The notes beneath the pieces are model-generated. The model did not search any database. It had not been told where the DNA came from and saw only the letters and a program-made list of their open reading frames with translations. From a virus: a stretch of DNA of 37,702 nucleotides. How positions within the stretch are numbered: the first letter of the stretch is position 1; each line of letters begins with the position of its first letter. The stretch is from IMG/VR virus record IMGVR_UViG_3300012931_000011, positions 1 through 37,702 of that record; one strand, written 5' to 3'. Made by a program: the position numbers and the translations under genes. Below, one piece after another: positions 1 through 37,702 of the stretch.

Positions 1-123
1 GCAGAACTACCAGCTGCATCTTTTATAGTGAATATCCTGCTTGTTGTAGGTGCATTAGGAAGGTTGATGGTTACAGCTATTGAACTTGTATCTACACCAA
101 GAAATTGATCACCAGCAGCGACA
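1..123. repeat. Terminal overlap identical to 37580-37702 (circular closure or terminal redundancy; unique length 37,579 bp)
   Basis: Read directly: gcagaactaccagctgcatc...caccagcagcgaca occurs at both window ends. Confidence 0.95.
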
Positions 124-362
124 ACATAGGGTGATGAAGAAACTGGTGTATAGGTAGGATATCCATATGAAGGAGTGACCCACGTTGGTAATGCACCAGC
201 ACCTTGTGAGGATAGAACTTGCCCAGCAGTTCCTACACTCGCCACAGACTGAAAAGCGCCAACTGAAGTAGCCCCTCCGCAAAGGACTGAAAAAGCTGTG
301 GCAGATTGGACGCCACTGCCGCCTTCTACTACTGGTTCTGGACTATTGCGTTTATAAGCCAT
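1..362 (-). CDS. Fibre-like protein, N-terminal part of a gene that wraps the window junction (continues 37579->37450; 163 aa in total)
   Basis: ATG at 362 preceded by taGGAGAGtata. Open to base 1 and in frame through the overlap: 362+130 = 492 nt. Carries GTAGQVLSSQGAGALPTW, a motif shared with the 32270-34842 paralogues. Confidence 0.7.
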   Translation of the reverse strand, partial: MAYKRNSPEPVVEGGSGVQSATAFSVLCGGATSVGAFQSVASVGTAGQVLSSQGAGALPTWVTPSYGYPTYTPVSSSPYVVAAGDQFLGVDTSSIAVTINLPNAPTTSRIFTIKDAAGSS

Positions 363-371
363 TATACTCTC

Positions 372-842
372 CTAGAAAATTTCATAATTTGTTCCATTAA
401 ACACTAATGAAACTGATTGATATGTTGAATTCATCGTATAGATAGCAGCACCATCTATGAGCGCTATCCCTGAAACGGTAGTGACTGTAATATTATTAGT
501 ATTAGCAGTCCCTGATCTATCTTTGATGACAAATAACCTATTTATACTTGTAGTATCTGGTAATTGGATAGTTATAGGTGCAGCTGTATTAACAGATAAG
601 TAATAATCTGTATCTAAGACTACATAAGGTGTTGTAGATACATTGGTATATTTGAACAACAAAGGTAGCGCTTCTATAGATATAGTAGCAGTACCTGAGT
701 CACCTACTGTTATTACAGAAGTACCGTCACCACTGATATTTATATTATTAGATAGAGGTGAAACTACATCACCTTGATCAGGTGTTAACGTATAAGTTGT
801 TGCTGGCGAAGTACCTGTAACAAAAGAACCTGCTTGTGACAT
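372..842 (-). CDS. Small fibre/receptor-binding-like protein, paralogue of the wrap-around gene
   Basis: SD taAGGAGataagATG. The C-terminus ...ITIQLPDTTSINRLFVIKDRSGTANTNNITVTT...LVFNGTNYEIF parallels ...VTINLPNAPTTSRIFTIKDAAGSSATHNITVTT...LIFNGTSYEIY of the neighbouring gene. Confidence 0.7.
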   Translation of the reverse strand: MSQAGSFVTGTSPATTYTLTPDQGDVVSPLSNNINISGDGTSVITVGDSGTATISIEALPLLFKYTNVSTTPYVVLDTDYYLSVNTAAPITIQLPDTTSINRLFVIKDRSGTANTNNITVTTVSGIALIDGAAIYTMNSTYQSVSLVFNGTNYEIF

Positions 843-851
843 CTTATCTCC

Positions 852-1208
852 TTATACTTGTGACGCATAAAGTATAGTCACATAAACAGAACCTAATGTA
901 GGTATAGTACTTACAGCTTTGACATAAACCCTATCGCCCTCAGGTTGTTCTAGCAGTCCTGATTGATCTGTTTTATTAGTACAATAGTCATACAAACAGT
1001 ACCCTTTAGCAGCTACAATATCATAATCTGCTACTCCATCGAAAGAAATAAGCAGATCAGCATCGGTTAAGTTCGTTACTTTTAATATGCGCACAGGATG
1101 GCCGAAAGATGAAGATACTGCAGAATAATAGAATGTACTTATAGAACCTGCACCTAATGATCTTAGTTCTTCAAATCGTACGCGCCCTGCGCTTGCTAAA
1201 TTGCCCAT
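852..1208 (-). CDS. Hypothetical virion-module protein, paralogue of 1224..1547
   Basis: SD aaAGGAGagtagtaATG. Shares the DLLIS(F/Y)DG..D.DIV block with the next gene. Confidence 0.65.
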   Translation of the reverse strand: MGNLASAGRVRFEELRSLGAGSISTFYYSAVSSSFGHPVRILKVTNLTDADLLISFDGVADYDIVAAKGYCLYDYCTNKTDQSGLLEQPEGDRVYVKAVSTIPTLGSVYVTILYASQV

Positions 1209-1223
1209 TACTACTCTCCTTTT

Positions 1224-1547
1224 TTATAGATAGTAAGCGATCAGATATATATACCCAGTATCGCTTGTAGCTTGCCCATATATGATGGTATTAGCTGGAA
1301 ATAAAGCGACTTTATTATTGGGTACAGCAGATGGTTGTGGATAGATAATATACTGTGTTTTAGTGAGGACAATATCATTATCTGTTGAACCATCATAACT
1401 GATCAGCAAATCTGCTTTAGATTCATTAACAATCCGAATCCAATTGATAGGGCGACTATATCCTAAGCCATTGAGGGCAGTATAAGCTGTCAACCCTGAA
1501 GAATCGACAGTTATCATAGGCATAGTTTTTATGCAATTACTTGGCAT
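1224..1547 (-). CDS. Hypothetical virion-module protein, paralogue of 852..1208
   Basis: I chose the internal ATG at 1547 (AAGGAGgaagATG) because the longer ORF overlaps the upstream gene. Contains the ADLLISYDGSTDNDIV block. Confidence 0.55.
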   Translation of the reverse strand: MPSNCIKTMPMITVDSSGLTAYTALNGLGYSRPINWIRIVNESKADLLISYDGSTDNDIVLTKTQYIIYPQPSAVPNNKVALFPANTIIYGQATSDTGYIYLIAYYL

Positions 1548-1731
1548 CTTCCTCCTTCTTTTCTTCAGGATGCATCCTTTGCAAATGTTCAGCTTGAAGT
1601 TCAGAGATCTTCTGAAGAATTTCATATGAGGCGTCTATAGCATTGCCCCATGTAGCACCCGTAGGGATATAAAATCTGAATGAGAAATCGCCTTTTTTAG
1701 ATTCTATTTCTAACGCTTGTCTTGCTTCCAT
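1537..1731 (-). CDS. Small acidic hypothetical protein
   Basis: ATG at 1731 preceded by aaAAGGAGcataca. 64 codons. Confidence 0.5.
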   Translation of the reverse strand: MEARQALEIESKKGDFSFRFYIPTGATWGNAIDASYEILQKISELQAEHLQRMHPEEKKEEDAK

Positions 1732-1807
1732 TGTATGCTCCTTTTTTATCATATGGACATGACTCTCTACAGTTGATTATAGAAAAGTCATATCCATAAA
1801 CCTATAA

Positions 1808-2704
1808 TTAAGCTGCGCAAGTTATATTAGTCCACGTAGTACCAGCATCAGTATTGATGTAAGCACGTGAAGTAGCGCCAGCAGGATCAGATCTTAAGAA
1901 TAAAGAACCTATTGGAGCGGTAACAGCAGTATTAGGATCACCAGCACCAGCTAGTACTAATAACCCACCAGGCAATGATAATCCACGACCTGCTGCAGTA
2001 ACAGAAAGGCCATTGGCAGCAACAGTATTGACACCAGTTGGCGTATTCAAGACTAACGTAGCACCTGCTGTGGTAGAACCTACATTAGTAGCATGCGCAG
2101 TAGCGCTTACCCCTAAATCAAGGTCACCTGTTCCTACATCTACGGTTACTGAAGTAGTTCCTGTATTGTTACCGATAACGACAGTTCTATTAGAAGAACT
2201 TACCCCTATATTAATTGTTGAAGTATCGCCAGCAGTTCCTATATCAATATAAGACCCTGAAGCATTAATAGTAACATCGCCAGTAGCTGATAGTGTTATA
2301 TCTGAAGCAGCAGTAACGGCAAAATCAACAGTAGAATCGAATGCTACATCGCCACCACTTTGGTCGAAGTTCCCTGAAACGTTAACATTACCTAATGCAG
2401 CTCCTGGAGCAGTTATATTACCAGCAAGCACAAGAACATCGCCAGTAGTTACCGTTAAATCACCAGGATTGATGGTTAATGAAGTAACAGAAGCTGAAGG
2501 TGCAGAGACCCAGGTCGTTAGCCCCCCGACTGTTTTAACGTCATAGTAAGCAGCATTAGCAGTTTGGTCTACCCAAATTTGTCCAGGCTCACAATGATCT
2601 GCTGTTGTTGGAGCCCTATTGGTAACAATTGGATCAGGAAACTGATTAGACTGTGGATTAGGATAACCATACAAAGAATTAGAACGCGTACGTTTAATAG
2701 GCAT
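1808..2704 (-). CDS. Tail fibre/spike-like protein (Gly/Thr/Ala/Val-rich repetitive beta-structure)
   Basis: SD aAAGGAGagtagtatATG. Low-complexity G/T/A/V composition typical of fibres. N-terminal ...APTTADHCEPGQIWVDQ... resembles the N-terminus of 34844..36190 (RDPDQYD..IGDIWIN). Confidence 0.7.
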   Translation of the reverse strand: MPIKRTRSNSLYGYPNPQSNQFPDPIVTNRAPTTADHCEPGQIWVDQTANAAYYDVKTVGGLTTWVSAPSASVTSLTINPGDLTVTTGDVLVLAGNITAPGAALGNVNVSGNFDQSGGDVAFDSTVDFAVTAASDITLSATGDVTINASGSYIDIGTAGDTSTINIGVSSSNRTVVIGNNTGTTSVTVDVGTGDLDLGVSATAHATNVGSTTAGATLVLNTPTGVNTVAANGLSVTAAGRGLSLPGGLLVLAGAGDPNTAVTAPIGSLFLRSDPAGATSRAYINTDAGTTWTNITCAA

Positions 2705-2786
2705 ATACTACTCTCCTTTAAAATTGCTTTACATTACTCTCTCATCAGCATTCTAGAACTTATAATAATTTATATACTATAAAAGC

Positions 2787-2814
2787 TTGCATTTTGTACT
2801 AGTACTAGTATACT
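2787..2814 (+). promoter_or_regulatory. Sigma70-like promoter (TTGCAT-16 nt-TATACT) with a perfect 14-bp palindrome TACTAGTACTAGTA (2797-2810) in the spacer
   Basis: Read directly upstream of the plus-strand RHH gene. The palindrome equals its own reverse complement. Confidence 0.5.
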
Positions 2815-2832
2815 TTTCATAGGTGATAAATA

Positions 2833-3018
2833 ATGGAAAATAAAAAACGCTATCAAATAGCATTCAATGTAAACTATAATTTACGGGAAGAAATAAAAAA
2901 ATTAGCTGCAAGACGTAATATCAGCATGAATTTATGGATTCTAAGAGCTATATATGAACGGATAAATTCAGAAACTAAGTTCGATAAGGATGGGAAAGAC
3001 AAAAATGCAGGAAAATAA
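2833..3018 (+). CDS. Ribbon-helix-helix (Arc/CopG/MetJ-like) DNA-binding protein
   Basis: KRYQIAFNV (beta strand), then LREEIKKLAARRNIS and MNLWILRAIYERI (two helices), which is the classic RHH layout. SD aGGTGAtaaataATG. Opposite strand to the flanking late genes. Confidence 0.7.
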   Translation: MENKKRYQIAFNVNYNLREEIKKLAARRNISMNLWILRAIYERINSETKFDKDGKDKNAGK

Positions 3019-3232
3019 TTATAATAAATATACAAAAATACTTTGTGTATTAGGAAAAATAATAGCACTGGCAATAGGCTTTCTATTATTTATCCCCGTA
3101 GCGTTGGTAGCCTTATGTATGATATTTGGCATAGCAATGTACGCTATACCATTAGCAATAATTTTTGGCTGCCCTACTTACGCATTTATTTTTGCGCTTA
3201 AACATTTATATCCAAAAAAAACTTCTCTCTAA
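3005..3232 (+). CDS. Small two-TM hydrophobic membrane protein
   Basis: Two hydrophobic stretches, IIALAIGFLLFIPVALVALCMIFGIAMYAIPLAIIFG and PTYAFIFAL. Start uncertain (ATG 2990 or 3005). Overlaps the end of the RHH gene. Confidence 0.55.
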   Translation: MQENNYNKYTKILCVLGKIIALAIGFLLFIPVALVALCMIFGIAMYAIPLAIIFGCPTYAFIFALKHLYPKKTSL

Positions 3233-4470
3233 AGCAAATGCAAAGCTAAGCCTGCTGCACTTTTCGCCAACTGCCCTGGACCACCAATTAAACTTCCAGC
3301 AATTGCTTGCAATGCAGTAGTTAATCTAGGTTGTTCTTGAGGAACAGGTTTAGATAAATCTTTTTTAAACTTTTTAGAAATTGCTTCTAATTTTTTATCT
3401 ATCTTATCATCAATCTGTGTGTTCAAATCATCTGGAGGAACGCCTTTGTTTTCTTTGATAACTTCTTTCATAGCATCATTATAGGCTAAATGAGCACGTG
3501 ATATATATTTTAGATTCGCTATGACACGTGATCTACCGGAATTAGATTGGCTTAATGATGGAATTGTTTTTAAAAAGTTTTCTATTTCCATATTAGATAT
3601 ACGAGATCCAAACACTGATTTTGCATCTCTCATGAAATTATAAGCTATTTTTTGGAATTCTTGAGATTCTGGATTCATTAAAGATGGAATATCTAACCCC
3701 GATCTATTAAGAAATTCTACATATCCTGGGGTATCTAATTTACCTGTTTCTTGCAAAGATTCCATTTCATCAAGATCATGTAAATTCTGTCTAGCAGCTT
3801 GAGCTTTTTGATATATCTCTTCTCTAAGTTTTCTAGTCTCATTGAGAGCTGCAGTTTTTTCTGCCTGAGCTAATTGACGTTCTTTTTGATTTATTTTTAT
3901 ACGTTCTGATGGGCTTATTCTAGATTCTTGTAATGCTTGAGAAATTCTATTACCTAAATTTTCAGCAACTGGCAATTCACGCTTTAACGTTGCTTGCTGA
4001 GGTTGTGCTTGCAATTGTTGAACTGGTTGCTGCTCTTGAGGAATATTAGCCAAGAACCCCAATCCTGGTTGCGCTTGTGCTCCTTGCAATTGCATCAACT
4101 TGTCAAAAGCAGAAGGTTGAGCAGCTTGCTGAAATGGTTGTGCTGGCAACTGTTCAGGCATAAGATTACTTAAAGTGCCTAAATCTTCAGACGCAGGTTC
4201 TTGCCCTGGTTGTTGATAGTTAGCCATAAAAGCAAGTTGTGCTTTTTCTGGTAATGATGATATTAGATTACCCAATCCTGGATATATCTGTTCATAAACA
4301 TCAGCAAGACGTTTCCGTTCTCCAGCTTGATATTCTTCCATTTTTCTAGATTGGATATCTTGCATTTTTTGTTGAGTTAACATACTCAACGCATCTTGTA
4401 TTGGTCTAGCTAAACCTTGACCTAATGCTGAACCTAAACTTGCTGCTGATGATCCTATTGGTGTGAACAT
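3229..4470 (-). CDS. Gln-rich coiled-coil virion protein (possible internal/ejection protein)
   Basis: 413-aa ORF with SD ataAGGATaaaattATG. Q/E/K-rich, in the position where T7-like podoviruses carry internal virion proteins. Confidence 0.55.
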   Translation of the reverse strand: MFTPIGSSAASLGSALGQGLARPIQDALSMLTQQKMQDIQSRKMEEYQAGERKRLADVYEQIYPGLGNLISSLPEKAQLAFMANYQQPGQEPASEDLGTLSNLMPEQLPAQPFQQAAQPSAFDKLMQLQGAQAQPGLGFLANIPQEQQPVQQLQAQPQQATLKRELPVAENLGNRISQALQESRISPSERIKINQKERQLAQAEKTAALNETRKLREEIYQKAQAARQNLHDLDEMESLQETGKLDTPGYVEFLNRSGLDIPSLMNPESQEFQKIAYNFMRDAKSVFGSRISNMEIENFLKTIPSLSQSNSGRSRVIANLKYISRAHLAYNDAMKEVIKENKGVPPDDLNTQIDDKIDKKLEAISKKFKKDLSKPVPQEQPRLTTALQAIAGSLIGGPGQLAKSAAGLALHLL

Positions 4471-4480
4471 AATTTTATCC

Positions 4481-5029
4481 TTATCGCTTTTGTTGATATG
4501 GTGCTGATGCCATCATTTTTAAAATTGAACCTATTGAAGGGGCTATAGCGCTCATACCGCCAGTAAGTCCAGCACCCAACGCATTCATACCAACAGAAGA
4601 AAGCGCAGGCAATATTTGTTGTAATAATCCTTCTTGACCTTGTGTGGCATAACTTTCTAATTGTGGAGTAAGACCTAAACCAAGCATATTAAGCATTTGA
4701 TTTCTATTTTGCATACCATATTGGCTTTGTAGAGCTGCTAATCCACCTTCTAAGTTAGCCCCAGCTTGCCCTAGTTCAGTTTTCAATGCCCCTGAACTCA
4801 TAGCATTATTCCCTAATGACTGGAACCGTTCCATGATGCTAGGTAACGTTTGTTGTTGGAACTGTGTGCGGGCTTGATTAGCAATAGGTTCAAACCCAGC
4901 ATAAGGATTCTGCATCCCTTGCATACCCATATTCATTAATGAAGATAAAGTATTCTGTTGCTGCGGAACAAATCTATTAACTTGTCCTACGCCGGCAGGT
5001 TGTCCTAAAAAGAATGAAGACCAATCCAT
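4481..5029 (-). CDS. Gly/Gln/Met-rich virion protein (possible internal protein)
   Basis: SD ttAGGAGAGtactATG. Low-complexity G/Q/M/N composition. Confidence 0.55.
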   Translation of the reverse strand: MDWSSFFLGQPAGVGQVNRFVPQQQNTLSSLMNMGMQGMQNPYAGFEPIANQARTQFQQQTLPSIMERFQSLGNNAMSSGALKTELGQAGANLEGGLAALQSQYGMQNRNQMLNMLGLGLTPQLESYATQGQEGLLQQILPALSSVGMNALGAGLTGGMSAIAPSIGSILKMMASAPYQQKR

Positions 5030-5038
5030 AGTACTCTC

Positions 5039-5566
5039 CTAATTTTTCAAAAATTCTAATACTACAATGGTCGTATCAAACGTAAGACCACTAGCATTGT
5101 TAATATTAATATACGTATCATCTACATAGAGAGAAATATTATTAGCACCAGAAGATGAAGCATAATTTAAAGGATAGTACACATGAGTTGTCGTATTATT
5201 AGCTACCCCAAAACAATGGACGAAACTTAGACTATCATTTATATCCAATCCATGAGCATACGTTGTCAACCCAGCACCTAATGCACCTACATTATATACT
5301 TTTCTAAAACACGCACGAAGATCATCGTAGGACGACGAATTTACATTGAACCATGATTGACCTGTGACGAACTCTTCCTGCAAGTAGAAAGCAGATTCTT
5401 TCGTATTAAGCACAGTTGAGATTAAGTTAACATTCTGATATAAACGCACAAATAATTCTTTGAATTCTTGACTATTAACATCAGTCTCATAAACATGCTG
5501 GATTTCCCAGATGTTAGTCGTAGGAACATAAGAGCCTGTATTTTTTTGGGTATCTGGATATGGCAT
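5039..5566 (-). CDS. Hypothetical structural protein
   Basis: I chose the ATG at 5566, just after the stop of the upstream gene (5568-5570). The longer ORF would overlap that gene by 83 nt. Confidence 0.55.
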   Translation of the reverse strand: MPYPDTQKNTGSYVPTTNIWEIQHVYETDVNSQEFKELFVRLYQNVNLISTVLNTKESAFYLQEEFVTGQSWFNVNSSSYDDLRACFRKVYNVGALGAGLTTYAHGLDINDSLSFVHCFGVANNTTTHVYYPLNYASSSGANNISLYVDDTYININNASGLTFDTTIVVLEFLKN

Positions 5567-5567
5567 A

Positions 5568-7748
5568 TTAGTAGATCCTATATGAAGTTGGTTGAGCGTG
5601 GATACACATAGCATGTAATTGGAAGCCACTTTCCCGGATATTCGTATCAAGCATCTGAGTATCAGACATCTTTAGTTGGAACTGTACTATGTTGCCTTCA
5701 GCTTGAAAATAAACAGGGTGCCACAAACGTGATGCGTTAGCTTCAAATGGAATAGCAGCATAAGAAAACGTATCTAATGTAGAGGTCCCTAATGTTGATG
5801 AAGTTATCAAAGGATCAGTTGATGTAGAGTCAAAGAAGTTAACATCTATTTGGCCATAGCCTGTTTTGTCTACCAGAAAATCTATTTTAGGGATGTAGAC
5901 GTTACGTGCCTGCTGTGCATAAAAGTTATATTCTTTAGTTTTTATAGTGATATTAGCGACACGGCTGATGAGGCCGCCACCTGTATAAGTCCCTGTTAGA
6001 TCGGGGATAGTACAAGTAAAGGTATCAGCATCAATAACTCCAGCAACTTGGAATATCGTATTGTTTATAGTGCCTGTGATCCCTAAGACTCCTTCAATAT
6101 AAATGAAATCTTTTTGTAGTAAGTTATGGTTCTTAGCTGTAATCGTTGCGGTAGTACCAGCAACTACAATATCAGTTATTTGTAGTACAGATGCATTAGT
6201 TTGTACATCAGAATCAAAGACAAACGTATATCCTTGCTGGTTCCCTGCTACTACTTGCCTGAATTTAGCTTGTATTTCACCTGAGTCCCACGTTATATCA
6301 TCGTCCCACGTTATGGTAGTACTGTCCCAGGTCACTCCTGTAGGCGGCTGATAATAGCCAAAACAGGTAATAGAATCATCAAAAAAGGCCCATGTATTAT
6401 TTTTATAGTTATATGCAAGTATTCGATTAGGGTACACAGAATAATCATTAATAGGTATTTTAACGAGGGACCAATAGACCATCTCGGTATAAAAGTCTCT
6501 TATACCATAAACACGGTTAACACCATGATCGACATTATGGATATCGAATACGGTTGTAGGAATATTCTGATCGATACGTTCTACGTTGGAGCCATTACAA
6601 GCCATGATACCGACATTACCTATGCCAAGACATACTTGGTCAAATGGAATAATAGAATGAGTAGATTCAGCACCTAGTTCAGTATTCAATTTAAGCCATG
6701 TAAATGGATATGCTTGGTTGCCTGTATATGCTAGTTCCCAGGTAGATCGTTCAAAATATACTATTAATCTATCTTTAACGAATTCAGCTGTGATAATAGC
6801 TTCTGTCGTAGCAGCATCCATATAGTTGCCTTTACCAGGCGTACTATACCAAGAATCAATGGCTACTGGTGACCCAAATTGGCAATATCGTGCTCTGTTA
6901 GGATAATTTTTTTGCGCCGCTATAGAAGCACCTTCCCAGGTATTAAGCGCAATAAGTCTGTTCTTAAATACGATAAGTAACCGTGCACAATTGAGATAGG
7001 AAGATGGAACAGAATCGAGAGGAGGCCTGAAATTGTCCCATTTATATACACCAGCATTAAGGACATATTGTCTCATGTAATTAGTTTCAGATTCATTGAA
7101 ATTTGTTACAAAAAAGATCCTATCTGATGGATCATTTCCTGACCATGTATCGCCCCAAAAGAACTGATAATCAGTTCCTTTCCAGGTTGATGCACCTACT
7201 GTTACTTCATCGCTTAAATTTACCCAGCCGTTATTATATTGATATGCATGAATAGTATCGAATCCAATAAGAAACTCATCATTAATAGCAGCTTGATCAA
7301 AAGATAGAAGGCCCATCACAGGAAGCGAAGGATAGAAATATATTGCAGTAAGAGCATCAGCACCAGTTATGGTAAGTGCTAAAGTGCCAGTATCATAGGT
7401 AGCAGTTGCCGCCCCTGTAGAAAGCAACGTTATTGTGCTACCAACAGGTGTTATAGTATTAACAGTAAATAGTTGATCTGCTACTGAAAAAGATTGGCCA
7501 ATAGCGATAGCAAGGCCAGTGCCGCCAGTAAAAGCACCAGTATTGTCAGTATCATCTAAATAAATCCTTAATCGTGATAATAAAGACGAATTAGAAAAGA
7601 ACGTAGATCCTGGTCTTTTTCTGATACGACCCCTAAAGCAATAGGCATTATCGAGTTCTTCAAAAGCTGTATCAGGAATAAGCCAAGGTTTATAGTTAGT
7701 CCGTTGGCCACTTTCTTGATCATATGGTGCTATAAAGAACTTATCCAT
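5568..7748 (-). CDS. Large tail/nozzle-like structural protein (726 aa)
   Basis: Largest ORF in the genome. It follows a 199-aa ORF, similar to the tubular A/B order of T7-like podoviruses. Assignment is by size and position only. Confidence 0.6.
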   Translation of the reverse strand: MDKFFIAPYDQESGQRTNYKPWLIPDTAFEELDNAYCFRGRIRKRPGSTFFSNSSLLSRLRIYLDDTDNTGAFTGGTGLAIAIGQSFSVADQLFTVNTITPVGSTITLLSTGAATATYDTGTLALTITGADALTAIYFYPSLPVMGLLSFDQAAINDEFLIGFDTIHAYQYNNGWVNLSDEVTVGASTWKGTDYQFFWGDTWSGNDPSDRIFFVTNFNESETNYMRQYVLNAGVYKWDNFRPPLDSVPSSYLNCARLLIVFKNRLIALNTWEGASIAAQKNYPNRARYCQFGSPVAIDSWYSTPGKGNYMDAATTEAIITAEFVKDRLIVYFERSTWELAYTGNQAYPFTWLKLNTELGAESTHSIIPFDQVCLGIGNVGIMACNGSNVERIDQNIPTTVFDIHNVDHGVNRVYGIRDFYTEMVYWSLVKIPINDYSVYPNRILAYNYKNNTWAFFDDSITCFGYYQPPTGVTWDSTTITWDDDITWDSGEIQAKFRQVVAGNQQGYTFVFDSDVQTNASVLQITDIVVAGTTATITAKNHNLLQKDFIYIEGVLGITGTINNTIFQVAGVIDADTFTCTIPDLTGTYTGGGLISRVANITIKTKEYNFYAQQARNVYIPKIDFLVDKTGYGQIDVNFFDSTSTDPLITSSTLGTSTLDTFSYAAIPFEANASRLWHPVYFQAEGNIVQFQLKMSDTQMLDTNIRESGFQLHAMCIHAQPTSYRIY

Positions 7749-7749
7749 A

Positions 7750-8349
7750 TCAATATCCTATAGCTAAGTAAGCAAAATTCATTGACCCTGCAGCACCATT
7801 GACAGAAGCAAAAACTCTAAAAGTATGATTATCTACAAGATCTACAAGACGAACTGAAGTATTAAGATAACCAATGCTTACATCATAGGGCGTAAGCAAA
7901 ACATTTAATAACCCATTTGGAGGATATGGAAGAGGTAGAGTGACTGAGGCATAACCATTTTTTGTCGCAATACCCCATTTTAACATGATTCCCGACGGTA
8001 GCCAGGTCCATCCATCTGATAATCCTGTTACTGGATGCGTGGTGCTTATAGTAGATGCTGTAAACGGTATAGTTTTAGCTGAAGGTGTTCCTCCAGAATG
8101 GACATATACTTCATTTACTCCTGAAAGGAGTTTACTAAAAATATAGTTTTCACCAGCTGCATAGGTAGGAAAAGCAGCAAGCGCTTGCATAGTAACTTGT
8201 TTATGCTTGCCTTGAGTAGCACCACCACCAAGGTCATAATCTTGATGGTCAACAGAAAAAGCAATATCTATAGTGTTAAAATTACCAGCTATAGGAGCCC
8301 TTGATACGTTAAGTGATTGCCCTGAAATTGGTACAACATTTAAAGCCAT
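7750..8349 (-). CDS. Hypothetical tail structural protein (199 aa)
   Basis: SD ttAGGAGattataATG. Its stop lies 1 nt before the next start. Confidence 0.6.
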   Translation of the reverse strand: MALNVVPISGQSLNVSRAPIAGNFNTIDIAFSVDHQDYDLGGGATQGKHKQVTMQALAAFPTYAAGENYIFSKLLSGVNEVYVHSGGTPSAKTIPFTASTISTTHPVTGLSDGWTWLPSGIMLKWGIATKNGYASVTLPLPYPPNGLLNVLLTPYDVSIGYLNTSVRLVDLVDNHTFRVFASVNGAAGSMNFAYLAIGY

Positions 8350-8358
8350 TATAATCTC

Positions 8359-9366
8359 CTAATAAGGCCATCCTACTGGGCCCCAACCGGTCCAATAGTT
8401 ATAGCTTTTACCTTGGGTATATATAGTAACTGTACGTTCTTCTGCTTGTTGTTCTATGGTAGATCTTAGCAATAGATATTCTTGTTCATTATATGACGGC
8501 ATAATCATATTTATACTGTCATAATCAAGTCTATCTTCAAAAATCTTTTTAGAAGCACCATAGGCTATATATTCCCAGGCTCTATTGAGAAAAGGATCAT
8601 CAGTATCATTCAAAAGTTCTGTAGGGATAATATCAGCCTCGACCTGAATTGGATAAGCTTTATCAGGTACTGGTCTAATAGTGAATTTATCATCAAAATA
8701 AAGCATCGCTAACGGCTTACTTGGCTGATATGCTATGTTTTCTGCCCAAATTACTGCTTGTACTTGCGTAATACTAGGAAATGTAACAGTAAATGCGCCA
8801 GAAACATAGTCTATGGTACCATATACCGGTGTTGCATCATATGGTAACCCTAAATAACCAGTCGTATTATATTGTGGATAGTCAATAAGGGTCATAGCTG
8901 TACCATTAGCATCATTGCATGAAATAACGACATTGTTTTGCAGCATAGGTTTTGCTGCGATATTACCGGTGAATGGTCCTACAGTGCCATCGCCACGAAG
9001 TTGGGTATCAGCTACGGTATTTGTTTGCGGATAGTACCCATAAAAAACATCTCTATGCTGTGTATAAAAGCCCTGAATACCCGCAAAATAAACAGGGACA
9101 TGTACAGCAAGATATTTATTTTTAAAATTATATAAAGGACTCGTTGTATCTGTCGTAGTAGTCTCATAAACATCGATATACGGTTGCGTATAGAATGTAA
9201 ATGTAGTTCTCAATGAAAAAAGTCTTAATTGATCAGGTAAATTATACAATAAAAATGTATTTATATATTTATCTATATCTGTAGTACTCAATTGAGACTC
9301 TGATGGATTCCTTGTTATCCGGCGTATCTTTGTTCTAATATCGCCAAGATTAGAAGTAGTAGGCAT
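8359..9366 (-). CDS. Hypothetical head/tail structural protein (335 aa)
   Basis: SD gtAAGGAtgaagcactATG. Tightly packed in the late operon. Confidence 0.6.
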   Translation of the reverse strand: MPTTSNLGDIRTKIRRITRNPSESQLSTTDIDKYINTFLLYNLPDQLRLFSLRTTFTFYTQPYIDVYETTTTDTTSPLYNFKNKYLAVHVPVYFAGIQGFYTQHRDVFYGYYPQTNTVADTQLRGDGTVGPFTGNIAAKPMLQNNVVISCNDANGTAMTLIDYPQYNTTGYLGLPYDATPVYGTIDYVSGAFTVTFPSITQVQAVIWAENIAYQPSKPLAMLYFDDKFTIRPVPDKAYPIQVEADIIPTELLNDTDDPFLNRAWEYIAYGASKKIFEDRLDYDSINMIMPSYNEQEYLLLRSTIEQQAEERTVTIYTQGKSYNYWTGWGPVGWPY

Positions 9367-9402
9367 AGTGCTTCATCCTTACTCTAAAAATTACTCTCTC
9401 TT

Positions 9403-9786
9403 TTAAGGATACGGCAATACGTTCTGTGTAGCCATAGTTAACATAGAAGAAACTTCGCCGACTGGTATAACTTGAGCAGGAGTCCCATAAGAACCAGGAC
9501 GGAATGAAGGGGTGTTGTAAGGATCAAAATAAGTTGTATCAATCGGCAAAGTAAATTGTGTACTAGAGATAACAGTTATAGGACCGCCTAAGCCGTTAGC
9601 TTGCATCATACCAAACCCATTAGGAATATATAATTGTACAATAAGCCCTGTCAAATAATTATGATCTGCTGGGGTAAGACCATCATAAGTAGTAGTTACC
9701 ACCATAGCAAGACTATTTGTTATAGACAGAATATTACGCATCGCAGGCTGAAATGTTGGATAAGGTGCTGCATAAAATTGAGCCAC
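9403..9786 (-). CDS. Hypothetical structural protein sharing the TPAQV(I/V)PVGE motif with 10319..11323
   Basis: GTG start preceded by aaAAGGAGAGGcc. YGTPAQVIPVGEVSS compares with FTPAQVVPVGENTA in the 334-aa protein. Confidence 0.6.
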   Translation of the reverse strand: MAQFYAAPYPTFQPAMRNILSITNSLAMVVTTTYDGLTPADHNYLTGLIVQLYIPNGFGMMQANGLGGPITVISSTQFTLPIDTTYFDPYNTPSFRPGSYGTPAQVIPVGEVSSMLTMATQNVLPYP

Positions 9787-9797
9787 GGCCTCTCCTT

Positions 9798-10274
9798 TTA
9801 AAGCGTTGACGTTACTTCAACAATATCAACAGGCGTCATCTCATCATCATCCATATATTCTAAACTATGGAATGCAAATCTATGAATCTTTTTCGCAACT
9901 TGCATGTTTCTTGTCTTCAAACGACCATCAGCATTGTTTGCAGCTTGTATTTCTTTTCCATATTCTTCTGGAAGTTGCTGATATTCTAAATAAAAACAAT
10001 TATTATTAAGATGCCTTGCTACACCATGTGGAATAGTATATCGTTCACCATCAAAAAATTCATAATTGATAAGATCATCGCCTTTATATGCTTTATAACT
10101 AAAAGCAACGCCACCAAGACAGCCATTACCAGAAGGATGTTCCAAATTCTTAAAGATCCCTGTGACCATTTCAGCGTCACGTTCTCTTCTTTTGGCAACT
10201 ATCTTATCAGCTTCTGCTTTACTTATTTTAGGCGCTTTTTTAGCTGTAATTCTTGATATTTCTGGACTCTTCAT
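9798..10274 (-). CDS. Hypothetical structural protein (158 aa, basic N-terminus)
   Basis: SD ttAGGAGAGagatATG directly after a GC hairpin. Confidence 0.6.
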   Translation of the reverse strand: MKSPEISRITAKKAPKISKAEADKIVAKRRERDAEMVTGIFKNLEHPSGNGCLGGVAFSYKAYKGDDLINYEFFDGERYTIPHGVARHLNNNCFYLEYQQLPEEYGKEIQAANNADGRLKTRNMQVAKKIHRFAFHSLEYMDDDEMTPVDIVEVTSTL

Positions 10275-10284
10275 ATCTCTCTCC

Positions 10285-10305
10285 TAAAAGGGGGCAAAGG
10301 CCCCC
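10285..10305 (-). terminator. GC-rich hairpin GGGGGC-cuuu-GCCCCC followed by UUUU (attenuator/terminator after the capsid gene pair)
   Basis: Read on the minus strand between 10319..11323 and 9798..10274. Confidence 0.5.
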
Positions 10306-10318
10306 TATATCTATCTTT

Positions 10319-11323
10319 TTACGAATTAAATGATTTACCAGCTACCCAGTAAATGACATCGCTAGCAGAACCAGCAGGACTTAAAGTACCAGCCATTAAT
10401 TGCATTCCAACGATACCGGTATTAACGGTAGCATCAGAAAGCAGGTTGGTATTATAGGTCAAAGCTGTTGCTGTATTCTCACCAACTGGAACCACTTGCG
10501 CAGGGGTAAATGGTGTATTAGTTGTGAGAGGGAACGCGAATGCAGACATTCCGGTAGTATCAATATTTACGGTAATGGTATTTGTTGCACCATTTGCATC
10601 AGCTTGGTTAACAGCAATAATAGTAGCTTCAACTTCATTTAATGCAGTCATACCATATGCAAGTGAAGTTACGGTAGGGATAATAAATCTTATCTTTTGT
10701 CCTACGGTAAAACTATGAGTTACTGATAAGGTAACAATTGCATTAGTAGCTTGAGAAATCTTAGTAATATAACGATTACGTGGATAATAATAAGGGTTAT
10801 AAGGAATACGTCTCCAATAACCAGCTCCTGGAGTTGCAGCAGCAATAGCAGCCATATTCGCTAATGTAAACGAAGTATTAGCTACAATAGTACCAATGGT
10901 AAAATCGATACCGCCAAGCTGTAAAGCACCAGCAGGATTATAAAGACGTACAATATCACCAGTATTAAGACCAGCAGTCGAACCTGTAGTTACGACTGGA
11001 GGAACTGCACCAGAAATACCAGTAGTAGCAACAGCAGCTGAAGGAACGTTTACGGTAGTATCAACAAGATAGAACCCGCTCTGTGCAGCTATCTGTCCTA
11101 CTGTCAAAGCATTAGTAGATGAAGTCTTAGTATAAATAGTACCTTGACCTTGCGTCATACCACGTTGCCAGTAGAATTCTACGCCAGTATTAGCGCCTGA
11201 TGCATATGATGTCGTTAAATTATAGACACGCATCCAATCTACACTAGAAGGCAAATTGATAATCTCTGGAGAACCAGTAGAAGTGAAATAACCTTGGTTA
11301 GTTCCTGAAAAAACAACAGACAT
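10319..11323 (-). CDS. Abundant-type virion protein immediately after the capsid gene (possible decoration or second major structural protein)
   Basis: SD gtAAGGAGatactATG abutting the capsid stop. Followed by a hairpin terminator. Has internal repeated G..(V/I)R(L/F)..P modules. Confidence 0.65.
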   Translation of the reverse strand: MSVVFSGTNQGYFTSTGSPEIINLPSSVDWMRVYNLTTSYASGANTGVEFYWQRGMTQGQGTIYTKTSSTNALTVGQIAAQSGFYLVDTTVNVPSAAVATTGISGAVPPVVTTGSTAGLNTGDIVRLYNPAGALQLGGIDFTIGTIVANTSFTLANMAAIAAATPGAGYWRRIPYNPYYYPRNRYITKISQATNAIVTLSVTHSFTVGQKIRFIIPTVTSLAYGMTALNEVEATIIAVNQADANGATNTITVNIDTTGMSAFAFPLTTNTPFTPAQVVPVGENTATALTYNTNLLSDATVNTGIVGMQLMAGTLSPAGSASDVIYWVAGKSFNS

Positions 11324-11332
11324 AGTATCTCC

Positions 11333-11968
11333 TTACGATAGGGTTGCCCTGAGATTGGTGATCCATAAATCATTCAATATTCGAGGGACCTCTGCGAATA
11401 CATATCCTAAGGTAACGTTTTGGAACAATGGGTCACTGTACACAGCAGGACGATAGAGGAACCGTGCTGAATAATTGTCCTGTTCAACGCACGCCAATGA
11501 TTCCATCCCCTGAACAATGATTGAATAGACATCATTGCCAAGTGCAGATGCGTTTGGCGTGATTGCGCCTTGTGAAGACAGCATGAAACGGCAGTTATTG
11601 ACCGATCCCCACTCTGATCTCAAGACATTGTTTTCAGATGGATAATTCCATTTTGAAACAAAACCATTTATATTATTCAATTCTTTTGATAATCTTGTGT
11701 GCCCTAATGCCAAATAGGAATCCCTTACTGGGCCTGTGCCGAAGCGGTCCTCGCCTTCAATATTATCCAATATCATGAATGCATCGTTTGTAAGCAATGC
11801 AGATGTAACTTCATCAATGTCAGATAAAGATAAATTTGTTGGCGTATCGCCGTTTACTCCGCCAACACAGTTAACCATACCAGCTGTTGCTGTGAGCATA
11901 TCACGAGTGAGCTGATCTTCTGTCATACGCAATGATAGCCCTAAAAGTTCGGCTGTTTCATTGAGAAC
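11333..11968 (-). CDS. Capsid exon 4 (C-terminal 211 aa)
   Basis: In frame with ORF 11333..11971. The apparent ATG at 11969-11971 is the intron 3 terminus ...AGAAUG. Confidence 0.75.
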   Translation of the reverse strand, partial: VLNETAELLGLSLRMTEDQLTRDMLTATAGMVNCVGGVNGDTPTNLSLSDIDEVTSALLTNDAFMILDNIEGEDRFGTGPVRDSYLALGHTRLSKELNNINGFVSKWNYPSENNVLRSEWGSVNNCRFMLSSQGAITPNASALGNDVYSIIVQGMESLACVEQDNYSARFLYRPAVYSDPLFQNVTLGYVFAEVPRILNDLWITNLRATLS

Positions 11969-14364
11969 CATTCTGTTACTTTATGACCTATCTCTAGGCG
12001 GGGAAACTTCTTCGAATCTCCCTCACTACCTTATCGTGTAGTGTTCAGACTATCGCATACCATTTCTGGTTCTTTTCGTTTAGTCGTTCAGCCTGGACTA
12101 GCAATTCTGCTTCGTGTATAATTATATAGTATAATTGTTTAAATTTAATGAGGATTTCATGGGAAAAACACGAAGACAATATTATAAAAGATCTAAAGAT
12201 TATATTCCGCAACAATACAAATCTACTGATTTGGCTTATATGGCAGGAATTGTTGATGGAGAAGGATGTTTTTATATTGGCAAAGTTCCCAAAAAAGCTG
12301 GAGATGGATATGTTTCCGAACATTATCGAGGTCTTTTGAAAATTGATAATACCAATCAAAGATTGATAAATTGGATTGATAATGTTTTTAGCGGTACTGC
12401 ATCTGCTCGCTGCAGAACAACTTCCAGCAAAAAATTTGAGCGCGATATTTTTACATGGAATTCTACTGGAGATCGACTGCTTGATATATGCGAACAGCTG
12501 TTGCCATACCTTGTTATAAAAAAAGAACAATGCGAAATCATGATTAAGTTTAGAAAAACATACAATGCATCGCTGGGAAGTCATGTGCTTCCTATGGGCG
12601 CACTTGAATCTAGACAGCAGTGTTTGGAAGAAATTCGTAAACTTAATTCGCGATGGCATTTACATCCTTTGAAAAATATTTAAATCCTAGTCCTTGGCCC
12701 TTGTTACCGGTTAGCTAATTGCTACTTCGGACTTCAAGTCAATTAGAAAAGATTTATAGACCCCATACTTTTTAGGGTCTTGGTTCTGTAGTGTACATTA
12801 TTCTGTTACTTTTATGACCTATTTCTAGGCGGGGACTTTCTCTACTTATCCCTCTCTAAGTTATCCCTAGAGTTCAGAGCACCGCATCCATGGGATCATT
12901 ATTATCTACATAAGGTATGTCAATTCCGCCGTTAGCCATTTTCTCTTTAATTTTTTTCGAACAAATATCGCAAAATTTTATAACAGTTTCTTGCTTACTG
13001 GATCTTGCAAATATAACTTTTAAAAGACATTTACTACATAGATAATTTTTTTTATTTCCCATAGTCTTCTCGCTTGCTACGTTCAGGCTGATTAGGAAAT
13101 GGGAAATCATCTTCATAAATCCAATGGGTTATTTCTTTTTCTATACCCCAATATTCGTCAATATTTACAAATAAATTAGATTTATTAGAGAATTTGTCTA
13201 CTCTGTAATCACCATGAAATAACTCATTGCTTTGTGAACAAAGAATTAATGGTTTGCTGATTTCAGGCATAACACTTTTTATATTATTCCATTTCATAAT
13301 CTTGCCCCTTGTCGCCGGTTAGTTGAATACCACTTCGGTTTCCAAGTCTATCAGAGAAGATTTAAAGCAGGCTACAATATTATTTTTAACCTGCTGGTTG
13401 ATAGCAACATACAATCCATAAAATGACATTGTTGCATCGATATCAACACGTGTTAAAGGTGTGGCTGGTGGTGTTGCCCCAGAAGGACCAAGAGGTACTG
13501 GTGCTGTAGGCAATCTATCATACCTAGCCATACGCAATGTACGACCACCTTTAGAAGGTAATCTTTTAGAGATAGCTCCGAGCTTGTAAATCAAATTAGG
13601 TGTTCTTACCGATAGTAAGATATCATCCATAGTTTGCTGGACCATTCTATTACTTTATGACCTGTTGCCAGGCGGGTAGTCATTTCTGCTACCTCTTATA
13701 GTTTCCTATAAGATTGGATCATCGCATACCTTCTCAGGTCCTCGAGGCTTGATCTCTGCGCCTACTTTATTAGCATTAAGCTCTCGCATCTTTTGATACG
13801 CTTGCTCACGATAATTTAACTCGTTTTCAGTTAACCTAATATGCCTTTGGCCAATATCTTTATAATTACCTTTTTCACAAAATTCCAACAAATGTAATGC
13901 TCTTTCTTTTTTATTGTGTAAATAGGGCAATATCCCATGCAAAAAAGTTAAAAGATCTTTTTTATTTGTTATACGCCATTCATATAAAGGTAAACTATTA
14001 GGTCTAGATTTACGAGTGCCACTGATTATTATGCTGCCCAATCCGGTTTCTTTTTTGATGTAATTGATAGAACCATTATTAATCATAGTTATCTTTACGC
14101 ACGGTAAATAATCATATCTATATTTTCTAAAATATTTACCAATCATAAAACATCCGTCAGAATCCATAATTGCTGCCGCATAAATCCAATGCGTTTGGCT
14201 CTGGTTATCTTGCATATCATATCCTTTATTATATTCAACACTTCCTGTGCGAGTATAGCAGAACGAACGTGATATGTTTAGACTTTCCATGTAATCACTC
14301 AAGGTTTAACGCGCCCTATCTCTCAAAAAGGCGCCGGGAGCGTAGTTGTAGTAGTTATTGGCAT
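11333..14364 (-). CDS. Major capsid protein (HK97-fold, N4-gp56-like family by recall), four exons: 14364-14329, 13642-13389, 12795-12774, 11968-11333
   Basis: Exon lengths sum to 36+254+22+636 = 948 nt, giving 315 aa plus stop with no frame break. Spliced product: MPITTTTTLPAP|VQQTMDD...YVAINQQV|TLQNQDP|VLNETAELLG...SDPLFQNVTLGYVFAEVPRILNDLW.... SD aAAGGAGtttagttATG at 14364. Confidence 0.8.
11969..12773 (-). mobile_element. Group I-like intron 3 (805 nt) of the capsid gene
   Basis: P1: exon AGACCCU pairs with intron GGGGUCU, with a G.U at the splice site. 3' end GGUCAUAAAGUAACAGAAUG. Candidate P7: GACUA (12085-12081, inside CUGAACGACUAAA, R-like) with UAGUC (12052-12048, inside GCGAUAGUC, S-like). 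A 7-bp stem (12095-12101 / 12687-12693) encloses the endonuclease gene. Confidence 0.75.
12159..12683 (+). CDS. LAGLIDADG homing endonuclease (single-motif, 174 aa), antisense to its host intron
   Basis: Motif LAYMAGIVDGEGCFYIG. SD aatGAGGAtttcATG. Two TATAAT boxes upstream at about 12115-12133. The overlapping minus-strand ORF 12045..12659 is low-complexity shadow. Confidence 0.85.
   Translation: MGKTRRQYYKRSKDYIPQQYKSTDLAYMAGIVDGEGCFYIGKVPKKAGDGYVSEHYRGLLKIDNTNQRLINWIDNVFSGTASARCRTTSSKKFERDIFTWNSTGDRLLDICEQLLPYLVIKKEQCEIMIKFRKTYNASLGSHVLPMGALESRQQCLEEIRKLNSRWHLHPLKNI
12774..12795 (-). CDS. Capsid exon 3: 22-nt micro-exon u|aca cua cag aac caa gac ccu, encoding (V)TLQNQDP
   Basis: Bounded by the intron 2 terminal G (12796) and the intron 3 5' splice-site U (12774). 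Needed to keep exons 2 and 4 in frame. Confidence 0.7.
12874..13062 (-). CDS. Small CxxC...CxxC zinc-ribbon-like ORF inside intron 2
   Basis: MGNKKNYLCSKC...KFCDICSKK. Start chosen at the internal ATG 13062. Its C-terminal codons overlap the conserved 3' block of the intron. Confidence 0.35.
   Translation of the reverse strand: MGNKKNYLCSKCLLKVIFARSSKQETVIKFCDICSKKIKEKMANGGIDIPYVDNNDPMDAVL
13052..13297 (-). CDS. DUF551-like small ORF inside intron 2
   Basis: MKWNNIKSVMPE...ITHWIYEDDFPFPNQPE resembles, by recall, the DUF551 pattern (W..v.d.lPe ... THWmplPepP). ATG directly follows the conserved 5' block of the intron. Confidence 0.45.
   Translation of the reverse strand: MKWNNIKSVMPEISKPLILCSQSNELFHGDYRVDKFSNKSNLFVNIDEYWGIEKEITHWIYEDDFPFPNQPERSKREDYGK
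13389..13642 (-). CDS. Capsid exon 2 (84 codons + 2 nt)
   Basis: Part of ORF 13319..13645. The ORF's leading ATG is the intron 1 terminus ...AGAAUG, and its tail ...KNNIVACFKSSLIDLETEVVFN is read-through into intron 2. Confidence 0.75.
13643..14328 (-). mobile_element. Group I-like intron 1 (686 nt) of the capsid gene
   Basis: P1: exon GCGCCU pairs with intron GGGCGC, with a G.U at the splice site. 3' end GGUCAUAAAGUAAUAGAAUG. Candidate P7: GAUCA (13754-13750) with UGAUC (13721-13717). The 3' block is homologous to introns 2 and 3. Confidence 0.7.
13706..14215 (-). CDS. LAGLIDADG homing endonuclease (single-motif, 169 aa), sense orientation in intron 1
   Basis: Motif WIYAAAIMDSDGCFMIGKY. 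ATG at 14215 preceded by aAAGGAtatgat. The C-terminal codons overlap the candidate ribozyme core. Confidence 0.8.
   Translation of the reverse strand: MQDNQSQTHWIYAAAIMDSDGCFMIGKYFRKYRYDYLPCVKITMINNGSINYIKKETGLGSIIISGTRKSRPNSLPLYEWRITNKKDLLTFLHGILPYLHNKKERALHLLEFCEKGNYKDIGQRHIRLTENELNYREQAYQKMRELNANKVGAEIKPRGPEKVCDDPIL
14329..14364 (-). CDS. Capsid exon 1 (MPITTTTTLPAP)
   Basis: Strong SD and ATG. The frame hits a stop 2 codons after the proposed splice site. Confidence 0.7.
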
Positions 14365-14416
14365 AACTAAACTCCTTTAATAAAACAAACATTACTACGA
14401 AAATGGATTTTGAGCC

Positions 14417-14513
14417 GGACGAAGCTCGATACGTCCTAGCACGGCGAACACCTATACGCCGTTAGAGTATCAGACTCATGGCTGTCGGCACGGCGAACAC
14501 CTATACGCCGTTA
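14417..14513 (-). promoter_or_regulatory. Capsid mRNA leader with three stem-loops, two of them identical 26-nt copies (14439-14464 and 14488-14513)
   Basis: Minus-sense ACGGCG-uauagguguu-CGCCGU occurs twice, and GGACG-uaucgagcuu-CGUCC once (14417-14436). All three have 10-nt loops of the form UAUnGnnnUU. Confidence 0.6.
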
Positions 14514-14518
14514 TTAAT

Positions 14519-14548
14519 AATATAAAAAAAGTTCCTTTAAGAATGCAA
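14519..14548 (-). promoter_or_regulatory. Candidate promoter for the capsid gene (TTGCAT-17 nt-TTATAT)
   Basis: Read on the minus strand. Same -35 hexamer as the RHH promoter. The predicted start falls at the first leader hairpin. Confidence 0.4.
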
Positions 14549-14578
14549 TAAGAAACATAGCCCAGTTAAGGGCTATGT
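14546..14578 (-). terminator. Hairpin ACAUAGCCC-uuaacu-GGGCUAUGU followed by UUCUUAUU, after the scaffold gene
   Basis: Read on the minus strand downstream of the stop at 14610. Confidence 0.45.
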
Positions 14579-14609
14579 AAGACAGAACGATAACGAGAGA
14601 AACGACAAA

Positions 14610-15311
14610 CTATCTGTATTTTTTATTTTCAGCTACTTGGCGCATAATTTCTTTTCTACGCTCTGGCGTTAATATCCTTCGGTCAAAATCATCAACACGA
14701 GATAAAGGAGTATCTGCTGTTTGTGAGTTCATACTTGATGATGTTTTTGGCTTACTTTTATTTTCTTCTATGCGCTTATCAATAGCATTATACGTATCTT
14801 TTTCTTTCATGTTCTTTAAAATCTCATAAGCAGCATAACCACGATCATAAATATCAGGATTAGCCATAATAGTTCTATAAAGAACAGGATTATTTTCAGC
14901 AAGATTCTTAATATTATCTTTATTAACAACATTATCAAAATCAGAGAATTGGCTCTTTAATTTGACTTCAGCCGTAGTTAACATAGCTTGCTGTTGAGTA
15001 TCTGATACTTGTTTTCTTGTTTCTTTCAGTTCTTTTTTGAGCGTCTTAATGTATTTCTTGAGATGTTTCCCTTCAATGAAATCATCATCTTTAACATCAA
15101 GATCGTCATCCTCTTCTTGTTCTACTTCTCTTGAATTAGTTGAGCGTAATTCGCTCATGTTTCTTTCAAGCTCTTGTAACCTTCGTTCTGCTTCTTCTGC
15201 TCGTTCTCGCAATTTCCTGTTATTTTCTAATACTTCAGGCTTAGGTTGTTCTTGTACTGGTTTTTGTTCTTCAACAGTCTCCACTGCATTTTGTTCTAGT
15301 TCTTCGTTCAT
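14610..15311 (-). CDS. Scaffolding protein (acidic coiled-coil)
   Basis: E/K/D-rich, helical-looking 233 aa. Immediately upstream of the capsid gene. ATGA overlap with the preceding gene. Confidence 0.65.
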   Translation of the reverse strand: MNEELEQNAVETVEEQKPVQEQPKPEVLENNRKLRERAEEAERRLQELERNMSELRSTNSREVEQEEDDDLDVKDDDFIEGKHLKKYIKTLKKELKETRKQVSDTQQQAMLTTAEVKLKSQFSDFDNVVNKDNIKNLAENNPVLYRTIMANPDIYDRGYAAYEILKNMKEKDTYNAIDKRIEENKSKPKTSSSMNSQTADTPLSRVDDFDRRILTPERRKEIMRQVAENKKYR

Positions 15312-15811
15312 ACGCTCTCCTTATTTATTCGTATAACAGCATCTTTCTTCTCACCATTCTCTTTTTTTACCCATTCAAGCAGCTCGCCAGATCTTTCTAA
15401 AAGAACAAATTTAGCTAATTCGCTTGTTTCTTTATCTACAAGATATTTGTCCGGATGAGATTGGATATAGTTGCATAAAATAGCACTAGGTAAAGACCAT
15501 AAAAACTCAAAAGTGTCACTTACATGGTGAAATTTCCAAACAGATTGCATCGTAGCAGGCGTAGGACATGATCTCCTTGCAAAACACCGGAAATTAGGAA
15601 CTCCTGCTAGACTCTCCATAGTGATACGCAACTCAACATAAAAATCTTTGTTCTTATATAAAGTGTCTTTTTTAGCTTCACGTGCTGCTTTATATATGTT
15701 CTCTATAATCGCAGGCTCCATTTGCTTACGATATTCTATGACATCATCTTCCATGTCTAATTTGAGATTGTCATGCTCGATAAGCCGTTGCCCGAATGTC
15801 TTTTTTTCCAT
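15308..15811 (-). CDS. Hypothetical head-module protein (167 aa)
   Basis: Long ORF translationally coupled (ATGA) to the scaffold gene. Confidence 0.6.
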   Translation of the reverse strand: MEKKTFGQRLIEHDNLKLDMEDDVIEYRKQMEPAIIENIYKAAREAKKDTLYKNKDFYVELRITMESLAGVPNFRCFARRSCPTPATMQSVWKFHHVSDTFEFLWSLPSAILCNYIQSHPDKYLVDKETSELAKFVLLERSGELLEWVKKENGEKKDAVIRINKESV

Positions 15812-15827
15812 CTTGATCTCTAGATAA

Positions 15828-15843
15828 GGCCCCTGGCGGGGCC
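15828..15843 (-). promoter_or_regulatory. GC-only intercistronic hairpin GGCCCC-gcca-GGGGCC
   Basis: Read directly between 15847..16098 and 15308..15811. Confidence 0.5.
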
Positions 15844-15846
15844 ATG

Positions 15847-16098
15847 TTATTTACGCTTTTTAGATTTGCGTGCTTCACTAAGTGCTATAGCTACTGCTTG
15901 CTTGCGACTCTTCACTTTAGGTCCTTTTTTAGAACCACTGTGGAGCTTGCCCTCTTCATACTCTTCCATAACTTTAGGGATCTTACGGCTCTTAGATTGT
16001 TTTTTACTTAGCTTCTCTAATTTACGTTTTATAGCACGATGTTCTGGTTCAGCTGCTTCTTGCTGCCAGAATTTAGCTGGTATCTTATCTTTCTTCAT
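15847..16098 (-). CDS. Small lysine-rich basic protein
   Basis: 83 aa. ...GKLHSGSKKGPKVKSRKQAVAIALSEARKSKKRK resembles a widespread small basic protein family, by recall. Confidence 0.55.
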   Translation of the reverse strand: MKKDKIPAKFWQQEAAEPEHRAIKRKLEKLSKKQSKSRKIPKVMEEYEEGKLHSGSKKGPKVKSRKQAVAIALSEARKSKKRK

Positions 16099-16385
16099 TT
16101 ATGCCTCTTTATATAATTTTTCTTCAACTGTGGATATTTACGCCATACTGCCGCGCGTATCCCTGTAGGATTAGGTGCAAAATGGGCCCTAGCTAAAGCA
16201 TTTCTTGCTCTTGCTAATGTATTTATAGGAAAAGAAAATGATGACGCACCACCTGATTTTCCTGCAAATGCTTTAGGGCTAACGTTTTTATATTTTCCAG
16301 CTGAAGAAGAACCTTTTTTTGTTCTTATTTTGCTGAGAGTTCCACGGGGTTCGCTCACTCCTTTAGCTACTCTTATTTTTTTCAT
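16095..16385 (-). CDS. Small basic protein (SFPINTLARARNALARAHFAPNP motif)
   Basis: I chose the ATG at 16385, because the longer ORF would begin inside the GC hairpin at 16400-16419. The motif resembles a common phage small-protein domain, by recall. Confidence 0.5.
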   Translation of the reverse strand: MKKIRVAKGVSEPRGTLSKIRTKKGSSSAGKYKNVSPKAFAGKSGGASSFSFPINTLARARNALARAHFAPNPTGIRAAVWRKYPQLKKNYIKRHK

Positions 16386-16399
16386 ACGATTTAACCTAT

Positions 16400-16419
16400 A
16401 TGGGCCCAAATGGGCCCAT
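16400..16419 (-). promoter_or_regulatory. GC-rich palindrome ATGGGCCCAAATGGGCCCAT
   Basis: Read directly. The arms ATGGGCCCA / TGGGCCCAT are reverse complements. Confidence 0.5.
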
Positions 16420-16421
16420 TA

Positions 16422-16571
16422 TTATTGTGCTACAGAGGTATCGCGAAACCACTGTAATGCACGTTTCTTGCTTGGTATCTGTTGATTATTTTGCCTAAGA
16501 TCTTTAGGAGTTTTCAACAAAGAATATGCTAGTTTAGCCATCTTTTTATTAGGCCTGATTGTCCCTGGCAT
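16422..16571 (-). CDS. Small basic hypothetical protein (49 aa)
   Basis: ATG at 16571 lies 1 nt after the upstream stop. Weak evidence. Confidence 0.35.
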   Translation of the reverse strand: MPGTIRPNKKMAKLAYSLLKTPKDLRQNNQQIPSKKRALQWFRDTSVAQ

Positions 16572-16572
16572 A

Positions 16573-16845
16573 TTAATATTTCTTTGGCTTAAATGCACGA
16601 CGTGAATCAGCTGCATCTTCAGCTAATTGTTTCTGGACCCCAGTAAACAACGTATCAACATAACCAAAATTATATTGAGCAGCACGTGGCCAATCTCTAT
16701 CAATAACATCTTCAGGCAACAAACATGGAGCTGCATGATTCTCATGAATCATATTGCCGTCACGTCTCATTGATGCTTTTGTTTCTTCATAACCAACATA
16801 CTGTTCACGAGAACGCATTTTTGATGCGCCATAATGTCTTGGCAT
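16573..16845 (-). CDS. Hypothetical protein (90 aa)
   Basis: SD aAAGGAGGcagtATG directly after the portal gene. Confidence 0.55.
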   Translation of the reverse strand: MPRHYGASKMRSREQYVGYEETKASMRRDGNMIHENHAAPCLLPEDVIDRDWPRAAQYNFGYVDTLFTGVQKQLAEDAADSRRAFKPKKY

Positions 16846-16898
16846 ACTGCCTCCTTTTTAGACAATGCAGACCTATTTCTAGCTGCAAGGGTTACCCT

Positions 16899-18908
16899 CT
16901 ATCTAATCTGTTCAGAACCATTCTGATCAGTTTGAGGTTGTTCAACCATACGTTGCAACTGGATCAACTTACTAAGCTGATCTATGTCAACGGTATCTAA
17001 TTCCTTTAATGCTTTAGCTAAATTCAATAAAGCTAAATTATCATCTTTAATAGATGCTGCTTTTCGCTCTTCAGCTAACGCTTTATTTTCTGGTACACGA
17101 CTGAATCGTTCAAGACCAAGCCCTGTATTAGCAAGCGCCATAGCTTTATATTGTTCAGACCGTGATGCCATCTCTTGCGCTGCCAATTGGCTTTGTTGCT
17201 GCTGCATTTGTGATTCTTGCTGTTGTTGTTGTTGAATAGTTTCAATAATCTTAGTCTTGTTCTGTAAAGTAGCCGCTTCTAATAAGCTTTCAGCAGGTAT
17301 CGGTACCCCAGCATCACGAAGTTGCAACATCTGTGCGAATTGCATTTGTTTCTGCGTTTCAGTATCAAGACCAGCTTCAATAGCACAATGGTATTTACCA
17401 AATGCTTTCTTATAAAACAACGGTGCAGGATCTTGCCCTTCAAGGAAATTCTTTATCTTGCCTGGAGTATAATTAGATTGCACTGTATCCATAATAAGCT
17501 CACCAAGCAATTTTACCGATCTATCAAGCTTATCAAATAGAGGCTGTAACGTAATAAGCCCTGCACTTTGCCGTAAGAATGCTAAGATCCCAGCTTTATC
17601 GTCAACTGCTGCTCCTAACAACTCTTCGTTTATACCTGAAACTGCATTAAGTTCTTTGGCAAATGTCTCTTGCATTTGGAAGAATGACGGTGGTACTTGC
17701 GGCGGCTGTATAGGAACAATATCAGTTATATTAGCATCTTTTTTAATAGGTATTATACGTCCTTGCCCTGTTTGGAATAGATGCTTAACGTCTATTACAG
17801 CATTCTCCTTGAAAATAAATCCTGAATTTACTTGAGATTCAAGCATATCTGCGCTTAGAATAATTCTTCTATTGAGCAGCATTTGGGGGTCTCTCAAACT
17901 CCTGCATATTCCTTGGATACGTGAATAAAAATAAGGCATAGCAGGATTATAATAGCCGGTCACTGCTACAAATGGCATCTTGTCGATACCTAGCGGTTGA
18001 GGTCCATCATAAAAGACTTTGTTTTGGATCAATATAGCTAGACGTACAGTAGGGACATTCTGTTCTATAACCGTTACTTGTGGATAGTTCTGTATAAAGA
18101 ACTCTATGTCAGTATCAGATTGTGAAGTAATCTCAGTAGCTTCTCCAGTCACTCTATCTACTAATAATTTTTGTTTACGCCAATCTCGATAATAATATTC
18201 ATCATAAGCTAAACGGTTCTGCTGCGTCTGCCCATATGCTTCAGGCATATATTGGAAACGCCCATCTTTGCTTGTCCCCTGGTTGCCTGGAAGGCCCATA
18301 ATCTCTTCATAATATTGTGGTAATAGTGAAGCTGCTGCTGTATGAGAAAGATAGCTCCTACGCCATATAAATGAACAATCTGACAGGTCATCCTTGCGGA
18401 AGTACGGATCTAGAAAGAAGCAGTTATATGGTAAAAAGTCGACTTTTATATCTCCAGAAAGTGGATCATGAGTATAGTCCATATAGACATGTAATAAGCT
18501 CATTCCTGTAACACAAGCACCATGATGAAATGCTTCTGATACAGATTCGTAAATTCCTTCACGTCTAAATATATTTAATAATATCTTAGTCCATTGATCT
18601 GCCGTTTGCTGGTCAGCGTTCTCTTCAGGTACAACAACTATCGTTTTCCTATGATGACGTTGATATCCTGAAACCATATTGCAAAGTGGCCTAACTCTAT
18701 TAAAGTACCAAGAACCACGATTGTTATTAGGTAACATTTGATTGAGGTCAGCCATCAAGGCAACATCACCTGCTTCTAAACGACTATCCAGACAGGCTTC
18801 AGTCCACCAGGTTTGCCAAATAGACTGACTAGCAGAGTAATCTGAATCAATTTTTTTCTTAATTGTATTAAAACCATCGCTCAGCGATTCCGGTCCACGC
18901 ATTAACAT
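16899..18908 (-). CDS. Portal protein (669 aa) with Gln-rich C-terminal tail
   Basis: Size and position: it is the first gene of the head module, upstream of scaffold and capsid. The poly-Q coiled C-terminus (QQQQQQESQMQQQQSQ) is a barrel-like extension. No motif-level proof. Confidence 0.7.
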   Translation of the reverse strand: MLMRGPESLSDGFNTIKKKIDSDYSASQSIWQTWWTEACLDSRLEAGDVALMADLNQMLPNNNRGSWYFNRVRPLCNMVSGYQRHHRKTIVVVPEENADQQTADQWTKILLNIFRREGIYESVSEAFHHGACVTGMSLLHVYMDYTHDPLSGDIKVDFLPYNCFFLDPYFRKDDLSDCSFIWRRSYLSHTAAASLLPQYYEEIMGLPGNQGTSKDGRFQYMPEAYGQTQQNRLAYDEYYYRDWRKQKLLVDRVTGEATEITSQSDTDIEFFIQNYPQVTVIEQNVPTVRLAILIQNKVFYDGPQPLGIDKMPFVAVTGYYNPAMPYFYSRIQGICRSLRDPQMLLNRRIILSADMLESQVNSGFIFKENAVIDVKHLFQTGQGRIIPIKKDANITDIVPIQPPQVPPSFFQMQETFAKELNAVSGINEELLGAAVDDKAGILAFLRQSAGLITLQPLFDKLDRSVKLLGELIMDTVQSNYTPGKIKNFLEGQDPAPLFYKKAFGKYHCAIEAGLDTETQKQMQFAQMLQLRDAGVPIPAESLLEAATLQNKTKIIETIQQQQQQESQMQQQQSQLAAQEMASRSEQYKAMALANTGLGLERFSRVPENKALAEERKAASIKDDNLALLNLAKALKELDTVDIDQLSKLIQLQRMVEQPQTDQNGSEQIR

Positions 18909-19199
18909 GTACTACTCTCCTATTTAAGTTCTCCTTCTCATTGTAGAATAAGGTTGTTAGAATACAAACAAATAAACACAAATTTTTATTTTTGGTCATT
19001 GTTAACCCCATATCGGTATTTAGCAAGCGCTTCTGTCGAATACCGAATAGGGCCATCAATGCTAATAACAATTAACTCTGTTTTAGATACACTTTATGCA
19101 TTAACTAAAAAAGACCATTTACTATATCGGCAAAATTATTTAAGATTGGGAACGCAGTGTTGATGGAAACTGTTTATTATAGTTCCCATCTCAAATTTT

Positions 19200-19238
19200 G
19201 GGATAAAGATGAGGCTAAGCATCTTTATCCCTTTTTAT
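19200..19238 (+). terminator. Plus-sense intrinsic-terminator-like hairpin (12-bp stem GGGATAAAGATG/CATCTTTATCCC, then TTTTTAT)
   Basis: Read directly. There is no convincing plus-strand gene upstream. Confidence 0.4.
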
Positions 19239-19306
19239 GAAGCAATTTGTACAACTATTGAATTATTGAATGAACAGGAATATATTGGAATAGAACTAAC
19301 CAAAGA

Positions 19307-19346
19307 ACCATCAACTGTCTCCAGCTAGTTGGTGGTTTTTATATTT
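19307..19346. terminator. Hairpin ACCATCAACT-10 nt-AGTTGGTGGT followed by TTTTATATTT
   Basis: Read directly at the 3' end of gene 19345..19713. Folds slightly better in the plus sense, where one pair is a G.U. Confidence 0.4.
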
Positions 19347-19713
19347 AAAACAAATCTACCTCACCTTTTCTACCGCAAGCGATATCAAGTTCTTTCTTAA
19401 ATTCAGGAATTTCATTAGATTCCGATGAATCTATATATTCTATCAGGAGCATCTTGGAATTCTTATCCATAAAAAATATAGTCTTTATAGTTTCGTTGTA
19501 AGCACCAAAAAGCTGTGTCATATTATCAGTTCTTTTATGAGAAAACTTATAAACACCCATATTCTTTACGCAAATGCAAAAGATATTATTCCTTAGCGAA
19601 TCATCATCATAGAATTTGTCATCTAGAAATGTATAACAAAGCATGAAATGAACACTATAGACAGGAATATATAAGAACAGCAACAACAATGAAAGCATCT
19701 TCAACCTTTTCAT
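19345..19713 (-). CDS. Secreted or membrane-anchored hypothetical protein
   Basis: N-terminal MKRLKMLSLLLLFLYIPVYS signal-like segment. SD atAGGGAGaaagatATG. Confidence 0.55.
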   Translation of the reverse strand: MKRLKMLSLLLLFLYIPVYSVHFMLCYTFLDDKFYDDDSLRNNIFCICVKNMGVYKFSHKRTDNMTQLFGAYNETIKTIFFMDKNSKMLLIEYIDSSESNEIPEFKKELDIACGRKGEVDLF

Positions 19714-19874
19714 ATCTTTCTCCCTATAAAAAAGCCGATGTTACCACCGGCTCGAAAGGTTATTCTCTATAAACACTGGTACAGAGAAAACAAAAATCGA
19801 TCAACAACGTCAATAGTATATCTAAGCATAATGAATATATCTATTGTTCATTGTTACATATTAGCTAACAGATC

Positions 19875-19889
19875 GTGACAAAATGTCAC
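19875..19889. promoter_or_regulatory. Operator-like palindrome GTGACAAAATGTCAC (core GACAAAATGTC)
   Basis: Read directly in the 233-bp gap upstream of 19345..19713. Confidence 0.45.
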
Positions 19890-19922
19890 AGGTTGAGGTT
19901 GGCGATTCTTCGTTTCATCAAG

Positions 19923-19943
19923 TTGTCGACATTTTGTCGACAA
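19923..19943. promoter_or_regulatory. Operator-like palindrome TTGTCGACATTTTGTCGACAA (core GACATTTTGTC)
   Basis: Read directly. Same 11-mer core as 19875-19889, in the opposite orientation. Confidence 0.45.
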
Positions 19944-19946
19944 GTC

Positions 19947-20351
19947 TTAATAAATCTTTTCAATATCTGCATTGCAACGCGACATATCTAAAGCAACAAA
20001 AAAAGTTAATGTGAAAAATATTAATATTGTAATAAAAGGAAAGTCTATTTTTATGGCAGGACCATTAAACATAGGAAGAATTTTGGCAGTAATTAAAAAG
20101 CCTATAAGACCGCTAGGCACAGAAACAATAAAATCAATCTTGGAAAAGCACTTACTAAAACTAAAGCTTTCCATACAAGGAAACGCTTTTTCCCATAGCA
20201 AGAAAACAAAATGGAGTATGAGAAGATTATTCAAAACGTCGTATGTGCTTATATCCCTTCCTAAAAATTTAGCATTCATAATAACCGTTGGTATAAACAT
20301 AACAACAATATAAGGCAATTTGCTGAGATAATAAGCCAAATATTTATTCAT
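19947..20351 (-). CDS. Multi-pass membrane protein (134 aa)
   Basis: Several hydrophobic stretches (IVVMFIPTVIM, LLILHFVFLL, LIGFLITAKIL, ITILIFFTLTFFVAL). Confidence 0.6.
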   Translation of the reverse strand: MNKYLAYYLSKLPYIVVMFIPTVIMNAKFLGRDISTYDVLNNLLILHFVFLLWEKAFPCMESFSFSKCFSKIDFIVSVPSGLIGFLITAKILPMFNGPAIKIDFPFITILIFFTLTFFVALDMSRCNADIEKIY

Positions 20352-20384
20352 GATTTTCCTAATTAATCAGATTGTCGTGATACC

Positions 20385-20415
20385 ACAAAAAACAAAAGGC
20401 GGTCTTATGACCGCC
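20385..20415 (-). terminator. Rho-independent terminator GGCGGTC-auaa-GACCGCC followed by UUUUGUUUUUU
   Basis: Read on the minus strand after the stop at 20433. Confidence 0.6.
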
Positions 20416-20432
20416 AAAAATTAAAACTTAGA

Positions 20433-20894
20433 CTATGGAGTTGGAGACGCGGTCGCTGCTGCTGTAGCATATGCTGTTGCTGCTGTTCCCGCTGTAGCAA
20501 CACTACATGCAGAACTAAATCCAGCGCCTGGACCTGCTACAACAGTGACACCAAAAAGCGTTCCTACTGCTGCAACACCTGTTAATGTAAAACCTGCTAT
20601 GCAAACAATTGAACCTAATACAGGACCACCACCGAATCCAGGAACCTTATGTCTTAAAATATAGTCACCATTATCTAATTTTGTAGCTCTAATAGTACAG
20701 CCACTGGCCAAGAAGGAACGTAGTTGATGAATATCCATTTCACGTAATTCAGAATCGACATCATAAGGTTTAACATCATGCAATTGCACGCCATCATATA
20801 CCTTAAAATCAACCATTTTAACTTTTAATTTAGATGACATGCCTAAACATGTTAGCGAACTTGCCAAGATGAGAAGTGATAGAAGTTTTTTCAT
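20433..20894 (-). CDS. Secreted protein with a Gly/Ala-rich glycine-zipper-like C-terminal membrane segment
   Basis: ATG at 20894 preceded by GAGGTaattatt. MKKLLSLLILASSLTCLG signal peptide. C-terminus GGGPVLGSIVCIAGFTLTGVAAVGTLFGVTVVAGPGAG. Confidence 0.6.
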   Translation of the reverse strand: MKKLLSLLILASSLTCLGMSSKLKVKMVDFKVYDGVQLHDVKPYDVDSELREMDIHQLRSFLASGCTIRATKLDNGDYILRHKVPGFGGGPVLGSIVCIAGFTLTGVAAVGTLFGVTVVAGPGAGFSSACSVATAGTAATAYATAAATASPTP

Positions 20895-21131
20895 AATAAT
20901 TACCTCAAAATTAACAATTAATAACAATAAATATCATCTGCACATTATATTAACTCATTCGGCACCTCTTTCGCATTTATAGTAGACTTTCGATTAATCT
21001 ATAAAGCAATGGCAGAATGTCAATATTGTCATAATGTTATTTTTATAAAGAAATAATATTACTTATAGTATAAAAAGAATTGTGCAAGCAGTAATGGCTC
21101 TCAAATGTTTACATAATATCAATTATCAGTC

Positions 21132-21920
21132 TCAGTAAGTATCGATATCTAAGTCACGCAATGAAATAAATGGATTACTCGAACCTGTTATTTTAGGTAG
21201 TTTCCCGTCCCACTTCTCTATGCGTTTGAGTTCTACCAGTTCTTTTGTAACAGAACTCTTTTTTACATGTAATGCATAAGCTTCTGCATCAGCACGTGTC
21301 TTTATTTGTTGGGACTCTTCTGTTATCTTTACGGTCAAATTCTTAGCTGTCTTAGCGCTTTGCTCTGCTATCTGCTTCTCTTCTACTGAATGCATAAACT
21401 CTTTTGAAAAATCTAAGTGTACAAAGTTAAAATCAATAAATTCTATATAGACTGGCACTAATCTTTCTTTAAGTTCATCAAAAACCAATTGTTTTGCCGT
21501 ATGGCGGGATATAATCAGATCTTCAGCTGTGAACTTAGCTACTATAGCTTTGATCGTTTCTTGAGCAAATGGATTGATAATAACATTTTCAAATTCACTA
21601 CCAACACATTTATATATATTTATCGCATCAGTAATACGATAATTGATAGCGACCTCTACTGATACTGTCTGTAAATCTTTAGTAAGCCCAATAGTATCGA
21701 TTATTGCTTTATTGATCTGGTTATTGATAGCTACTACTTTATCTATAAAAGGAAGTGCGAAATATGTTCCAGGTTCTGAACAAGCTCTTTTAATAGCACC
21801 CATACGCATCTGTATCTTTGTTTCACCAGGATGCACTATGAACCACATTCTAGATAAAAAAAACAGCACAAATGCAATCGCTATAGTAACCATTAGCATT
21901 TTAATCGTATTAGTAACCAT
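21132..21920 (-). CDS. SPFH/Band-7 (prohibitin-like) membrane protein
   Basis: N-terminal TM, then FIVHPGETKIQMRMGAI...PGTYFALPFIDKVV...TKDLQTVSVEVAINYRITD, then a C-terminal coiled coil. This is the canonical SPFH layout. Confidence 0.85.
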   Translation of the reverse strand: MVTNTIKMLMVTIAIAFVLFFLSRMWFIVHPGETKIQMRMGAIKRACSEPGTYFALPFIDKVVAINNQINKAIIDTIGLTKDLQTVSVEVAINYRITDAINIYKCVGSEFENVIINPFAQETIKAIVAKFTAEDLIISRHTAKQLVFDELKERLVPVYIEFIDFNFVHLDFSKEFMHSVEEKQIAEQSAKTAKNLTVKITEESQQIKTRADAEAYALHVKKSSVTKELVELKRIEKWDGKLPKITGSSNPFISLRDLDIDTY

Positions 21921-21937
21921 GTTTCATCCTACAAGTA

Positions 21938-22693
21938 TTAATTTACTTTGTTTATATCATCATACAGTTTATCCATGTCAAGATAACCGTTCTCATCAAT
22001 ATAATTTGAATTCTCCTTTAATCCTCTTACATCAGACATAGTCTTTTCGTAGCACTTTTCGAGCTTACTATACATATCTTTTAAATTTTTTAAATGTATA
22101 ACAAAATCTTCTTTCGCTTCTTCTGTATCATACCCTTCTAACTCTTCTAATAGGGGATAAATAGAAACTGTTTTATCAAAAATATCAAAATAATGAGGTA
22201 GAATTATATATATAATTCTTTGAGAAAATGAAATTTGAGATAACGAACGTTCTAGTATAGCCATAGTGCACAGACTAAACTCGAATAAATTTTGATGGGA
22301 CACTGCACCAAGATCTAAAAAAATAAATTTTAATTTTTTATAATCTTCATATTTCGTAGCTGAGCATTGGTCAACAATATCTTTATGCGCAGAAAGATTG
22401 GCTAATATGTAAGATTCTTTCAAGGAATTAAAAACTGTTGCAAAAGGTTCCGATTCCTTTGTGACAACATATTGTCTAAGCACAGCTAACATTTCATTTT
22501 CATCTAACTTAGCGCTTGCGCTAATACTATAAGAAACAGAGCGAAAAAAAGAAACTATTTTCCTGGTATTCTTTTGCTCATTATCCAAGCCTAAAGCCCC
22601 AGATAAAACATCTAACATTAAAAAATTAGCTATAACTGATTCAACATCTTTAATCTGTCTAATACAAAGTTTTTTTAAATTTACTTTTTCCAT
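21938..22693 (-). CDS. Helical hypothetical protein (251 aa) co-operonic with the SPFH gene
   Basis: 17-nt gap to the SPFH start. I recognised no motif. Confidence 0.6.
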   Translation of the reverse strand: MEKVNLKKLCIRQIKDVESVIANFLMLDVLSGALGLDNEQKNTRKIVSFFRSVSYSISASAKLDENEMLAVLRQYVVTKESEPFATVFNSLKESYILANLSAHKDIVDQCSATKYEDYKKLKFIFLDLGAVSHQNLFEFSLCTMAILERSLSQISFSQRIIYIILPHYFDIFDKTVSIYPLLEELEGYDTEEAKEDFVIHLKNLKDMYSKLEKCYEKTMSDVRGLKENSNYIDENGYLDMDKLYDDINKVN

Positions 22694-22776
22694 ATAATCC
22701 CTATATTTCTTTCCTTTAAATGATTCTTATATTAATATAAATCAATATTAATTTATTAAAAGGTTTAAGGGGTAAC

Positions 22777-23292
22777 ATGAAAATTATCGAAGCTATGAAG
22801 AAAATTAAGGATTTGCAACGAAAAGCAGAAGATATACGCGATAAAATAGGGAAATATTGTGCTGATCTTGATTGTGAAACAGCTGTATATCCAGATCAAC
22901 GCAATCAGATATCTCTGTGGGAACAAGCTCATAGCGATATAATAAAAGAAATTGGTAAATTACGTTTTTCTATTCAAAAAACAAATGTTCTTACTTTAGT
23001 CAGAATTGAATTAGATGGTAAATTTATAGAAAAGAGTATTGCTGAATGGATACATCGCCGTAAAGATTTAGCTTCTCTAGAAGAATCAGCTTGGTCAAAG
23101 TTAAACGATAAAGGATATAAGGAAGCTTCATCTTATAAGGTTACACCAAATTCACCTGATCAGATTGTGAGAAGGCGATTATATTTTGACCCAAAAGAAC
23201 GAGATAATAAAATTGAATTATATCGATCAGAACCGTCAAAAATAGATTCTACTTTAGAAGTAATTAACGCAATAACTGATATTATAGAATAA
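22777..23292 (+). CDS. DIP1984/septicolysin-like family protein (tentative)
   Basis: Its 171-aa size, N-terminal MKIIEAMKKIKDLQRK, central I(Q)KTN...G...SIAEWIHRRKDL and C-terminal ...VINAITDIIE match my recollection of the family consensus. SD ttAAGGGGtaacATG. Confidence 0.5.
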   Translation: MKIIEAMKKIKDLQRKAEDIRDKIGKYCADLDCETAVYPDQRNQISLWEQAHSDIIKEIGKLRFSIQKTNVLTLVRIELDGKFIEKSIAEWIHRRKDLASLEESAWSKLNDKGYKEASSYKVTPNSPDQIVRRRLYFDPKERDNKIELYRSEPSKIDSTLEVINAITDIIE

Positions 23293-23355
23293 ATAATATT
23301 GTCTTTGAAATAGCATTGATATACAGACATAAAAACCGAAAATATTCACTAAAAT

Positions 23356-23428
23356 AAAACAATAGCTCAGCGGTTAGAGCATCAGCCTGTTAAGCTGAAG
23401 GTTATTGGTTCAAATCCAATTTGTTTTT
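23356..23428 (+). tRNA. trnN: tRNA-Asn (GUU) with an almost all-A/U acceptor stem
   Basis: Manual cloverleaf: AAAACAA / UA / GCUC-AGCGGUUA-GAGC / A / UCAGC-CUGUUAA-GCUGA / AGGUU / AUUGG-UUCAAAU-CCAAU / UUGUUUU / U. No encoded CCA. Confidence 0.75.
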
Positions 23429-23662
23429 CAAGAATAGCCTTTATAACGCTAGTCTTTTGAAATCTATCAAGATTAAAGTTTGAAGATTTAATTTTTAAGA
23501 TTTAAAAGCGGCAAGTTAATAAGTAGCAAGAGAGCAAGGAGATGCCGATATTATCATCGGAATGACCTAGAAAAGTTTTTTTGTATATTTATATGGTCTT
23601 TCTAGGGTTCCTGTATAGGCAATGCTATCGCGAATAAGATAATAATTGGTGTTACAATTTAC

Positions 23663-23845
23663 CTAATTTGACGTTACAATTAGCGATATATTCTCGACAC
23701 AATCATTATTGAGTTCTAATCGTTGATCGATAACTGCCTCTGCAAATACACTTTTCCATAAATCATGATTTTCTTTATAAGAAAGATAAATTCTTTCTTT
23801 AATCAATAAGGCCTTTTCCAAGGATCTTTTTTTACATTTTGTCAT
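23663..23845 (-). CDS. Hypothetical 60-aa ORF between the two tRNA genes
   Basis: ORF only, with a weak SD. Its first codons contain GACAAAATGT, a 10/11 match to the operator core. Confidence 0.35.
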   Translation of the reverse strand: MTKCKKRSLEKALLIKERIYLSYKENHDLWKSVFAEAVIDQRLELNNDCVENISLIVTSN

Positions 23846-23878
23846 GATAAGATTTCCAATAAAACAGATATTTTCATT

Positions 23879-23953
23879 TGGCTCCCCGGCTAGGATTCGA
23901 ACCTAGGACCACTCGCTTAACAGGCGATCGCTCTACCACTGAGCTACCGGGGA
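23879..23953 (-). tRNA. trnN: tRNA-Asn (GUU), canonical bacterial type with encoded CCA
   Basis: Manual cloverleaf: UCCCCGG / UA / GCUC-AGUGGUA-GAGC / G / AUCGC-CUGUUAA-GCGAG / UGGUC / CUAGG-UUCGAAU-CCUAG / CCGGGGA / G / CCA. Confidence 0.9.
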
Positions 23954-23967
23954 TTATGCTTAGTATT

Positions 23968-24114
23968 TCATATAGGAGAATACCGAATTAAAATTAATTT
24001 GATAGCTTCTTCAAAATCATAGTTTGTATCAACAAGCGCCTTTTTGCAAATATGTATAGGCATATCAGTAATTTTATGCATATAAAAGGCAATATCTATT
24101 ATATCGTGGATCAT
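23968..24114 (-). CDS. Possible 48-aa ORF with an EF-Ts N-terminal/UBA-like motif
   Basis: ITDMPIHICKKALVDTNYDFEEAIKLI compares with E. coli EF-Ts [25 protein letters not shown] (from memory). No good SD. Below the size cut-off of the ORF track. Confidence 0.3.
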   Translation of the reverse strand: MIHDIIDIAFYMHKITDMPIHICKKALVDTNYDFEEAIKLILIRYSPI

Positions 24115-24259
24115 AGGCAAAAACCCCATGCCTGAGGAAATTGTGCAATGAGCTAGACATGGGGCCTTTCCAAAAAAGGATCTTTTTTAGGGATCTTATT
24201 TTCAATTTTATCATGAAACGATAATAAGAAAATAACTTGTTTGCGATAACGCTAATAAG

Positions 24260-25651
24260 CTACCTATATCTATCATAACGAGGATCAAAATCAAAAAAAG
24301 AAGGGATTCTATTACCATACAACGCCTCAGCTTTAGCCCTTTCGAATTCTTCTGGTGATAACCCTGCTTTTGTTTTGTGTAACGCCTGACACAGATAACG
24401 TAAAGCATCAGCACCATTGCTTGCCCAGTTATGTATAGGCTTATTAATAAACATTTGCTTGCTATCGTCCCATTCTTTTCTATAGTTCTCTAAAGCATCG
24501 ATCAGTCTTTTACACTTATTCTGATCTATCCATAGCTTATTGAAATGAGTCCATACATTCTCTATCCCATCCATTACACCAGTCTGTTCTAAAATAACAA
24601 ACTCAATACCCAACTGATGCGCTTTCTCATAACGGCTAACAGCACCACCGCCCCATTCGCGTACTTTTATGTCATGCGGAGCAAAGTGCGACCCATATTT
24701 GTATTCTTTGTCTTGTAACACACGAGCATAATGGTCAAGCCCTACGCCAGTATTCGAATAATAATCTATTACACGAATAAATGTTCCAGAATCTACAGTT
24801 TGAAAGAATATTATTGAAGTGGCGTCATTTACTCCTATATCCCAAGAAGTATATGTTAAAAGACCAGGATCATAAGGAACAGAAGTTATTTGATTGTTTA
24901 GACGAAGCTTATCAAGATAACGACCATAGATAGAACCTTCAATACCGCGCTCATACGATATCTCATATTCTTGAAGATAGAGCCCTTCGTCCATTTCAGC
25001 GCGTTCTTTATCGAGTACTTCGTCAGGGATATGATGAATCAAGGATGCTGGTTGTTCTACAACAAGCCAGTCAGGCAATTGCTGCGCTATTTTGTGTAAT
25101 TGATATTGATGGTTCTTACCACGTGGAGTGCCATTAACTATACACCAACCACCATTAGCAGCAAGAATAGGTCTAATAAAGCTAAATATATCTGAAGGCA
25201 TAAGGCTGTATTCGCTTAAAACAACGCCATAAGGATTGGTTCCTACGATAGAGGTATCATACGTATCACCACCAATTACCTGCAAAATAGAGTCATTTTT
25301 AAAGCGTATTTTCATATCTGTATGGTTAATAGCAGCTACCATTTCTGGAGGGACAAAATCTAAGAACTTTGTACCATCGATACTGATCGCATCAAAAATG
25401 CATTTTCTTGCCTGCTTGTAATTTGGGAGGACATAAAATACTAAGCATGTTTTCTTTAAGCATTGTCTTATAGCTAAGTTCCAACAAAGGATATCTTTAC
25501 CTGAACGTCGTGAAGCTACCAATAAGACACGTTTATATTGCCCTTTATCAATAGCATCCCATACTTTCTTCTGGTACCATCGTAATTTGAACTTATTGAG
25601 AACTATTTCCGTCTGTATATCCACTTTCTCTTCTTTCAAAATGGTTACCAT
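24260..25651 (-). CDS. terL: Terminase large subunit
   Basis: Walker-A-like VASRRSGKD. C-terminal RNase-H-like nuclease block TSWDIGVNDATSIIFFQ. Typical size of 463 aa. Confidence 0.85.
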   Translation of the reverse strand: MVTILKEEKVDIQTEIVLNKFKLRWYQKKVWDAIDKGQYKRVLLVASRRSGKDILCWNLAIRQCLKKTCLVFYVLPNYKQARKCIFDAISIDGTKFLDFVPPEMVAAINHTDMKIRFKNDSILQVIGGDTYDTSIVGTNPYGVVLSEYSLMPSDIFSFIRPILAANGGWCIVNGTPRGKNHQYQLHKIAQQLPDWLVVEQPASLIHHIPDEVLDKERAEMDEGLYLQEYEISYERGIEGSIYGRYLDKLRLNNQITSVPYDPGLLTYTSWDIGVNDATSIIFFQTVDSGTFIRVIDYYSNTGVGLDHYARVLQDKEYKYGSHFAPHDIKVREWGGGAVSRYEKAHQLGIEFVILEQTGVMDGIENVWTHFNKLWIDQNKCKRLIDALENYRKEWDDSKQMFINKPIHNWASNGADALRYLCQALHKTKAGLSPEEFERAKAEALYGNRIPSFFDFDPRYDRYR

Positions 25652-25964
25652 CACAGTTGTTAAATCTGCCGCCCCAACGATTGGCTGGATCTAACTGTTC
25701 CCATTTAATTCCTAAAGGCTCATAGAATTCATTTTTAATAAGATATTCATATTTATCGCTAAATAAATGGATATCTATAGCTAATCTTTTGCAATGAAGT
25801 GAATCTTTAATACCTGTTTTATTTTTGAAGTTCCAGAGCGCCTGCTCTTTTGTACGGAAAGCTTCCCCCAACGTATAAATAAGCCCTAAAGAATCAGCAT
25901 AATCAAGGAGCCGTTTGACATCTTTCGCAAAGAGATGTTGTTGGTTAACTATCATGCTTCTCAC
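25593..25964 (-). CDS. Peptidase M15 (VanY/L-Ala-D-Glu peptidase-like) endolysin
   Basis: Zn-ligand pattern SLHCKRLAIDIHLF ... WGGRF...DGNHFE. Confidence 0.8.
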   Translation of the reverse strand: MRSMIVNQQHLFAKDVKRLLDYADSLGLIYTLGEAFRTKEQALWNFKNKTGIKDSLHCKRLAIDIHLFSDKYEYLIKNEFYEPLGIKWEQLDPANRWGGRFNNCDGNHFERRESGYTDGNSSQ

Positions 25965-26271
25965 CCTTCAAACGACGTCTATAGACCTTTTTAGTCGGCT
26001 GGTTATAACATTCGACTATTGTTTCAGCCGCTTTTTTAACTGCCTCTTTTTTAAAGATCTCAGATGAATCTTCAAAACGTTTAGCCATGCTATTATAAAC
26101 AGCTTGGGATTCTTGTAGGCGATTATTTAAATCTTCGTTCTCTTCACGCAAAGTTTTTATCTGATCTTCTAAATGTCCGCTTCTCTCTTCTTCCCGTGCA
26201 AGGTCCATATACAAATCATTTATAATGAAATCGCATTCTGCATGGATATAGTCTCGTAACCATTTAAACAT
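25945..26271 (-). CDS. Coiled-coil hypothetical protein (108 aa)
   Basis: TAATG coupling to the upstream gene. Charged, heptad-like sequence. Confidence 0.5.
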   Translation of the reverse strand: MFKWLRDYIHAECDFIINDLYMDLAREEERSGHLEDQIKTLREENEDLNNRLQESQAVYNSMAKRFEDSSEIFKKEAVKKAAETIVECYNQPTKKVYRRRLKGEKHDS

Positions 26272-26783
26272 TAGTTACCCTTCTTAAATATCTTGTCCTG
26301 CTCTTCCTTCATTTGCTCTGCTGTTATAGTGTCAGGCTCTTTTAAAACAATAGTTATCGGCTGCTTACTCTCTTGGCTCTTATTTGCCCGCGCCGCCTTC
26401 CTATCTTCTATCTCTTCCCACTTTTTATCTAACGTCTCAATAGAGCGATAAACATTATTTGGATCATGTTTTATCGCAAATCGTTCCCTATTATCAGCAA
26501 GATATTGCTTCATCTCCTCATATGCTTCACCTATCACTTCATATTGTTTTGCCATTTGCATTAATCTACAACGACCAATTTTATAATTCTTACAAAACTC
26601 TTCTACCGTAAAATGCATATTGTTCTCAGACCACTTTTTCATGGTAAAAGCCAGTCTCTCTTTCCATGCTCCAACATCAGGTCTTAGCGTGTAAGCTTCC
26701 CAATCTAAAGTGTCCATCCAAGTTACATTTGTAGTAGATAATTCATTACTTTTTGTAGTTTTAGTAGTTTTCTTTTGCGCCAT
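26271..26783 (-). CDS. terS: Terminase small subunit-like protein
   Basis: HTH-like FTVEEFCKNYKIGRCRLMQMAKQYEVIGEAYEEMK, then a charged tail. Positioned upstream of TerL. Tentative. Confidence 0.5.
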   Translation of the reverse strand: MAQKKTTKTTKSNELSTTNVTWMDTLDWEAYTLRPDVGAWKERLAFTMKKWSENNMHFTVEEFCKNYKIGRCRLMQMAKQYEVIGEAYEEMKQYLADNRERFAIKHDPNNVYRSIETLDKKWEEIEDRKAARANKSQESKQPITIVLKEPDTITAEQMKEEQDKIFKKGN

Positions 26784-27175
26784 TATTTTAGTTCCGTAAT
26801 TATGAATTCAGTTCGTGGATTCTCATCATATCTTTTTTCCGTATAGCCATATCCGCAGACAATTCTATCATCTGTTATCGCTATCCCTTTAATAGCATCG
26901 AGCACGAATTTAATGCAATTATCCAAATCAGGGACGTCGGTATGGAACTCATATTTCTCTGGCTTCCTAACTAACTGTGGAAATGAAAAACAGAACAGCC
27001 AAGACACGCGTAGAGGCCCTTTAAACAACGGCTCATTCTCATGCTGGTTCTCTATCCATATCCCAAAATGTAACTTATCTTGTTTCTGCCTATCGTAGAA
27101 ATGGTGCCCATTGTGCCCAGGCCTTGCCCAGGCTACAGGATCTCCTGGTACCACATATTTTTTCTCTCTTAGCAT
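26783..27175 (-). CDS. rusA: RusA-family Holliday junction resolvase
   Basis: VPDLDNCIKFVLDAIKGIAITDDRIV matches the RusA catalytic block (E. coli [26 protein letters not shown]). Confidence 0.85.
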   Translation of the reverse strand: MLREKKYVVPGDPVAWARPGHNGHHFYDRQKQDKLHFGIWIENQHENEPLFKGPLRVSWLFCFSFPQLVRKPEKYEFHTDVPDLDNCIKFVLDAIKGIAITDDRIVCGYGYTEKRYDENPRTEFIITELK

Positions 27176-27187
27176 TCACGCTCCTTT

Positions 27188-28309
27188 TTAAGCGTACGCT
27201 ACCTCTCTATTCTTCAAGGCAGCTAACTTACTCTCTTCTTCAGCAAGCATACGCCTTAGCTCAGATTCGTTCAAGAACATGTTAAATTTGCCTTCAGACA
27301 AAATCTCTTGCGTATTTTTGATACTTGCTTCTAGCCTCTCAATTTCTTGCTGCTCTGTTAGAGATTTAGGGGCAACATAAACCTTGTAAGCCCCAGCATT
27401 AAATCTCACAGTTGTATCAAGGTGTTTTTGCGCTGTGGGGGGGGTCTGCGCAATAGGGGGGGTAATAAAGAAAGGATTCTTCTGCAAAAGTAAAGTATGA
27501 TCTTTCTTTCTTGATTTACAGTAAGAGACATACCAAGAAAGGTTGATGCCCCTTGAAAGCCCCTCTCTGAAGGTATATCTCCTACACATTGAGAAAATAA
27601 AACCAAACTTATCTTTAACAACCTCGCGTGTTTCACGCTTCTTTTTGAGGATTATCCAGCTCATAGATTTCAAGCAATACTGTAAAGTTTGAGCTGGAAA
27701 TTGAGTTAGCTTATAGAACTCATCCTCTGTAAACTTAAAAAATCTACTCAGCTTACCAATCAATTTCCTTCGTTGTGCGTAATCTTGATCTCGTTCTTCT
27801 TGTTTGGCTATCTCTATACAGGACTTTATACCTGTTTTTTGAAAAGCTTCACGCGCGCACGCGTGGTCGTCTTCTATATATAAACTATTAATATAAGATA
27901 TATTACTCTGTTGGACATTTTCAGACTGTAACAATTTAGCATCAAAGAAAACATTGGATTTCTCAACATCTTCTATATATTCTTCTCGTATTGTGAAGGC
28001 TTTGGAGTTCCAGGTGTAATTGTTAGGGGAAAACCTGTTTTCTTGGTTCTTAAAAAGAATAGCATCCTGGTGGAACTTAGTGACTGCCCTATAAACTGTT
28101 TTGCTAGAACAGTGACAAGCTGAAGCAATTGTACCATGCGTTAGCCTTGTATGGCCAAATCGATTATACCAACGTATATATCGCATGATATCTTTCTGTT
28201 TTTTTGTACAGGTTGTCAAATAAGAATCGTTAAATATTATTTCTTGGGGTGTTTGTAGAAATTTTTCTTGATTTTTTTGTAGGATGATGTAATTTTTTGA
28301 TGTTAACAT
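27188..28309 (-). CDS. Replication-initiator-like / HTH DNA-binding protein (373 aa)
   Basis: wHTH-like HGTIASACHCSSKTVYRAVTKF. Position between SSB and RusA, next to a 428-bp structured non-coding region. C-terminal coiled coil. Confidence 0.5.
   Translation of the reverse strand: MLTSKNYIILQKNQEKFLQTPQEIIFNDSYLTTCTKKQKDIMRYIRWYNRFGHTRLTHGTIASACHCSSKTVYRAVTKFHQDAILFKNQENRFSPNNYTWNSKAFTIREEYIEDVEKSNVFFDAKLLQSENVQQSNISYINSLYIEDDHACAREAFQKTGIKSCIEIAKQEERDQDYAQRRKLIGKLSRFFKFTEDEFYKLTQFPAQTLQYCLKSMSWIILKKKRETREVVKDKFGFIFSMCRRYTFREGLSRGINLSWYVSYCKSRKKDHTLLLQKNPFFITPPIAQTPPTAQKHLDTTVRFNAGAYKVYVAPKSLTEQQEIERLEASIKNTQEILSEGKFNMFLNESELRRMLAEEESKLAALKNREVAYA
27437..27462. repeat. G8 and G7 homopolymer runs (C8/C7 on the coding strand) inside the initiator-like gene
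   Basis: Read directly: 27437-27444 and 27456-27462. They encode TPPIAQ/TPPTAQ. Confidence 0.9.
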
Positions 28310-28576
28310 TTTTTTCCTGATGTTAATGGTTAAGCCTTAATTTGTTGCTACATATAAATCCGGGCGGATTGATAGATAGATATATAACAAAAACAAAGGC
28401 GAATTTCAAATTCATGATTAAGCACCATGCTTAGTCATTTTTTTCTCTCTTTTGTTAGAAGTGTAGCTTTGATTTTAAAGAGATGCAAATTTTTTAGTTA
28501 AGCAGTTAGCGTAACAAGATCTCAAAGACACGCTTCTAACATTAGAAAGATCGATCATTACTATCTTTCCTAGCAG

Positions 28577-28600
28577 TCCACGATTGTCGTGGATTTTTTA
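28577..28600 (+). terminator. Plus-sense hairpin TCCACGA-ttg-TCGTGGA followed by TTTTTTA
   Basis: Read directly inside the SSB/initiator intergenic region, antisense to the flanking operon. Confidence 0.4.
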
Positions 28601-28737
28601 TTGATTTATAAAATTTAAGTTGTTATCTTGATTTTAGATCATGCTACAATTTCCATAAAATAAACCTACTTGAAGAGTTTTAAATTCTTTAAGCAGGTTT
28701 ATTTATTGGTGTGTAAAATGAAGTTTCTATAGAACTA

Positions 28738-29133
28738 TTAAAAAGGATTCTCTTCAAAGCTTTTTTGATGGAAAGCATCAAGTTCACTATTTATATTCAT
28801 CTCTTTTGTGAACTCATCTGCTTGCGGCAACTCTAATGAGGTTATTTTATCAGCAGTTACTGAAGTAAACATCATATCTCCACCAGTTTTAACGCTTTTT
28901 ACTGTCCTGCATCTTATCCTTCCCTCTACAAGAATCGTTGCGCCTAGGCCAATTTTGTTCGCCTCTTCTAACGACTTGCCCCATAAACTGATTTCTAAGT
29001 AATTATCAGTTAACTTCCCTGAAATAGTTTGAGGGCAGTTGATAACTATGGTTCCTATCGCAGTACCATTATTAAGTTTTTTAGTAGTAGCTGGTTTTGT
29101 GATTGTACCAATTAACATAACTCTATTTAACAT
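28738..29133 (-). CDS. ssb: Single-stranded DNA-binding protein
   Basis: OB-fold-like N-terminus MLNRVMLIGTITK...LEISLWGK...ILVEGRI and an acidic tail ending EENPF. Confidence 0.75.
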   Translation of the reverse strand: MLNRVMLIGTITKPATTKKLNNGTAIGTIVINCPQTISGKLTDNYLEISLWGKSLEEANKIGLGATILVEGRIRCRTVKSVKTGGDMMFTSVTADKITSLELPQADEFTKEMNINSELDAFHQKSFEENPF

Positions 29134-29713
29134 CGCTAGCCCTTCTTGGTTGCGCTTTAATATAATTTAATACATTATCAAGTTCACTTTCTGGGAGATC
29201 ATCTATTTTATTTATTTTATGTTGTTGCAAGATCGAATTGAATATTTCTTTAGAATCTTTGCATTTCTTGAGCTCTTCTATAACAACATTTATTTGTTCT
29301 TTATCAATAAGGCTGAATTCCTCGCCTCCCAGCCCGCATAGACACAAAAGCGCCCCTTTTCTCGCATATGTTGTTCCACTATCCCTGCTTTGGTTAGTAC
29401 CTTTTTCATTAATATTATAACGAGTATCATGTACCCATTGTCCTGACAAAGAATGCCGCATCCGTGTACAAACTATTTCAGCACCATCTGACGAGAAGCA
29501 TATAGAATGTTGTACCGATATATTATTTTTGCCTAACTCTTCTATGCACGCATCATAGATACTAGTAATACTGGCATAATAACCAAAATTACCCTTGGTA
29601 TCTTTTACAGGATTCTTCATATTTAGCCTGGCTTTAATAAAAGCCTTATCAAATTCCCTCGTATCATCAGAACAAAATGTGCAATTGTTCTTTGTAAATG
29701 TATCTTCCATCAA
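29123..29713 (-). CDS. erf: ERF-family single-strand annealing protein
   Basis: FDKAFIKARLNMKNPVKDTKG..YYASITSIYDACIEELGKNNISVQ...HSLSGQW...GTTYARKGALLCLCGL fits the ERF pattern. Confidence 0.7.
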   Translation of the reverse strand: MMEDTFTKNNCTFCSDDTREFDKAFIKARLNMKNPVKDTKGNFGYYASITSIYDACIEELGKNNISVQHSICFSSDGAEIVCTRMRHSLSGQWVHDTRYNINEKGTNQSRDSGTTYARKGALLCLCGLGGEEFSLIDKEQINVVIEELKKCKDSKEIFNSILQQHKINKIDDLPESELDNVLNYIKAQPRRASDVK

Positions 29714-29922
29714 AGTAAATCCTCGTATTTCTCTACAAAATTCTTAATTTTATGGTACGTAGAATAAGCTTGCTGTATATCTTTACCATCTCTTACTCTT
29801 TTATATTGCGCAAGCAACGTTGGTTGTGAGATACCCAGTTCTTCAGCTAATTTGCTTTTAGTTATTAATCGTTTCTTACGTATAATCTCCATATCATTCA
29901 CATATTTAAAATATCCACCCAT
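29710..29922 (-). CDS. Cro/XRE-like HTH regulator
   Basis: ITKSKLAEELGISQPTLLAQY helix-turn-helix. First gene of the leftward operon at a divergent promoter region. Confidence 0.7.
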   Translation of the reverse strand: MGGYFKYVNDMEIIRKKRLITKSKLAEELGISQPTLLAQYKRVRDGKDIQQAYSTYHKIKNFVEKYEDLL

Positions 29923-29963
29923 ATCTTTACCCTCTGTTTATAGTTTTATACTATCATAATCTT

Positions 29964-30026
29964 ATTATATTCTATACAATTATTTTGTAAACATTTTATT
30001 GACATTATATTAAGATATATTAAGAT
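29964..30026. promoter_or_regulatory. Divergent early promoters. Leftward: TTTACA (29991-29986)-16 nt-TATAAT (29969-29964). Rightward: TTGACA (29999-30004)-16 nt-TAAGAT (30021-30026). Operator-like GTAAACATTTTATTGAC (29987-30003) spans both -35 boxes
   Basis: Read directly in the 151-bp gap between 29922 and 30074. Confidence 0.5.
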
Positions 30027-30073
30027 AAAGAAGGTTAGAAAATGTTATCATATAAAAAATTAGAAGGAAACAA

Positions 30074-30397
30074 ATGTTTTATCATATTCTCGAAATCGAA
30101 TTAACAAATGGGAACAAGATTATTGCTTTCAAAGCATCAGACCAAAATCTTGATTGGAAAATTGATGCGGGAGCAGGTGAAGGTTATTGTTACCAATTAA
30201 TGCTTGAAATAGCGGATTATTGCCAGTTTTTACCATTTAATATATTCACCAATCAATTGAATATTTGCTATGAACATAGTTTAGCAGATGTTTATATAAA
30301 AGACCGACACTTTGAAACAAAACTTATAAATAGAGATCATATTATATCAATATCTTCAGTAGATTATTTTGAAATAGAAGACGGCAAATATTATTAA
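30074..30397 (+). CDS. Hypothetical early protein (107 aa)
   Basis: SD aGAAGGAaacaaATG. First ORF of the rightward operon. Confidence 0.55.
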   Translation: MFYHILEIELTNGNKIIAFKASDQNLDWKIDAGAGEGYCYQLMLEIADYCQFLPFNIFTNQLNICYEHSLADVYIKDRHFETKLINRDHIISISSVDYFEIEDGKYY

Positions 30398-30422
30398 AAT
30401 TATATTTTAAAGAGTGAGTGAT

Positions 30423-30737
30423 ATGAAGAAAAAAACAATACGACAAACAATAGACCAGTTGGACTATAAAGTAAATGAAGCTGCTGCTGATTATAAAGAT
30501 CTTATGGATCAACTTGATACTTTTAGAGGGAGGCCGCTAGAAGAAAAAGATCAACAACAAATTAGAAAACTTGTAAATGATATACAAAATGTGTACCAAG
30601 AAATTAACGAAGTTGTGCATTTTGTTTCTTATAGATCTGAATGGGCAGCAAATATATCAGAAGTACATGCTGAATTCATTAAAATGCTTATAGATATGGG
30701 CGCTAAAGTTGTAGAAAATAGCGAAGGTAAGGCTTAA
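30423..30737 (+). CDS. Hypothetical early protein (helical)
   Basis: ATG at 30423 (alternative GTG at 30414). Confidence 0.55.
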   Translation: MKKKTIRQTIDQLDYKVNEAAADYKDLMDQLDTFRGRPLEEKDQQQIRKLVNDIQNVYQEINEVVHFVSYRSEWAANISEVHAEFIKMLIDMGAKVVENSEGKA

Positions 30738-30741
30738 CCAT

Positions 30742-30969
30742 ATGATCGACCAAAAAGAAGAAGATGAAAAATTAAAGCAATGGTTTATATCATATTGCAA
30801 GACATTAACACAAACTAAAAATGATATGTTCTATGTTGATATTATGCATAAGCTACAAACTTCAGATTTGAATGAAACATTACGCAATGGTCTAAAGCTT
30901 TGTAAAATGTTAGTAGAACAAGAAAAAAGTAAACAGTTCCTCAAAGAGATACAAGCATTACCTTTTTAA
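30742..30969 (+). CDS. Hypothetical early protein (75 aa)
   Basis: Tightly packed ORF in the operon. Confidence 0.5.
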   Translation: MIDQKEEDEKLKQWFISYCKTLTQTKNDMFYVDIMHKLQTSDLNETLRNGLKLCKMLVEQEKSKQFLKEIQALPF

Positions 30970-30981
30970 GAGAGAAGAATA

Positions 30982-31665
30982 ATGTTAGAAAATTTGCCTT
31001 TTAATCCTTATAGATCTGAAGCTGTAGATAAAGTATTTGGTGCATTAAGCAAAGCGCAAGGTACCTATAAAAAACCTCAATTAGATATGAAAAGTATTAG
31101 GGGACACTATAGTTCTTTATCTGCAATATTAGATTCTACTAGAGAAGCATTAGATGCTAATGGACTATCGTTTACGCAGAATACTTATTTGCTCGATGAA
31201 GGGTCTGGGGCAAAGTTGCTTATCAGCACATTAGGACACGAATCTGGGCAATATCTAGGAAGCTGCGAAAGAGTTGTTATAGGCAAGACTAAAAGGAGAA
31301 CAGGGAACTTATTAGAAACTGATAAAAGGTTACAAGCTTCTATGTTATTAGGCGTTGCCCCATCTTACTGTGACCCTTTCGCATTTGATGATGATGGCCA
31401 AGAAGTTGATGATGAAGAAGCTGCTGAGTCTGTCCGAAGAGGGAAAATAAAAATAGAAGATCCTACTGATACTATAAATACAACACAATATAATGAACTT
31501 TGCAGTGAACTTGAAGGGTACCCTGAATTGGCTGAGAATATAATAGAAAGCTATAATATTGACAGTTTATCTGATCTACCACGTGAAGAATATCATAAAG
31601 CTTGCGCTAGAATAAGAAAGATAAAAAAGGCTCAAGATGAATATAACCAAAGGAAAAATACTTGA
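30982..31665 (+). CDS. Second ERF-like protein (divergent paralogue of 29123..29713)
   Basis: VDKVFGALSKAQGTYKKPQLD...HYSSLSAILDSTREALDANGLSFTQ...GHESGQY parallels the N-terminal ERF block. The C-terminus ...YNIDSLSDLPREEY parallels ...HKINKIDDLPESEL. Confidence 0.6.
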   Translation: MLENLPFNPYRSEAVDKVFGALSKAQGTYKKPQLDMKSIRGHYSSLSAILDSTREALDANGLSFTQNTYLLDEGSGAKLLISTLGHESGQYLGSCERVVIGKTKRRTGNLLETDKRLQASMLLGVAPSYCDPFAFDDDGQEVDDEEAAESVRRGKIKIEDPTDTINTTQYNELCSELEGYPELAENIIESYNIDSLSDLPREEYHKACARIRKIKKAQDEYNQRKNT

Positions 31666-31871
31666 TGCTCGTACGCTTTGGACCTCCAACAAAATATGAT
31701 CATGCACCATATAAGACTATATGCAAAATAGTTAAAAATAATGATACTTGCGATGTCTATGTGCAATTATCGCAAAATGAAGAAGTACCTTTCTGGGACT
31801 TTGTAGGGGCATTTGAATTTATTTCGGATGATGATATAACTAAGAAGGTCTTTTTAGATAAAAAACTTTGA
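31662..31871 (+). CDS. Hypothetical early protein (69 aa)
   Basis: ATGA-type overlap with the preceding gene. Confidence 0.5.
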   Translation: MMLVRFGPPTKYDHAPYKTICKIVKNNDTCDVYVQLSQNEEVPFWDFVGAFEFISDDDITKKVFLDKKL

Positions 31872-31913
31872 TGATTTAACTCTGCTTATACGATAATTCC
31901 AGTTATCGTGTGT

Positions 31914-31946
31914 CCCTTACCTATCTTAGGTGAGGGATTTTGTTTT
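31914..31946 (+). terminator. Rho-independent terminator CCCUUACCU-aucuu-AGGUGAGGG followed by AUUUUGUUUU
   Basis: Read directly after the last rightward gene. Confidence 0.65.
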
Positions 31947-32030
31947 GTCAAATAGGATAAATCAAGTTGATTTTGTTGAACCAATGCATGTTTGTCTTAA
32001 AAGCGCATAAAAGCTTTATGGAAATAGAAG

Positions 32031-32058
32031 CAGTACAGCACCATACGGCACTGTACTG
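32031..32058. terminator. Inverted repeat CAGTACAG-12 nt-CTGTACTG between the convergent operons
   Basis: Read directly. Lies just downstream of the minus-strand gene ending at 32084. Confidence 0.4.
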
Positions 32059-32083
32059 AAAAGGAATAACAGAGAAATGGAGA

Positions 32084-32257
32084 CTATTTTTCAGGACTTT
32101 TGGGAGTAAGATCTATATCGTGTCCTGTTTCATTTTTTATTACTTGTTCAGCAGCTTCTTCAACTTGGTTATCATCGCCCATTTTAAATATGTAAGTTGA
32201 TGATAATCCTATAGCAGCAGCTAGTGCTGCAACAGCGACTTGTACCCATGTAAGCAT
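32084..32257 (-). CDS. 57-aa single-TM protein (holin-like candidate), not in the ORF track
   Basis: My translation: MLTWVQVAVAALAAAIGLSSTYIFKMGDDNQVEEAAEQVIKNETGHDIDLTPKSPEK. Strong SD aAAGGAGtacgtatATG. Confidence 0.55.
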   Translation of the reverse strand: MLTWVQVAVAALAAAIGLSSTYIFKMGDDNQVEEAAEQVIKNETGHDIDLTPKSPEK

Positions 32258-32269
32258 ATACGTACTCCT

Positions 32270-33160
32270 TTATAATGGTTTTAATAAACAACCTGTTATA
32301 TAACTCGTTATGAATCCATCTTGTGGACCATTTATTTTTAAGAATGACCACCATGTAGAAGGTGAATCAAAAAATGGACCATATACTATTCCAAAACGTA
32401 CATTAGTATTCTGATCAGCTTCAAAAATACACACAGCATCCATAGAATATTGGATATTCTGATAGCTATTTATAGAGCTAGGTCTATATGCAAAATCAAC
32501 TACTTCTGTTGTAGATTGGCCGCTTGGAAAAATCGTTTCAAGTCTACATGTCTGATTGTAGTATACTGAAGGATCACTAGGCAACCCATGTATAGGGAAC
32601 GGTAACGCTGAAAGTACTTCTAGATGTACACAAAAGAAATATATACCATGCACAGCGGTAACATAATATGAATTTATCATGTCCCAACAATGGAATGGAT
32701 CATAATATATATTTGTTGCTTCTAGATACGTAGTCCCTCGAATATCAGTATCTTCACCATCACAGCCAACAAGAACCCCATAATTTGTTCCAACAGCATC
32801 TTGCCAGGTAGGTAATTGATTAGGGCCATTTGATGTTAAAAATTGTTCTAGAGTACCGGTATTTACCACATTCTGTAACGAAGAAACTTGCGTAGTCCCG
32901 CCGCATAAAACAGTATAAATAGGCGCTAATTCTGTCATTCCAGTTCCACCACCAGGTACTGTCGCAGGTCCAAAAGCTGGATTATGATTTATCCCTAACG
33001 AAATTAATGGTGCTCCAGCAGTATGCGAAGGAGCTATAAGTGAAACTGCTCCTATATCATTACCAACTAAGACATTATGGTTCGTTAATGAAACTTGTCC
33101 TGTTCCTCCACGTTCAACTTGGGCTGGATTTTGTGAGTTCCATGCGTTATTTGTTGCCAT
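32270..33160 (-). CDS. Fibre/receptor-binding protein with C1q/TNF-like C-terminal head (trio member A)
   Basis: N-terminus MATNNAWNSQNPAQVERGGTG.... C-terminus ...DTDIRGT..YYDPFHCWDMINSYYVTAVHGIYFFCVHLEV...TNVRFGIV. TAATG coupling. Confidence 0.7.
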   Translation of the reverse strand: MATNNAWNSQNPAQVERGGTGQVSLTNHNVLVGNDIGAVSLIAPSHTAGAPLISLGINHNPAFGPATVPGGGTGMTELAPIYTVLCGGTTQVSSLQNVVNTGTLEQFLTSNGPNQLPTWQDAVGTNYGVLVGCDGEDTDIRGTTYLEATNIYYDPFHCWDMINSYYVTAVHGIYFFCVHLEVLSALPFPIHGLPSDPSVYYNQTCRLETIFPSGQSTTEVVDFAYRPSSINSYQNIQYSMDAVCIFEADQNTNVRFGIVYGPFFDSPSTWWSFLKINGPQDGFITSYITGCLLKPL

Positions 33161-33984
33161 TATGTTCCAATCATTATAAAGCCTGATAGAAAGCTCGACA
33201 TAGGTGAAACTGTATCCAATAACCCTGCATTCAGCCCACCGAATCCTGAAACCATAAGCGAAGGGTAAACAATATCACCCGTATTCAATATAAAAGTGCA
33301 GTTACATACTAATGTATAACCACTCGTAGCTGGTGGAATCACAACATCTTGCAAATATCCTCTATATCCTGAAGAAGGGCCGTTTAGACGCGCCTGGAAC
33401 ACACAGTCTGCTGTACTTGCTATATTTAACGATAAAGTTACCTGTAACGAAAAATAAAATAATCCGTTACGTGGCGCTACAAATTGAGAATTAACAGTGT
33501 CCCAGACAGTATTATCATTACACGTTGTAGATTGGAATATAATATGATAATCAGTACCATTACCGGTTACTGTTTCTTGGCCACCAGCGACATTATTATA
33601 AGCAAAAAAAGAAAATTGCCCGAAAGAATTATCAGTCCAACTAGGGTAAGAACCTGGCCCATTTGAAGTTAATATTTGTCCTGCTACCCCAGGCCCTACA
33701 TCATGAACAGCACCATGGGCAGTTGTCCCTGAACATATAGGACTAAAAGGCGTATAGGTAGTTGTTCCAGTTCCGCCACCCTGTACTTGCATAGTTCCAA
33801 AAACAGGATCATTCAGTAACCCTTGGCTTACTAATGGTATCCCAGCAGCGCCAGGTGCTACAAAACCAGCAGGGTTTACTCCCTGGCCTACAATGACATT
33901 ATGATTAGCTAATGTAGTATTACCAGTACCACCTTTAGCTACTTGAGCTGGATTTTGGCTGTTCCATGCATTATTTGTTGCCAT
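33160..33984 (-). CDS. Fibre/receptor-binding protein with C1q/TNF-like C-terminal head (trio member B)
   Basis: MATNNAWNSQNPAQVAKGGTG...GQILTSNGPGSYPSW... then FSFFAY..VTGNGTDYHIIFQ...NSQFVAPRNGLFYFSLQV...LNTGDIVY. F.AP..G.Y.F is the C1q signature. Confidence 0.75.
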   Translation of the reverse strand: MATNNAWNSQNPAQVAKGGTGNTTLANHNVIVGQGVNPAGFVAPGAAGIPLVSQGLLNDPVFGTMQVQGGGTGTTTYTPFSPICSGTTAHGAVHDVGPGVAGQILTSNGPGSYPSWTDNSFGQFSFFAYNNVAGGQETVTGNGTDYHIIFQSTTCNDNTVWDTVNSQFVAPRNGLFYFSLQVTLSLNIASTADCVFQARLNGPSSGYRGYLQDVVIPPATSGYTLVCNCTFILNTGDIVYPSLMVSGFGGLNAGLLDTVSPMSSFLSGFIMIGT

Positions 33985-33993
33985 CTTATCCTC

Positions 33994-34842
33994 CTAGAAC
34001 CGTGATATTAAACAGCCATTTATATAGCTTGAATAAGCGTCGCCCATTACAACTTTACCCCCGAATCCATCAGCCATAAAAGAGAAATAAATAATATCAT
34101 TAGCATTAGCTTTGACAATTGCATTTATAAGCAACGCTCTGCTTGTATCAGTTTCATAAGTACTTTGTGGTATAGGATATTGGTCGTATGAATACAACGT
34201 CTGAACACCATGCAACCTCAATTGATATTGCACATTAGAAGGATCTGGAGTTCCTAGAGCCGCTCCTGAAAAATAAACTTTAACAGAGAACCAGAAAAGA
34301 CCGTTAACAGGTGCTTTCCATTGGCTATTTGTTAAATCCCATACATTACCATAATTTGACCAAACGAATGCAGGATCAGTTTGTGTTAACCGCACATCAG
34401 TACCATCACCTGTAGCATTTGCTGCTAATACAGCAGTCACTCTAAACAAATAGTTCCCACGTCCTTCAGCAGTACCAGCACTACCTAGATCTTGCCATGA
34501 AGGCCAAGTTGTTCCGTTTGAGGTAAGTACTTGCCCTGCTATCCCTGTAGTATCTATACAATGGAGCTTTGCTGTAGCAGTATCGCCAGAACAAAGAACA
34601 GAATAAGGTACTGTAATTTGTAATCCAGTTCCGCCACCAACAACTTCTGCTGTATCAAAACTTGGATCAACAGCAGCACCATTACTTACTAACGGTACAC
34701 CATGCACTAATGTAGGTTGTGCAAAGCTCACAGGATTTGCTCCCTGACCTACGATAACATGATAAGCTGTGAGATTATTCTGCCCAGTTCCGCCACGTGC
34801 AACCTGAGCTGGATTTTGGCTGTTCCATGCGTTATTTGTCAT
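33994..34842 (-). CDS. Fibre/receptor-binding protein with C1q/TNF-like C-terminal head (trio member C)
   Basis: MTNNAWNSQNPAQVARGGTG...GQVLTSNGTTWPSW... then ATGDGTDVRL...NSQWKAPVNGLFWFSVKV...ANANDIIY. Confidence 0.75.
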   Translation of the reverse strand: MTNNAWNSQNPAQVARGGTGQNNLTAYHVIVGQGANPVSFAQPTLVHGVPLVSNGAAVDPSFDTAEVVGGGTGLQITVPYSVLCSGDTATAKLHCIDTTGIAGQVLTSNGTTWPSWQDLGSAGTAEGRGNYLFRVTAVLAANATGDGTDVRLTQTDPAFVWSNYGNVWDLTNSQWKAPVNGLFWFSVKVYFSGAALGTPDPSNVQYQLRLHGVQTLYSYDQYPIPQSTYETDTSRALLINAIVKANANDIIYFSFMADGFGGKVVMGDAYSSYINGCLISRF

Positions 34843-34843
34843 A

Positions 34844-36190
34844 TTAAGCCACCGTTATATTACCTATTGAATAATCAACAAAAAAGCTTGTATTAGCTAC
34901 CATACATACTATATGGACTACATCATGAGTACTTGTTGATTCAAGATAACCACCAAGTCCTGTTGTTGTCTGTTGGTCCCCAAAATATATGGTCTGTCCT
35001 GCATTATGGTTAATACGCCACCCATAATTATTATTCATCCCTGTGACAGCAAAGACATCGCCAACAGCAGCTGTTATAGGCAATGTGAACACAGTCTGTA
35101 CAGCATTATTAGCTATATAACCGTTCATAGTTACTAAAGCTACTGCTGCTGATGTAGTCTGTTGCCAAGCGAATCCAACAGGAACAGGACCTACGTAAGA
35201 TACAGTAACTGTATGCGATGTAGCATCACCTTCAGTATGTATATAGGTACCATCGCCAATAACATTCCAGTTCCCGTTACTATCAGCTGGTACTACAACA
35301 GCATCACCGGTAGTTATAGTCTGCCCTAATGTTCCAGGACCTGTACCATTAACAGATAATTTCAGTGTATTACCACCGCCTGAAATAAAAGATAAAGCTG
35401 GTAAATTAGTATCAGTTACAAGATTGAGGTTGCCGGTTATATCAGAAGCTACAGGTATAGTGTCATCACCTGTTAATGTCTCTATATAACCGTTACCACT
35501 TGCTGAAGTGAGGACAAGAGTAGAAACGGGTGCAGCATTCTCAACAACAGTAAGACCAGGGATAGTTGAGATTATCCCTATATCGCCGTTTGTTGGAGTT
35601 ACTTGTATAGAGTTGCTACCAGATAAAGTTTGTAGAACAGAACCAGGTCCTGTCCCGGTAAAATCAAAGTCTAATGTATATGGTGCAGCCCCTGTAGAAG
35701 TAAACTTAAACGCAGCTATCTTAGAATTTATTTTGATGATATTTGTTGCAGGATCAGATGAAACTGCTGCTGAACCGTCACTACCTTGTAGCTTAGTTAT
35801 CAGATTTCCGCCACCGGCTGCTGTTAATGTTAAAGTGTGTGCAGTACTATTGCCTTGAACATCTAATCCGCCAATAGAACTAAATAAATTTATATTATCA
35901 TTAGTATCGCCAGATACAGGGTTAGTACCTGTTGTACCTGTTAGTGTCTGTACGCCTACACCACCATTACCGTGGATCCATGTTGCCTTAGCACCTTTAG
36001 AAGTAGTTGTTCCCTGCAACGAAACAAGAGCCCATAAGGTTAGCGTAGCAGTATTTATCCAGATATCACCAATCGAATAGTTAATATCATATTGATCAGG
36101 ATCACGCGTAGCATACACCATGTTTGGTGGCTGATTAGCATTTGTTCCTAGATATGCAGTACCTTGTTTACCGCCTAATCTGTTGCTCAT
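34844..36190 (-). CDS. Tail fibre protein with five tandem internal modules of about 45 aa
   Basis: Modules begin QTLTGTTG, TKLQGSDG, QTLSGSNS, ETLTGDDT and QTITTGDA. N-terminus RDPDQYD..IGDIWIN. The C-terminal domain resembles the 372..842 family (LPITAAVGDVFAVTG...). Confidence 0.75.
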   Translation of the reverse strand: MSNRLGGKQGTAYLGTNANQPPNMVYATRDPDQYDINYSIGDIWINTATLTLWALVSLQGTTTSKGAKATWIHGNGGVGVQTLTGTTGTNPVSGDTNDNINLFSSIGGLDVQGNSTAHTLTLTAAGGGNLITKLQGSDGSAAVSSDPATNIIKINSKIAAFKFTSTGAAPYTLDFDFTGTGPGSVLQTLSGSNSIQVTPTNGDIGIISTIPGLTVVENAAPVSTLVLTSASGNGYIETLTGDDTIPVASDITGNLNLVTDTNLPALSFISGGGNTLKLSVNGTGPGTLGQTITTGDAVVVPADSNGNWNVIGDGTYIHTEGDATSHTVTVSYVGPVPVGFAWQQTTSAAVALVTMNGYIANNAVQTVFTLPITAAVGDVFAVTGMNNNYGWRINHNAGQTIYFGDQQTTTGLGGYLESTSTHDVVHIVCMVANTSFFVDYSIGNITVA

Positions 36191-36483
36191 ATTACTATCT
36201 CTTCATCTCGCTGTTTACGTGATTTATAGTTCGCTTGACTGAATACTAACGTAGCATATTCATCAGGATCTGTAGGTATAGTAGTAACCCCATTCTCAAT
36301 AAGTTTAGAGTCCCATTCTTGTTTTAATCTGGTGAAACTTTGATCATATTTTTGTGTTATGACCCATTCTAGTCTACGGTCCATATCATCAGAAAAAATA
36401 TCTTCATTGATATCATTTTTAATTACATTTTCACGCACTGTTGACAGTGTGAATATCTCTGTATCATTTACTGAAACTTTCAT
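36187..36483 (-). CDS. Hypothetical protein (98 aa), possible fibre assembly factor
   Basis: ATGA overlap with the fibre gene. Acidic. Assignment is by position only. Confidence 0.5.
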   Translation of the reverse strand: MKVSVNDTEIFTLSTVRENVIKNDINEDIFSDDMDRRLEWVITQKYDQSFTRLKQEWDSKLIENGVTTIPTDPDEYATLVFSQANYKSRKQRDEEIVI

Positions 36484-36493
36484 ATTTCTCCTT

Positions 36494-37441
36494 TTAAGCT
36501 ACGAGCCACCCACCGAACCACGATCGTGGATCAGTTGAACCACCACCATTCAAATCTACTATTTTTGTACCACCATCAACCTGAATTACCACATACGCTG
36601 TATCACTAGCATCCATATCAACAAAGAACGATGCAGTTGTAGAATATTGGCTTGTAGATACTACTTGAACATAAGGGTTACATTGATGCGTAAGATAGGT
36701 TCTATTAGAAGTAACAAGCGATATATACATAGAAGTATGCGATGAGCCTATATCTATTAACATGATACCTACATCAAAATGATATAGCCCAGTAACAGGT
36801 GCTGTAAATGTAGTTGAACTGAAATTGCTCCCTCTATCAAAGACTTCGCTGTTCCATACGCATGTATACGCAGTACCATCACCAGTCACATCAGCAACAG
36901 CAGAAGTACGGATAGCTAGAAAAGAAGGTTGTAATGGTTTAGTCACAGGACCGGTAGAATCAAAATTTATTAAAGTCCCTGTAGCACTTTGCACATAAGA
37001 ACTACCAGTTCCACAAAAAATATGTGTATATGAAGCGCCTGTTTTTGAACCTAAATTAAGAGACTTTGCAGCAAGACCACTTGCTATGTAAACAAGAGTT
37101 GCTGAATTATCGCTTGATATTTCGACTTGACCTGTCCCAGAGTTAAATTTTAATGTACCGCCAGCTGTTGTTATTGAGGCTGGACCAGTGGCAGTAGCGT
37201 TTATTCCTCCAGCTCCAGCAATTATATTTGTTGTTGAACTTGTATAAGATGTACCAAAAGTACATGTTCTAGGAGCATTACCAGTACCTACATTAACAGT
37301 TGCAGCATTTGCATCTGTACTCAAATTTATATCACCATTATTAGCAGTGATACCAGCAAATGACATGGTAGTAGCATTAGCACCAGTTGATGTGAAACTA
37401 GCGCCAGTTGTACCTCCAGAAATAGTATTTCTATATGCCAT
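36494..37441 (-). CDS. Fibre protein with Gly/Thr/Ser-rich shaft and C1q/TNF-like head
   Basis: ...SFLAIRTSAVADVTGDGTAYTCVWNSEVFDRGSNFSSTTFTAPVTGLYHFDVGI...DASDTAYVVIQV. Confidence 0.75.
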   Translation of the reverse strand: MAYRNTISGGTTGASFTSTGANATTMSFAGITANNGDINLSTDANAATVNVGTGNAPRTCTFGTSYTSSTTNIIAGAGGINATATGPASITTAGGTLKFNSGTGQVEISSDNSATLVYIASGLAAKSLNLGSKTGASYTHIFCGTGSSYVQSATGTLINFDSTGPVTKPLQPSFLAIRTSAVADVTGDGTAYTCVWNSEVFDRGSNFSSTTFTAPVTGLYHFDVGIMLIDIGSSHTSMYISLVTSNRTYLTHQCNPYVQVVSTSQYSTTASFFVDMDASDTAYVVIQVDGGTKIVDLNGGGSTDPRSWFGGWLVA

Positions 37442-37449
37442 AATGCACC

Positions 37450-37702
37450 TTAATAAATTTCGTAAGAAGTACCATTAAAGATAAGGTTAATACTTTGATA
37501 ATTGGTATTTACGGTATAGCTTGTAGCGCCATCGATAGTGACTGAACCACCTACAGTAGTGACTGTTATATTATGAGTAGCAGAACTACCAGCTGCATCT
37601 TTTATAGTGAATATCCTGCTTGTTGTAGGTGCATTAGGAAGGTTGATGGTTACAGCTATTGAACTTGTATCTACACCAAGAAATTGATCACCAGCAGCGA
37701 CA
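37450..37702 (-). CDS. C-terminal part of the wrap-around fibre-like gene (same gene as 1..362)
   Basis: My translation: ...ATHNITVTTVGGSVTIDGATSYTVNTNYQSINLIFNGTSYEIY, with the stop at 37450-37452. Confidence 0.7.
   Translation of the reverse strand, partial: VAAGDQFLGVDTSSIAVTINLPNAPTTSRIFTIKDAAGSSATHNITVTTVGGSVTIDGATSYTVNTNYQSINLIFNGTSYEIY
37580..37702. repeat. Second copy of the 123-bp terminal overlap
   Basis: Identical to 1-123. Confidence 0.95.

What the first reader, a model, noticed from the sequence alone, without database searches (positions are those of the whole stretch)
11333..14364. Major capsid gene is split into four exons by three group I-like introns
The N- and C-terminal halves of an HK97-fold capsid protein lie 1.3 kb apart. 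They are in ORF 13319..13645 (...RLPTAPVPLGPSGATPP...YGLYVAINQQ) and ORF 11333..11971 (VLNETAELLG...SDPLFQNVTLGY...). The true start, with a strong SD, is a further 0.7 kb upstream at 14364.

Every insertion begins just after an exon U. That U closes a 6-7 bp P1 helix with a G.U wobble against a guide sequence 9-16 nt inside the insertion: GCGCCU/GGGCGC, AGCAGGU/GCCUGCU and AGACCCU/GGGGUCU. Every insertion also ends ...GGUCAUAAAGUAAYAGAA(UA)AUG with a terminal G.

Joining the exons at these points gives 36+254+22+636 = 948 nt, with no frame break. It also creates ...AINQQVTLQNQDPVLNETAELLG..., restoring a DPVL motif I recall as conserved in this capsid family.

Introns 1 and 3 show candidate P7 pairs. 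In intron 3 the pair is embedded in R-like CUGAACGACUAAA and S-like GCGAUAGUC. Making the capsid therefore appears to depend on three ribozyme reactions. A single phage gene with three group I introns has precedent (Staphylococcus phage Twort) but is rare.
Basis: partly seen in the sequence, partly recalled or inferred. Interest (0 to 1): 0.85.

Follow-up and report, generated by a model that had tools for sequence, protein, structure and literature searches.

The report
Capsid gene split by three introns
The major capsid gene of this uncultivated ~38 kb phage is cut into four pieces by three self-splicing (group I) introns. They belong to a large family, missed by standard RNA searches, that has invaded the capsid gene of related phages at dozens of sites, and one of them carries its homing endonuclease gene backwards with its own promoter.

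Summary

- **Exons.** The four minus-strand exons (14364-14329, 13642-13389, 12795-12774, 11968-11333) join to 948 nt in frame. The 315-aa product aligns without a gap, across all three junctions, to more than 100 uninterrupted capsid proteins (up to 85% identity). One of these is a syntenic intron-less gene.
- **Introns.** Each insertion starts after an exon U that forms a U.G pair in P1, and ends in G. Each has the group I core: P3-P9 with the P3/P7 pseudoknot and a canonical G-binding P7.
- **Rfam.** Rfam finds nothing in the window. Two annotated phage group I introns (Tuc2009 head gene, a Bastille-like DNA polymerase gene) also fall below Rfam's threshold.
- **Family model.** A covariance model built from ORF-less relatives finds 259 matches in 98 sequences searched. 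Covariation is overwhelming: 95% of cells paired, 46 of 52 pairs compensatory. P7 was not in the model and still covaries.
- **Family context.** Related phages carry these introns at 30 or more capsid-gene sites, with up to five per gene.
- **Endonucleases.** Introns 1 and 3 encode LAGLIDADG endonucleases. Intron 3's is antisense, with a conserved sigma-70-like promoter. Antisense is the majority arrangement in the family (43 of 58).

Splicing itself is inferred, not shown. Group I introns in phage capsid genes and multi-intron phage genes have precedent, so this is a new member of a known kind with unusual features.

The parts
14372..14377 (-). Shine-Dalgarno sequence AAGGAG of the capsid gene, 7 nt before the ATG at 14364
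   Evidence: Read from the sequence.
14329..14364 (-). Capsid gene exon 1 (36 nt, MPITTTTTLPAP). Its last 6 nt, GCGCCU, are the 5' strand of P1 of intron 1.
   Evidence: Homologues read LPAP|VQQ with no gap.
13643..14328 (-). Intron 1 (686 nt). Elements:
- P1 3' strand: 14316-14311
- P3: 14304-14298 / 13746-13740
- P4 5' strand: 14291-14288
- P6: 14199-14197 / 13762-13760
- P7: G(A)GAUCA 13756-13750 / UGAUCC 13721-13716
- P8: 13739-13736 / 13731-13728
- P9: 13712-13706 / 13701-13695
- P9.1: 13693-13689 / 13679-13675
- P9.2: 13673-13669 / 13664-13660
- Conserved tail: 13660-13643, ending in G
   Evidence: The family model R1 matches the 3' half at 81.5 bits. The 5' half was aligned by hand. P3 and P6 covary among five introns of this type. 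Helices were checked.
13706..14215 (-). Intron 1 homing endonuclease gene, sense strand, 169 aa. It has a single LAGLIDADG motif (AAAIMDSDGCF). Its start overlaps P4'/P6 and its end overlaps P7-P8-P9.
   Evidence: Pfam LAGLIDADG_1 E 4e-4. I-CvuI E 0.005. PHROG 5046 E 4e-16.
13389..13642 (-). Capsid gene exon 2 (254 nt, residues 13 to 97, first two bases of codon 97)
12796..13388 (-). Intron 2 (593 nt). Elements:
- P1 3' strand: 13372-13366
- P10: UGUA 13376-13373 with UACA 12795-12792
- P3: 13360-13354 / 13071-13065
- P4: 13346-13343 / 13311-13308
- P5: 13338-13336 / 13317-13315
- P6: 13307-13304 / 13088-13085
- P7: ACGUAGCA 13082-13075 / UGCUCU 12881-12876
- P8: 13064-13058 / 12894-12888
- P9: 12872-12866 / 12860-12854
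- P9.1: 12852-12848 / 12836-12832
- P9.2: 12830-12826 / 12821-12817
- Tail: 12817-12796
   Evidence: R1 matches the 3' half at 70 bits and the 5' half at 24.6 bits. Helices were checked.
13052..13297 (-). Intron 2 ORF1 (81 aa), in the P6 loop and reading through P6'-P7-P3'. It is weakly DUF551-like. No nuclease motif was found.
   Evidence: Pfam DUF551 E 0.083, below the cut-off. No PHROG match. One homologue in L005.
12874..13062 (-). Intron 2 ORF2 (62 aa, CxxC...CxxC zinc ribbon), filling the P8 loop
   Evidence: Only weak zinc-finger and Lar-like matches.
12774..12795 (-). Capsid gene exon 3, a 22-nt micro-exon (completes V97, then TLQNQDP). Its last 7 nt are the 5' strand of P1 of intron 3. 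Its first 4 nt form P10 of intron 2.
   Evidence: VTLQNQDPVL is nearly invariant in homologues.
11969..12773 (-). Intron 3 (805 nt). Elements:
- P1 3' strand: 12764-12758
- P3: 12752-12746 / 12077-12071
- P4: 12738-12735 / 12703-12700
- P5: 12730-12728 / 12709-12707
- P6: 12699-12696 / 12093-12090
- P6a: 12693-12687 / 12101-12095 (the ORF sits in its loop)
- P7: ACGACUA 12087-12081 / UAGUCU 12052-12047
- P8: 12070-12067 / 12062-12059
- P9: 12043-12038 / 12029-12024
- P9.1: 12022-12015 / 12008-12001
- P9.2: 11999-11995 / 11990-11986
- Tail: 11986-11969
   Evidence: R1 matches the 3' half at 123.9 bits and the 5' half at 20.6 bits. Helices were checked.
12159..12683 (+). Intron 3 homing endonuclease gene on the strand opposite to the capsid gene. 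174 aa, single LAGLIDADG motif (MAGIVDGEGCF). The GAGGA Shine-Dalgarno sequence ends 5 nt before the ATG (about 12149-12153).
   Evidence: I-MsoI E 3e-7. PHROG 5046 E 6e-24. Pfam E 5e-4. 29% identical to the intron 1 enzyme. Shine-Dalgarno sequence read.
12094..12122 (+). Sigma-70-like promoter of the antisense endonuclease gene (TGGACT, 17 nt, TATAAT). Its -35 hexamer lies in the P6a 3' strand of the ribozyme.
   Evidence: Best-scoring site of the scan, 10 of 12. Conserved at a fixed offset in homologous introns: 27 of 34 score 9 or more, against 14% of shuffles.
11333..11968 (-). Capsid gene exon 4 (636 nt with the stop codon, residues 105-315)
   Evidence: This fragment is filed in public databases as a separate 212-aa protein (P0035).

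Best explanation
The capsid gene is transcribed on the minus strand as one pre-mRNA of about 3 kb that contains three group I introns of one family. The family is compact and lacks P2. It has P1, P3-P9, P9.1, P9.2 and a conserved 3' tail GGUCAUAAAGUAACAG...G.

**Splicing (inferred).** Each intron folds into the group I core.
1. An external guanosine bound at the invariant G:C pair of P7 attacks the phosphate after the exon U, which is held in P1 by a U.G wobble.
2. The freed exon end then attacks after the intron's terminal G.
3. Three such reactions give a 948-nt reading frame for a 315-aa capsid protein of the N4-gp56 family.

**Mobility (inferred).** The introns are mobile DNA.
- Intron 1 carries a LAGLIDADG homing endonuclease in the sense direction, with its own ribosome-binding site.
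- Intron 3 carries one on the opposite strand, expressed from its own sigma-70-like promoter. This uncouples it from late capsid transcription.
- These enzymes presumably cut intron-less capsid alleles of co-infecting relatives, so that repair copies the intron in.
- Intron 2 has no recognisable nuclease and lies 22 nt from intron 3's site. It may travel by co-conversion.

**Shown here:** exon continuity, intron boundaries, core structure by covariation, endonuclease homology, promoter conservation.

**Inferred:** that splicing occurs and is autocatalytic, endonuclease activity, homing, and promoter use.
For: **1. Junctions.**
- The 315-aa product aligns at 99% coverage with uninterrupted proteins of 314-317 aa, E down to 6e-177.
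- There is no gap at any junction, and residues V13, V97, V105 and L106 at the junctions are invariant.
- The syntenic intron-less gene in L144/L145 aligns gaplessly. It is 70% identical in nucleotides but 82% in amino acids, which indicates purifying selection.

**2. Splice-site rules.**
- All three window introns have a U.G pair at the 5' site and a G at the 3' end.
- The same holds in homologues at other sites: L008, L012, L020 and L005.

**3. Core structure.**
- Model R1 finds the three introns and nothing else in the window.
- On 141 distinct family members, 95.2% of cells are paired, 46 of 52 pairs have compensatory changes, and 0 of 500 shuffles reach the observed covariation score.
- P7 was not part of the model. 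It is 99.6% paired and covaries.
- A mutual-information scan recovers only the proposed helices. It adds a sixth P7 pair (AU 114, GC 13, UA 7, CG 2) next to a bulged base and the invariant G:C and A:U pairs. This is the canonical G-binding-site layout.
- P3 and P6 of intron-1-type introns covary.

**4. Link to known group I introns.**
- The 5' core matches the Tuc2009 head-gene intron, which the GenBank record annotates as a group I intron (blastn, about 84% over 49 nt).
- It also matches the HNH-containing insertion that splits the DNA polymerase gene of Bastillevirinae phage Smudge (R1 E about 5e-7).
- RF00028 gives sub-threshold hits on ORF-less relatives.

**5. Endonucleases.**

**6. Promoter.**

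**7. Mobility.**
- The window's three sites are occupied in other phages: 5, 4 and 22 loci.
- The introns are more conserved between phages than the exons that flank them.

**8. Not an assembly artefact.** The gene look-up read three contigs carrying the exon-4 product, from two Logan samples, SRR6436070 and SRR15532677. The protein database also lists it under JGI and ENA.
Against: - There is no RNA evidence. Spliced-junction sequences were not found in any collection.
- Rfam RF00028 gives no hit in the window even at E < 10.
- The 5' half of intron 1 is too divergent for the family model, and its P4'/P5 assignment is tentative.
- P10 is convincing only for intron 2.
- Ribosomes entering introns 2 and 3 from the upstream exon would read 23 and 20 codons into the core before a stop. 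This could disturb folding unless splicing is fast.
- Antisense transcription from intron 3 could interfere with capsid mRNA.
- The capsid fold was not confirmed. The AlphaFold model had a mean pLDDT of only 35.
Confidence: 0.9

Rival explanations
1. The insertions are group I introns, but they no longer splice on their own. They would depend on a protein helper, such as an intron-encoded LAGLIDADG maturase or a host chaperone. Capsid production would then be gated by that factor.
For: - Intron 1 has a long insertion in P5 and only a weak 3-bp P6.
- Half of the validated Bastillevirinae introns spliced only in infected cells (abstract of PMC11878797).
- LAGLIDADG maturases are known in bacteria (PMC3984707).
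Against: - The cores are complete and strongly constrained by covariation.
- Most family members carry no ORF at all, yet sit in an essential gene.
- Intron 3's enzyme is made from the other strand, so it cannot be translated from the pre-mRNA that carries the intron.
Confidence: 0.2
2. The capsid gene is dead. Mobile elements disrupted it in a defective or decaying phage genome, and no functional capsid protein is made from this locus.
For: There is no direct evidence of splicing. Gene callers see only fragments (P0035).
Against: - The exons keep frame and show 82-85% amino-acid identity to intact homologues at only about 70% nucleotide identity, with no stop codon or frameshift.
- The boundaries obey the group I rules exactly.
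- Dozens of related, near-complete phage genomes of 34-41 kb carry the same kind of interrupted capsid gene.
- Contigs carrying this gene were read from two Logan samples.
Confidence: 0.03
3. The insertions are not introns. They would be free-standing endonuclease cassettes, with the capsid made from separate polypeptides, or by translational bypass, or by protein splicing.
For: Free-standing homing endonuclease genes are common between phage genes. An HNH gene sits among the structural genes of L144.
Against: - A 12-residue exon and a 22-nt exon that is not a multiple of three cannot be independent gene products.
- The insertions are out of frame and full of stop codons, so they are not inteins.
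- At 593-805 nt they are far longer than the one translational bypass I know of, the roughly 50-nt hop in T4 gene 60 (from memory).
- Most family members are ORF-less elements of 180-200 nt with a conserved RNA structure.
- They show no group II features. There is no reverse transcriptase, and the 5' ends read UUUUG, UAAAA and AAAAA.
Confidence: 0.02

Closest known systems
Group I intron in the major head protein gene (mp4, orf37/orf39) of Lactococcus phage Tuc2009
   Same: - A group I intron splitting a phage capsid gene, with an endonuclease gene inside (annotation).
- Shares the 5' core sequence (J1/3, P3, P4, P5) with this family: blastn about 84% over 49 nt and R1 22.3 bits, E 6e-7.
- Also scores below Rfam's threshold (43.2 bits).
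   Different: - One intron, not three.
- HNH enzyme in the sense direction.
- An unrelated capsid family and a Gram-positive host.
- Only a short part of the 3' half (S/P9) matched the family model weakly (11.4 bits, model positions 117-145); the P9.2 and tail region gave no match.
SPO1/Bastille-type group I introns in DNA polymerase genes of Bacillus phages (seen here in phage Smudge, gp154/gp156)
   Same: - The P4-P5 segment (CCCUAACGUAAAGACGAGGG) is the same as in L008-type members of this family.
- Similar S/P9/P9.1 region.
- Endonuclease gene in a loop.
   Different: - Different host gene.
- HNH nicking enzyme, sense orientation.
- In the model alignment the P9.2 positions are deleted and the tail is only loosely matched.
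- Assigned to the IA subgroups in the literature (PMC11878797). The subgroup of the present family was not determined.
Staphylococcus phage Twort orf142, one gene with three group I introns (Landthaler and Shub 1999; paper not held, details from memory and from citations)
   Same: Three self-splicing group I introns in a single phage protein gene. Short internal exons raise the possibility of exon skipping.
   Different: - A myovirus of a Gram-positive host.
- Not identified as the capsid gene.
- No antisense endonuclease.
- Splicing was shown experimentally there, not here.
crAss-like Zeta-group phages, capsid gene split into five fragments by group I introns (PMC7886860); also the LittleE capsid intron (PMC3706429) and Jug phages (PMC12880540)
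   Same: - Essential structural genes of uncultivated phages heavily interrupted by group I introns with LAGLIDADG or other endonucleases.
- Annotation is broken by the interruptions.
   Different: - Different phage lineages and capsid families.
- Those introns were recognised through endonuclease domains or existing covariance models.
- No family-wide structural model, insertion-site map or antisense arrangement is mentioned in the passages I read.
Nuclear rDNA group I introns with antisense homing endonuclease genes (I-DirII of Didymium, position L2066 introns; PMC3073962, PMC9548176)
   Same: The endonuclease gene lies on the strand opposite to the intron and is expressed from its own promoter.
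   Different: - Eukaryotic, with a Pol II promoter, a spliceosomal intron and a poly(A) tail.
- His-Cys box enzymes.
- The host gene is rRNA.
- Here the promoter is a bacterial sigma-70 type, the enzyme is LAGLIDADG, and the host gene is a protein gene of a phage.

Membership tests
Group I intron | The 5' splice site follows a U that forms a U.G wobble closing the P1 helix with an internal guide sequence. | tested here: met
   All three window introns have it, with 6-7 bp helices. The same holds in homologues at other sites.
Group I intron | The intron ends in a G (omega G). | tested here: met
   All three window introns end in G. In homologues, the boundaries fixed by the protein alignment also fall after G.
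Group I intron | Conserved core with P3-P8 and P4-P6 domains, and a P3/P7 pseudoknot. | tested here: met
   Covariation on 141 distinct sequences: 95.2% paired, 46 of 52 pairs compensatory, 0 of 500 shuffles reach the observed score. P7 crosses P3, was not in the model, and is 99.6% paired. All helices were located in each window intron. Intron 1's P4'/P5 is tentative.
Group I intron | Guanosine-binding site: a conserved G:C pair in P7, next to a bulged base and followed by A:U. | tested here: met
   G:C in 137 of 137 and A:U in 137 of 137. A bulged base (C in 120, A in 15) lies between them and a covarying closing pair.
Group I intron | Match to Rfam RF00028 at the gathering score (50 bits). 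| tested here: not met
   No hit in the window, even at E < 10. ORF-less relatives score 27-33 bits. The control phage introns of Tuc2009 and Smudge also fail, at 43-45 bits, so this test has low power for phage introns.
Group I intron | Splicing by two transesterifications started by external guanosine. | not testable with these tools
   Needs in vitro or in vivo RNA work. No spliced-junction sequence was found in public contigs.
LAGLIDADG homing endonuclease (single-motif, I-CreI-like) | A LAGLIDADG motif with the catalytic acidic residue, and sequence homology to characterised enzymes. | tested here: met
   The motifs are AAAIMDSDGCF and MAGIVDGEGCF. phmmer hits: I-MsoI 3e-7 and I-CvuI 5e-3. 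PHROG 5046 at 4e-16 and 6e-24. Pfam LAGLIDADG_1 scores 21.6 and 21.4 bits, just under the 23.1 cut-off.
LAGLIDADG homing endonuclease (single-motif, I-CreI-like) | Site-specific cleavage of the intron-less allele, and homing. | not testable with these tools
   Only indirect support. The same sites are occupied in many phages, and the introns are more conserved than the exons.
N4-gp56 family major capsid protein (Pfam PF25209, HK97 fold) | Full-length sequence homology to family members. | tested here: met
   E 6e-177 to proteins that carry PF25209 and that JGI names as this family. tblastn hits to annotated capsid genes of cultured phages. The spliced protein itself scores 24.7 bits, against a Pfam cut-off of 27.
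N4-gp56 family major capsid protein (Pfam PF25209, HK97 fold) | HK97-type fold. | tested here: inconclusive
   AlphaFold on a shallow alignment gave a mean pLDDT of 35, which is unusable. A profile search of the PDB gave one weak capsid hit, 9e99_A at E 0.003.
Group II intron or intein (considered) | Group II: a GUGYG 5' end, domain V and a reverse transcriptase. Intein: an in-frame insertion with splicing blocks. | tested here: not met
   The 5' ends are UUUUG, UAAAA and AAAAA, and there is no reverse transcriptase ORF. The insertions are out of frame and contain stop codons.

The most novel reading that the evidence does not exclude
This window is one instance of an undescribed, very abundant family of compact, P2-less group I introns that standard tools (Rfam) do not detect.
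- The family has saturated the capsid gene of a lineage of uncultivated phages of about 34-41 kb. There are at least 30 insertion sites and up to five introns per gene.
- Its LAGLIDADG endonuclease genes are predominantly transcribed antisense, from a conserved sigma-70-type promoter built onto the ribozyme's P6 region.
- That arrangement would let host RNA polymerase express the endonuclease early, independently of late capsid transcription. It might also generate antisense RNA against the capsid pre-mRNA.
- If so, these elements would be weapons or regulators in phage-phage competition rather than passive parasites.
Probability: 0.45. Interest if true: 0.7.

Novelty: new member of a known kind. 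Interest (0 to 1): 0.55.

Why it matters
- **Annotation.** Gene callers and public protein databases record this capsid gene as unrelated fragments, for example the 212-aa P0035. Capsid-based surveys and phylogenies of this phage lineage are therefore corrupted. Rfam's group I model misses the whole family, so intron density in environmental phages is underestimated. The covariance model built here found 259 matches in 0.86 Mb.
- **Biology.** The most highly expressed late gene of the phage depends on three ribozyme reactions, two of them flanking a 22-nt exon. This is a demanding test of splicing efficiency and order.
- **Evolution.** One intron family occupies 30 or more sites in a single essential gene. 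Two endonuclease lineages, one sense and one antisense with its own promoter, go with it. Together they form a natural system for studying how introns and homing endonucleases associate, move and are tolerated.

Tried and rejected
**Searches that gave no useful result**
- Rfam on the window at the gathering score and at E < 10 found only two tRNAs and one chance sRNA hit. I did not take this as evidence against group I, after the controls.
- Megablast of 11 kb of the window against GenBank phages found nothing. There is no cultured relative.
- Exact searches for the three spliced junctions found nothing, in IMG/VR or in JGI metagenome contigs. So there is no intron-less twin of this phage and no transcript evidence.
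- A look-up of NCBI cluster members returned no organism names.

**Structure prediction**
- A close homologue with a 23-sequence alignment gave a mean pLDDT of 35. No fold search was attempted.

**Structural ideas tested and dropped or left open**
- A two-pair P9.0 between the UG after P7 and the CA in the tail. The U actually pairs inside P7, with column 299. Only the G:C pair remains possible.
- An alternative helix between J3/4 and the long L5 loop of introns 2 and 3. It is 7 bp in intron 3 but not consistently conserved in relatives. This is a reading and was not pursued.

**Intron 2 ORFs**
- I looked for a hidden nuclease. Only weak DUF551 and zinc-ribbon matches appeared, and there are almost no homologues in the loci.

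**Rejected readings**
- Group II intron, intein, translational bypass, pseudogene and assembly artefact were each considered. See the rival explanations.

Full report
**1. Observation**

- Joining 14364-14329, 13642-13389, 12795-12774 and 11968-11333 gives 948 nt with no frame break. The product is 315 aa and contains ...AINQQVTLQNQDPVLNETAELLG....
- An AAGGAG ribosome-binding site lies 7 nt before the ATG at 14364.
- The three P1 helices are GCGCCU/GGGCGC, AGCAGGU/GCCUGCU and AGACCCU/GGGGUCU. All are present, and each closes with U.G at the proposed 5' splice site.
- Each insertion ends in G after a shared tail. The 19-mer AGGTCATAAAGTAAYAGAA occurs exactly twice in the window, against 0.06 expected. 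Intron 2 has the same tail with one extra A.

**2. Are the junctions right?**

- A search of about 5.8 billion proteins with the conceptual product returned 1952 relatives. The best 120 are nearly all uninterrupted proteins of 314-317 aa, which cover 99-100% of the query at up to 85% identity. Many are named N4-gp56 family major capsid protein.
- In an alignment of 24 sequences there is no gap at any junction. The residues that straddle them (P10, V13, V97, L99, N101, V105, L106) are invariant.
- A related phage (L144, L145) has the same gene order (portal, small genes, scaffold-like gene, capsid gene, a 337-aa gene) with an uninterrupted 945-nt capsid gene.
- That gene aligns to the window's joined exons without a gap at the junctions. 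Identity is 70% in nucleotides against 82% in amino acids, so the exons are under purifying selection.
- Shifting any junction by one base would destroy invariant residues.
- Cultured phages give only distant hits (about 24% identity), but these are contiguous matches to annotated capsid genes.

**3. What are the insertions?**

*Rfam.* RF00028 finds nothing in the window, at the gathering score or at E < 10. Each insertion carries 0.4-0.6 kb of coding sequence inside the RNA, which could explain this, so I looked for relatives.

*Relatives.*
- The 3' tail motif retrieved 31 IMG/VR loci. About half are true homologues.
- A longer motif retrieved more than 119 loci.
- Many relatives are ORF-less elements of 180-200 nt sitting in capsid genes at other positions. 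In each case the protein alignment places the boundary after a U paired with G, and after a terminal G.
- Three of them give sub-threshold RF00028 hits (27-33 bits, E 1e-4 to 8e-3) aligned on the R and S elements. A fourth scored 28.4 bits in a second batch.

*Family model.* I aligned eight ORF-less members, took the RNAalifold consensus and built model R1.
- R1 finds 259 matches in 98 sequences searched (0.86 Mb).
- In the window it finds only the three capsid-gene insertions. The 3' halves score 123.9, 81.5 and 70 bits. The 5' halves of introns 3 and 2 score 20.6 and 24.6 bits.

*Covariation.* On the 141 distinct best matches:
- 95.2% of cells form standard pairs, against 70% in shuffles and 37-45% when partners are slid.
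- 46 of 52 pairs show compensatory change.
- No shuffle of 500 reaches the observed covariation.

*P7 as an independent test.* P7 crosses P3 to form the group I pseudoknot and was not in the model.
- It is 99.6% paired, with C:G to G:C, U:A to C:G and A:U to G:C or U:A exchanges.
- A mutual-information scan recovers only the proposed helices.
- It adds one more P7 pair (AU 114, GC 13, UA 7, CG 2, no mismatch). This pair is separated by a bulged base from the invariant G:C and A:U pairs. As I know it from Tetrahymena, that is the textbook layout of the guanosine-binding site.

*Architecture.* The family has P1, no P2, P3, P4, P5, P6 with P6a, P7, P8, P9, P9.1, P9.2 and a nearly invariant tail.

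*The three window introns.* All helices can be placed in each.
- The 5' half of intron 1 is too divergent for R1.
- Five introns of its type show covarying P3 (CCUUGAG/CUCGAGG, CUAUGAG/CUCAUGG, CCGAAGG/CCUUUGG, CUGUGAG/CUCACGG).
- They also show covarying P6, GCC/GGC against GGC/GCC.
- Intron 1's P4' and P5 remain tentative.
- Intron 2 has a convincing P10: UGUA, next to the guide sequence, pairs with the first bases of exon 3.

*Calibration against known introns.*
- blastn of an ORF-less member hits the intron of the Tuc2009 major head protein gene. [quoted passage not shown]
- The Tuc2009 record itself says the two halves are 'linked after excision of group I intron'.
- R1 matches their 5' cores at E about 5e-7.
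- These introns also fall below Rfam's gathering score, at 45 and 43.2 bits.
- A 2025 study of Bastillevirinae introns reports the same weakness of the Rfam and GISSD models for phage introns with endonuclease loops (PMC11878797).
- Failing RF00028 is therefore not evidence against membership.

**4. Passengers**

*Intron 1* encodes a 169-aa single-motif LAGLIDADG protein in the sense direction. Its start overlaps P4'/P6 and its end runs through P7-P9.

*Intron 3* encodes a 174-aa single-motif LAGLIDADG protein on the opposite strand, in the loop of P6a.
- Both match I-MsoI, I-CvuI and I-CreI and one PHROG (E 4e-16 and 6e-24). Both sit just under the Pfam cut-off.
- They are 29% identical to each other.
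- The antisense gene has a GAGGA ribosome-binding site.
- About 37 nt upstream of its ATG lies the best promoter-like site of the region, TGGACT, 17 nt, TATAAT, at 12094-12122.

*Is the antisense arrangement an accident? No.*
- Of 58 distinct LAGLIDADG ORFs in the capsid loci, 43 are antisense. Of those, 38 lie clearly between exons.
- Every relative of the intron 3 enzyme is antisense.
- Reading on the endonuclease strand, the reverse complement of P7/J6-7/P6' is followed by TGGACA, 17 nt, TATAAT.
- 27 of 34 such regions score 9 of 12 or better, against 14% of shuffles. 14 of 34 score 10 or better, against 1.5%.
- The -35 hexamer lies 3 nt after the anchor in 20 of the 27.

*Literature on orientation.*
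- I found antisense endonuclease genes in group I introns only for eukaryotic nuclear rDNA (PMC3073962, PMC9548176).
- Some organellar papers turned up, but I did not read them.
- A review of bacterial group I introns mentions none. It lists GIY-YIG, HNH, PD-(D/E)xK and EDxHD as the usual phage enzymes (PMC3984707).
- The search was limited.

*Intron 2* has two small ORFs.
- One is 81 aa and weakly DUF551-like, running from the P6 loop into the core.
- The other is a 62-aa zinc ribbon that fills the P8 loop.
- Neither has a nuclease signature, and they have almost no relatives.

**5. Context**

*The phage.*
- The window is nearly a whole phage genome (the contig is 37.6-37.7 kb), with portal and large terminase genes.
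- It has no relative in GenBank phages.

*Insertion sites.* tblastn and downstream-exon mapping across the loci show introns of this family at about 50 apparent positions in the capsid gene. At least 30 remain after allowing for mapping noise.
- Residue 105 is by far the commonest site (22 loci). This is the window's intron 3 site.
- Residue 13 (intron 1 site) is occupied in 5 loci, and residue 98 (intron 2 site) in 4.

*Introns per gene.* Several genes have four or five. L108, for example, has R1 3' ends at 6224, 6896, 7264, 7817 and 8479.

*Mobility.* Intron 3, with its endonuclease gene, aligns at 72-75% over its full length to introns in phages whose flanking exons are too diverged to align by blastn. 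This fits horizontal movement.

**6. Mechanism**

The best explanation has four parts.
- One late transcript carries all four exons and three introns.
- Three guanosine-initiated group I splicing reactions follow.
- Translation of the joined 948-nt frame gives the capsid protein.
- DNA-level homing is driven by the two LAGLIDADG enzymes. Intron 3's enzyme is expressed from its own promoter, independently of late transcription. Intron 2 possibly moves by co-conversion, since it lies 22 nt from intron 3's site.

Readthrough from the upstream exons stops after 1, 23 and 20 codons inside introns 1, 2 and 3. Introns 2 and 3 may therefore compete with ribosomes for folding. Skipping of the 22-nt exon would shift the frame, so splicing order and fidelity matter.

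None of the RNA or enzyme steps is shown. Exact searches for spliced junctions or intron-less twins found nothing.

**7. Comparison and novelty**

Each of the following has precedent.
- Group I introns in phage capsid genes: Tuc2009 and LittleE (PMC3706429).
- Three introns in one phage gene: Twort (cited).
- Capsid genes in five pieces: crAss-like Zeta group (PMC7886860).
- Intron-rich phage genomes: Jug phages (PMC12880540).

The window's feature is therefore a new member of a known kind. As far as my searches went, four things have not been described:
- the family itself;
- its invisibility to Rfam;
- its saturation of one capsid gene lineage;
- the promoter-driven antisense LAGLIDADG cassette.

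These raise the interest above that of a routine intron call.

**8. Limits**

- The HK97 fold was not confirmed. The AlphaFold model had a mean pLDDT of 35, and a profile search of the PDB gave one weak capsid hit.
- The host is unknown. Related contigs are binned with MAGs of many phyla, several of them Chlamydiota, which may only reflect binning by composition.
- The intron subgroup was not determined.

Noticed in passing
Related loci, e.g. L108:5874-8689, L040, L065, L064, L109, L034: Capsid genes of related phages carry the same intron family at 30 or more different positions, with up to five introns in one gene. Residue 105 (the window's intron 3 site) is occupied in 22 loci.
   Followed up: partly
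window 12094-12683 (+) and 34 related loci: LAGLIDADG genes in this intron family are mostly antisense to the intron (43 of 58 distinct ORFs). They are preceded by a conserved sigma-70-like promoter at a fixed distance from the ribozyme core.
   Followed up: yes
L020:957-1985, L124:1186-2211, L116:4571-5641: At the same capsid site (104/105), other phages carry a sense-oriented LAGLIDADG ORF of about 340 aa, twice the usual length. In L020 it sits upstream of the core, apparently in the P1 loop. Two endonuclease lineages therefore serve one site.
   Followed up: partly
window 23356-23429 (+) and 23879-23953 (-): Two tRNA-Asn(GTT) genes on opposite strands, 450 nt apart. Their G+C content differs sharply, 0.37 against 0.60. 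The G+C-rich one might be host-derived or related to an attachment site.
   Followed up: no
window 14439-14451 and 14488-14500 (-); 14555-14578 (-): An exact 13-nt direct repeat, GTGTTCGCCGTGC, occurs twice just upstream of the capsid gene and nowhere else in the window. It follows a terminator-like hairpin after the scaffold-like gene. This may be a late promoter or a regulatory site.
   Followed up: partly
window 12874-13297 (-): Intron 2 carries no recognisable nuclease. It has a DUF551-like ORF that reads through the catalytic core (conserved peptide NQPERSKRED, also in L005 and L029) and a small zinc-ribbon ORF with a weak Lar-like match.
   Followed up: partly
L146-L166 (genome contigs): Related phage contigs are binned into MAGs of many phyla. 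Five are Chlamydiota, and others are Babeliales and Legionellales. One capsid gene that appears interrupted (the match spans 1337 nt) lies on a 546-kb Actinomycetota contig (L160). This could be a host hint or a binning or assembly artefact.
   Followed up: no
P0035; clusters of P0060 and P0009: Public protein collections hold capsid fragments of 77-212 aa as separate proteins. This is probably the footprint of these unannotated introns in automatic gene calls.
   Followed up: no
window 36494-37441 (-) and 33160-33984 (-): Two ORFs have weak C1q-domain matches just under the Pfam cut-off, possibly receptor-binding tail proteins. Most other large ORFs match no family.
   Followed up: no

Follow-up and report, generated by a model that had tools for sequence, protein, structure and literature searches.

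Based on its coding content and on the separate occurrence of its flanking introns in related phages, we identified a 22-nt segment of a phage major capsid gene as very probably a genuine exon, flanked on either side by sibling group I introns that were inserted independently of each other. The segment codes for protein, and each of the two introns was found alone elsewhere. The window, i.e. the whole stretch of 37,702 nucleotides analysed, represents an uncultured tailed phage of ~37.7 kb, in which a portal and a terminase were also identified. Its N4-gp56-type major capsid gene is located on the minus strand and comprises four exons, split by three related group I introns (Table 1).

The interrupted capsid gene and its 22-nt exon

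When joined, the four exons yield a 948-nt open frame encoding 315 residues, which aligned without gaps to intact N4-gp56-type homologues of 314-315 aa at up to 85% identity; all four exons are in frame and free of stop codons. No identical full-length capsid protein was present in the protein collection searched, where the best match was at 85%. A megablast search with the gene against a phage database of 50,697 records returned no match, and tblastn against the same 50,697 records identified only distant capsid proteins at less than 27% identity. The whole 3,032-nt gene was recovered base for base in a separate, independent assembly from Logan (SRR6436070, locus L200), from which it follows that the arrangement is not an assembly artefact. 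Gene callers fragmented the capsid gene, and the introns were missed by Rfam; mis-annotation of capsid proteins consequently affects this widespread group of phages wherever introns are present.

An earlier note on this DNA had proposed that positions 12774-12795 form an exon of 22 nt. The reverse complement of this interval, TACACTACAGAACCAAGACCCT, exactly matched the sequence given there, and the exon was found as proposed. Read along the gene it divides as U ACA CUA CAG AAC CAA GAC CCU, supplying the third base of Val97 followed by TLQNQDP. These seven residues (QQVTLQNQDPVLNE) are conserved in intact homologues, and the stretch ...INQQVTLQNQDPVLNETAELLG... is identical in the closest of them. 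Intact homologues were checked for a missing segment at this position, and were found to contain TLQNQDP, as expected of a retained exon. A random 22-mer would specify seven given residues in frame with a probability of only ~1e-9. Among six distinct alleles carrying both introns, the micro-exon varied at 5 sites, all of them synonymous. Judged by its sequence, the micro-exon is under selection at the protein level.

Table 1. Features of the capsid gene region, in window coordinates (capsid gene on the minus strand).
Feature	Position	Strand	Remarks
Exon 1	14329..14364	-	ATG to CCU; MPITTTTTLPAP; aligned to intact homologues
Intron 1 (686 nt)	13643..14328	-	guide GGGCGC 14311-14316; P3 5' strand 14298-14304; P7/P3' 13740-13756; P8 13728-13739; last G 13643
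Intron 1 ORF, single-motif LAGLIDADG-type endonuclease	13706..14302	- (gene strand)	198 aa, the maximal ORF
Exon 2 (254 nt)	13389..13642	-	3' end ...CAGCAGGU; homologue alignment
Intron 2 (593 nt)	12796..13388	-	Val97 codon, phase 2; last G 12796
Intron 2 guide region	13367..13376	-	UGUA 13373-13376 (P10 strand), then GCCUGC 13367-13372 (internal guide)
Intron 2 core		-	P3 13354-13360; P4 13342-13348; P6/P7/P3' 13065-13090
Intron 2 core, 3' part		-	P8 closing stem 13057-13064 and 12888-12895; J8/7-P7' down to 12872; P9-P9.2 and tail 12796-12871
Intron 2 ORF-A (81 aa)	13052..13297	-	P6 loop; last codons overlap P6'-P7-P3'
Intron 2 ORF-B (~62 aa from ATG at 13062)	12874..13062	-	P8 loop; maximal ORF from 13116
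Exon 3, micro-exon (22 nt)	12774..12795	-	UACACUACAGAACCAAGACCCU
UACA, first 4 nt of micro-exon	12792..12795	-	3'-exon strand of intron 2 P10
AGACCCU, last 7 nt of micro-exon	12774..12780	-	5'-exon strand of intron 3 P1; terminal U pairs with G
GGGGUCU, intron 3 internal guide	12758..12764	-	pairing with micro-exon end
Intron 3 (805 nt)	11969..12773	-	between Pro104 and Val105, phase 0; last G 11969
Intron 3 core		-	P3 12746-12752; P4 12734-12740; P4'/P6 12687-12705; P6'-P7-P3' 12071-12101
Intron 3 core, 3' part		-	P8 12059-12070; J8/7-P7' 12043-12058; P9-P9.2 and tail 11969-12042
Intron 3 ORF, antisense, P6 loop	12159..12683	+	174 aa from ATG; maximal ORF from 12135; I-MsoI/I-CreI-like
Promoter-like site upstream of intron 3 ORF	12094-12122	+	consensus match only
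Exon 4 (636 nt including stop)	11333..11968	-	begins GUUCUCAAUGAA (VLNE...); homologue alignment

Fold and exon pairings of the intron family

All three capsid-gene introns belong to one abundant intron family, the guide of which differs from one insertion site to the next. Introns of this family were found within the capsid gene in at least 109 IMG/VR contigs, where they occupy well over a dozen sites. The fold was derived by hand and then tested by covariation on 61 ORF-less family members. Among these, 95.8% of cells were paired, compared with 39-44% in slid controls, and changes on both sides were observed for 43 of 50 pairs, including those of the P3/P7 pseudoknot; paired cells amounted to 98% in P3 and 100% in each of P4, P6 and P7. 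The core topology obtained, P3-P4-P5-P6-P7-P8-P9 with a P3/P7 pseudoknot, is that of group I introns. Within P7, an invariant G-C pair (61/61 sequences) adjoins a bulged base, with covariation of the flanking pair (A-U, G-C, U-A). Such a G-C pair and bulge correspond to the anatomy expected of a predicted guanosine-binding site. Exon/guide pairings of 6-8 bp were identified at over 25 distinct insertion sites, with the pairing tracking the exon. The U.G pair at the 5' splice site was required by the search, so that its presence there is no independent evidence; it was confirmed at junctions set by homologue alignment. Group I introns have an obligatory terminal G, which all three introns possess at positions fixed by protein alignment, as was likewise found for L151, L157, L167 and L199. 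By their fold we assign the flanking sequences to the group I introns, for which guanosine-dependent self-splicing is predicted. Twort-type (IA2) introns are characterised by P7.1/P7.2 helices, whereas the family described here has neither P2 nor P7.1/P7.2. Searches with the Rfam Intron_gpI model (RF00028) gave no match at gathering or E-value thresholds in the window, in a permissive scan of the intron region, in 14 related loci or in an ORF-less intron, which we read as a limit of one model for a very diverse class rather than as evidence against the fold.

A comparison of related contigs also revealed the precise absence of a family intron. Contig L075 (2.4 kb) matches genome contig L151 (37 kb) at 100% identity apart from a 201-nt family intron that it lacks; in keeping with the splice-site rules of the family, the missing stretch extends from the P1 U as far as the terminal G. 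Both L075 and L073, which derive from different samples, share a start point 140 nt before the ATG, which suggests that the two are transcripts; L075 thereby lends indirect support to exon ligation in the family. A 211-nt difference between L055 and L056 was considered as a further intron polymorphism and rejected, the additional sequence not being a family intron.

Introns 2 and 3 of the window have sibling cores and near-identical 3' ends. In each of them pairing is complete in P3 (7/7), P4 (4/4), P6 (6/6) and P7 (6/6), and in intron 3 also in P9.1 (8/8). ORF-less versions occur at the intron 1 site (L145, L131) and at the intron 3 site (L185 and L140 among them). Exons 2 and 3 end in U, and introns 2 and 3 end in G; P1 of intron 2 is formed by GCAGGU of exon 2 with GCCUGC of the guide. 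For intron 3, the suggested pairing of the last 7 nt of the micro-exon with GGGGUCU was borne out among relatives, whose readable guides at this site are GGGGUC, mostly extended to GGGGUCU; one relative has the guide GGGAUC with a matching exon. The P10 anticipated for intron 2, UGUA with UACA, is also present, and its first pair, between the base 5' of the guide and the first exon base, covaries across 14 alleles (A-U in 8, G-C in 5 and a mismatch in 1). The two roles of the micro-exon do not overlap, P10 involving bases 1-4 and P1 bases 16-22.

Site occupancy, splicing order and exon skipping

All four occupancy states of the two sites were identified, which provides a natural experiment on homing-site packing: ~97 loci are uninterrupted, ~30 loci possess only the intron at 104/105, 8 distinct alleles possess only the Val97 intron, and 6 distinct alleles possess both. 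In all six double-intron loci the spacing is always 22 nt, and the double arrangement extends to loci whose capsid protein is only ~60% identical to that of the window. The single-intron alleles display exactly the predicted boundaries, in agreement with the earlier note's claim of two separate introns rather than a composite one. From a first set of loci, the Val97 intron had been considered a constant hitch-hiker of the 104/105 intron, a reading rejected on the strength of the 8 distinct alleles that carry it alone.

By pairing of its own guide with the final 6-7 bases of the exon, each intron would define its 5' splice site, with a U.G pair at the point of cleavage. Either intron could splice first. 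With the P10 and P1 bases separate, the exon anatomy imposes no obligatory splicing order. Since intron 2 is complete ~800 nt of transcription before intron 3, it would probably be spliced ahead of intron 3 on kinetic grounds. Joining of exon 2 directly to exon 4 is chemically plausible; it is probably disfavoured, given that the intron 2 P10 fits the micro-exon (UGUA/UACA) and not exon 4 (GUUC). Skipping exon 3 does shift the frame, as had been claimed, with translation stopping nine codons later, and the skipped product would be frameshifted and dead. A metagenome scan for junctions of the window allele, either spliced with a gap of 22 nt or exon-skipped with a gap of 0, returned 0 matches.

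A functional dependence of the two introns, in which one core serves both or skipping is regular or regulated, and the micro-exon is processed by cross-acting sibling ribozymes, appears unlikely given that both introns have complete, fully paired cores and guides of their own, even though these cores are siblings with near-identical 3' tails and that of intron 2 is burdened by overlapping ORFs. Each intron is also found alone in other phages, the P10 of intron 2 fits the micro-exon only, and the skipped product is out of frame. Conversely, core-less inserts of 28-54 nt in related loci suggest that splice sites can be served by the core of a neighbouring intron, and a gene of Staphylococcus phage Twort with three similar group I introns is reported to give transcripts lacking one exon (Landthaler and Shub 1999, as cited in PMC3073962). 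As far as that citing account goes, the two cases are alike in that one phage protein gene contains three sibling group I introns with short internal exons and possible skipping, and differ in that the introns described here interrupt the major capsid gene of an uncultured phage, where skipping would break the reading frame. The capsid gene offers material for studying how cross-reaction between sibling ribozymes of a single transcript is avoided or put to use, and what allows a late gene with very high expression to contain several introns.

It is very improbable that the phage is defective and its capsid gene decaying into a pseudogene, with the 22-mer a leftover between dead mobile elements that is never joined into mRNA. 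Neither a transcript nor an identical full-length protein was found in scans for the window allele, and intron 2 has lost its endonuclease, with two unrelated ORFs overlapping its core. Decay would, however, be difficult to reconcile with four exons that remain in frame without stops or gaps relative to homologues, with introns 2 and 3 having all their core helices intact, with an identical assembly from independent samples, and with the occurrence of the double arrangement in six distinct loci whose micro-exons differ only synonymously. There is next to no likelihood of a single composite element (a twintron, or one large intron with other junctions) in which the 22-mer is intron sequence resembling an exon, a reading rejected because alleles with only one intron exist: sibling introns with nearly identical 3' ends make alternative 3' site use conceivable, but intact homologues need exactly these seven codons, the single-intron alleles place each boundary at the predicted bases, and each intron has a complete core and its own guide.

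As an exon between two independent introns, the 22-nt segment is not exceptional in the intron family, and the tight packing of the introns adds a further case to a known type, with no new mechanism involved. As is known from other systems, a conserved gene can hold self-splicing introns so close together that no more than a few codons remain between them. Exons of 12, 27, 33 and 38 nt were observed within the same intron family in relatives.

Homing, known systems and core-less inserts in relatives

The ORF of intron 3 contains a single LAGLIDADG motif (MAGIVDGEG) and displays similarity to I-MsoI over nearly its full length (E 3e-7; residues 21-132) and to I-CvuI (E 9e-3), with the match to I-CreI at an E of about 0.2 lying above the significance threshold. 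It also matched phrog_5046 (E 6e-24), and PF00961 at 21.4 bits, below Pfam's curated cut-off of 23.1. Like I-CreI, I-MsoI and I-CvuI, it combines one LAGLIDADG motif with a homodimer-type size of 174 aa; unlike them, it is antisense to its intron and resides in a phage. The intron 1 ORF, whose true start is probably further downstream, likewise matched phrog_5046 (E 7e-16), and PF00961 at 21.2 bits, below the 23.1 cut-off. For intron 2 of the window, profile searches of its ORFs (Pfam and phrog) identified no recognisable homing endonuclease. ORF-A is weakly DUF551-like at a non-significant E of 0.08, and ORF-B corresponds to a small CxxC...CxxC protein, both ends of which overlap core strands (P8-J8/7-P7'). 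Ribosomes entering from exon 2 or 3 would cross P1-P5 before any stop codon, and translation of the intron 2 ORFs overlapping core strands could interfere with folding. Introns at the Val97 site in relatives possess antisense LAGLIDADG ORFs of 159-168 aa.

Enzymes of the I-CreI type have 22-bp targets centred on the insertion site. As would be usual for homing elements, the insertions lie in the most conserved protein stretch, and with sites 22 bp apart the two 11+11-bp footprints would abut without overlap, such that each intron could invade an allele already holding the other. The coexistence of two homing sites, a question raised in the earlier note, may thus be accounted for by the 22-bp spacing together with the 22-bp targets that the enzyme class would imply. 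In the window, the endonuclease of intron 2 would have been lost or replaced, and the intron probably spread through a related enzyme in trans or through co-conversion with intron 3. The Val97-site introns of relatives have their own endonuclease and occur alone, from which it follows that hitch-hiking is not obligatory for this site. Collaborative homing of an endonuclease-less phage intron has been described for T4 mobE and the I-TevIII intron (PMC2790892), and intron 2, with no recognisable endonuclease, may similarly persist via another enzyme.

Mini-exons between group I/II introns are known from mitochondrial genes such as cox1 (PMC10352661). Common to both settings are exons of a few codons between self-splicing introns, recognised only through conserved residues that would otherwise be missing, and many insertion sites clustered in one conserved gene. 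Unlike cox1, the gene studied here is a late structural gene of a bacteriophage, with coupled transcription and translation, and its introns represent one closely related family rather than many subgroups. Splicing has also been demonstrated for an intron in the capsid gene of mycobacteriophage LittleE, the type of which was called unclear and most likely group I, with an opposite-strand endonuclease ORF described as LAGLIDADG-like in the text and as HNH in a figure legend (PMC3706429). Both cases comprise an intron in a phage major capsid gene with an opposite-strand endonuclease ORF, a 5' exon ending in U and an intron ending in G; in contrast, LittleE has a single intron, no micro-exon and a different phage lineage. 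We found no sign that the LittleE intron belongs to the family described here.

At least 17 distinct loci, the window not among them, were found to possess inserts of 28-54 nt after FYG codons. All of these mini-inserts begin after U and end in G, and they retain a P1-like hairpin with U.G at the junction and a helix of 8-13 bp, with no P3-P9 core. The helix pairs with exon bases directly 5' of the P1 of the next full intron, and follows whichever of four different introns is downstream. Given that they break the reading frame, the mini-inserts must be removed; translational bypass was considered and rejected, as there is no matching take-off/landing codon and no stop right after the Gly codon. 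A scan for cDNA-like copies lacking a mini-insert identified only unrelated insert-free alleles. We tentatively allow a modest chance that neighbouring sibling introns in the capsid gene are non-autonomous, with one core working on the splice sites of its neighbour. If this were true for the window, the two cores could substitute for one another, intron 2, burdened with ORFs, might depend on intron 3, and exon skipping would be a real and possibly tuned outcome. To our knowledge, no natural non-autonomous ("satellite") group I introns were known before; the mini-inserts, if spliced by a neighbour's core, would be the first, and would, given confirmation of their splicing by RNA data, represent the most significant by-product of this analysis.

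A 22-nt exon within the capsid gene

Reverse complementing positions 12774-12795 of the window yielded TACACTACAGAACCAAGACCCT, an exact match to the 22-mer that the earlier note had read there. The surrounding 3 kb were found to comprise a minus-strand gene for an N4-gp56-type major capsid protein, divided into four exons that when joined form a frame of 948 nt encoding 315 aa. Among 5.8 billion proteins searched, 1,952 relatives of the spliced product were identified, the best of which are intact, 314-315 aa in length, at most 85% identical, and carry the source name 'N4-gp56 family major capsid protein'. Alignment of the spliced protein with 18 relatives revealed zero gaps near any junction, and a nearly invariant segment, INQQVTLQNQDPVLNETAELLGLSLRMTEDQLTRD. 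The micro-exon completes the Val97 codon with its third base and then encodes TLQNQDP (...INQQVTLQNQDPVLNETAELLGLSLR in the spliced protein), a coding assignment borne out by this gapless alignment; the segment, whose absence from intact homologues the earlier note had named as grounds against the exon, is present in them. The full 3,032-nt gene was also recovered base for base in an independent Logan assembly (SRR6436070, locus L200), and an identical gene layout was observed in a second sequencing run. We consider it very likely that these 22 nt form a genuine, spliced exon lying between two independent group I introns.

The window accounts for most of the genome of a tailed phage, ~37.7 kb in size, in which portal and terminase genes could be recognised, and no close relative was found among 50,697 deposited phage genomes. 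Two tRNA genes on opposite strands were also identified (Rfam 75 and 70 bits).

Coordinates of the capsid gene parts and other features in the window and in related loci (L numbers)
Feature	Position	Strand	Length
Exon 1	window 14364..14329	-	36 nt
Intron 1	window 14328..13643	-	686 nt
Exon 2	window 13642..13389	-	254 nt
Intron 2	window 13388..12796	-	593 nt
Exon 3 (micro-exon)	window 12795..12774	-	22 nt
Intron 3	window 12773..11969	-	805 nt
Exon 4	window 11968..11333	-	636 nt
Intron 2 ORFs (P6 and P8 loops)	window 12874-13297	-	
Intron 2 read-through frame	window 13317-13388	-	
Intron 3 read-through frame	window 12708-12773	-	
Leader repeat, copy	window 14439-14463	-	25 nt
Leader repeat, copy	window 14488-14512	-	25 nt
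tRNA gene	window 23356-23428	+	
tRNA gene	window 23882-23953	-	
Sibling family intron	L151:2713-2913		201 nt
P1-loop ORF, 104/105 site	L157:1100-2060	-	
NMIH exon (reversed coordinates)	L167, about 4600-4612	-	12 nt
Mini-insert	L168:9074-9104		
Mini-insert	L199:8443-8470		
Mini-insert	L086:6225-6259		
Mini-insert	L129:10422-10459		

Related loci were resolved into four allele states, defined by occupancy of the Val97 site (intron 2) and of the Pro104/Val105 site (intron 3; hereafter 104/105). Neither intron interrupts the NEQVTLQNQDPVLN coding sequence in about 97 loci, about 30 possess the 104/105 intron only (e.g. L185, L140, L186, L177), eight distinct alleles possess the Val97 intron only, in phase 2 (L203, L213, L216, L222, L252, L254, L300, L389), and six distinct loci possess both (window/L200, L086, L109, L168, L199, L202). 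In several more loci an intron lies two bases on, after CCCGU. The exon is exactly 22 nt in every locus with both introns, including L086, L109, L168 and L199, whose capsid pieces share about 58-79% identity with that of the window (tblastn). The six micro-exons vary at five positions, corresponding to the third base of Val, Thr, Gln and Asn and the first base of Leu (CUA/UUA), and all five changes are synonymous; the 3' nine bases, CAAGACCCU, are invariant. Single-intron alleles with the same exact boundaries uphold the earlier proposal of two separate introns rather than one and, together with the synonymous-only variation, show that these boundaries are reproducible and that selection acts on the 22-mer as coding sequence.

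Group I fold and splice-site pairing

The Rfam Intron_gpI model gave zero matches, at gathering or permissive thresholds, in the window, 14 related loci and a 230-nt ORF-less relative, so the structure was derived from the intron sequences themselves. All three window introns have common 3' ends, and a motif built from this shared end matched at least 118 IMG/VR viral contigs (L081-L198), in 109 of which the intron interrupts a homologue of the capsid gene studied here; the insertion sites number well over a dozen. A profile generated from four ORF-less copies gave 293 matches, 91 of them full length. Across the family, insertions are concentrated in those segments of the protein that are most conserved.

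The proposed structure comprises P3, P4, P5 (often with a receptor-like motif, CCUAAG...UAUGG), P6, P7 (pseudoknotted with P3), P8, P9 and two more 3' hairpins, with no P2 and nothing between P3' and P8. In an alignment of 61 distinct ORF-less family members, with pairs counted per alignment cell, 95.8% of cells were paired, compared with 39-44% in controls whose partners were slid by 1-3 columns, and the observed values were reached by none of 500 shuffles. Changes on both sides were found in 43 of the 50 pairs, and pairing per helix was 98% for P3 and 100% for each of P4, P6 and P7. Introns 2 and 3 of the window, with ORFs removed, are completely paired in P3 (7/7), P4 (4/4), P6 (6/6) and P7 (6/6). 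In P7, a bulged base lies beside a G-C pair that never varies, and covariation is seen in the outer pair (A-U, G-C, U-A), a predicted layout corresponding to the usual guanosine-site anatomy. The frame of the upstream exon continues into introns 2 and 3, where it remains open for 20-25 codons and ends at the same conserved UAA inside CUAACCGG (P5), such that ribosomes could cross P1-P5 of the unspliced intron; read-through into intron 1 meets a stop after one codon.

In nearly all copies, a 6-8-nt guide upstream of P3 pairs with the end of its own 5' exon and changes with insertion site, giving more than 25 different exon/guide pairs. The P1 of intron 3 was recovered as first described, the last 7 nt of the micro-exon forming 7 bp with the guide (AGACCCU/GGGGUCU), and the guide is kept in relatives at the 104/105 site: those that are readable possess GGGGUC, in most cases extended to GGGGUCU, except for one GGGAUC with a matching exon. 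Intron 2 forms its P1 through GCAGGU/GCCUGC and, directly 5' of this guide, possesses the UGUA previously suggested to form a P10 with UACA (exon bases 1-4). Among 14 distinct Val97-site introns, eight have A-U as the first P10 pair, five have G-C and one has a mismatch there, the second pair is U-A in all, and the contiguous run spans 2-4 bp (4 bp in close relatives of the window). This covariation lends modest but real support to the predicted intron 2 P10. By eye, the P10 of intron 3 itself is weak (2 bp).

A pair of contigs bears on the predicted splice sites of a sibling intron. L151, a 37-kb genome contig, and L075, of 2.4 kb, are 100% identical over 922 + 1,472 nt and differ solely by a 201-nt family intron present in L151, the gap in L075 opening precisely one base past the U of the predicted P1 and taking in the terminal G as its last base. 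Sequence divergence separates L075 from a second short contig, L073, obtained from another sample; the two share one start point, 140 nt 5' of the capsid ATG. L075 terminates just past a hairpin, and all five such short contigs start 106-241 nt upstream of the start codon. L073 and L075 are therefore probably assembled mRNAs rather than random DNA contigs, and provide indirect evidence, rather than proof, of in vivo splicing of the family at the predicted sites, in another allele than that of the window. In the ~245-nt leader 5' of the window's capsid ATG, a 25-nt repeat able to form a hairpin, AACGGCGTATAGGTGTTCGCCGTGC, occurs twice without a single difference; L038, L073 and L075 each possess their own repeat pair in the same place, and these may represent an RNA processing or regulatory element.

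Given that the P10 (exon bases 1-4) and P1 (bases 16-22) of the micro-exon are independent of the presence of the other intron, its anatomy sets no order of splicing. Transcription of intron 2 is complete about 800 nt ahead of that of intron 3, so that a kinetic preference for splicing intron 2 first is likely. The two introns closely resemble each other in core and 3' tail, and exon 2, held in the P1 of intron 2, could in principle attack the 3' splice site of intron 3, resulting in exon skipping. For phage Twort, with three similar introns, transcripts without one exon are reported in a passage of PMC3073962 citing Landthaler and Shub 1999. Skipping of exon 3 shifts the frame, as had been anticipated, with a stop nine codons on, and the P10 strand of intron 2 is mismatched to the start of exon 4 (GUUC). 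With an out-of-frame product and this mismatch, skipping should be both disfavoured and unproductive. A metagenome scan for the spliced or skipped junction of the window allele gave no hits.

Endonuclease ORFs and predicted homing sites

The P6 loop of intron 3 contains an antisense ORF of 174 residues with a single LAGLIDADG motif and, just upstream, a promoter-like site (consensus match only). Its product matches I-MsoI over almost the whole length (E 3e-7), I-CvuI and I-CreI more weakly, and phrog_5046, and falls just below the Pfam cut-off. A similar antisense ORF of 159-168 aa occurs in Val97-site introns of relatives. Enzymes of the I-CreI/I-MsoI class are homodimers whose ~22-bp targets are centred close to the point of insertion. 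With a spacing of 22 bp, the two sites here would generate two 11 + 11 bp footprints that abut without overlap, so that the full site of each enzyme would stay intact in an allele already possessing the other intron, consistent with all four allele states. We infer that this spacing could allow both homing sites to coexist.

No recognisable endonuclease was found among the ORFs of the window's intron 2, which comprise one of 81 aa with weak DUF551 similarity (E 0.08) in the P6 loop, and one of roughly 62 aa with CxxC...CxxC in the P8 loop, both overlapping ribozyme core strands at their ends. For its spread, intron 2 would need either co-conversion with intron 3 or a related enzyme supplied in trans; comparable cases exist in T4 (PMC2790892). 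Small CxxC...CxxC ORFs recur in P6/P8 loops of family introns, in the usual place of the endonuclease (also in L085, L114, L116 and L140). In some relatives, such as L157, a large LAGLIDADG-motif ORF with two motif-like stretches (by eye) occupies the P1 loop at the 104/105 site, between 5' splice site and guide, whereas the window's intron 3 ORF lies in the P6 loop.

Known systems, shorter exons and core-less inserts

Phage capsid genes interrupted by group I introns are already known from LittleE and Tuc2009 (PMC3706429). In LittleE the endonuclease ORF also lies on the opposite strand (LAGLIDADG-like according to the text of that paper), and splicing has been demonstrated (PMC3706429); Twort, like the window, possesses several sibling introns within one phage gene. 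In mitochondrial genes, mini-exons a few codons long 'occur regularly' between group I or II introns (PMC10352661), and the micro-exon arrangement is a further example of something already known. What is unusual for a phage, judging by full-text literature searches that returned no description of these features, is the intron density, the single-family origin, the number of sites in one ~950-nt gene, and the invisibility to Rfam. Nor is 22 nt the extreme: L167, whose gene has three introns inside its first 32 codons, possesses a 12-nt exon, AAUAUGAUCCAU (AATATGATCCAT), encoding NMIH, between two full-length family introns, and other short exons are of 27 nt (L092), 33 nt (L119) and 38 nt (L157, L109).

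A by-product of this survey, which may matter more than the micro-exon, is a set of inserts of 28-54 nt without the P3-P9 catalytic core, carried by at least 17 distinct related loci, the window not among them, and each following immediately on the FYG codons (...UUACGGU). Every insert comprises three elements. The first is a P1-like hairpin formed by exon UUACGGU and, a few bases further on, GCCGUAA, with the junction marked by a U.G pair; the second is a strand of 8-13 nt complementary to the exon bases that directly precede the P1 strand of the following full-length intron; and the third is a short tail with a terminal G. The tether helix formed by the second element was seen in all 17 examples, with a mean run of 10.2 bp compared with 5.4 bp for non-cognate pairs, and matches whichever of four downstream introns is present, at 26, 48, 50 or 86 nt. 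As the mini-inserts introduce stop codons or a frameshift, they must be removed; ribosomal bypass was rejected, there being no matched codons. One locus, 94% identical upstream, precisely lacks the insert, and full-length introns occupy the same FYG site in L128 and L110. A scan for cDNA-like copies from which a mini-insert had been removed returned only unrelated insert-free alleles. On the simplest reading of these sequences, the mini-inserts may be deletion derivatives, non-autonomous introns spliced by the core of their neighbour.

Follow-up and report, generated by a model that had tools for sequence, protein, structure and literature searches.

In the td intron of phage T4, the I-TevI gene is looped out of P6, is served by phage late promoters and has its translation repressed in the pre-mRNA. 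Like the intron described below, td is a phage group I intron, but its gene lies in sense orientation and encodes a GIY-YIG enzyme. Expression of T4 intron endonucleases was reviewed to depend on their own regulatory elements, including autorepression by I-TevI, and the one gene mentioned there as antisense is segD, which is free-standing (Edgell, Gibb and Belfort 2010, PMC2988022). The main review of group I introns in bacteria leaves gene orientation unmentioned. The single earlier phage antisense intron endonuclease found in the literature is that of mycobacteriophage LittleE (GenBank JF937101), in which a group I-type capsid intron, spliced in vivo, carries gp14, a 177-aa I-CreI-like LAGLIDADG gene that lies on the bottom strand and is transcribed in the direction opposite to the capsid gene (Pope et al. 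2013, PMC3706429). Antisense endonuclease genes are furthermore documented for eukaryotic rDNA group I introns, as the earlier note had stated: the nuclear introns Dir.S956-2 and Dsq.L2066 (I-DsqI) harbour antisense His-Cys box endonuclease genes, and antisense interference was met with the proposal that the two transcripts are separated in space and time (Lian et al. 2022, PMC9548176).

The locus presented here lies in a viral DNA of 37,702 nt (IMG/VR record IMGVR_UViG_3300012931_000011, analysed over its full length and called the window), the minus strand of which encodes an N4-gp56-type major capsid gene with three group I introns. The parts of the gene, and the endonuclease gene within its third intron, are as follows:

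14364..14329, minus strand: exon 1, followed by intron 1 (I1)
13642..13389, minus strand: exon 2, followed by intron 2 (I2)
12795..12774, minus strand: exon 3, a 22-nt micro-exon read from the sequence
12773..11969, minus strand: intron 3, group I, 805 nt
11968..11333, minus strand: exon 4
12159..12683, plus strand: LAGLIDADG homing endonuclease gene, 174 aa, single motif, I-CreI/I-MsoI type, in the P6 loop

The 5' splice site of intron 3 follows U 12774, and the final intron base is G 11969 (intron end ...AACAGAAUG). Excision restores the capsid reading frame, and the spliced product of 315 aa matches TIGR04387 from end to end (1-319/324, E 1.8e-35), which bears out the previous assignment of a minus-strand intron to a capsid gene. 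Uninterrupted homologues were found on 80 viral contigs, with identities of up to 87%. As in LittleE, a major capsid gene is split by a group I-type intron with a LAGLIDADG gene on the opposite strand; however, the LittleE endonuclease gene sits 3' of the P7' element (P9 region) instead of in P6, gp14 has only the motif in common with the present enzyme, and capsid type and intron lineage differ. Moreover, LittleE represents a single genome, the promoter and orientation of which were left unanalysed in Pope et al. 2013. Dir.S956-2 and Dsq.L2066 likewise carry their endonuclease genes opposite to the intron, and theirs are expressed from an internal promoter, which for the present gene is inferred, but they are eukaryotic (Pol I versus Pol II, with polyadenylation and spliceosomal introns), encode a His-Cys box enzyme inserted in P9 and reside in an rRNA gene, so that no translation issue arises; a mirror ORF such as the one described below is unreported for them. 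Antisense placement, earlier regarded as atypical of phage introns, is rare in phages but, given LittleE gp14, not unknown.

The ribozyme structure was built by hand and checked by covariation over 27 related introns, yielding the following elements:

12779..12774 with 12764..12759, minus strand: P1, GACCCU (last 6 nt of exon 3) with GGGGUC, U.G at the splice site
12746..12752, minus strand: 5' strand of P3, UCUUUUC, its partner GAAAAGA (12077..12071) lying across the ORF
12738..12735 with 12703..12700, minus strand: P4 (inferred), CUUG with CAAG, enclosing the variable P5 region (12700..12738)
12687..12699, minus strand: 5' strand of P6, GGCC 12699..12696, AA, GGACUAG 12693..12687
12090..12101, minus strand: 3' strand of P6, CUAGUCC 12101..12095, A, GGCU 12093..12090
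within 12043..12089, minus strand: J6/7 and 5' strand of P7, UGAACGACUAAAC, with GACUA 12085..12081
12077..12071, minus strand: P3', in the 3' half of the catalytic core
12070..12059, minus strand: P8, covarying
12058..12043, minus strand: J8/7 and 3' strand of P7, AUGCGAUAGUCUGAAC, with UAGUC 12052..12048
12043..12024, 12022..12001 and 11999..11986, minus strand: P9, P9.1 and P9.2, all covarying
within 11969..12043, minus strand: 3' tail, AUAAAGUAACAGAAUG

In the covariation set, 94.2% of cells are paired as compared to 36-48% when the partners are slid, and changes on both sides were observed for 36 of 50 pairs. Support of this kind extends to P3, P6, P7, P8 and P9-P9.2 and, with P3 and P7, to the pseudoknot that these two form across the ORF: all seven pairs of P3 show changes on both sides (98.9% of cells paired), seven of the eight pairs tested in P6 (the four outer and four of the seven inner ones) covary, and P7 contributes one covarying pair (149-212, found as AU, UA and GC), with its other five pairs nearly invariant. 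The 7-bp stem previously proposed to close the loop around the ORF pairs on the minus-strand RNA as suggested and forms the inner part of P6. The 3' half of the core (12043..12089) is almost invariant across the 27 relatives, and the splice-site U.G pair of P1 is kept in 26 of them. P4, by comparison, is without covariation and only inferred, both strands being invariant in the alignment and their pairing assigned by eye from the ORF-less relative L142; P5 remained unresolved. An initial placement of P7 at GGACUAG (12693..12687) was dropped when the R-like UGAACGACUAAAC and GAAAAGA, the partner of P3, turned up downstream of the ORF, which left that stem as P6. P4 as AAUUG/CAAUU proved unconserved in relatives and was replaced by the invariant CUUG/CAAG, and the MFE fold of the ORF-deleted intron was not used because it cannot represent the pseudoknot.

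Searching the window with Rfam RF00028 gave no group I match at E≤10, and the Rfam group I model also failed to match the 15 loci that share the 3' end of intron 3 or the ORF-less relatives. We judge this failure to be a limit of the model for the lineage of intron 3, a phage intron lineage that is widespread and evidently missed by it. In the core, UGAACGACUAAA and AUGCGAUAGUCUGAAC are similar to the classical R and S elements, and the tail AUAAAGUAACAGAAUG is common to all three introns of the window and 15 viral contigs. A near-DNA search of cultured phages for relatives returned no match, and a more distant search with the 3' core returned one ORF-less relative (MW202674). Taken as a group I intron on these comparative grounds, intron 3 is supported as such, its guanosine-dependent self-splicing being inferred.

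The plus-strand ORF extends from ATG 12159 to TAA 12681-12683, exactly as delimited before, and contains LAYMAGIVDGEGCF. D33 and G36 of its motif LAYMAGIVDGEG are invariant in the family. Although Pfam PF00961 matches the 174-aa protein at E 4.7e-4, the 21.4 bits stay below the curated gathering cut-off of 23.1; at E≤0.01, 14 of 18 family members are matched. A family profile searched against the PDB identified I-MsoI (7e-12) and I-CreI (2e-6), and the top Foldseek matches of an AF2 model (pLDDT 80.9) are again I-CreI/I-MsoI, with TM scores of 0.65/0.74, the value for I-CreI being 0.74. Judged by profile and a predicted alpha-beta-beta-alpha-beta-beta-alpha fold, the protein is the LAGLIDADG enzyme it had been proposed to be, of the I-CreI/I-MsoI type; site-specific cleavage is inferred, a candidate target being the conserved ...CAAAACCAAGAYCCNGT... 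of intron-less alleles. The enzyme shares with I-CreI, I-MsoI and I-CvuI the fold, one LAGLIDADG motif with the catalytic Asp and a match over the whole domain, but identity amounts to 15-20% only, and the phage enzyme has an extra ~20 aa at the N-terminus and a C-terminal LNSR-H-x-HPLK tail. In contrast to it, all three are sense-encoded and stem from algal organelle rRNA introns. The homologues number 143, more than 100 of them full length, and by their dN/dS of 0.08-0.25 (dS saturated) the gene is under purifying selection.

Upstream of the ORF, the following signals were located:

12094..12122, plus strand: sigma70-like promoter candidate, TGGACT 12094-12099, 17 nt, TATAAT 12117-12122, match 10/12
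12130-12135, plus strand: second TATAAT
12150..12154, plus strand: Shine-Dalgarno GAGGA, 4 nt before the endonuclease ATG

The two TATAAT boxes and the Shine-Dalgarno sequence of the earlier note are thus present, but its placement of them within the DNA of the 3' ribozyme core does not hold: both the -10 box and the Shine-Dalgarno sequence belong to the P6 loop, and a ribozyme helix is overlapped by the -35-like TGGACT alone, as the plus-strand complement within the 3' strand of P6. In the window alone, such a promoter-like match is at chance level (26 sites versus 25 expected in 7 kb). Across 31 distinct upstream regions, the best match averages 9.4/12 versus ~7.1 in shuffles, with at least 10/12 reached in 17 and 11/12 in nine of them. 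In close relatives, position and spacing are fixed (3 nt past the R-element complement, spacer of 17 nt); distant subgroups show TTTACA-17-TATAAT or TTGTCA-17-TATAAT at other offsets, and AAGGA, GAGGA or AGGAG precedes the start codon in most relatives. Counting against a promoter, the P6 helix imposes the -35-like TGGACA as well. In the absence of transcript data, the claim that the endonuclease gene has its own promoter and Shine-Dalgarno sequence is well supported by conservation across relatives, though not shown. Scanning and folding revealed no convincing terminator after the gene on the plus strand, and its mRNA could consequently extend into sequence complementary to exon 3 and the 5' core. 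A terminator consisting of the complement of P1 and a U-rich tail was rejected (fold no better than shuffles, z -0.2; none reported by the scan), as was a hairpin CUUCGUG/CACGAAG around promoter and start codon (z -2.35), which is apparently unconserved, its complement being absent by eye in the relative L096. Similar sigma70-like sites occur at 29964-30026 in the divergent early region of the phage.

The whole endonuclease ORF (12159..12683, plus) is contained in an intron of the minus strand (12773..11969), and gene maps of relatives show the same opposite orientation. Of 44 related loci, 41 have the homologue on the strand opposite to their capsid exons, 34 of them with capsid segments on both flanks, and none shows co-orientation. 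The inspected homologues from phages of Streptomyces and Xylella, being free-standing and on the same strand, are uninformative. In IMG/VR, the element occupies ~39 of ~490 related capsid loci; the bacterial genome collection yielded no close relative, leaving the host unidentified. As far as comparison of loci can tell, the antisense arrangement is evolutionarily stable and must therefore be compatible with capsid production; the uncoupling of endonuclease from capsid expression and the interference with splicing that the earlier note had raised are conjectural. The arrangement is invariant in a family that is large, diverse and still under selection, spread over dozens of related phages, and these offer natural replicates for studying the expression of a selfish gene against a late transcript that is essential.

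A further feature of the endonuclease gene, which is new here, is its avoidance of codons whose complements are stops, leaving open a frame on the opposite strand:

12659..12045, minus (pre-mRNA) strand: mirror ORF, 204 codons, codon-for-codon reverse complement of the endonuclease gene
12659, 12669..12665 and 12047..12045, minus strand: AUG, AAGGA and UGA stop of the mirror ORF, the stop just 3' of P7'

This open intron-sense strand had been missed by the earlier note. TTA, CTA and TCA are avoided in the endonuclease gene of the window (P=6e-6) and make up 4.5% of Leu and Ser codons across the family, as compared to 34% in the neighbouring capsid exon (TTA 0.05 vs 0.27; CTA 0.01 vs 0.12; TCA 0.03 vs 0.28); owing to this avoidance, an ORF of ~200 codons stays open on the pre-mRNA strand. 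A general avoidance of A-ending codons as the cause was ruled out, these being used equally in seven other families (0.34 vs 0.34). The endonuclease genes are also more AT-rich than the capsid exons, and sense-oriented LAGLIDADG genes of the same intron family, including that of intron 1 of the window, show normal codon usage. Where TTA is tolerated, it lies upstream of the mirror AUG, and the mirror Shine-Dalgarno sequence stems from a Pro codon that is CCT in 24 of 24 cases. The mirror frame is open in 21 of 22 relatives; in the remaining one, L097, it is broken with the endonuclease still kept. The mirror protein has no Pfam match, and with the dS of the endonuclease saturated its sequence is unconserved. 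The mirror ORF as an extension of the exon before it was dismissed, as the frames agree in only 11 of 20 cases; the upstream exon frame stops ~20 codons into the intron. In LittleE, the three mirror frames contain 2, 7 and 11 stops, which is uninformative for this GC-rich genome.

We consider it probable, if by no means settled, that intron 3 is a mobile capsid intron with an independent antisense cassette, for which we propose that the mirror frame is kept open for ribosome cover. With no transcript, protein or cleavage data at hand, the use of the promoter and its timing, cleavage, homing, and the translation and purpose of the mirror ORF are inferred. The P6 loop would hold a complete opposite-strand expression cassette (sigma70-like promoter, Shine-Dalgarno sequence and homodimer-type endonuclease gene) that host RNA polymerase would transcribe independently of the capsid gene and probably earlier. 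During co-infection, the endonuclease may then cut those capsid alleles of relatives that lack the intron, close to the junction of exons 3 and 4 (Q-N-Q-D-P|V-L-N-E), whereupon repair would insert a copy of the intron there. Within the pre-mRNA of the capsid gene, the cassette would be a mere loop around which P3 and P6 close, so that the ribozyme could splice it out. Being inserted backwards, it would present ~0.55 kb of untranslated, pyrimidine-rich RNA (C/G of the mirror strand 1.30 vs 0.93 in exon 4); ribosomes may instead enter the mirror ORF where the P6 loop begins and leave it at the UGA shortly behind P7', and their cover might shield the late capsid transcript from Rho-dependent termination, decay or pairing with the endonuclease mRNA. 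That the mirror ORF is such a "ribosome track", open for coverage of the backwards gene and not for a protein, is a tentative suggestion that we hold with considerable doubt. Its translation would cross P6', P7, P3' and P8 and should hinder folding rather than help it.

Somewhat less likely still, the cassette may be as described with a mirror frame that is untranslated and functionless, a by-product of the odd codon usage of the endonuclease lineage. The unconserved mirror protein without a Pfam match and the retention of the endonuclease in L097 without an open mirror frame are compatible with such a by-product, and long in-register antiparallel ORFs are reportedly often compositional artefacts (bioRxiv 10.1101/724807). 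It does not readily account for a bias confined to TTA, CTA and TCA, with A-ending codons elsewhere equal, in genes more AT-rich than the capsid exons, nor for the normal usage of sense-oriented LAGLIDADG genes of the same intron family, the restriction of TTA to positions upstream of the mirror AUG and the CCT codon at the mirror Shine-Dalgarno sequence.

Two other explanations concern the endonuclease itself. It is improbable, in our estimate, that the protein now mainly serves the intron or the phage instead of homing, as a trans-acting splicing maturase or a weapon against co-infecting relatives, which would account for its strong conservation, even though purifying selection is strong over saturated synonymous divergence and the occurrence in only a fraction of capsid loci has been counted in its favour. 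For the former role, there is precedent in the known LAGLIDADG maturases. For the latter, a competitive role is reported for a phage intron endonuclease (PMC11620839). The invariant Asp and Gly of the motif are, however, as expected of an active nuclease, and a distribution this patchy, with intron-less alleles so numerous, is in line with homing cycles that still go on. Hardly credible is a decaying passenger without its own promoter, the ORF being silent or expressed by chance read-through only: the chance-level promoter match in the window alone and the lack of expression data leave room for it, but more than 100 full-length homologues, the low dN/dS and the conserved -35/17/-10 arrangement and Shine-Dalgarno sequence speak against it, and among the ORFs of 90 aa or more, no other one on the plus strand lies upstream, in 1..12000.

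The codon signature, that is, the absence of TTA, CTA and TCA, provides a simple testable mark by which further antisense cassettes that are tolerated could be looked for. It suggests that the strand of the host gene must stay translatable across the insert and links intron biology to transcription-translation coupling and Rho polarity. If true, the proposed ribosome cover would amount to a general rule for tolerating an antisense cassette in a bacterial or phage coding transcript, the price for which the endonuclease gene would pay by never using these three codons. As a minor observation, the capsid genes of such phages are broken into fragments by gene callers.

The window covers most of an uncultured phage genome of roughly 37.7 kb (GC 36–40%), in which nearly all genes lie on the minus strand and a terminase, a portal protein, and an Erf-like protein could be recognised; no close DNA relative was found among cultured phages. 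Two very dissimilar tRNA-Asn(GTT) genes (37% vs 60% GC) lie about 450 bp apart on opposite strands (23356–23429, plus; 23879–23953, minus). The major capsid gene is split as follows:

14364..14329, minus strand, capsid exon 1
14328..13643, minus strand, capsid intron 1
13642..13389, minus strand, capsid exon 2
13388..12796, minus strand, capsid intron 2
12795..12774, minus strand, capsid exon 3 (22 nt)
12773..11969, minus strand, capsid intron 3 (805 nt)
11968..11333, minus strand, capsid exon 4

This exon/intron map, taken from the earlier note, proved right, since the joined product of 315 aa matches the N4-gp56 capsid model TIGR04387 over model positions 1–319 of 324 (E 1.8e-35) and the gene is uninterrupted in 80 related viral contigs (identity up to 87%). 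Exon 3 (12774–12795, minus strand) comprises only 22 nt between two group I introns of one lineage; its last 6 nt form part of P1 of intron 3, its first bases must serve the 3′ splice site of intron 2, and exon skipping or ordered splicing seems possible.

As Rfam returned no group I match, neither in the window nor in relatives lacking the ORF, the structure of intron 3 was worked out by hand and then tested. Its elements, in order, are:

GACCCU (end of exon 3) with GGGGUC, minus strand, P1, with a U·G pair at the splice site
UCUUUUC (12752..12746) with GAAAAGA (12077..12071), minus strand, P3
CUUG with CAAG, minus strand, P4, around a variable P5 region
GGCC-AA-GGACUAG, 585-nt loop, CUAGUCC-A-GGCU, minus strand, P6
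UGAACGACUAAAC, minus strand, R-like element containing the P7 5′ strand
short helix, minus strand, P8
AUGCGAUAGUCUGAAC, minus strand, S-like element containing the P7 3′ strand
P9, P9.1, and P9.2, minus strand, followed by the terminal G

Base pairs were counted in an alignment of 27 distinct ORF-deleted relatives, in which standard pairs occupy 94.2% of cells as compared to 36–48% when the 3′ partners are slid by 1–3 columns. Both sides have changed in 36 of 50 pairs; all seven pairs of P3, whose strands flank the ORF, covary, as do seven of the eight tested in P6, and one P7 pair is seen as A-U, U-A, and G-C. Judged by covariation, intron 3 is a group I ribozyme with the ORF in P6. The 7-bp stem reported to close the ORF loop (12693..12687 / 12101..12095) is real and constitutes the inner part of P6. 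Placing the expression signals “within the 3′ ribozyme core” was inaccurate, because the only signal to overlap a helix is the −35-like hexamer (complementary to GUCCA in P6); the ORF, the −10 element, and the SD all lie in the P6 loop.

The endonuclease gene itself had been described correctly in all coordinates (12159..12683, plus strand, 174 aa, motif LAYMAGIVDGEGCF), and its LAGLIDADG identity was borne out. Taken alone, the protein scores just under the threshold of Pfam PF00961 (21.4 vs 23.1 bits), a model matched by 14 of 18 family members; a family profile matches the whole domain of I-MsoI (7e-12), I-CvuI (7e-8), and I-CreI (2e-6), the highest-ranking Foldseek matches of the AlphaFold model (pLDDT 80.9) are I-CreI and I-MsoI (probability 1.00, TM 0.65/0.74), and the motif Asp and Gly are invariant in the family. 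With one motif per chain, the enzyme is therefore probably a homodimer, and by analogy with its family would be expected to recognise a pseudo-palindromic site of ~22 bp. Across the ligated exons (12765–12790, minus strand; CAGAACCAAGACCCT|GTTCTC), AGAAC and GTTCT form inverted repeats around the insertion site that could be half-sites of a homodimeric enzyme; the GTTCT arm is variable in intron-less alleles (GTtcTt).

A large protein database holds 143 homologs, mostly of about 175 aa; among those listed, identities are 40–80% and many lie on 31–39-kb phage contigs. Gene maps of three homologs (80%, 63%, and 59% identical) depict each as the sole gene on its own strand, between capsid fragments. 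In 41 of 44 loci, capsid-coding segments lie beside the homolog on the opposite strand (on both flanks in 34), and in none on the same strand; two of the remaining three are same-strand in other contexts. Most loci share the intron 3 site, while locus L097 uses the intron 2 site and L133/L134 a position near capsid residue 63–69. The endonuclease evolves with a dN/dS of 0.08–0.25 at saturated synonymous sites. Within this family, the gene thus as a rule stands in opposite orientation to the capsid exons, and it is still alive. On a GC-rich phage contig (L137, 2390–3600), a 34%-identical homolog lies antisense to its neighbours beside a seemingly different capsid gene; the antisense habit may extend beyond the N4-gp56-type capsid family.

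The gene had also been credited with its own promoter and SD, and TATAAT at 12117–12122 and 12130–12135 as well as GAGGA at 12150–12154 are indeed present. In the window alone the promoter does not stand out: TGGACT-17-TATAAT scores 10/12, and promoter-like sites are no more frequent than in shuffles, so that the case rests on comparison among relatives. In 31 distinct upstream regions, the best −35/16–18/−10 match averages 9.4/12 (shuffle mean about 7.1), reaching at least 10/12 in 17 and 11/12 in nine. In close relatives the complement of the R element is always followed by the site at a distance of 3 nt, and the spacer measures 17 nt; distant subgroups of different sequence have TTTACA-17-TATAAT or TTGTCA-17-TATAAT at other offsets, and AAGGA, GAGGA, or AGGAG precedes the start codon in most relatives. 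No other plus-strand ORF of at least 90 aa lies in 1..12000, no RNA polymerase gene was recognised in the phage, and no convincing terminator was found after the endonuclease gene. Two strong sigma70-like sites, comparable to that of the endonuclease gene, stand back to back between the leftward and rightward gene blocks, in what is probably an early control region:

within 29964–30026, minus strand, sigma70-like site TTTACA-16-TATAAT (11/12)
within 29964–30026, plus strand, sigma70-like site TTGACA-16-TAAGAT (10/12)

On this comparative evidence, it is rather likely that the endonuclease is transcribed by the host polymerase from its own promoter; early timing is an inference only. Just downstream of the −10 element (12123–12140, plus strand), a conserved block reads ATAGTATAAT in the window and ATAGTAATAC in relatives, and in the L117–L125 subgroup of loci the −10 lies between the arms of an inverted repeat (TTCGTTTA...TAAACGAA) that reaches right up to the SD. 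For these sequences, possible roles are an operator, an additional −10, or a leader hairpin.

On the pre-mRNA strand, the frame that mirrors the endonuclease gene codon for codon as its reverse complement (the mirror ORF; 12659..12045, minus strand) is open for 204 codons, and for 182–228 codons in 21 of 22 relatives (0–3 stops vs 7–21 in the other two frames). It is open because the endonuclease gene avoids TTA, CTA, and TCA, TTA being the commonest Leu codon of the phage. The antisense endonuclease of the window contains a single one of these codons against an expectation of 11.4 (P = 6e-6), as compared to an ordinary 11 (12.4 expected) in the sense-oriented endonuclease of intron 1, and sense-oriented endonucleases of the same intron family carry 6–21 in-register antisense stops. 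In 32 homologs the three codons make up 37 of 823 Leu and Ser codons (4.5%), whereas the capsid exon next to the gene on these contigs has 347 of 1013 (34%; Fisher P 3e-62, uncorrected for relatedness), despite the endonuclease genes being more AT-rich; A-ending codons are equally frequent in seven other codon families (0.34 vs 0.34). The only checked relative with a broken mirror ORF (seven stops, longest open stretch 45 aa) is L097 (3250–5300), whose 63%-identical antisense homolog sits in an intron not at the usual site but 22 nt upstream, at that of intron 2.

The mirror AUG is preceded by AAGGA (12669..12665); opposite the two, the endonuclease strand encodes His and Pro-Leu of a conserved C-terminal H-x-H-P-L-K, in which Pro is encoded by CCT in all 24 homologs with Pro there (45% CCT overall) and whose Leu, upstream of the mirror AUG, is the only place where TTA is tolerated. 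In 16 of 30 relatives, the ORF terminates directly 3′ of P7′, at the UGA within an invariant GUCUGAAC, and in eight it runs in frame into exon 4. A continuation of the upstream exon could be ruled out, as the frames agree in only 11 of 20 cases and that of the exon stays open for just ~20 intron codons. With the synonymous sites of the endonuclease saturated, conservation of the mirror protein is excluded; what seems to be under selection is solely the openness of the frame.

Intron 3 would accordingly be an ordinary mobile group I intron with the endonuclease as an autonomous, oppositely oriented cassette in P6. By inference, the endonuclease mRNA would never be within the capsid pre-mRNA, which would make its synthesis independent of late capsid expression and keep ribosomes from reading the endonuclease frame in the ribozyme RNA. 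The presumed cost would be a 0.55-kb pyrimidine-rich (mirror strand C/G 1.30), otherwise untranslated stretch inside an essential late transcript. In bacteria, where transcription and translation are coupled, untranslated pyrimidine-rich RNA is of the kind Rho acts on. Tentatively, and with more doubt than confidence, we suggest that ribosomes translating the mirror ORF cover this stretch, although they would then traverse P6′, P7, P3′, and P8 before the stop, which should delay folding. Alternatively, it may protect from RNases, strip off complementary endonuclease mRNA, or have no function at all.

The closest phage case is mycobacteriophage LittleE, whose capsid gene 13 contains an intron that is spliced in vivo and encodes, on its bottom strand, the I-CreI-like LAGLIDADG protein gp14 (PMC3706429). 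There, the endonuclease gene follows P7′ instead of occupying the P6 loop, the two enzymes are unrelated beyond the motif, and nothing further of the arrangement was analysed in that study. Nuclear rDNA introns harbour antisense His-Cys box genes with internal promoters, and separating the two transcripts has been proposed to avoid interference (PMC9548176). Gene orientation is mentioned neither in a 2014 review of bacterial group I introns nor in two papers of 2025, one describing an intron database and the other surveying phage introns, and open-access text yielded no report of host-gene-strand stop-codon avoidance in an antisense endonuclease gene. Introns of this type are rare but an already known kind; the earlier note, which did not count them as typical of phages, missed the precedent in LittleE. 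The note's observation is confirmed and most of its interpretation supported; it needs correcting on three points: the ORF is inserted in the P6 loop and not in the core, a phage precedent exists, and across the endonuclease gene the sense strand, too, is kept open. What is new is the family-wide invariance, together with the mirror ORF and a conserved putative promoter whose −35 is shared with P6; these features merit experimental follow-up.

In other introns of the lineage, by contrast, the ORFs are in sense orientation (for example, intron 1 of the window; L090, L091, L094). Intron 1 (13643–14328, minus strand) contains a sense LAGLIDADG ORF (13706..14302), apparently extending through the core's 3′ half and on into P9; as it is a 29%-identical homolog of the antisense endonuclease, one genome holds homologous endonucleases in both orientations. 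Intron 2 (12796–13388, minus strand) has the intron 3 scaffold and two small sense ORFs, neither recognisable as an endonuclease: one DUF551-like in the P6 loop (13052..13297), the other with CxxC...CxxC motifs (12874..13116), apparently in a P8 loop closed by UAUGGGA/UCCCAUG. Related capsid genes harbour the lineage at several sites (L081–L095), for example before VQQTMDD, NIEGEDKF, and VLNE, which makes the capsid gene a hot spot for it; at least one other insertion (that of L089) apparently lies in an unidentified gene. The lineage seems invisible to standard annotation: in MW202674.1 (about 2917–3152), an ORF-less intron of roughly 235 nt, undetected by the Rfam group I model, interrupts a gene that GenBank records as two CDSs under the name ‘P22 coat protein’.

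What the first reader, a model, noticed from the sequence alone, without database searches (positions are those of the whole stretch)
19200..24259. 5-kb accessory island inserted between terminase and portal
TerL (24260..25651) and portal (16899..18908) are usually adjacent. Here they are separated by about 5.3 kb of DNA, about 5 kb of which is accessory cargo:
- two tRNA-Asn genes
- two tiny ORFs
- a divergent DIP1984-like gene
- an SPFH operon
- three secreted or membrane proteins

The cargo has its own terminators (20385-20415) and operator-like palindromes. None of it is needed for particle formation. It is the best place in this genome to look for host-manipulation, exclusion or counter-defence functions.
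Basis: inference. Interest (0 to 1): 0.6.

Follow-up and report, generated by a model that had tools for sequence, protein, structure and literature searches.

The report
Mosaic accessory cluster between terminase and portal
In this uncultivated 37.7-kb wetland phage, about 4.2 kb of extra genes sits between two packaging genes that are nearly adjacent in related phages; it is a patchwork of separately mobile modules, including a small protein gene paired with a folded RNA that carries a tRNA, and a membrane-scaffold gene.

Summary
TerL (24260-25654) and a P22-type portal (16899-18908) lie 5,351 bp apart. In 37 co-oriented IMG/VR relatives (TerL 61-70% identical) the gap is 33-1,545 bp, median 454.

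Ten complete relatives lack both the SPFH gene and the DIP1984-like gene, so "accessory" is supported. Three corrections follow.

1. The 122-aa gene next to the portal is not cargo. It is the diverged counterpart of a secreted-protein gene found at this junction in 19 relatives. The true insert is about 19,947-24,130.
2. The block is a mosaic, not one island. SPFH, the DIP1984-like gene and the 164-aa secreted protein each recur in relatives at other positions.
3. The plus-strand tRNA-Asn lies inside a roughly 320-nt conserved structured RNA that follows the DIP1984-like gene.
   - A model built without the window hits it at E = 3.6e-12.
   - The main helix covaries.
   - The gene-RNA pair holds in 56 of 61 loci.
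   - This scan has reported the same pair on other DNA.

The minus-strand tRNA-Asn looks bacterial (60% GC, encoded CCA). The 251-aa partner of SPFH has no relative among 1.84 billion representative proteins. No function has been tested and the host is unresolved.

The parts
16899..18908 (-). Portal protein. Conserved right flank of the junction.
   Evidence: Pfam P22_portal 1.8e-68 and phrog_156 8e-74. It is 61-74% identical in 43 relatives.
18909..19344 (.). 436-bp non-coding spacer with a 12-bp hairpin at 19200-19231. Relatives have about 30-60 bp here. Role unknown.
   Evidence: It is not a decayed copy of the 122-aa gene: the local alignment score falls within the shuffle range and the family profile gives no hit.
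19345..19713 (-). 122-aa protein with an N-terminal signal or TM segment. It is the diverged counterpart of the roughly 120-aa secreted protein that lies between TerL and portal in 19 relatives, so it is not part of the insert.
   Evidence: A profile of 18 relatives' gap genes hits only this ORF among 530 six-frame ORFs (E = 7.2e-5, full length). Hydrophobic segment at residues 4-30.
19875..19943 (.). Two inverted exact copies of the 11-mer GACAAAATGTC upstream of the 122-aa gene. Operator-like; binding not tested.
   Evidence: A 10/11 copy overlaps the start of the 60-aa ORF at 23833-23843.
19947..20351 (-). 134-aa protein with three to four hydrophobic segments, a predicted membrane protein. 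No relative was found in any fetched locus.
   Evidence: Hydropathy. No Pfam, PHROG, NCBIfam or PADLOC hit. No tblastn hit in about 210 loci.
20398..20415 (-). Intrinsic-terminator-like hairpin (7 bp, 6 G-C) followed by a T run, 18 nt after the 164-aa gene.
20433..20894 (-). Secreted or membrane protein. It is 153 aa from the ATG at 20894, or 164 aa from an upstream TTG. It has a signal peptide, a roughly 85-aa domain and a Gly/Ala/Thr-rich hydrophobic tail.
   Evidence: Weak homologues (30-33% identity, E = 1e-7 to 3e-5) with the same design occur in four close relatives, on the opposite strand at another variable site.
21132..21920 (-). Prohibitin-type SPFH/Band 7 protein of 262 aa with one N-terminal TM anchor.
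   Evidence: Band_7 3.8e-27. phrog_200 1.3e-34. Best solved relatives are prohibitins at 5.8e-26, with HflK/C at about 1e-6. There are 933 homologues, the best 62% identical. TM segment at residues 1-31.
21938..22693 (-). 251-aa all-helical soluble ORFan, ending 18 nt upstream of the SPFH gene on the same strand.
   Evidence: It found only itself in the word-indexed search of 5.8 billion proteins and in a full phmmer scan of 1.84 billion representatives. AF2 pLDDT is 42.5. The ESM Atlas model has pLDDT 0.40.
22777..23292 (+). 171-aa DIP1984-like protein, transcribed against the late operon.
   Evidence: NF038048 at 26.1 bits, E = 8e-6, below the cut-off of 70. AF2 pLDDT 92. The only significant PDB fold match is 3kdq, with probability 1.00 and TM 0.53-0.58. 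There are 1,124 homologues at 56-71% identity.
23310..23628 (+). Conserved structured RNA that follows the DIP1984-like gene. In order it holds:
- a 5' motif at 23323-23342;
- the embedded tRNA-Asn at 23356-23429;
- an AAG tract with spacing of about 7 nt at 23469-23538;
- a hairpin, 23545-23549 with 23556-23560;
- a long-range helix, 23566-23573 with 23599-23606;
- an end hairpin at 23610-23619.

The outer limits are approximate.
   Evidence: Model R1, built from 31 other loci, hits 23521-23621(+) at 41.6 bits, E = 3.6e-12; the next best hit has E = 0.38. It hits 56 of 61 loci of this gene family, always on the gene's strand. The helix covaries. AAG spacing is 7, 7, 14, 9, 7, 8, 7, 8.
23356..23429 (+). 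tRNA-Asn(GTT), 37% G+C, with an acceptor stem of A-U pairs apart from one C-G, U at the discriminator position and no encoded CCA. It lies inside the RNA above.
   Evidence: ARAGORN. Rfam tRNA 75.3 bits. The sequence was read directly.
23663..23845 (-). 60-aa ORF of unknown status, downstream of the minus-strand tRNA. An operator-like 10/11 site overlaps its start.
   Evidence: No family hit.
23879..23953 (-). tRNA-Asn(GTT) of bacterial type: 60% G+C, G discriminator and encoded CCA.
   Evidence: ARAGORN. Rfam tRNA 69.8 bits. It matches 68 of 72 positions of a tRNA-Asn in a 0.7-Mb MAG labelled uncultured Gammaproteobacteria, and is 84-95% identical in that MAG's relatives.
24074..24137 (-). 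Possible scar. A 32-nt imperfect copy of the TerL 3' end lies at 24092-24123 and would encode ..YDPRYNRY (TerL ends ..FDPRYDRYR). A small terminator-like hairpin lies at 24124-24137.
   Evidence: Direct repeat D7, 81% identity. 23-nt matches (87-91%) to the TerL 3' ends of six relatives, at the homologous position. Translation. Hairpin. This is suggestive only.
24260..25654 (-). Large terminase subunit. Conserved left flank of the junction.
   Evidence: phrog_2 1.1e-28 and phrog_2472 2e-41. It is 61-70% identical in 45 IMG/VR relatives.

Best explanation
The DNA between TerL and portal is a variable accessory-gene site that has filled up in this lineage. The ancestral state is TerL, then one small secreted-protein gene (here the 122-aa gene), then portal.

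About 4.2 kb was added between TerL and that gene. I infer that it arrived piecemeal, by recombination with other phages of the wider group and with bacteria. There are at least four units.

1. A plus-strand cassette: a DIP1984-like protein followed by a roughly 320-nt structured RNA.
   - The RNA carries a tRNA-Asn and a tract of AAG triplets spaced about 7 nt apart.
   - Most likely (inferred) the two form a protein-RNA particle. An oligomer of the protein would read the repeated triplets, and the tRNA would either be cut out or act as a tRNA-like arm.
2. A two-gene unit: an orphan helical protein plus a prohibitin-type SPFH protein.
   - By analogy with prohibitin and HflK/C, the SPFH protein should form a membrane-anchored ring.
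   - Such a ring would corral or modulate a host membrane protein such as FtsH during infection (inferred).
3. Two envelope proteins (164 aa and 134 aa), plausibly acting on the cell surface, for example in superinfection exclusion (inferred).
4. A bacterial-type tRNA-Asn, probably captured from a bacterium, that would help to read the phage's frequent Asn codons (inferred).

What is shown: the anatomy, absence from close relatives, recurrence of the units elsewhere, and conservation and covariation of the RNA. What each unit does is inferred.
For: Junction:
- The gap is 5,351 bp here, against 33-1,545 bp (median 454) in 37 relatives.
- 19 relatives hold one conserved gene of about 120 aa there, and its profile hits only the 122-aa ORF.

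Accessory status:
- 0 of 10 complete relatives have Band_7 or a homologue of the 171-aa gene.
- G+C is lower across the block.

Mosaic origin:
- More distant relatives (TerL 37-45% identical) carry SPFH at 46-56% identity, either before TerL or right after it. L054 has a 4,190-bp gap.
- They carry the 171-aa gene either between TerL and portal (L143/L144, L185) or upstream of TerL.
- Homologues of the 164-aa protein sit at another site in four close relatives.
- The 171-aa family has no conserved protein neighbour in 70 loci.

RNA:
- A tRNA lies within 1.5 kb downstream on the same strand in 33 of 70 loci, and upstream in 1.
- R1 hits the window at E = 3.6e-12 and 56 of 61 loci, 25 of which were not used to build the model.
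- 91.5% of helix cells are paired, against 80.8% in shuffles. There are 95 double-change cells against 25.7 (0 of 500 shuffles reach this). Slid controls give 31-60%.

SPFH:
- It is prohibitin-like with an N-terminal TM segment.
- It falls in a clade that mixes phage copies with proteins named Candidatus Dependentiae.

tRNA:
- The minus-strand tRNA is 95% identical to a bacterial tRNA-Asn.
- Asn makes up 6.2% of core codons.
Against: - No function was tested and there are no expression data. No RNA sequencing run is listed as holding this DNA.
- Promoter-like sites are not enriched, so the division into transcription units rests on strand, spacing and one good terminator.
- The order and number of acquisition events cannot be told from present data. 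The only candidate scar is short.
- The plus-strand tRNA has U rather than G at the discriminator position, so it may not be charged with Asn. That weakens the view that it supplies codon reading, and leaves its role open.
- The 251-aa ORFan has no relatives, so its link to SPFH rests on adjacency in this one genome.
- No PADLOC model matches any gene in the block.
- The 134-aa gene and the small ORFs lack any comparative support.
Confidence: 0.8

Rival explanations
1. A single mobile island, for example an integrative element that targeted a tRNA-Asn gene, was inserted in one event between TerL and portal.
For: Two tRNA-Asn genes lie near the TerL-proximal edge. An imperfect 32-nt repeat of the TerL 3' end could be a junction scar. 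G+C is uniformly low across the block.
Against: - No integrase, transposase or recombinase was found in the block by Pfam, PHROGs or NCBIfam.
- No direct repeats flank the block.
- The two tRNAs are only about 72% alike over 43 nt, they converge, and both are complete.
- The component genes occur separately, in other positions, in relatives.
- One tRNA belongs to the RNA cassette.
Confidence: 0.08
2. The block is ancestral to the group and was lost repeatedly, so close relatives with short gaps are deletion derivatives.
For: SPFH and the DIP1984-like gene recur near TerL in more distant relatives of the same wider group, sometimes inside the TerL-portal gap.
Against: - All 37 co-oriented close relatives have short gaps, and 10 of 10 complete ones lack both genes.
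- In distant relatives the positions and orientations of the genes differ.
- The window's SPFH is not the nearest relative of the other copies taken from IMG/VR loci, apart from L054's clade (quick tree only).
Confidence: 0.07
3. The block is an assembly chimera. Foreign DNA was joined into a phage contig, so the island does not exist in nature.
For: The record is a metagenome assembly. G+C drops across the block.
Against: - The record is a complete genome with direct terminal repeats.
- Both junctions lie in ordinary intergenic DNA, next to intact TerL and portal genes.
- The same kinds of cargo occur at the same junction in other phage contigs.
- Two runs hold all sampled words of the stretch, but both may be the source sample, so they give no independent support.
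Confidence: 0.03

Closest known systems
Phage morons and hypervariable accessory-gene hotspots between conserved genes (lambdoid morons; the P2/P4 hotspots described by Rousset et al. 2022; named from my own knowledge)
   Same: Conserved flanks surround content that varies between close relatives. G+C is lower. At least one unit has its own terminator. The genes are not needed for the particle, since relatives lack them.
   Different: The position, between TerL and portal inside the packaging/late operon, is unusual. One unit runs against the operon. No known defence or anti-defence gene was recognised.
DIP1984 of Corynebacterium diphtheriae (PDB 3kdq; NCBIfam NF038048; function unknown)
   Same: It is the only significant fold match of the 171-aa protein (probability 1.00, TM 0.53-0.58). 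The NCBIfam alignment is end to end.
   Different: Sequence identity is 15%. The score of 26 bits is far below the family cut-off of 70. Pfam gave no hit on this protein. The phage protein is tied to a downstream RNA; whether that also holds for DIP1984 itself was not examined here.
The DIP1984-like gene plus heptad-repeat RNA pair, reported by this scan on other phage and bacterial DNA (notes e1-5665017, e1-5344020, e1-5525465, e1-854213). I found no published description.
   Same: A small helical protein gene is followed on the same strand by an RNA of 300-500 nt. That RNA has units spaced about 7 nt apart, tRNA or tRNA-like arms and covarying helices. All of these features were seen here.
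   Different: The subfamily here has no tblastn match in 50,697 GenBank phage records. I could not verify the link to the T5-type members by sequence. No Rfam family other than tRNA reaches its threshold.
Prohibitin and HflK/HflC SPFH ring complexes (PDB 9urz, 8rrh, 7vhp), and the SPFH genes annotated in phages (Faecalibacterium phage FP_Toutatis, Escherichia phage Skarpretter, Burkholderia phage CSP3)
   Same: It has a Band_7 domain, an N-terminal TM anchor and a helical C-terminal part that aligns with prohibitin over residues 33-236. SPFH genes occur in 318 GenBank phage records and in more than 400 IMG/VR contigs.
   Different: It is at most 35% identical to any GenBank phage copy. The nearest named relatives are from Candidatus Dependentiae, at 52-59% identity. 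There is a single gene here rather than an HflK/HflC or PHB1/PHB2 pair. Its partner is an orphan, not NfeD. No phage SPFH protein has a demonstrated role that I could find.
TRAP bound to the trp leader (Bacillus): a protein ring that reads spaced triplet repeats (from my own knowledge; note e1-5344020 draws the same analogy)
   Same: About nine AAG triplets spaced 7-9 nt apart in a single-stranded-looking tract next to a small protein gene.
   Different: No sequence or fold relation to TRAP was found. Binding is untested. The RNA here is a free-standing, closed RNA with a tRNA, not an mRNA leader.

Membership tests
SPFH / Band 7 superfamily, prohibitin-like | Band_7 domain scoring above Pfam's gathering score | tested here: met
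   95.9 bits against a cut-off of 23.6.
SPFH / Band 7 superfamily, prohibitin-like | N-terminal membrane anchor | tested here: met
   One hydrophobic segment at residues 1-31, mean hydropathy 2.29.
SPFH / Band 7 superfamily, prohibitin-like | Closer to prohibitins than to HflK/C, stomatin or flotillin | tested here: met
   PDB prohibitins score 5.8e-26 to 2e-18, HflK/C 3e-7 to 3e-5 and stomatin 9e-4.
SPFH / Band 7 superfamily, prohibitin-like | Assembly into a multimeric membrane ring or cage | not testable with these tools
   Needs expression and microscopy.
DIP1984 family (NCBIfam NF038048 / Pfam PF20935) | Score at or above the curated cut-off | tested here: not met
   26.1 bits against a cut-off of 70. 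Pfam gave no hit even at E up to 10. Some homologues carry a precomputed PF20935 tag.
DIP1984 family (NCBIfam NF038048 / Pfam PF20935) | Same fold as the solved member, 3kdq | tested here: met
   Foldseek E = 4.6e-4, probability 1.00, TM 0.53/0.58. It is the only hit below 1e-3. The model has pLDDT 92.
DIP1984-like gene plus downstream structured RNA (provisional pair from this scan) | Conserved RNA directly downstream on the gene's strand | tested here: met
   R1, built without the window, gives 41.6 bits and E = 3.6e-12 at 23521-23621(+). It hits 56 of 61 loci.
DIP1984-like gene plus downstream structured RNA (provisional pair from this scan) | Helices supported by covariation | tested here: met
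   Seven of 11 pairs of the main helix change on both sides. No shuffle out of 500 reaches the observed score. The outer closing helix was not resolved.
DIP1984-like gene plus downstream structured RNA (provisional pair from this scan) | Tract of units spaced about 7 nt apart, and a tRNA or tRNA-like arm | tested here: met
   AAG spacing of 7, 7, 14, 9, 7, 8, 7, 8. The tRNA lies at 23356-23429. 33 of 70 loci have a tRNA downstream.
DIP1984-like gene plus downstream structured RNA (provisional pair from this scan) | RNA is made, and is bound by the protein | not testable with these tools
   No RNA sequencing run is listed as holding this DNA.
tRNA-Asn | tRNA cloverleaf above the Rfam gathering score, with a GUU anticodon | tested here: met
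   75.3 and 69.8 bits against a threshold of 29. Both have anticodon gtt.
tRNA-Asn | G73 discriminator, an identity element for bacterial AsnRS (from my own knowledge of E. coli tRNA-Asn) | tested here: inconclusive
   The minus-strand gene has G73 followed by CCA. The plus-strand gene has U73 and no CCA. The host's rules are unknown.
Integrative genomic island | Integrase or recombinase, and flanking direct repeats | tested here: not met
   No such domain was found in any ORF of the block. No flanking repeats were found.
Known anti-phage defence systems (PADLOC) | Match to any PADLOC protein model | tested here: not met
   No hits at E up to 1 for nine proteins.
Phage moron / variable accessory hotspot | Presence or absence varies between close relatives while the flanks stay conserved | tested here: met
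Phage moron / variable accessory hotspot | Own promoter and terminator for each unit | tested here: inconclusive
   One good terminator lies after the 164-aa gene. Promoter-like sites are not above chance.

The most novel reading that the evidence does not exclude
The plus-strand cassette may be a working ribonucleoprotein. An oligomer of the DIP1984-like protein would bind the AAG tract of a closed RNA of about 320 nt and present its embedded tRNA-Asn-like arm. Together with the neighbouring bacterial-type tRNA-Asn, this would form a kit aimed at tRNA-Asn, for example a decoy or a spare against a host nuclease that cuts tRNA anticodons. The variety of tRNA identities embedded in other members, including suppressor-like ones, would then reflect different host defences.
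Probability: 0.1. Interest if true: 0.8.

Novelty: new member of a known kind. Interest (0 to 1): 0.5.

Why it matters
It shows that the TerL-portal junction, usually taken as fixed, is a cargo site in this group of uncultivated short-tailed phages. The same few modules move in and out of it.

Two of the cargo items are worth separate follow-up:
- **The protein-RNA pair.** A small protein of unknown function is tied to a conserved RNA carrying a tRNA. This gives a testable handle on the uncharacterised DIP1984 family and on why phages carry odd tRNAs.
- **The prohibitin-type scaffold gene.** It is shared between these phages and Candidatus Dependentiae bacteria. That may hint at the host, and at a phage use of membrane scaffolds that nobody has tested.

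Tried and rejected
- **Near-identical phages.** megablast against 50,697 GenBank phage records found none.
- **Context look-ups.** I could not see the surroundings of the closest SPFH and DIP1984-like homologues from metagenomes.
- **Host from the tRNA.**
  - An exact 72-nt search found nothing.
  - A relaxed pattern found one MAG.
  - That MAG's relatives have a similar tRNA-Asn but mostly lack a close prohibitin. The tRNA clue and the SPFH clue therefore point to different lineages, and the host stays open.
- **251-aa ORFan.** It found only itself in two sequence searches. It has no family hit at E up to 10. The ESM Atlas gave only unnamed look-alikes. The AF2 model is too poor to search with.
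- **Spacer as a pseudogene.** The idea that 18909-19344 is a decayed duplicate of the 122-aa gene is rejected.
- **Automatic RNA structure.** RNAalifold on the MAFFT alignment found almost nothing, because the alignment was out of register. The helix was found by anchored pairing and counted on a model-based alignment.
- **Closing helix of the RNA.** My test did not separate real from shuffled sequence (7.8 against 7.0 bp), so the RNA ends are approximate.
- **Rfam.** No family other than tRNA matched in the window region at E up to 1, or in 11 related loci at gathering scores.
- **GenBank phages, 171-aa protein.** No match, so the link to phage T5 stated in earlier notes was not verified.
- **Sequencing runs.** No RNA holder is listed. 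The two DNA holders may be the source sample, so no reads were laid.
- **SPFH tree.** Only the quick tree finished. It is used only for the coarse grouping.

Full report
**What the window is**

The window is a complete virus record of 37,702 bp with direct terminal repeats. It was assembled from a wetland metagenome. It has no near-identical relative among GenBank phages.

Its genes include:
- a P22-type portal and a large terminase;
- an M15-type endolysin;
- RusA, ERF and SSB.

TerL resembles terminases of short-tailed phages such as the pelagiphages at 35-41% identity.

**Check of the observation**

The portal (16899-18908) and TerL (24260-25654) are both on the minus strand, 5,351 bp apart.

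- **Two tRNA-Asn(GTT) genes.** Both are strong tRNA matches, at 75.3 and 69.8 bits.
- **An SPFH gene.** It sits behind a 251-aa ORF.
- **A 171-aa plus-strand ORF.** It aligns end to end with NCBIfam DIP1984_fam, but below the cut-off.
- **Three ORFs with hydrophobic segments**.
- **A good terminator-like hairpin** at 20398-20415.
- **Two exact inverted copies of an 11-mer** at 19877-19887 and 19928-19938.

G+C falls to 29-35% across the block, against 37-39% in the flanks. Promoter-like sites are no commoner than in shuffled sequence.

**Is the block accessory?**

A scan of IMG/VR with TerL returned 47 related loci, 45 of them with TerL 61-70% identical. tblastn with the window's proteins gave these results:
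- In 37 loci TerL and portal are co-oriented, 33-1,545 bp apart, median 454 bp.
- In six loci the portal is inverted and lies 27-150 bp from TerL.
- None carries SPFH or the 251-aa, 171-aa or 134-aa genes within 10 kb of TerL.

I also searched ten (near-)complete relatives as whole records. None has a Band_7 gene or a homologue of the 171-aa gene. The accessory reading stands.

**First correction: the 122-aa gene is not cargo**

Most relatives with gaps of about 450 bp hold one co-oriented ORF of 113-133 aa with a signal peptide. Nineteen of these ORFs form one family. A profile of 18 of them, searched against all 530 six-frame ORFs of the window, hits only the 122-aa ORF. The match is full length, E = 7.2e-5. 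This gene is the diverged counterpart of the ancestral junction gene.

The added DNA therefore lies between it and TerL, roughly 19,947-24,130.

At the TerL edge there is a 32-nt imperfect copy of the TerL 3' end (24092-24123). It would encode a C-terminus like TerL's own, and it matches the TerL ends of six relatives over 23 nt. It may be a recombination scar, but it is too short to be sure.

The 436-bp spacer between the 122-aa gene and the portal is unexplained. It is not a decayed copy of that gene.

**Second correction: a mosaic, not one island**

No ORF in the block has an integrase, transposase or recombinase domain, and no repeats flank it. The parts turn up separately elsewhere.

- **SPFH.** More distant members of the same phage group (TerL 37-45%, portal 46-54% identical) carry SPFH at 46-56% identity.
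  - In L054 it lies directly after TerL, within a 4,190-bp TerL-portal gap.
  - In L060 it lies directly before TerL.
  - In L056 and L058 it lies further upstream.
- **The 171-aa gene.** It lies between TerL and portal in L143/L144 and L185, and upstream of TerL in L146, L198 and L202.
- **The 164-aa protein.** Weak homologues with the same design occur in four close relatives. They are on the other strand, at a different variable site.

The junction is thus a recurrent landing place for a shared pool of modules.

**Third correction: one tRNA-Asn belongs to a protein-RNA cassette**

*The protein.* The 171-aa protein has 1,124 homologues at 56-71% identity, many on contigs of 35-42 kb. With 27 of them as the alignment, AlphaFold2 gives a confident model (pLDDT 92). 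Its only significant match among solved structures is 3kdq, the unknown-function protein of Corynebacterium diphtheriae (probability 1.00, TM 0.53-0.58). So "DIP1984-like" is right as a fold, although curated sequence thresholds are not met.

*Its neighbours.* I fetched 80 IMG/VR loci of this family. In the 70 loci where the gene was called as one ORF cluster:
- it has no conserved protein neighbour;
- 33 loci have a tRNA within 1.5 kb downstream on the same strand, usually 40-120 nt after the stop codon, and only one has a tRNA upstream;
- the tRNA identities differ widely and include odd anticodon loops and suppressor-like anticodons.

Reading the downstream sequences showed shared blocks before and after the tRNA.

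*The RNA model.* I aligned the 3' block of 31 loci without the window and built a sequence-only model, R1.
- In the window it gives one hit, at 23521-23621 on the plus strand: 41.6 bits, E = 3.6e-12. The next best hit has E = 0.38.
- It hits 56 of 61 loci of the family, always on the gene's strand. Twenty-five of those loci were not used to build it.

*Covariation.* On the model-based alignment I tested a long-range helix found by anchored pairing. In the window it is 23566-23573 with 23599-23606, extended by an AAGUU/AACUU pairing that the window itself lacks.
- 91.5% of cells are paired, against 80.8% in shuffles.
- There are 95 double-change cells, against 25.7 in shuffles.
- No shuffle out of 500 reaches these values.
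- Slid controls give 31-60% paired.

*Other features in the window.* Upstream of the helix is a tract of nine AAG triplets, mostly 7-8 nt apart. The shared 5' motif lies at 23323-23342, just before the tRNA. An outer closing helix (23310-23318 with 23620-23628) is plausible, but my test could not separate it from chance.

*Comparison with catalogues and earlier notes.* No Rfam family other than tRNA matches. Earlier notes of this scan describe the same kind of pair on other DNA: a DIP1984-like gene followed by a heptad-repeat RNA with tRNA-like arms. That lead made me look beyond the tRNA, and the features were then tested here independently. The stated link to phage T5 was not verified, because this subfamily has no match in GenBank phages.

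**The two tRNAs compared**

| Feature | Plus-strand tRNA (23356-23429) | Minus-strand tRNA (23879-23953) |
|---|---|---|
| G+C | 37% | 60% |
| Acceptor stem | A-U pairs apart from one C-G | G-C rich |
| Discriminator | U | G |
| Encoded CCA | no | yes |

The minus-strand tRNA matches 68 of 72 positions of a tRNA-Asn in a small MAG. It looks captured from a bacterium.

Asn makes up 6.2% of codons in the phage's core genes. A supply role is therefore plausible for the bacterial-type tRNA. It is doubtful for the embedded one.

**The SPFH unit**

The 262-aa protein has one N-terminal membrane segment and a Band_7 domain. It is closest to prohibitins among solved structures.

Its best relatives are 60-62% identical and unnamed. 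Named ones, at 52-59%, are from Candidatus Dependentiae. In a quick tree, copies from this phage group and the Dependentiae proteins share one well-supported clade, apart from other viral SPFH genes.

SPFH genes are common in phages. They occur in 318 GenBank records and more than 400 IMG/VR contigs, with annotations that range from prohibitin to protease. One paper discusses them only by analogy with HflK/C and lysogeny.

The 251-aa gene upstream is a true orphan. It is predicted all-helical at low confidence. Relatives that carry SPFH lack it.

**How it most likely works**

*Shown:*
- a variable junction;
- a lineage-specific mosaic of at least four units;
- one conserved gene-RNA pair with a covarying fold.

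*Inferred:*
- The DIP1984-like protein binds the repeated triplets of its RNA as an oligomer.
- The SPFH protein forms a membrane ring that acts on a host membrane protein such as FtsH.
- The two envelope proteins alter the cell surface.
- The bacterial-type tRNA supports translation.

None of these roles is tested. PADLOC recognises nothing in the block.

**Host**

The host is unresolved. The SPFH similarity points to Dependentiae. The tRNA similarity points to a lineage of small genomes that mostly lacks a close prohibitin.

**Verdict**

- As a whole, this is a new example of a known phenomenon: accessory genes gathering at a variable site.
- It sits at an unusual position, and it carries one module that deserves study in its own right.

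Noticed in passing
L034:2221-4413, L036:3624-5807, L037:3995-6178: In three relatives the TerL reading frame is interrupted near residue 434 by about 660 bp and then resumes. The two pieces overlap by about 40-50 residues. This could be an intron, an intein or a homing-endonuclease insertion.
   Followed up: no
L028-L032 and L040 (e.g. L030:4469-7993): In six relatives the portal gene is inverted relative to TerL, so the two diverge from a spacer of 27-150 bp. That is a different rearrangement at the same junction.
   Followed up: no
L025:5007-6282: One relative's TerL-portal gap holds a 250-aa Cys-rich ORF whose C-terminal part looks like an HNH-type homing endonuclease, judged by eye from the motif.
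   Followed up: no
L141:4862-4935 region; L202:2406-2478 region; L140, L152, L163, L186: Some tRNAs placed behind homologues of the 171-aa gene have suppressor-like anticodons (tta, tca). Others have anticodon loops that ARAGORN cannot name. They may be tRNA-like arms rather than decoding tRNAs.
   Followed up: partly
window:23833-23843: A 10/11 copy of the operator-like 11-mer overlaps the start of the 60-aa ORF. It lies within a 28-nt stretch that is 75% complementary to 19859-19886. One regulator might therefore control both the 122-aa gene and this ORF.
   Followed up: partly
window:24092-24123: An imperfect 32-nt copy of the TerL 3' end lies 137 nt downstream of the real stop codon. It is a possible recombination scar.
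   Followed up: partly
window:19200-19231: A perfect 12-bp hairpin sits in the unusually long (436 bp) spacer before the portal gene. Relatives have only about 30-60 bp here.
   Followed up: partly
L174:171-284, L201:2107-2209, L213:5875-5980: In three loci the conserved RNA block lies upstream of the DIP1984-like gene rather than downstream. The order of the pair is therefore not fixed.
   Followed up: no
window:21132-21920 and proteins P0053, P0065, P0088, P0115: The prohibitin-type SPFH clade is shared between this phage group and Candidatus Dependentiae bacteria, which live inside protists. This may be a clue to the host.
   Followed up: partly

Follow-up and report, generated by a model that had tools for sequence, protein, structure and literature searches.

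Why would a short-tailed phage carry three adjacent genes whose products begin with the same peptide and end in different heads? The window, which is the whole 37,702-nucleotide stretch of DNA analysed, has a 123-nt terminal duplication (positions 37580-37702 repeat 1-123; repeat family D2), which implies a circular genome of 37,579 bp. A domain scan found ORFs for a portal, a large terminase, a head protein, and a tail-fibre-like gene, together with two Erf-like single-strand annealing proteins and RusA; the longest ORF is no more than 726 aa, so a tape-measure-sized gene is absent. The genome is that of a complete, uncultivated, short-tailed, podovirus-like phage of 37.6 kb, and its large terminase is 35-37% identical to those of the Pelagibacter phages HTVC100P, Greip, HTVC024P, and Skadi. 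The three genes encode P1 (282 aa; 34842..33994), P2 (274 aa; 33984..33160), and P3 (296 aa; 33160..32270), and the original prediction of three adjacent, coupled genes at 32270-34842 was exact: all three reading frames are intact, tightly packed, and on the minus strand. The answer proposed here, with a probability of about 0.7, is that P1, P2, and P3 are short receptor-binding fibres of a lytic podovirus-like phage, encoded by paralogues of long standing and presumably trimeric and displayed together.

Each protein consists of an invariant N-terminal peptide of 14-15 aa, (M)(A)TNNAWNSQNPAQV, referred to here as the plug, followed by two stalk repeats of about 50 aa and a head of 150-170 aa. 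The stalk repeat has the pattern GGTG...V.CGG/VG...GQVLTSNG...P.W and was located with a single-repeat HMM built from the proteins of other phages. In P1, the N-module (34495..34842, minus strand) includes the plug (NT1 peptide, aa 1-14; 34801-34842) and repeats at aa 15-62 (34657-34800; 21.0 bits) and aa 69-116 (34495-34638; 43.2 bits). The N-module of P2 (33637..33984, minus strand) has the plug at aa 1-15 (33940-33984), a divergent first repeat (33796-33939) of which the HMM detects only the start, and a canonical second repeat at aa 70-116 (33637-33777; 47.5 bits). That of P3 (32804..33160, minus strand) has the plug at aa 1-15 (33116-33160) and repeats at aa 17-61 (32978-33112; 8.4 bits) and aa 71-119 (32804-32950; 56.0 bits). 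The three N-modules are 116-119 aa long, and their confidence is low in the AlphaFold models of P2 and P3 (pLDDT 42-60 over the first ~80 residues). Pfam, PHROG, NCBIfam, and the PDB contain no counterpart of the plug or of the stalk repeat.

The similarity among the three proteins is far beyond chance (P2 vs P1, E=2.4e-43; P2 vs P3, E=3.8e-30; database of 5.8 billion sequences), and pairwise identity is 52-58% in the N-modules and 26-33% in the heads. The three genes had been predicted to open with nearly the same DNA and to encode the same first 110 aa or so; the first 14-15 residues are indeed identical, but the N-module as a whole is not, and the first 126 nt are only 65-72% identical. The 5' DNA motif that had been quoted for all three is found in P2 and P3, but P1 begins MTNNAWNS and lacks the GCA (Ala2) codon, starting ATGACAAAT instead. 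What has been kept is the peptide. The first 14-15 codons, which encode the plug, show zero nonsynonymous changes, synonymous difference is 0.33-0.48 per site in the first 16 codons, and for one plug serine two genes use the codon AGC whereas the other uses TCA. The plug is conserved as a peptide, under purifying selection, and not as DNA. In the N-modules dN is lower than dS, and with dS of about 0.8-1.3 the duplicates are old.

The combination of one plug with many heads holds on an evolutionary scale, as expected if a shared attachment module is fused to alternative heads. Fifty proteins of other uncultivated phages, all metagenomic, carry the same N-terminal peptide, and the C-terminal 105 aa of those 50 proteins form 13 BLAST clusters, grouped here into at least five unrelated head classes. 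Relatives carry one, two, or three genes with the plug N-terminus, and most carry one. The closest relative (L001) has a large terminase 73% identical to that of the window and is syntenic, with its fibre genes in the same position; it has two plug-bearing genes with one stalk repeat each. The trio of plug-bearing genes in L032 (242, 245, and 247 aa) and the pair in L020 both have a different head class. Tandem arrays of two or three are thus not confined to the window, and the conserved plug is found with different heads. The N-modules of P1, P2, and P3 resemble one another no more than they resemble the N-modules of other phages, which could point to shuffling; this was discounted as independent evidence because identity of ~55% would also be expected from saturation of an old, constrained module.

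When a library of 1.84 billion proteins was searched with a profile of the stalk plus head, 9,551 cluster representatives matched at E up to 0.001, and in the best-scoring of them the stalk repeat occurs many times. Among GenBank phages, blastn found no match to the 7.7-kb fibre region and tblastn found none to P2 or to the 315-aa C1q protein encoded upstream; there were also none to a consensus plug-plus-repeat peptide or to a 1,184-aa multi-repeat homologue, to which the low-complexity filter may contribute. No significant match was found to annotated tail-fibre families, the best being PHROG 31660, "tail fiber protein" (E=0.093, P3 residues 13-50), and NCBIfam gave nothing. A scan for the plug motif in 185,579 species-representative bacterial and archaeal genomes found no relative, so these genomes give no clue to the host, and no prophage copy was found in them.

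The heads had been predicted to be C1q/TNF-like jelly rolls on the basis of three motifs, which are present as quoted (WKAPVNGLFWFSVKV in P1, FVAPRNGLFYFSLQV in P2, and YVTAVHGIYFFCVHL in P3), and the fold prediction is supported, for P2 and P3 by AlphaFold models with gC1q domains as best Foldseek matches and for P1 by homology. The P2 head (aa 123-272; 33169..33618, minus strand) scores 61.1 bits with an independent head HMM built without the window proteins, and its AlphaFold pLDDT is about 60-95. The best PDB matches of the P2 model are all gC1q (C1QL3, TM 0.79; Caprin-2, TM 0.78; C1q B chain, TM 0.72; E 6e-9), the TM range against gC1q domains in the PDB is 0.72-0.80, and in BFVD the model matches a [quoted passage not shown] (E=2.7e-13). 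Foldseek also aligned P2 with the cyanophage A4 fibre gp24 (9k09_A) over 250 columns, but with an rmsd of 13.8 Å, and this candidate relative was rejected; according to the paper on that fibre, it is built differently, from a head-binding domain, a helical stem, and a carbohydrate-binding domain. With Pfam C1q (PF00386), P2 scores 21.4 bits (E=3e-4), below the gathering cut-off of 23.7, and P1 and P3 have no match. Two homologues that align across the whole head, P0014 and P0136, pass the cut-off (40.4 and 33.8 bits), and the family profile A4 matches the gC1q domain of cerebellin-1 (E=1e-10, profile positions 123-274) as well as adiponectin, C1QL2/3, C1q A/B/C, and collagen X.

The P1 head (aa 124-280; 34003..34473, minus strand) scores 35.1 bits with the independent head HMM, and phmmer links it to the P2 head (1.4e-14) and to P0014 (3.7e-6); that it is probably C1q-type follows from its homology to P2. 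The P3 head (aa 124-294; 32279..32791, minus strand) is divergent, with an insertion near aa 260-271, and is matched by neither Pfam nor the independent head HMM. Its putative assignment rests on two weak pairwise phmmer links (1.9e-6 to P0003 and 6.6e-5 to P1) and a medium-confidence AlphaFold model (pLDDT about 50-87). In Foldseek, the top matches of the P3 model are C1QL1/C1QL3 (TM 0.68-0.82, E 1.4e-5 to 7e-5), followed also by the TNF-family ligands 4-1BBL, EDA, and TNF. As modelled, then, the heads of P2 and P3 are gC1q/TNF-type jelly rolls. The gC1q core motif F-x-A-P-x-x-G-x-Y-x-F reads FVAPRNGLFYF in P2, WKAPVNGLFWF in P1, and the degenerate YVTAVHGIYFF in P3, and the counterparts of the C-terminal (F/I)-S-G-(F/Y)-L are LSGFIM, INGCLI, and ITGCLL, respectively. 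When heads of the window were compared with those of L001 in order to pair them, P1, P2, L001-221, and P0138 formed one subgroup, and P3 had no close partner anywhere.

The trio is the 3' end of a minus-strand late structural operon that also has portal, head, and fibre-like genes. It lies ahead of a hairpin that resembles a terminator, has a 12-bp stem, and closes the operon (32031..32058, minus strand); beyond this hairpin is a convergent plus-strand terminator (31912-31938); the last gene of the operon (32084..32257, minus strand) encodes a 57-aa protein with an N-terminal hydrophobic helix that is likely transmembrane. Upstream of P1 and tightly coupled to it is the gene for a 448-aa fibre-like protein (34844..36190, minus strand), which has a conserved N-terminus of another type (MSNRLGGKQGTAY...) and, at the C-terminus, a "...GNITVA" domain. 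A single nucleotide separates the TAA stop of this gene from the ATG of P1; between the stop of P1 and the ATG of P2 are 9 nt containing GGAGG (cTAGGAGGATAAGATG); and the ATG of P3 overlaps the stop of P2 by 1 nt (TAATG). The trio would be translationally linked and co-transcribed with the other fibre genes, so all three fibres are likely to be produced at the same time and carried by one and the same virion.

In a search for an anchor protein with XD2/XD3 docking domains, the one match was a weak profile hit (E=0.015) of the "GNITVA" domain to residues 79-125 of CBA120 TSP4, the XD1 domain, described as a spacer and not a docking domain (PMC8825819). Between the fibre genes is a 98-aa conserved protein (36187..36483, minus strand), a possible assembly factor with homologues 60-69% identical at the same position in L001 and L017-L019. 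Next to it, a fourth C1q-headed fibre-like protein of 315 aa (36494..37441, minus strand; Pfam C1q E=6e-4, residues 193-314) has a head that matches 43 phage C1q-type heads, down to 3e-29. A 163-aa fibre-like protein combines a second type of N-terminal tag (MAYKRNSPEPVVEGGSG) with a single stalk repeat and a "...YEIY" head, and its gene spans the circular junction (5' part, 1..362; 3' part, 37450..37702; minus strand).

In the proposed mechanism, the plug, (X)TNNAWNSQNPAQV, would probably be exposed once the initiator Met is removed and would dock the fibre into the virion, where the invariance of the plug implies a conserved socket. The two ~50-residue repeats, probably beta-rich, would form the stalk between plug and head, and the C-terminal gC1q/TNF-type head would recognise a host surface structure. 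With a single kind of attachment site, the phage would then have three binding specificities, which could broaden or hedge its host range. Over evolution, plug and stalk would have been kept, with heads exchanged between phages or diverging after tandem duplication.

Counting at least eight fibre-like proteins with four or five different N-terminal tags, the set is unusually large for a 37.6-kb phage and above the usual idea of simple short-tail capacity, and C1q heads are general pattern-recognition modules. Both points would suit P1, P2, and P3 being capsid or neck decoration fibres that stick broadly to surfaces, mucus, or material other than the host, and not tail receptor-binding proteins. 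This seems unlikely, however: the trio belongs to the block of tail-fibre genes with which the late operon ends, published C1q-domain phage genes adjoin the tail fibre and are hypervariable like host-range determinants (PMC3909814), and branched tail-fibre complexes can hold many receptor-binding proteins (PMC8825819).

The C1q-type heads also suggest that P1, P2, and P3 might co-assemble as one heterotrimeric fibre with a single three-chain C1q head, a viral counterpart of complement C1q A/B/C. Vertebrate C1q is the product of three tandem genes (A, C, B), and the window shares with it three tandem paralogues, a conserved stalk, and divergent heads. The tandem, translationally linked genes number exactly three, with equal numbers of repeats and N-modules of nearly the same length, and L032 provides a second, independent trio of near-equal lengths; however, tandem duplication alone would also yield equal lengths, two-gene arrays also exist (L001 and L020), and the single gene of most relatives means that the plug module must work as a homo-oligomer. 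The stalks of P1, P2, and P3 are made of GGTG/GQVLTSNG repeats, and a collagen-like Gly-X-Y run is absent from them. Co-assembly is thus considered rather improbable. If it were true, the trios and pairs of matched length in this phage clade would be sets of hetero-oligomers and not independent fibres, and the receptor-binding tip would be unusual, with combinatorial binding surfaces from few genes.

It is very doubtful that only one of P1, P2, and P3 is functional and that the rest are redundant or decaying duplicates. The P3 head is too divergent for any profile, but it still models as a complete jelly roll, the three intact frames have coupled starts, the plug is invariant despite its synonymous divergence, dN stays below dS in the N-modules, and duplicates this old are undecayed. 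It is hardly credible that the array is an active switching cassette whose heads are reshuffled during the life of the phage by 5'-repeat recombination or a dedicated enzyme: the 5' ends are direct repeats (family D1) and two Erf-like proteins are encoded, but these ends, once regarded as ready-made recombination substrates, combine the low identity given above with exact runs of 14-26 nt and conservation of peptide rather than DNA, a direct-repeat crossover would delete genes and not swap heads, the four contigs that carry P2 all encode it with the same protein sequence, the ORFs scanned yielded no domain of a reverse transcriptase, invertase, or integrase, and no meaningful inverted repeats were found flanking the trio.

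Read as three receptor-binding fibres displayed together, the trio is a new sequence family that exemplifies the mix-and-match construction already known for receptor-binding proteins of phages. The view that C1q-like heads are mostly animal is outdated: C1q-domain proteins with a conserved N-terminus and hypervariable head, located beside the tail fibre, are putative receptor-binding proteins of pelagiphage-like podoviruses (Mizuno et al. 2014, PMC3909814), similar proteins have been reported from glacier phages (Bellas et al. 2020, PMC7468147), and many phage proteins are annotated "C1q domain containing." The window trio resembles these in its C-terminal C1q-type heads, tail-fibre neighbours, conserved N-terminus, variable head, and podovirus-sized genome; it differs in having three tandem copies with a common invariant 15-aa tag and a two-repeat stalk.

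Several receptor-binding proteins per phage are also found in branched complexes, such as CBA120 TSP1-4 and G7C gp63.1/gp66 (PMC8825819). Like the trio, these have a conserved N-terminal attachment part and a differing distal specificity domain, an arrangement that permits several host types and modular exchange. In contrast to them, the anchor here is a short peptide with GGTG/GQVLTSNG repeats and not T4 gp10-like XD2/XD3, the heads are small lectin-like jelly rolls and not enzymatic beta-helix tailspikes, and the docking is putative. SP6 and K1-5 have adaptor-tailspike systems, and Klebsiella phages have several depolymerases with conserved N-terminal anchors. Phages with several fibres on a shared anchor had already been described, as had phage proteins with C1q heads, so the general view of phage host recognition is unchanged. 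What the trio provides is a receptor-binding protein blueprint whose three parts (15-aa plug, ~50-aa stalk repeat, exchangeable head) are precisely delimited and which a whole clade of uncultivated podovirus-like phages uses. If the socket were identified, plug and socket could be a natural plug-and-play scaffold for phage retargeting, and the pair could mark host-range genes in metagenomes.

Complement C1q and other gC1q proteins (cerebellin, C1QL, adiponectin, and the NC1 domains of collagen VIII/X) share with the trio the head fold, the core motif, and the C-terminal ...SG(F/Y)L. However, sequence identity to animal gC1q is 10-21%, the window stalk is not collagen-like, and the animal proteins act in immunity or signalling, unlike the presumed virus attachment here. 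TNF/C1q-like knobs are also known from the PRD1 P5 spike, the Sf6 tail-needle knob, Bacillus BclA, and Chlamydia Pgp3, and the central spike knob of Staphylococcus phage phi812 (9eul) is among the Foldseek matches of the P2 model. In all of these a fibre or spike is tipped by a trimeric jelly-roll knob, as is presumed for the trio, but no sequence relationship to them was detected and the stalks and attachment modules differ. Among the homologues of the trio, P0009 matches Pfam Pgp3_N below the cut-off.

The tandem fibre genes P1, P2 and P3 at 32270-34842 are three intact, tightly joined reading frames, as the original prediction had it, and all three lie on the minus strand, a detail that is corrected here: P1 (34842..33994) encodes 282 aa, P2 (33984..33160) 274 aa, and P3 (33160..32270) 296 aa. 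One base separates the stop codon of an upstream gene for a 448-aa protein from the P1 ATG, nine bases including GGAGG lie between the P1 stop and the P2 ATG, and the P2 stop and P3 ATG share one base (TAATG). The opening DNA of P2 and P3 is ATGGCAACAAATAA; the Ala2 codon is missing from P1. The paralogy indicated by the similarity of P1 to P2 (E=2.4e-43) and of P2 to P3 (E=3.8e-30; P2 as query, database of 5.8 billion sequences) is far above chance. The proteins had been described as sharing their first 110 aa; an invariant peptide of 14-15 residues is indeed common to them, but the remainder of the N-terminal module is just 52-58% identical between pairs, and the heads are 26-33% identical.

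The invariant peptide, or plug, has the sequence (M)(A)TNNAWNSQNPAQV. Position 2 among homologues is Ala, Pro, Val, Thr or missing; all four residues permit removal of the initiator Met under MetAP specificity, so the mature N-terminus is probably (X)TNNAWNSQNPAQV. The stalk consists of two repeats of about 50 residues (GGTG-x-(V/I)x(C/V)G...G-x-GQ(V/I)LTSNG-x3-P-x-W). An HMM of the repeat, trained solely on other phages' proteins that have one repeat, detects two copies each in P1 (21 and 43 bits) and P3 (8 and 56 bits), while in P2 the second copy scores 47.5 bits and the first is detected at its start only. A whole-protein profile matches 9,551 cluster representatives (E up to 0.001), and the best of these have up to 29 matched stretches at profile positions of about 15-130, which correspond to the stalk. 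Metagenomes contain plug and stalk repeat in abundance, tblastn found neither in GenBank phage records, and both lack annotation in Pfam, PHROGs, NCBIfam, and PDB; for the stalk repeat there is no Pfam model, and sequence comparison gave no relative of known structure.

The C-terminal heads of 150-170 residues are C1q-like, and the three head motifs originally picked out are all present in them. The Pfam C1q model gives P2 21.4 bits, below its cut-off of 23.7 bits, and a 315-aa neighbouring protein 20.4 bits; homologues alignable over the full head pass the cut-off. A profile built from 29 members of the family matches the globular C1q-type (gC1q) domain of cerebellin-1 across the full head (E=1e-10), as well as adiponectin, C1QL2/3, C1q A/B/C, and collagen X. 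An independent head HMM, whose training set excluded the window proteins and their nearest kin, recognizes P2 (61 bits) and P1 (35 bits), and the homology between P1 and P2 (1.4e-14) assigns the P1 head to the C1q type. P3 stands apart: its head is recognized by none of the profiles, and its pairwise links are limited to P0003, a homologous phage protein (1.9e-6), and P1 (6.6e-5). Structure prediction places both P2 and P3 closest to gC1q domains. In the AlphaFold model of P2 (head pLDDT about 60-95) the best 26 PDB matches are all gC1q, for example C1QL3 (TM 0.79, E=7e-9), and the model of P3 (head pLDDT about 50-87) best matches C1QL1/C1QL3 (TM up to 0.82), with TNF-family ligands next.

The accompanying remark that such heads are known mostly from animals is out of date, as phage proteins with C1q domains have been published and annotated. 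In pelagiphage-like podoviruses, putative receptor-binding proteins (RBPs) with a C1q domain adjoin the tail fibre, and metagenomic reads are recruited far better by their N-terminal end than by the C1q domain (Mizuno et al. 2014, PMC3909814). Glacier phages show the same picture of putative C1q-domain RBPs (Bellas et al. 2020, PMC7468147), and fibres of contractile injection systems also bear C1q domains (PMC12923769). A BFVD search returned many entries named 'C1q domain containing protein' from uncultured and Synechococcus phages.

With three or fewer substitutions, the plug occurs on 50 retrieved proteins. BLAST sorts their C-terminal 105 residues into 13 clusters, which make up at least five classes of head: C1q-type, '...F.LYGI', '...GNITVA', '...(V/I)TE(V/Y)', and '...AVR(I/V)'. 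An additional class, the glycine-rich PF21722, is found on stalk-bearing relatives with other N-termini. The closest related locus, L001 (large terminase 73% identical, syntenic throughout), has two plug genes with one stalk repeat each, and most other loci have a single plug gene. Locus L020 carries a tandem pair, and L032 (contig SDBT01029983.1, 50-2252) an overlapping trio (242/245/247 aa) with '...LYGL' heads, whose copies are 56-60% identical overall to the first, the N-modules being visibly much more conserved than the heads. Locus L014 (6879-8731) has three tandem genes with a second tag, MAYKRISPTPIVEGGT (MAYKR tag). Since L001, L020, L032, and L014 also hold such arrays, paralogue arrays with a shared N-terminal peptide are a recurring trait of the clade. 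Several short tags seem to be in use across it, a variety that suggests several classes of attachment site. Tandem paralogous RBP fibres with a common anchor and C1q-type heads are thus a real and well-defined feature here, though an ordinary one in principle; the novelty lies in the sequence family.

Gene structure and comparative data together make co-display the most likely function of the trio. Because the genes would be co-transcribed late and linked in translation, the three fibres would be produced together; the same plug would put each into the same kind of particle site, and each would show the host surface a different C1q head. Several specificities on one virion could then broaden or hedge the host range, by the same logic as in known multi-RBP phages, CBA120 among them (PMC8825819). 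It is possible that the proteins instead decorate the capsid, and the many fibre genes in the genome speak for this. Assembly of P1, P2, and P3 into one C1q-like heterotrimer would suit three coupled genes with matching stalk lengths, and another trio exists elsewhere, but this is unlikely because single-copy relatives must be homo-oligomers and pairs occur too.

At the DNA level, synonymous sites in the invariant peptide differ by 0.33-0.48 per site with zero amino-acid changes (Ser8, for example, is TCA in P3 and AGC in P1 and P2). This pattern marks long-term selection on the peptide rather than DNA homogenisation, and overall dS of 0.8-1.3 indicates that the duplicates are old. Decay of two of the three copies is contradicted by the intact reading frames, the selection on the plug, and a P3 head that is predicted to be still foldable. 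The proposed cassette system stands on an evolutionary scale, with one plug on at least five head classes; recombination at the 5' repeats and active switching do not. The 5' ends make poor substrates for recombination, with DNA identity of 65-72% over 126 nt and longest exact runs of 26 nt (P1/P2), 18 nt (P1/P3), and 14 nt (P2/P3), and crossing over at direct repeats would cause gene deletion or fusion rather than an exchange of heads. Among the ORFs scanned, none showed a domain of a reverse transcriptase, invertase, or integrase, and the trio has no inverted repeats on its flanks; an active switching cassette lacks both substrates and enzymes.

For fibres displayed together through a common plug, one lead for the socket is the protein encoded directly before the plug gene. 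Further candidates are the 118- and 133-aa proteins (852-1208 and 1224-1625), the 726-aa and 335-aa tail proteins, and the 156- and 163-aa proteins of the '...YEIF/YEIY' type. In the window and in 8/8 distinct related loci (L005, L008, L010-L014, L016), the gene preceding the TNNAWNS plug gene ends in a '...GNITVA' domain. In the 448-aa protein this domain (C-terminal ~110 aa) gives a weak profile match to XD1 of CBA120 TSP4 (E=0.015), which is considered a spacer or glycan-binding fold, not a docking domain (PMC8825819). The '...GNITVA' domain may simply be another head class, because it is also found as the head of plug-bearing proteins.

The two ends of the window carry a perfect 123-nt duplication (1-123 = 37580-37702), so the assembly is circular and represents a complete genome of 37,579 bp. 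It encodes a portal, large terminase, head protein, tail-fibre-like protein, RusA, and two Erf-like annealing proteins; the genes of the latter, of the single-strand annealing type, are divergent on opposite strands (29123-29713, minus; 30982-31665, plus). The window has no ORF above 726 aa, that is, no tape-measure-sized gene, as would suit a short-tailed phage. For the large terminase, identity is 41% to its counterparts in uncultured freshwater-spring phages and 35-37% to the ones in several Pelagibacter podophages; the best GenBank phage identity of the portal is only about 23%.

The fibre block runs on the minus strand across the circular junction, and its fibre-like genes take up roughly one fifth of the genome, as estimated from coordinates. 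It comprises a 156-aa protein (842..372), a 163-aa fibre-like protein beginning MAYKRNSPEPVVEGGSG (362..1 then 37579..37450), the 315-aa protein (37441..36494), a conserved 98-aa protein (36187-36483), the 448-aa protein (34844-36190), and P1 to P3, the last fibre genes of the late operon. After P3 come a minus-strand gene, whose 57-aa product has a hydrophobic helix at its N-terminus, and a terminator-like hairpin (32058-32031, minus, 12-bp stem), faced by a convergent terminator (31912-31938). The product of 372-842 starts with a further conserved N-terminus, MSQAG..., also present in P0014, P0022, P0025, P0051, P0104, and P0112; these proteins are fibre-like with various heads. The 315-aa protein is a fourth C1q-headed protein, more canonical in its head (FTAPVTGLYHF ... 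FGGWLVA) than P1-P3, and its counterpart in L001 is divided between two proteins, one of 682 aa and a head-only one of 161 aa. The 98-aa protein, a candidate fibre assembly factor, is 60-69% conserved in L001 and L017-L019, although the adjoining fibre genes are entirely different; in L018, for instance, the gene before it encodes a 1,526-aa fibre whose end is C1q-like.

Elsewhere, a conserved element of ~33 nt, CCCGCCTAGAAATAGGTCATAAAGTAACAGAATGG, occurs on the minus strand at 11967-12002, 12798-12833, and 13641-13676. It holds a small CCTA-GAAA-TAGG hairpin and lies immediately 5' of two genes (starts at 11971 and 13645), taking in their ATG, with the third copy near 12800; a role as phage-specific promoter or as translational operator of head-module genes is possible. 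Two tRNA-Asn(GTT) genes, 23356-23429 (plus) and 23879-23953 (minus), are about 450 nt apart in a low-GC stretch that separates the terminase block from the portal block. A 198-aa ORF in the head-gene region (13706-14302, minus) has a sub-threshold match to LAGLIDADG homing endonucleases (E=5.6e-4; 21.2 bits against a cut-off of 23.1), and a perfect 26-nt direct repeat is located near it (14439-14464 and 14488-14513).
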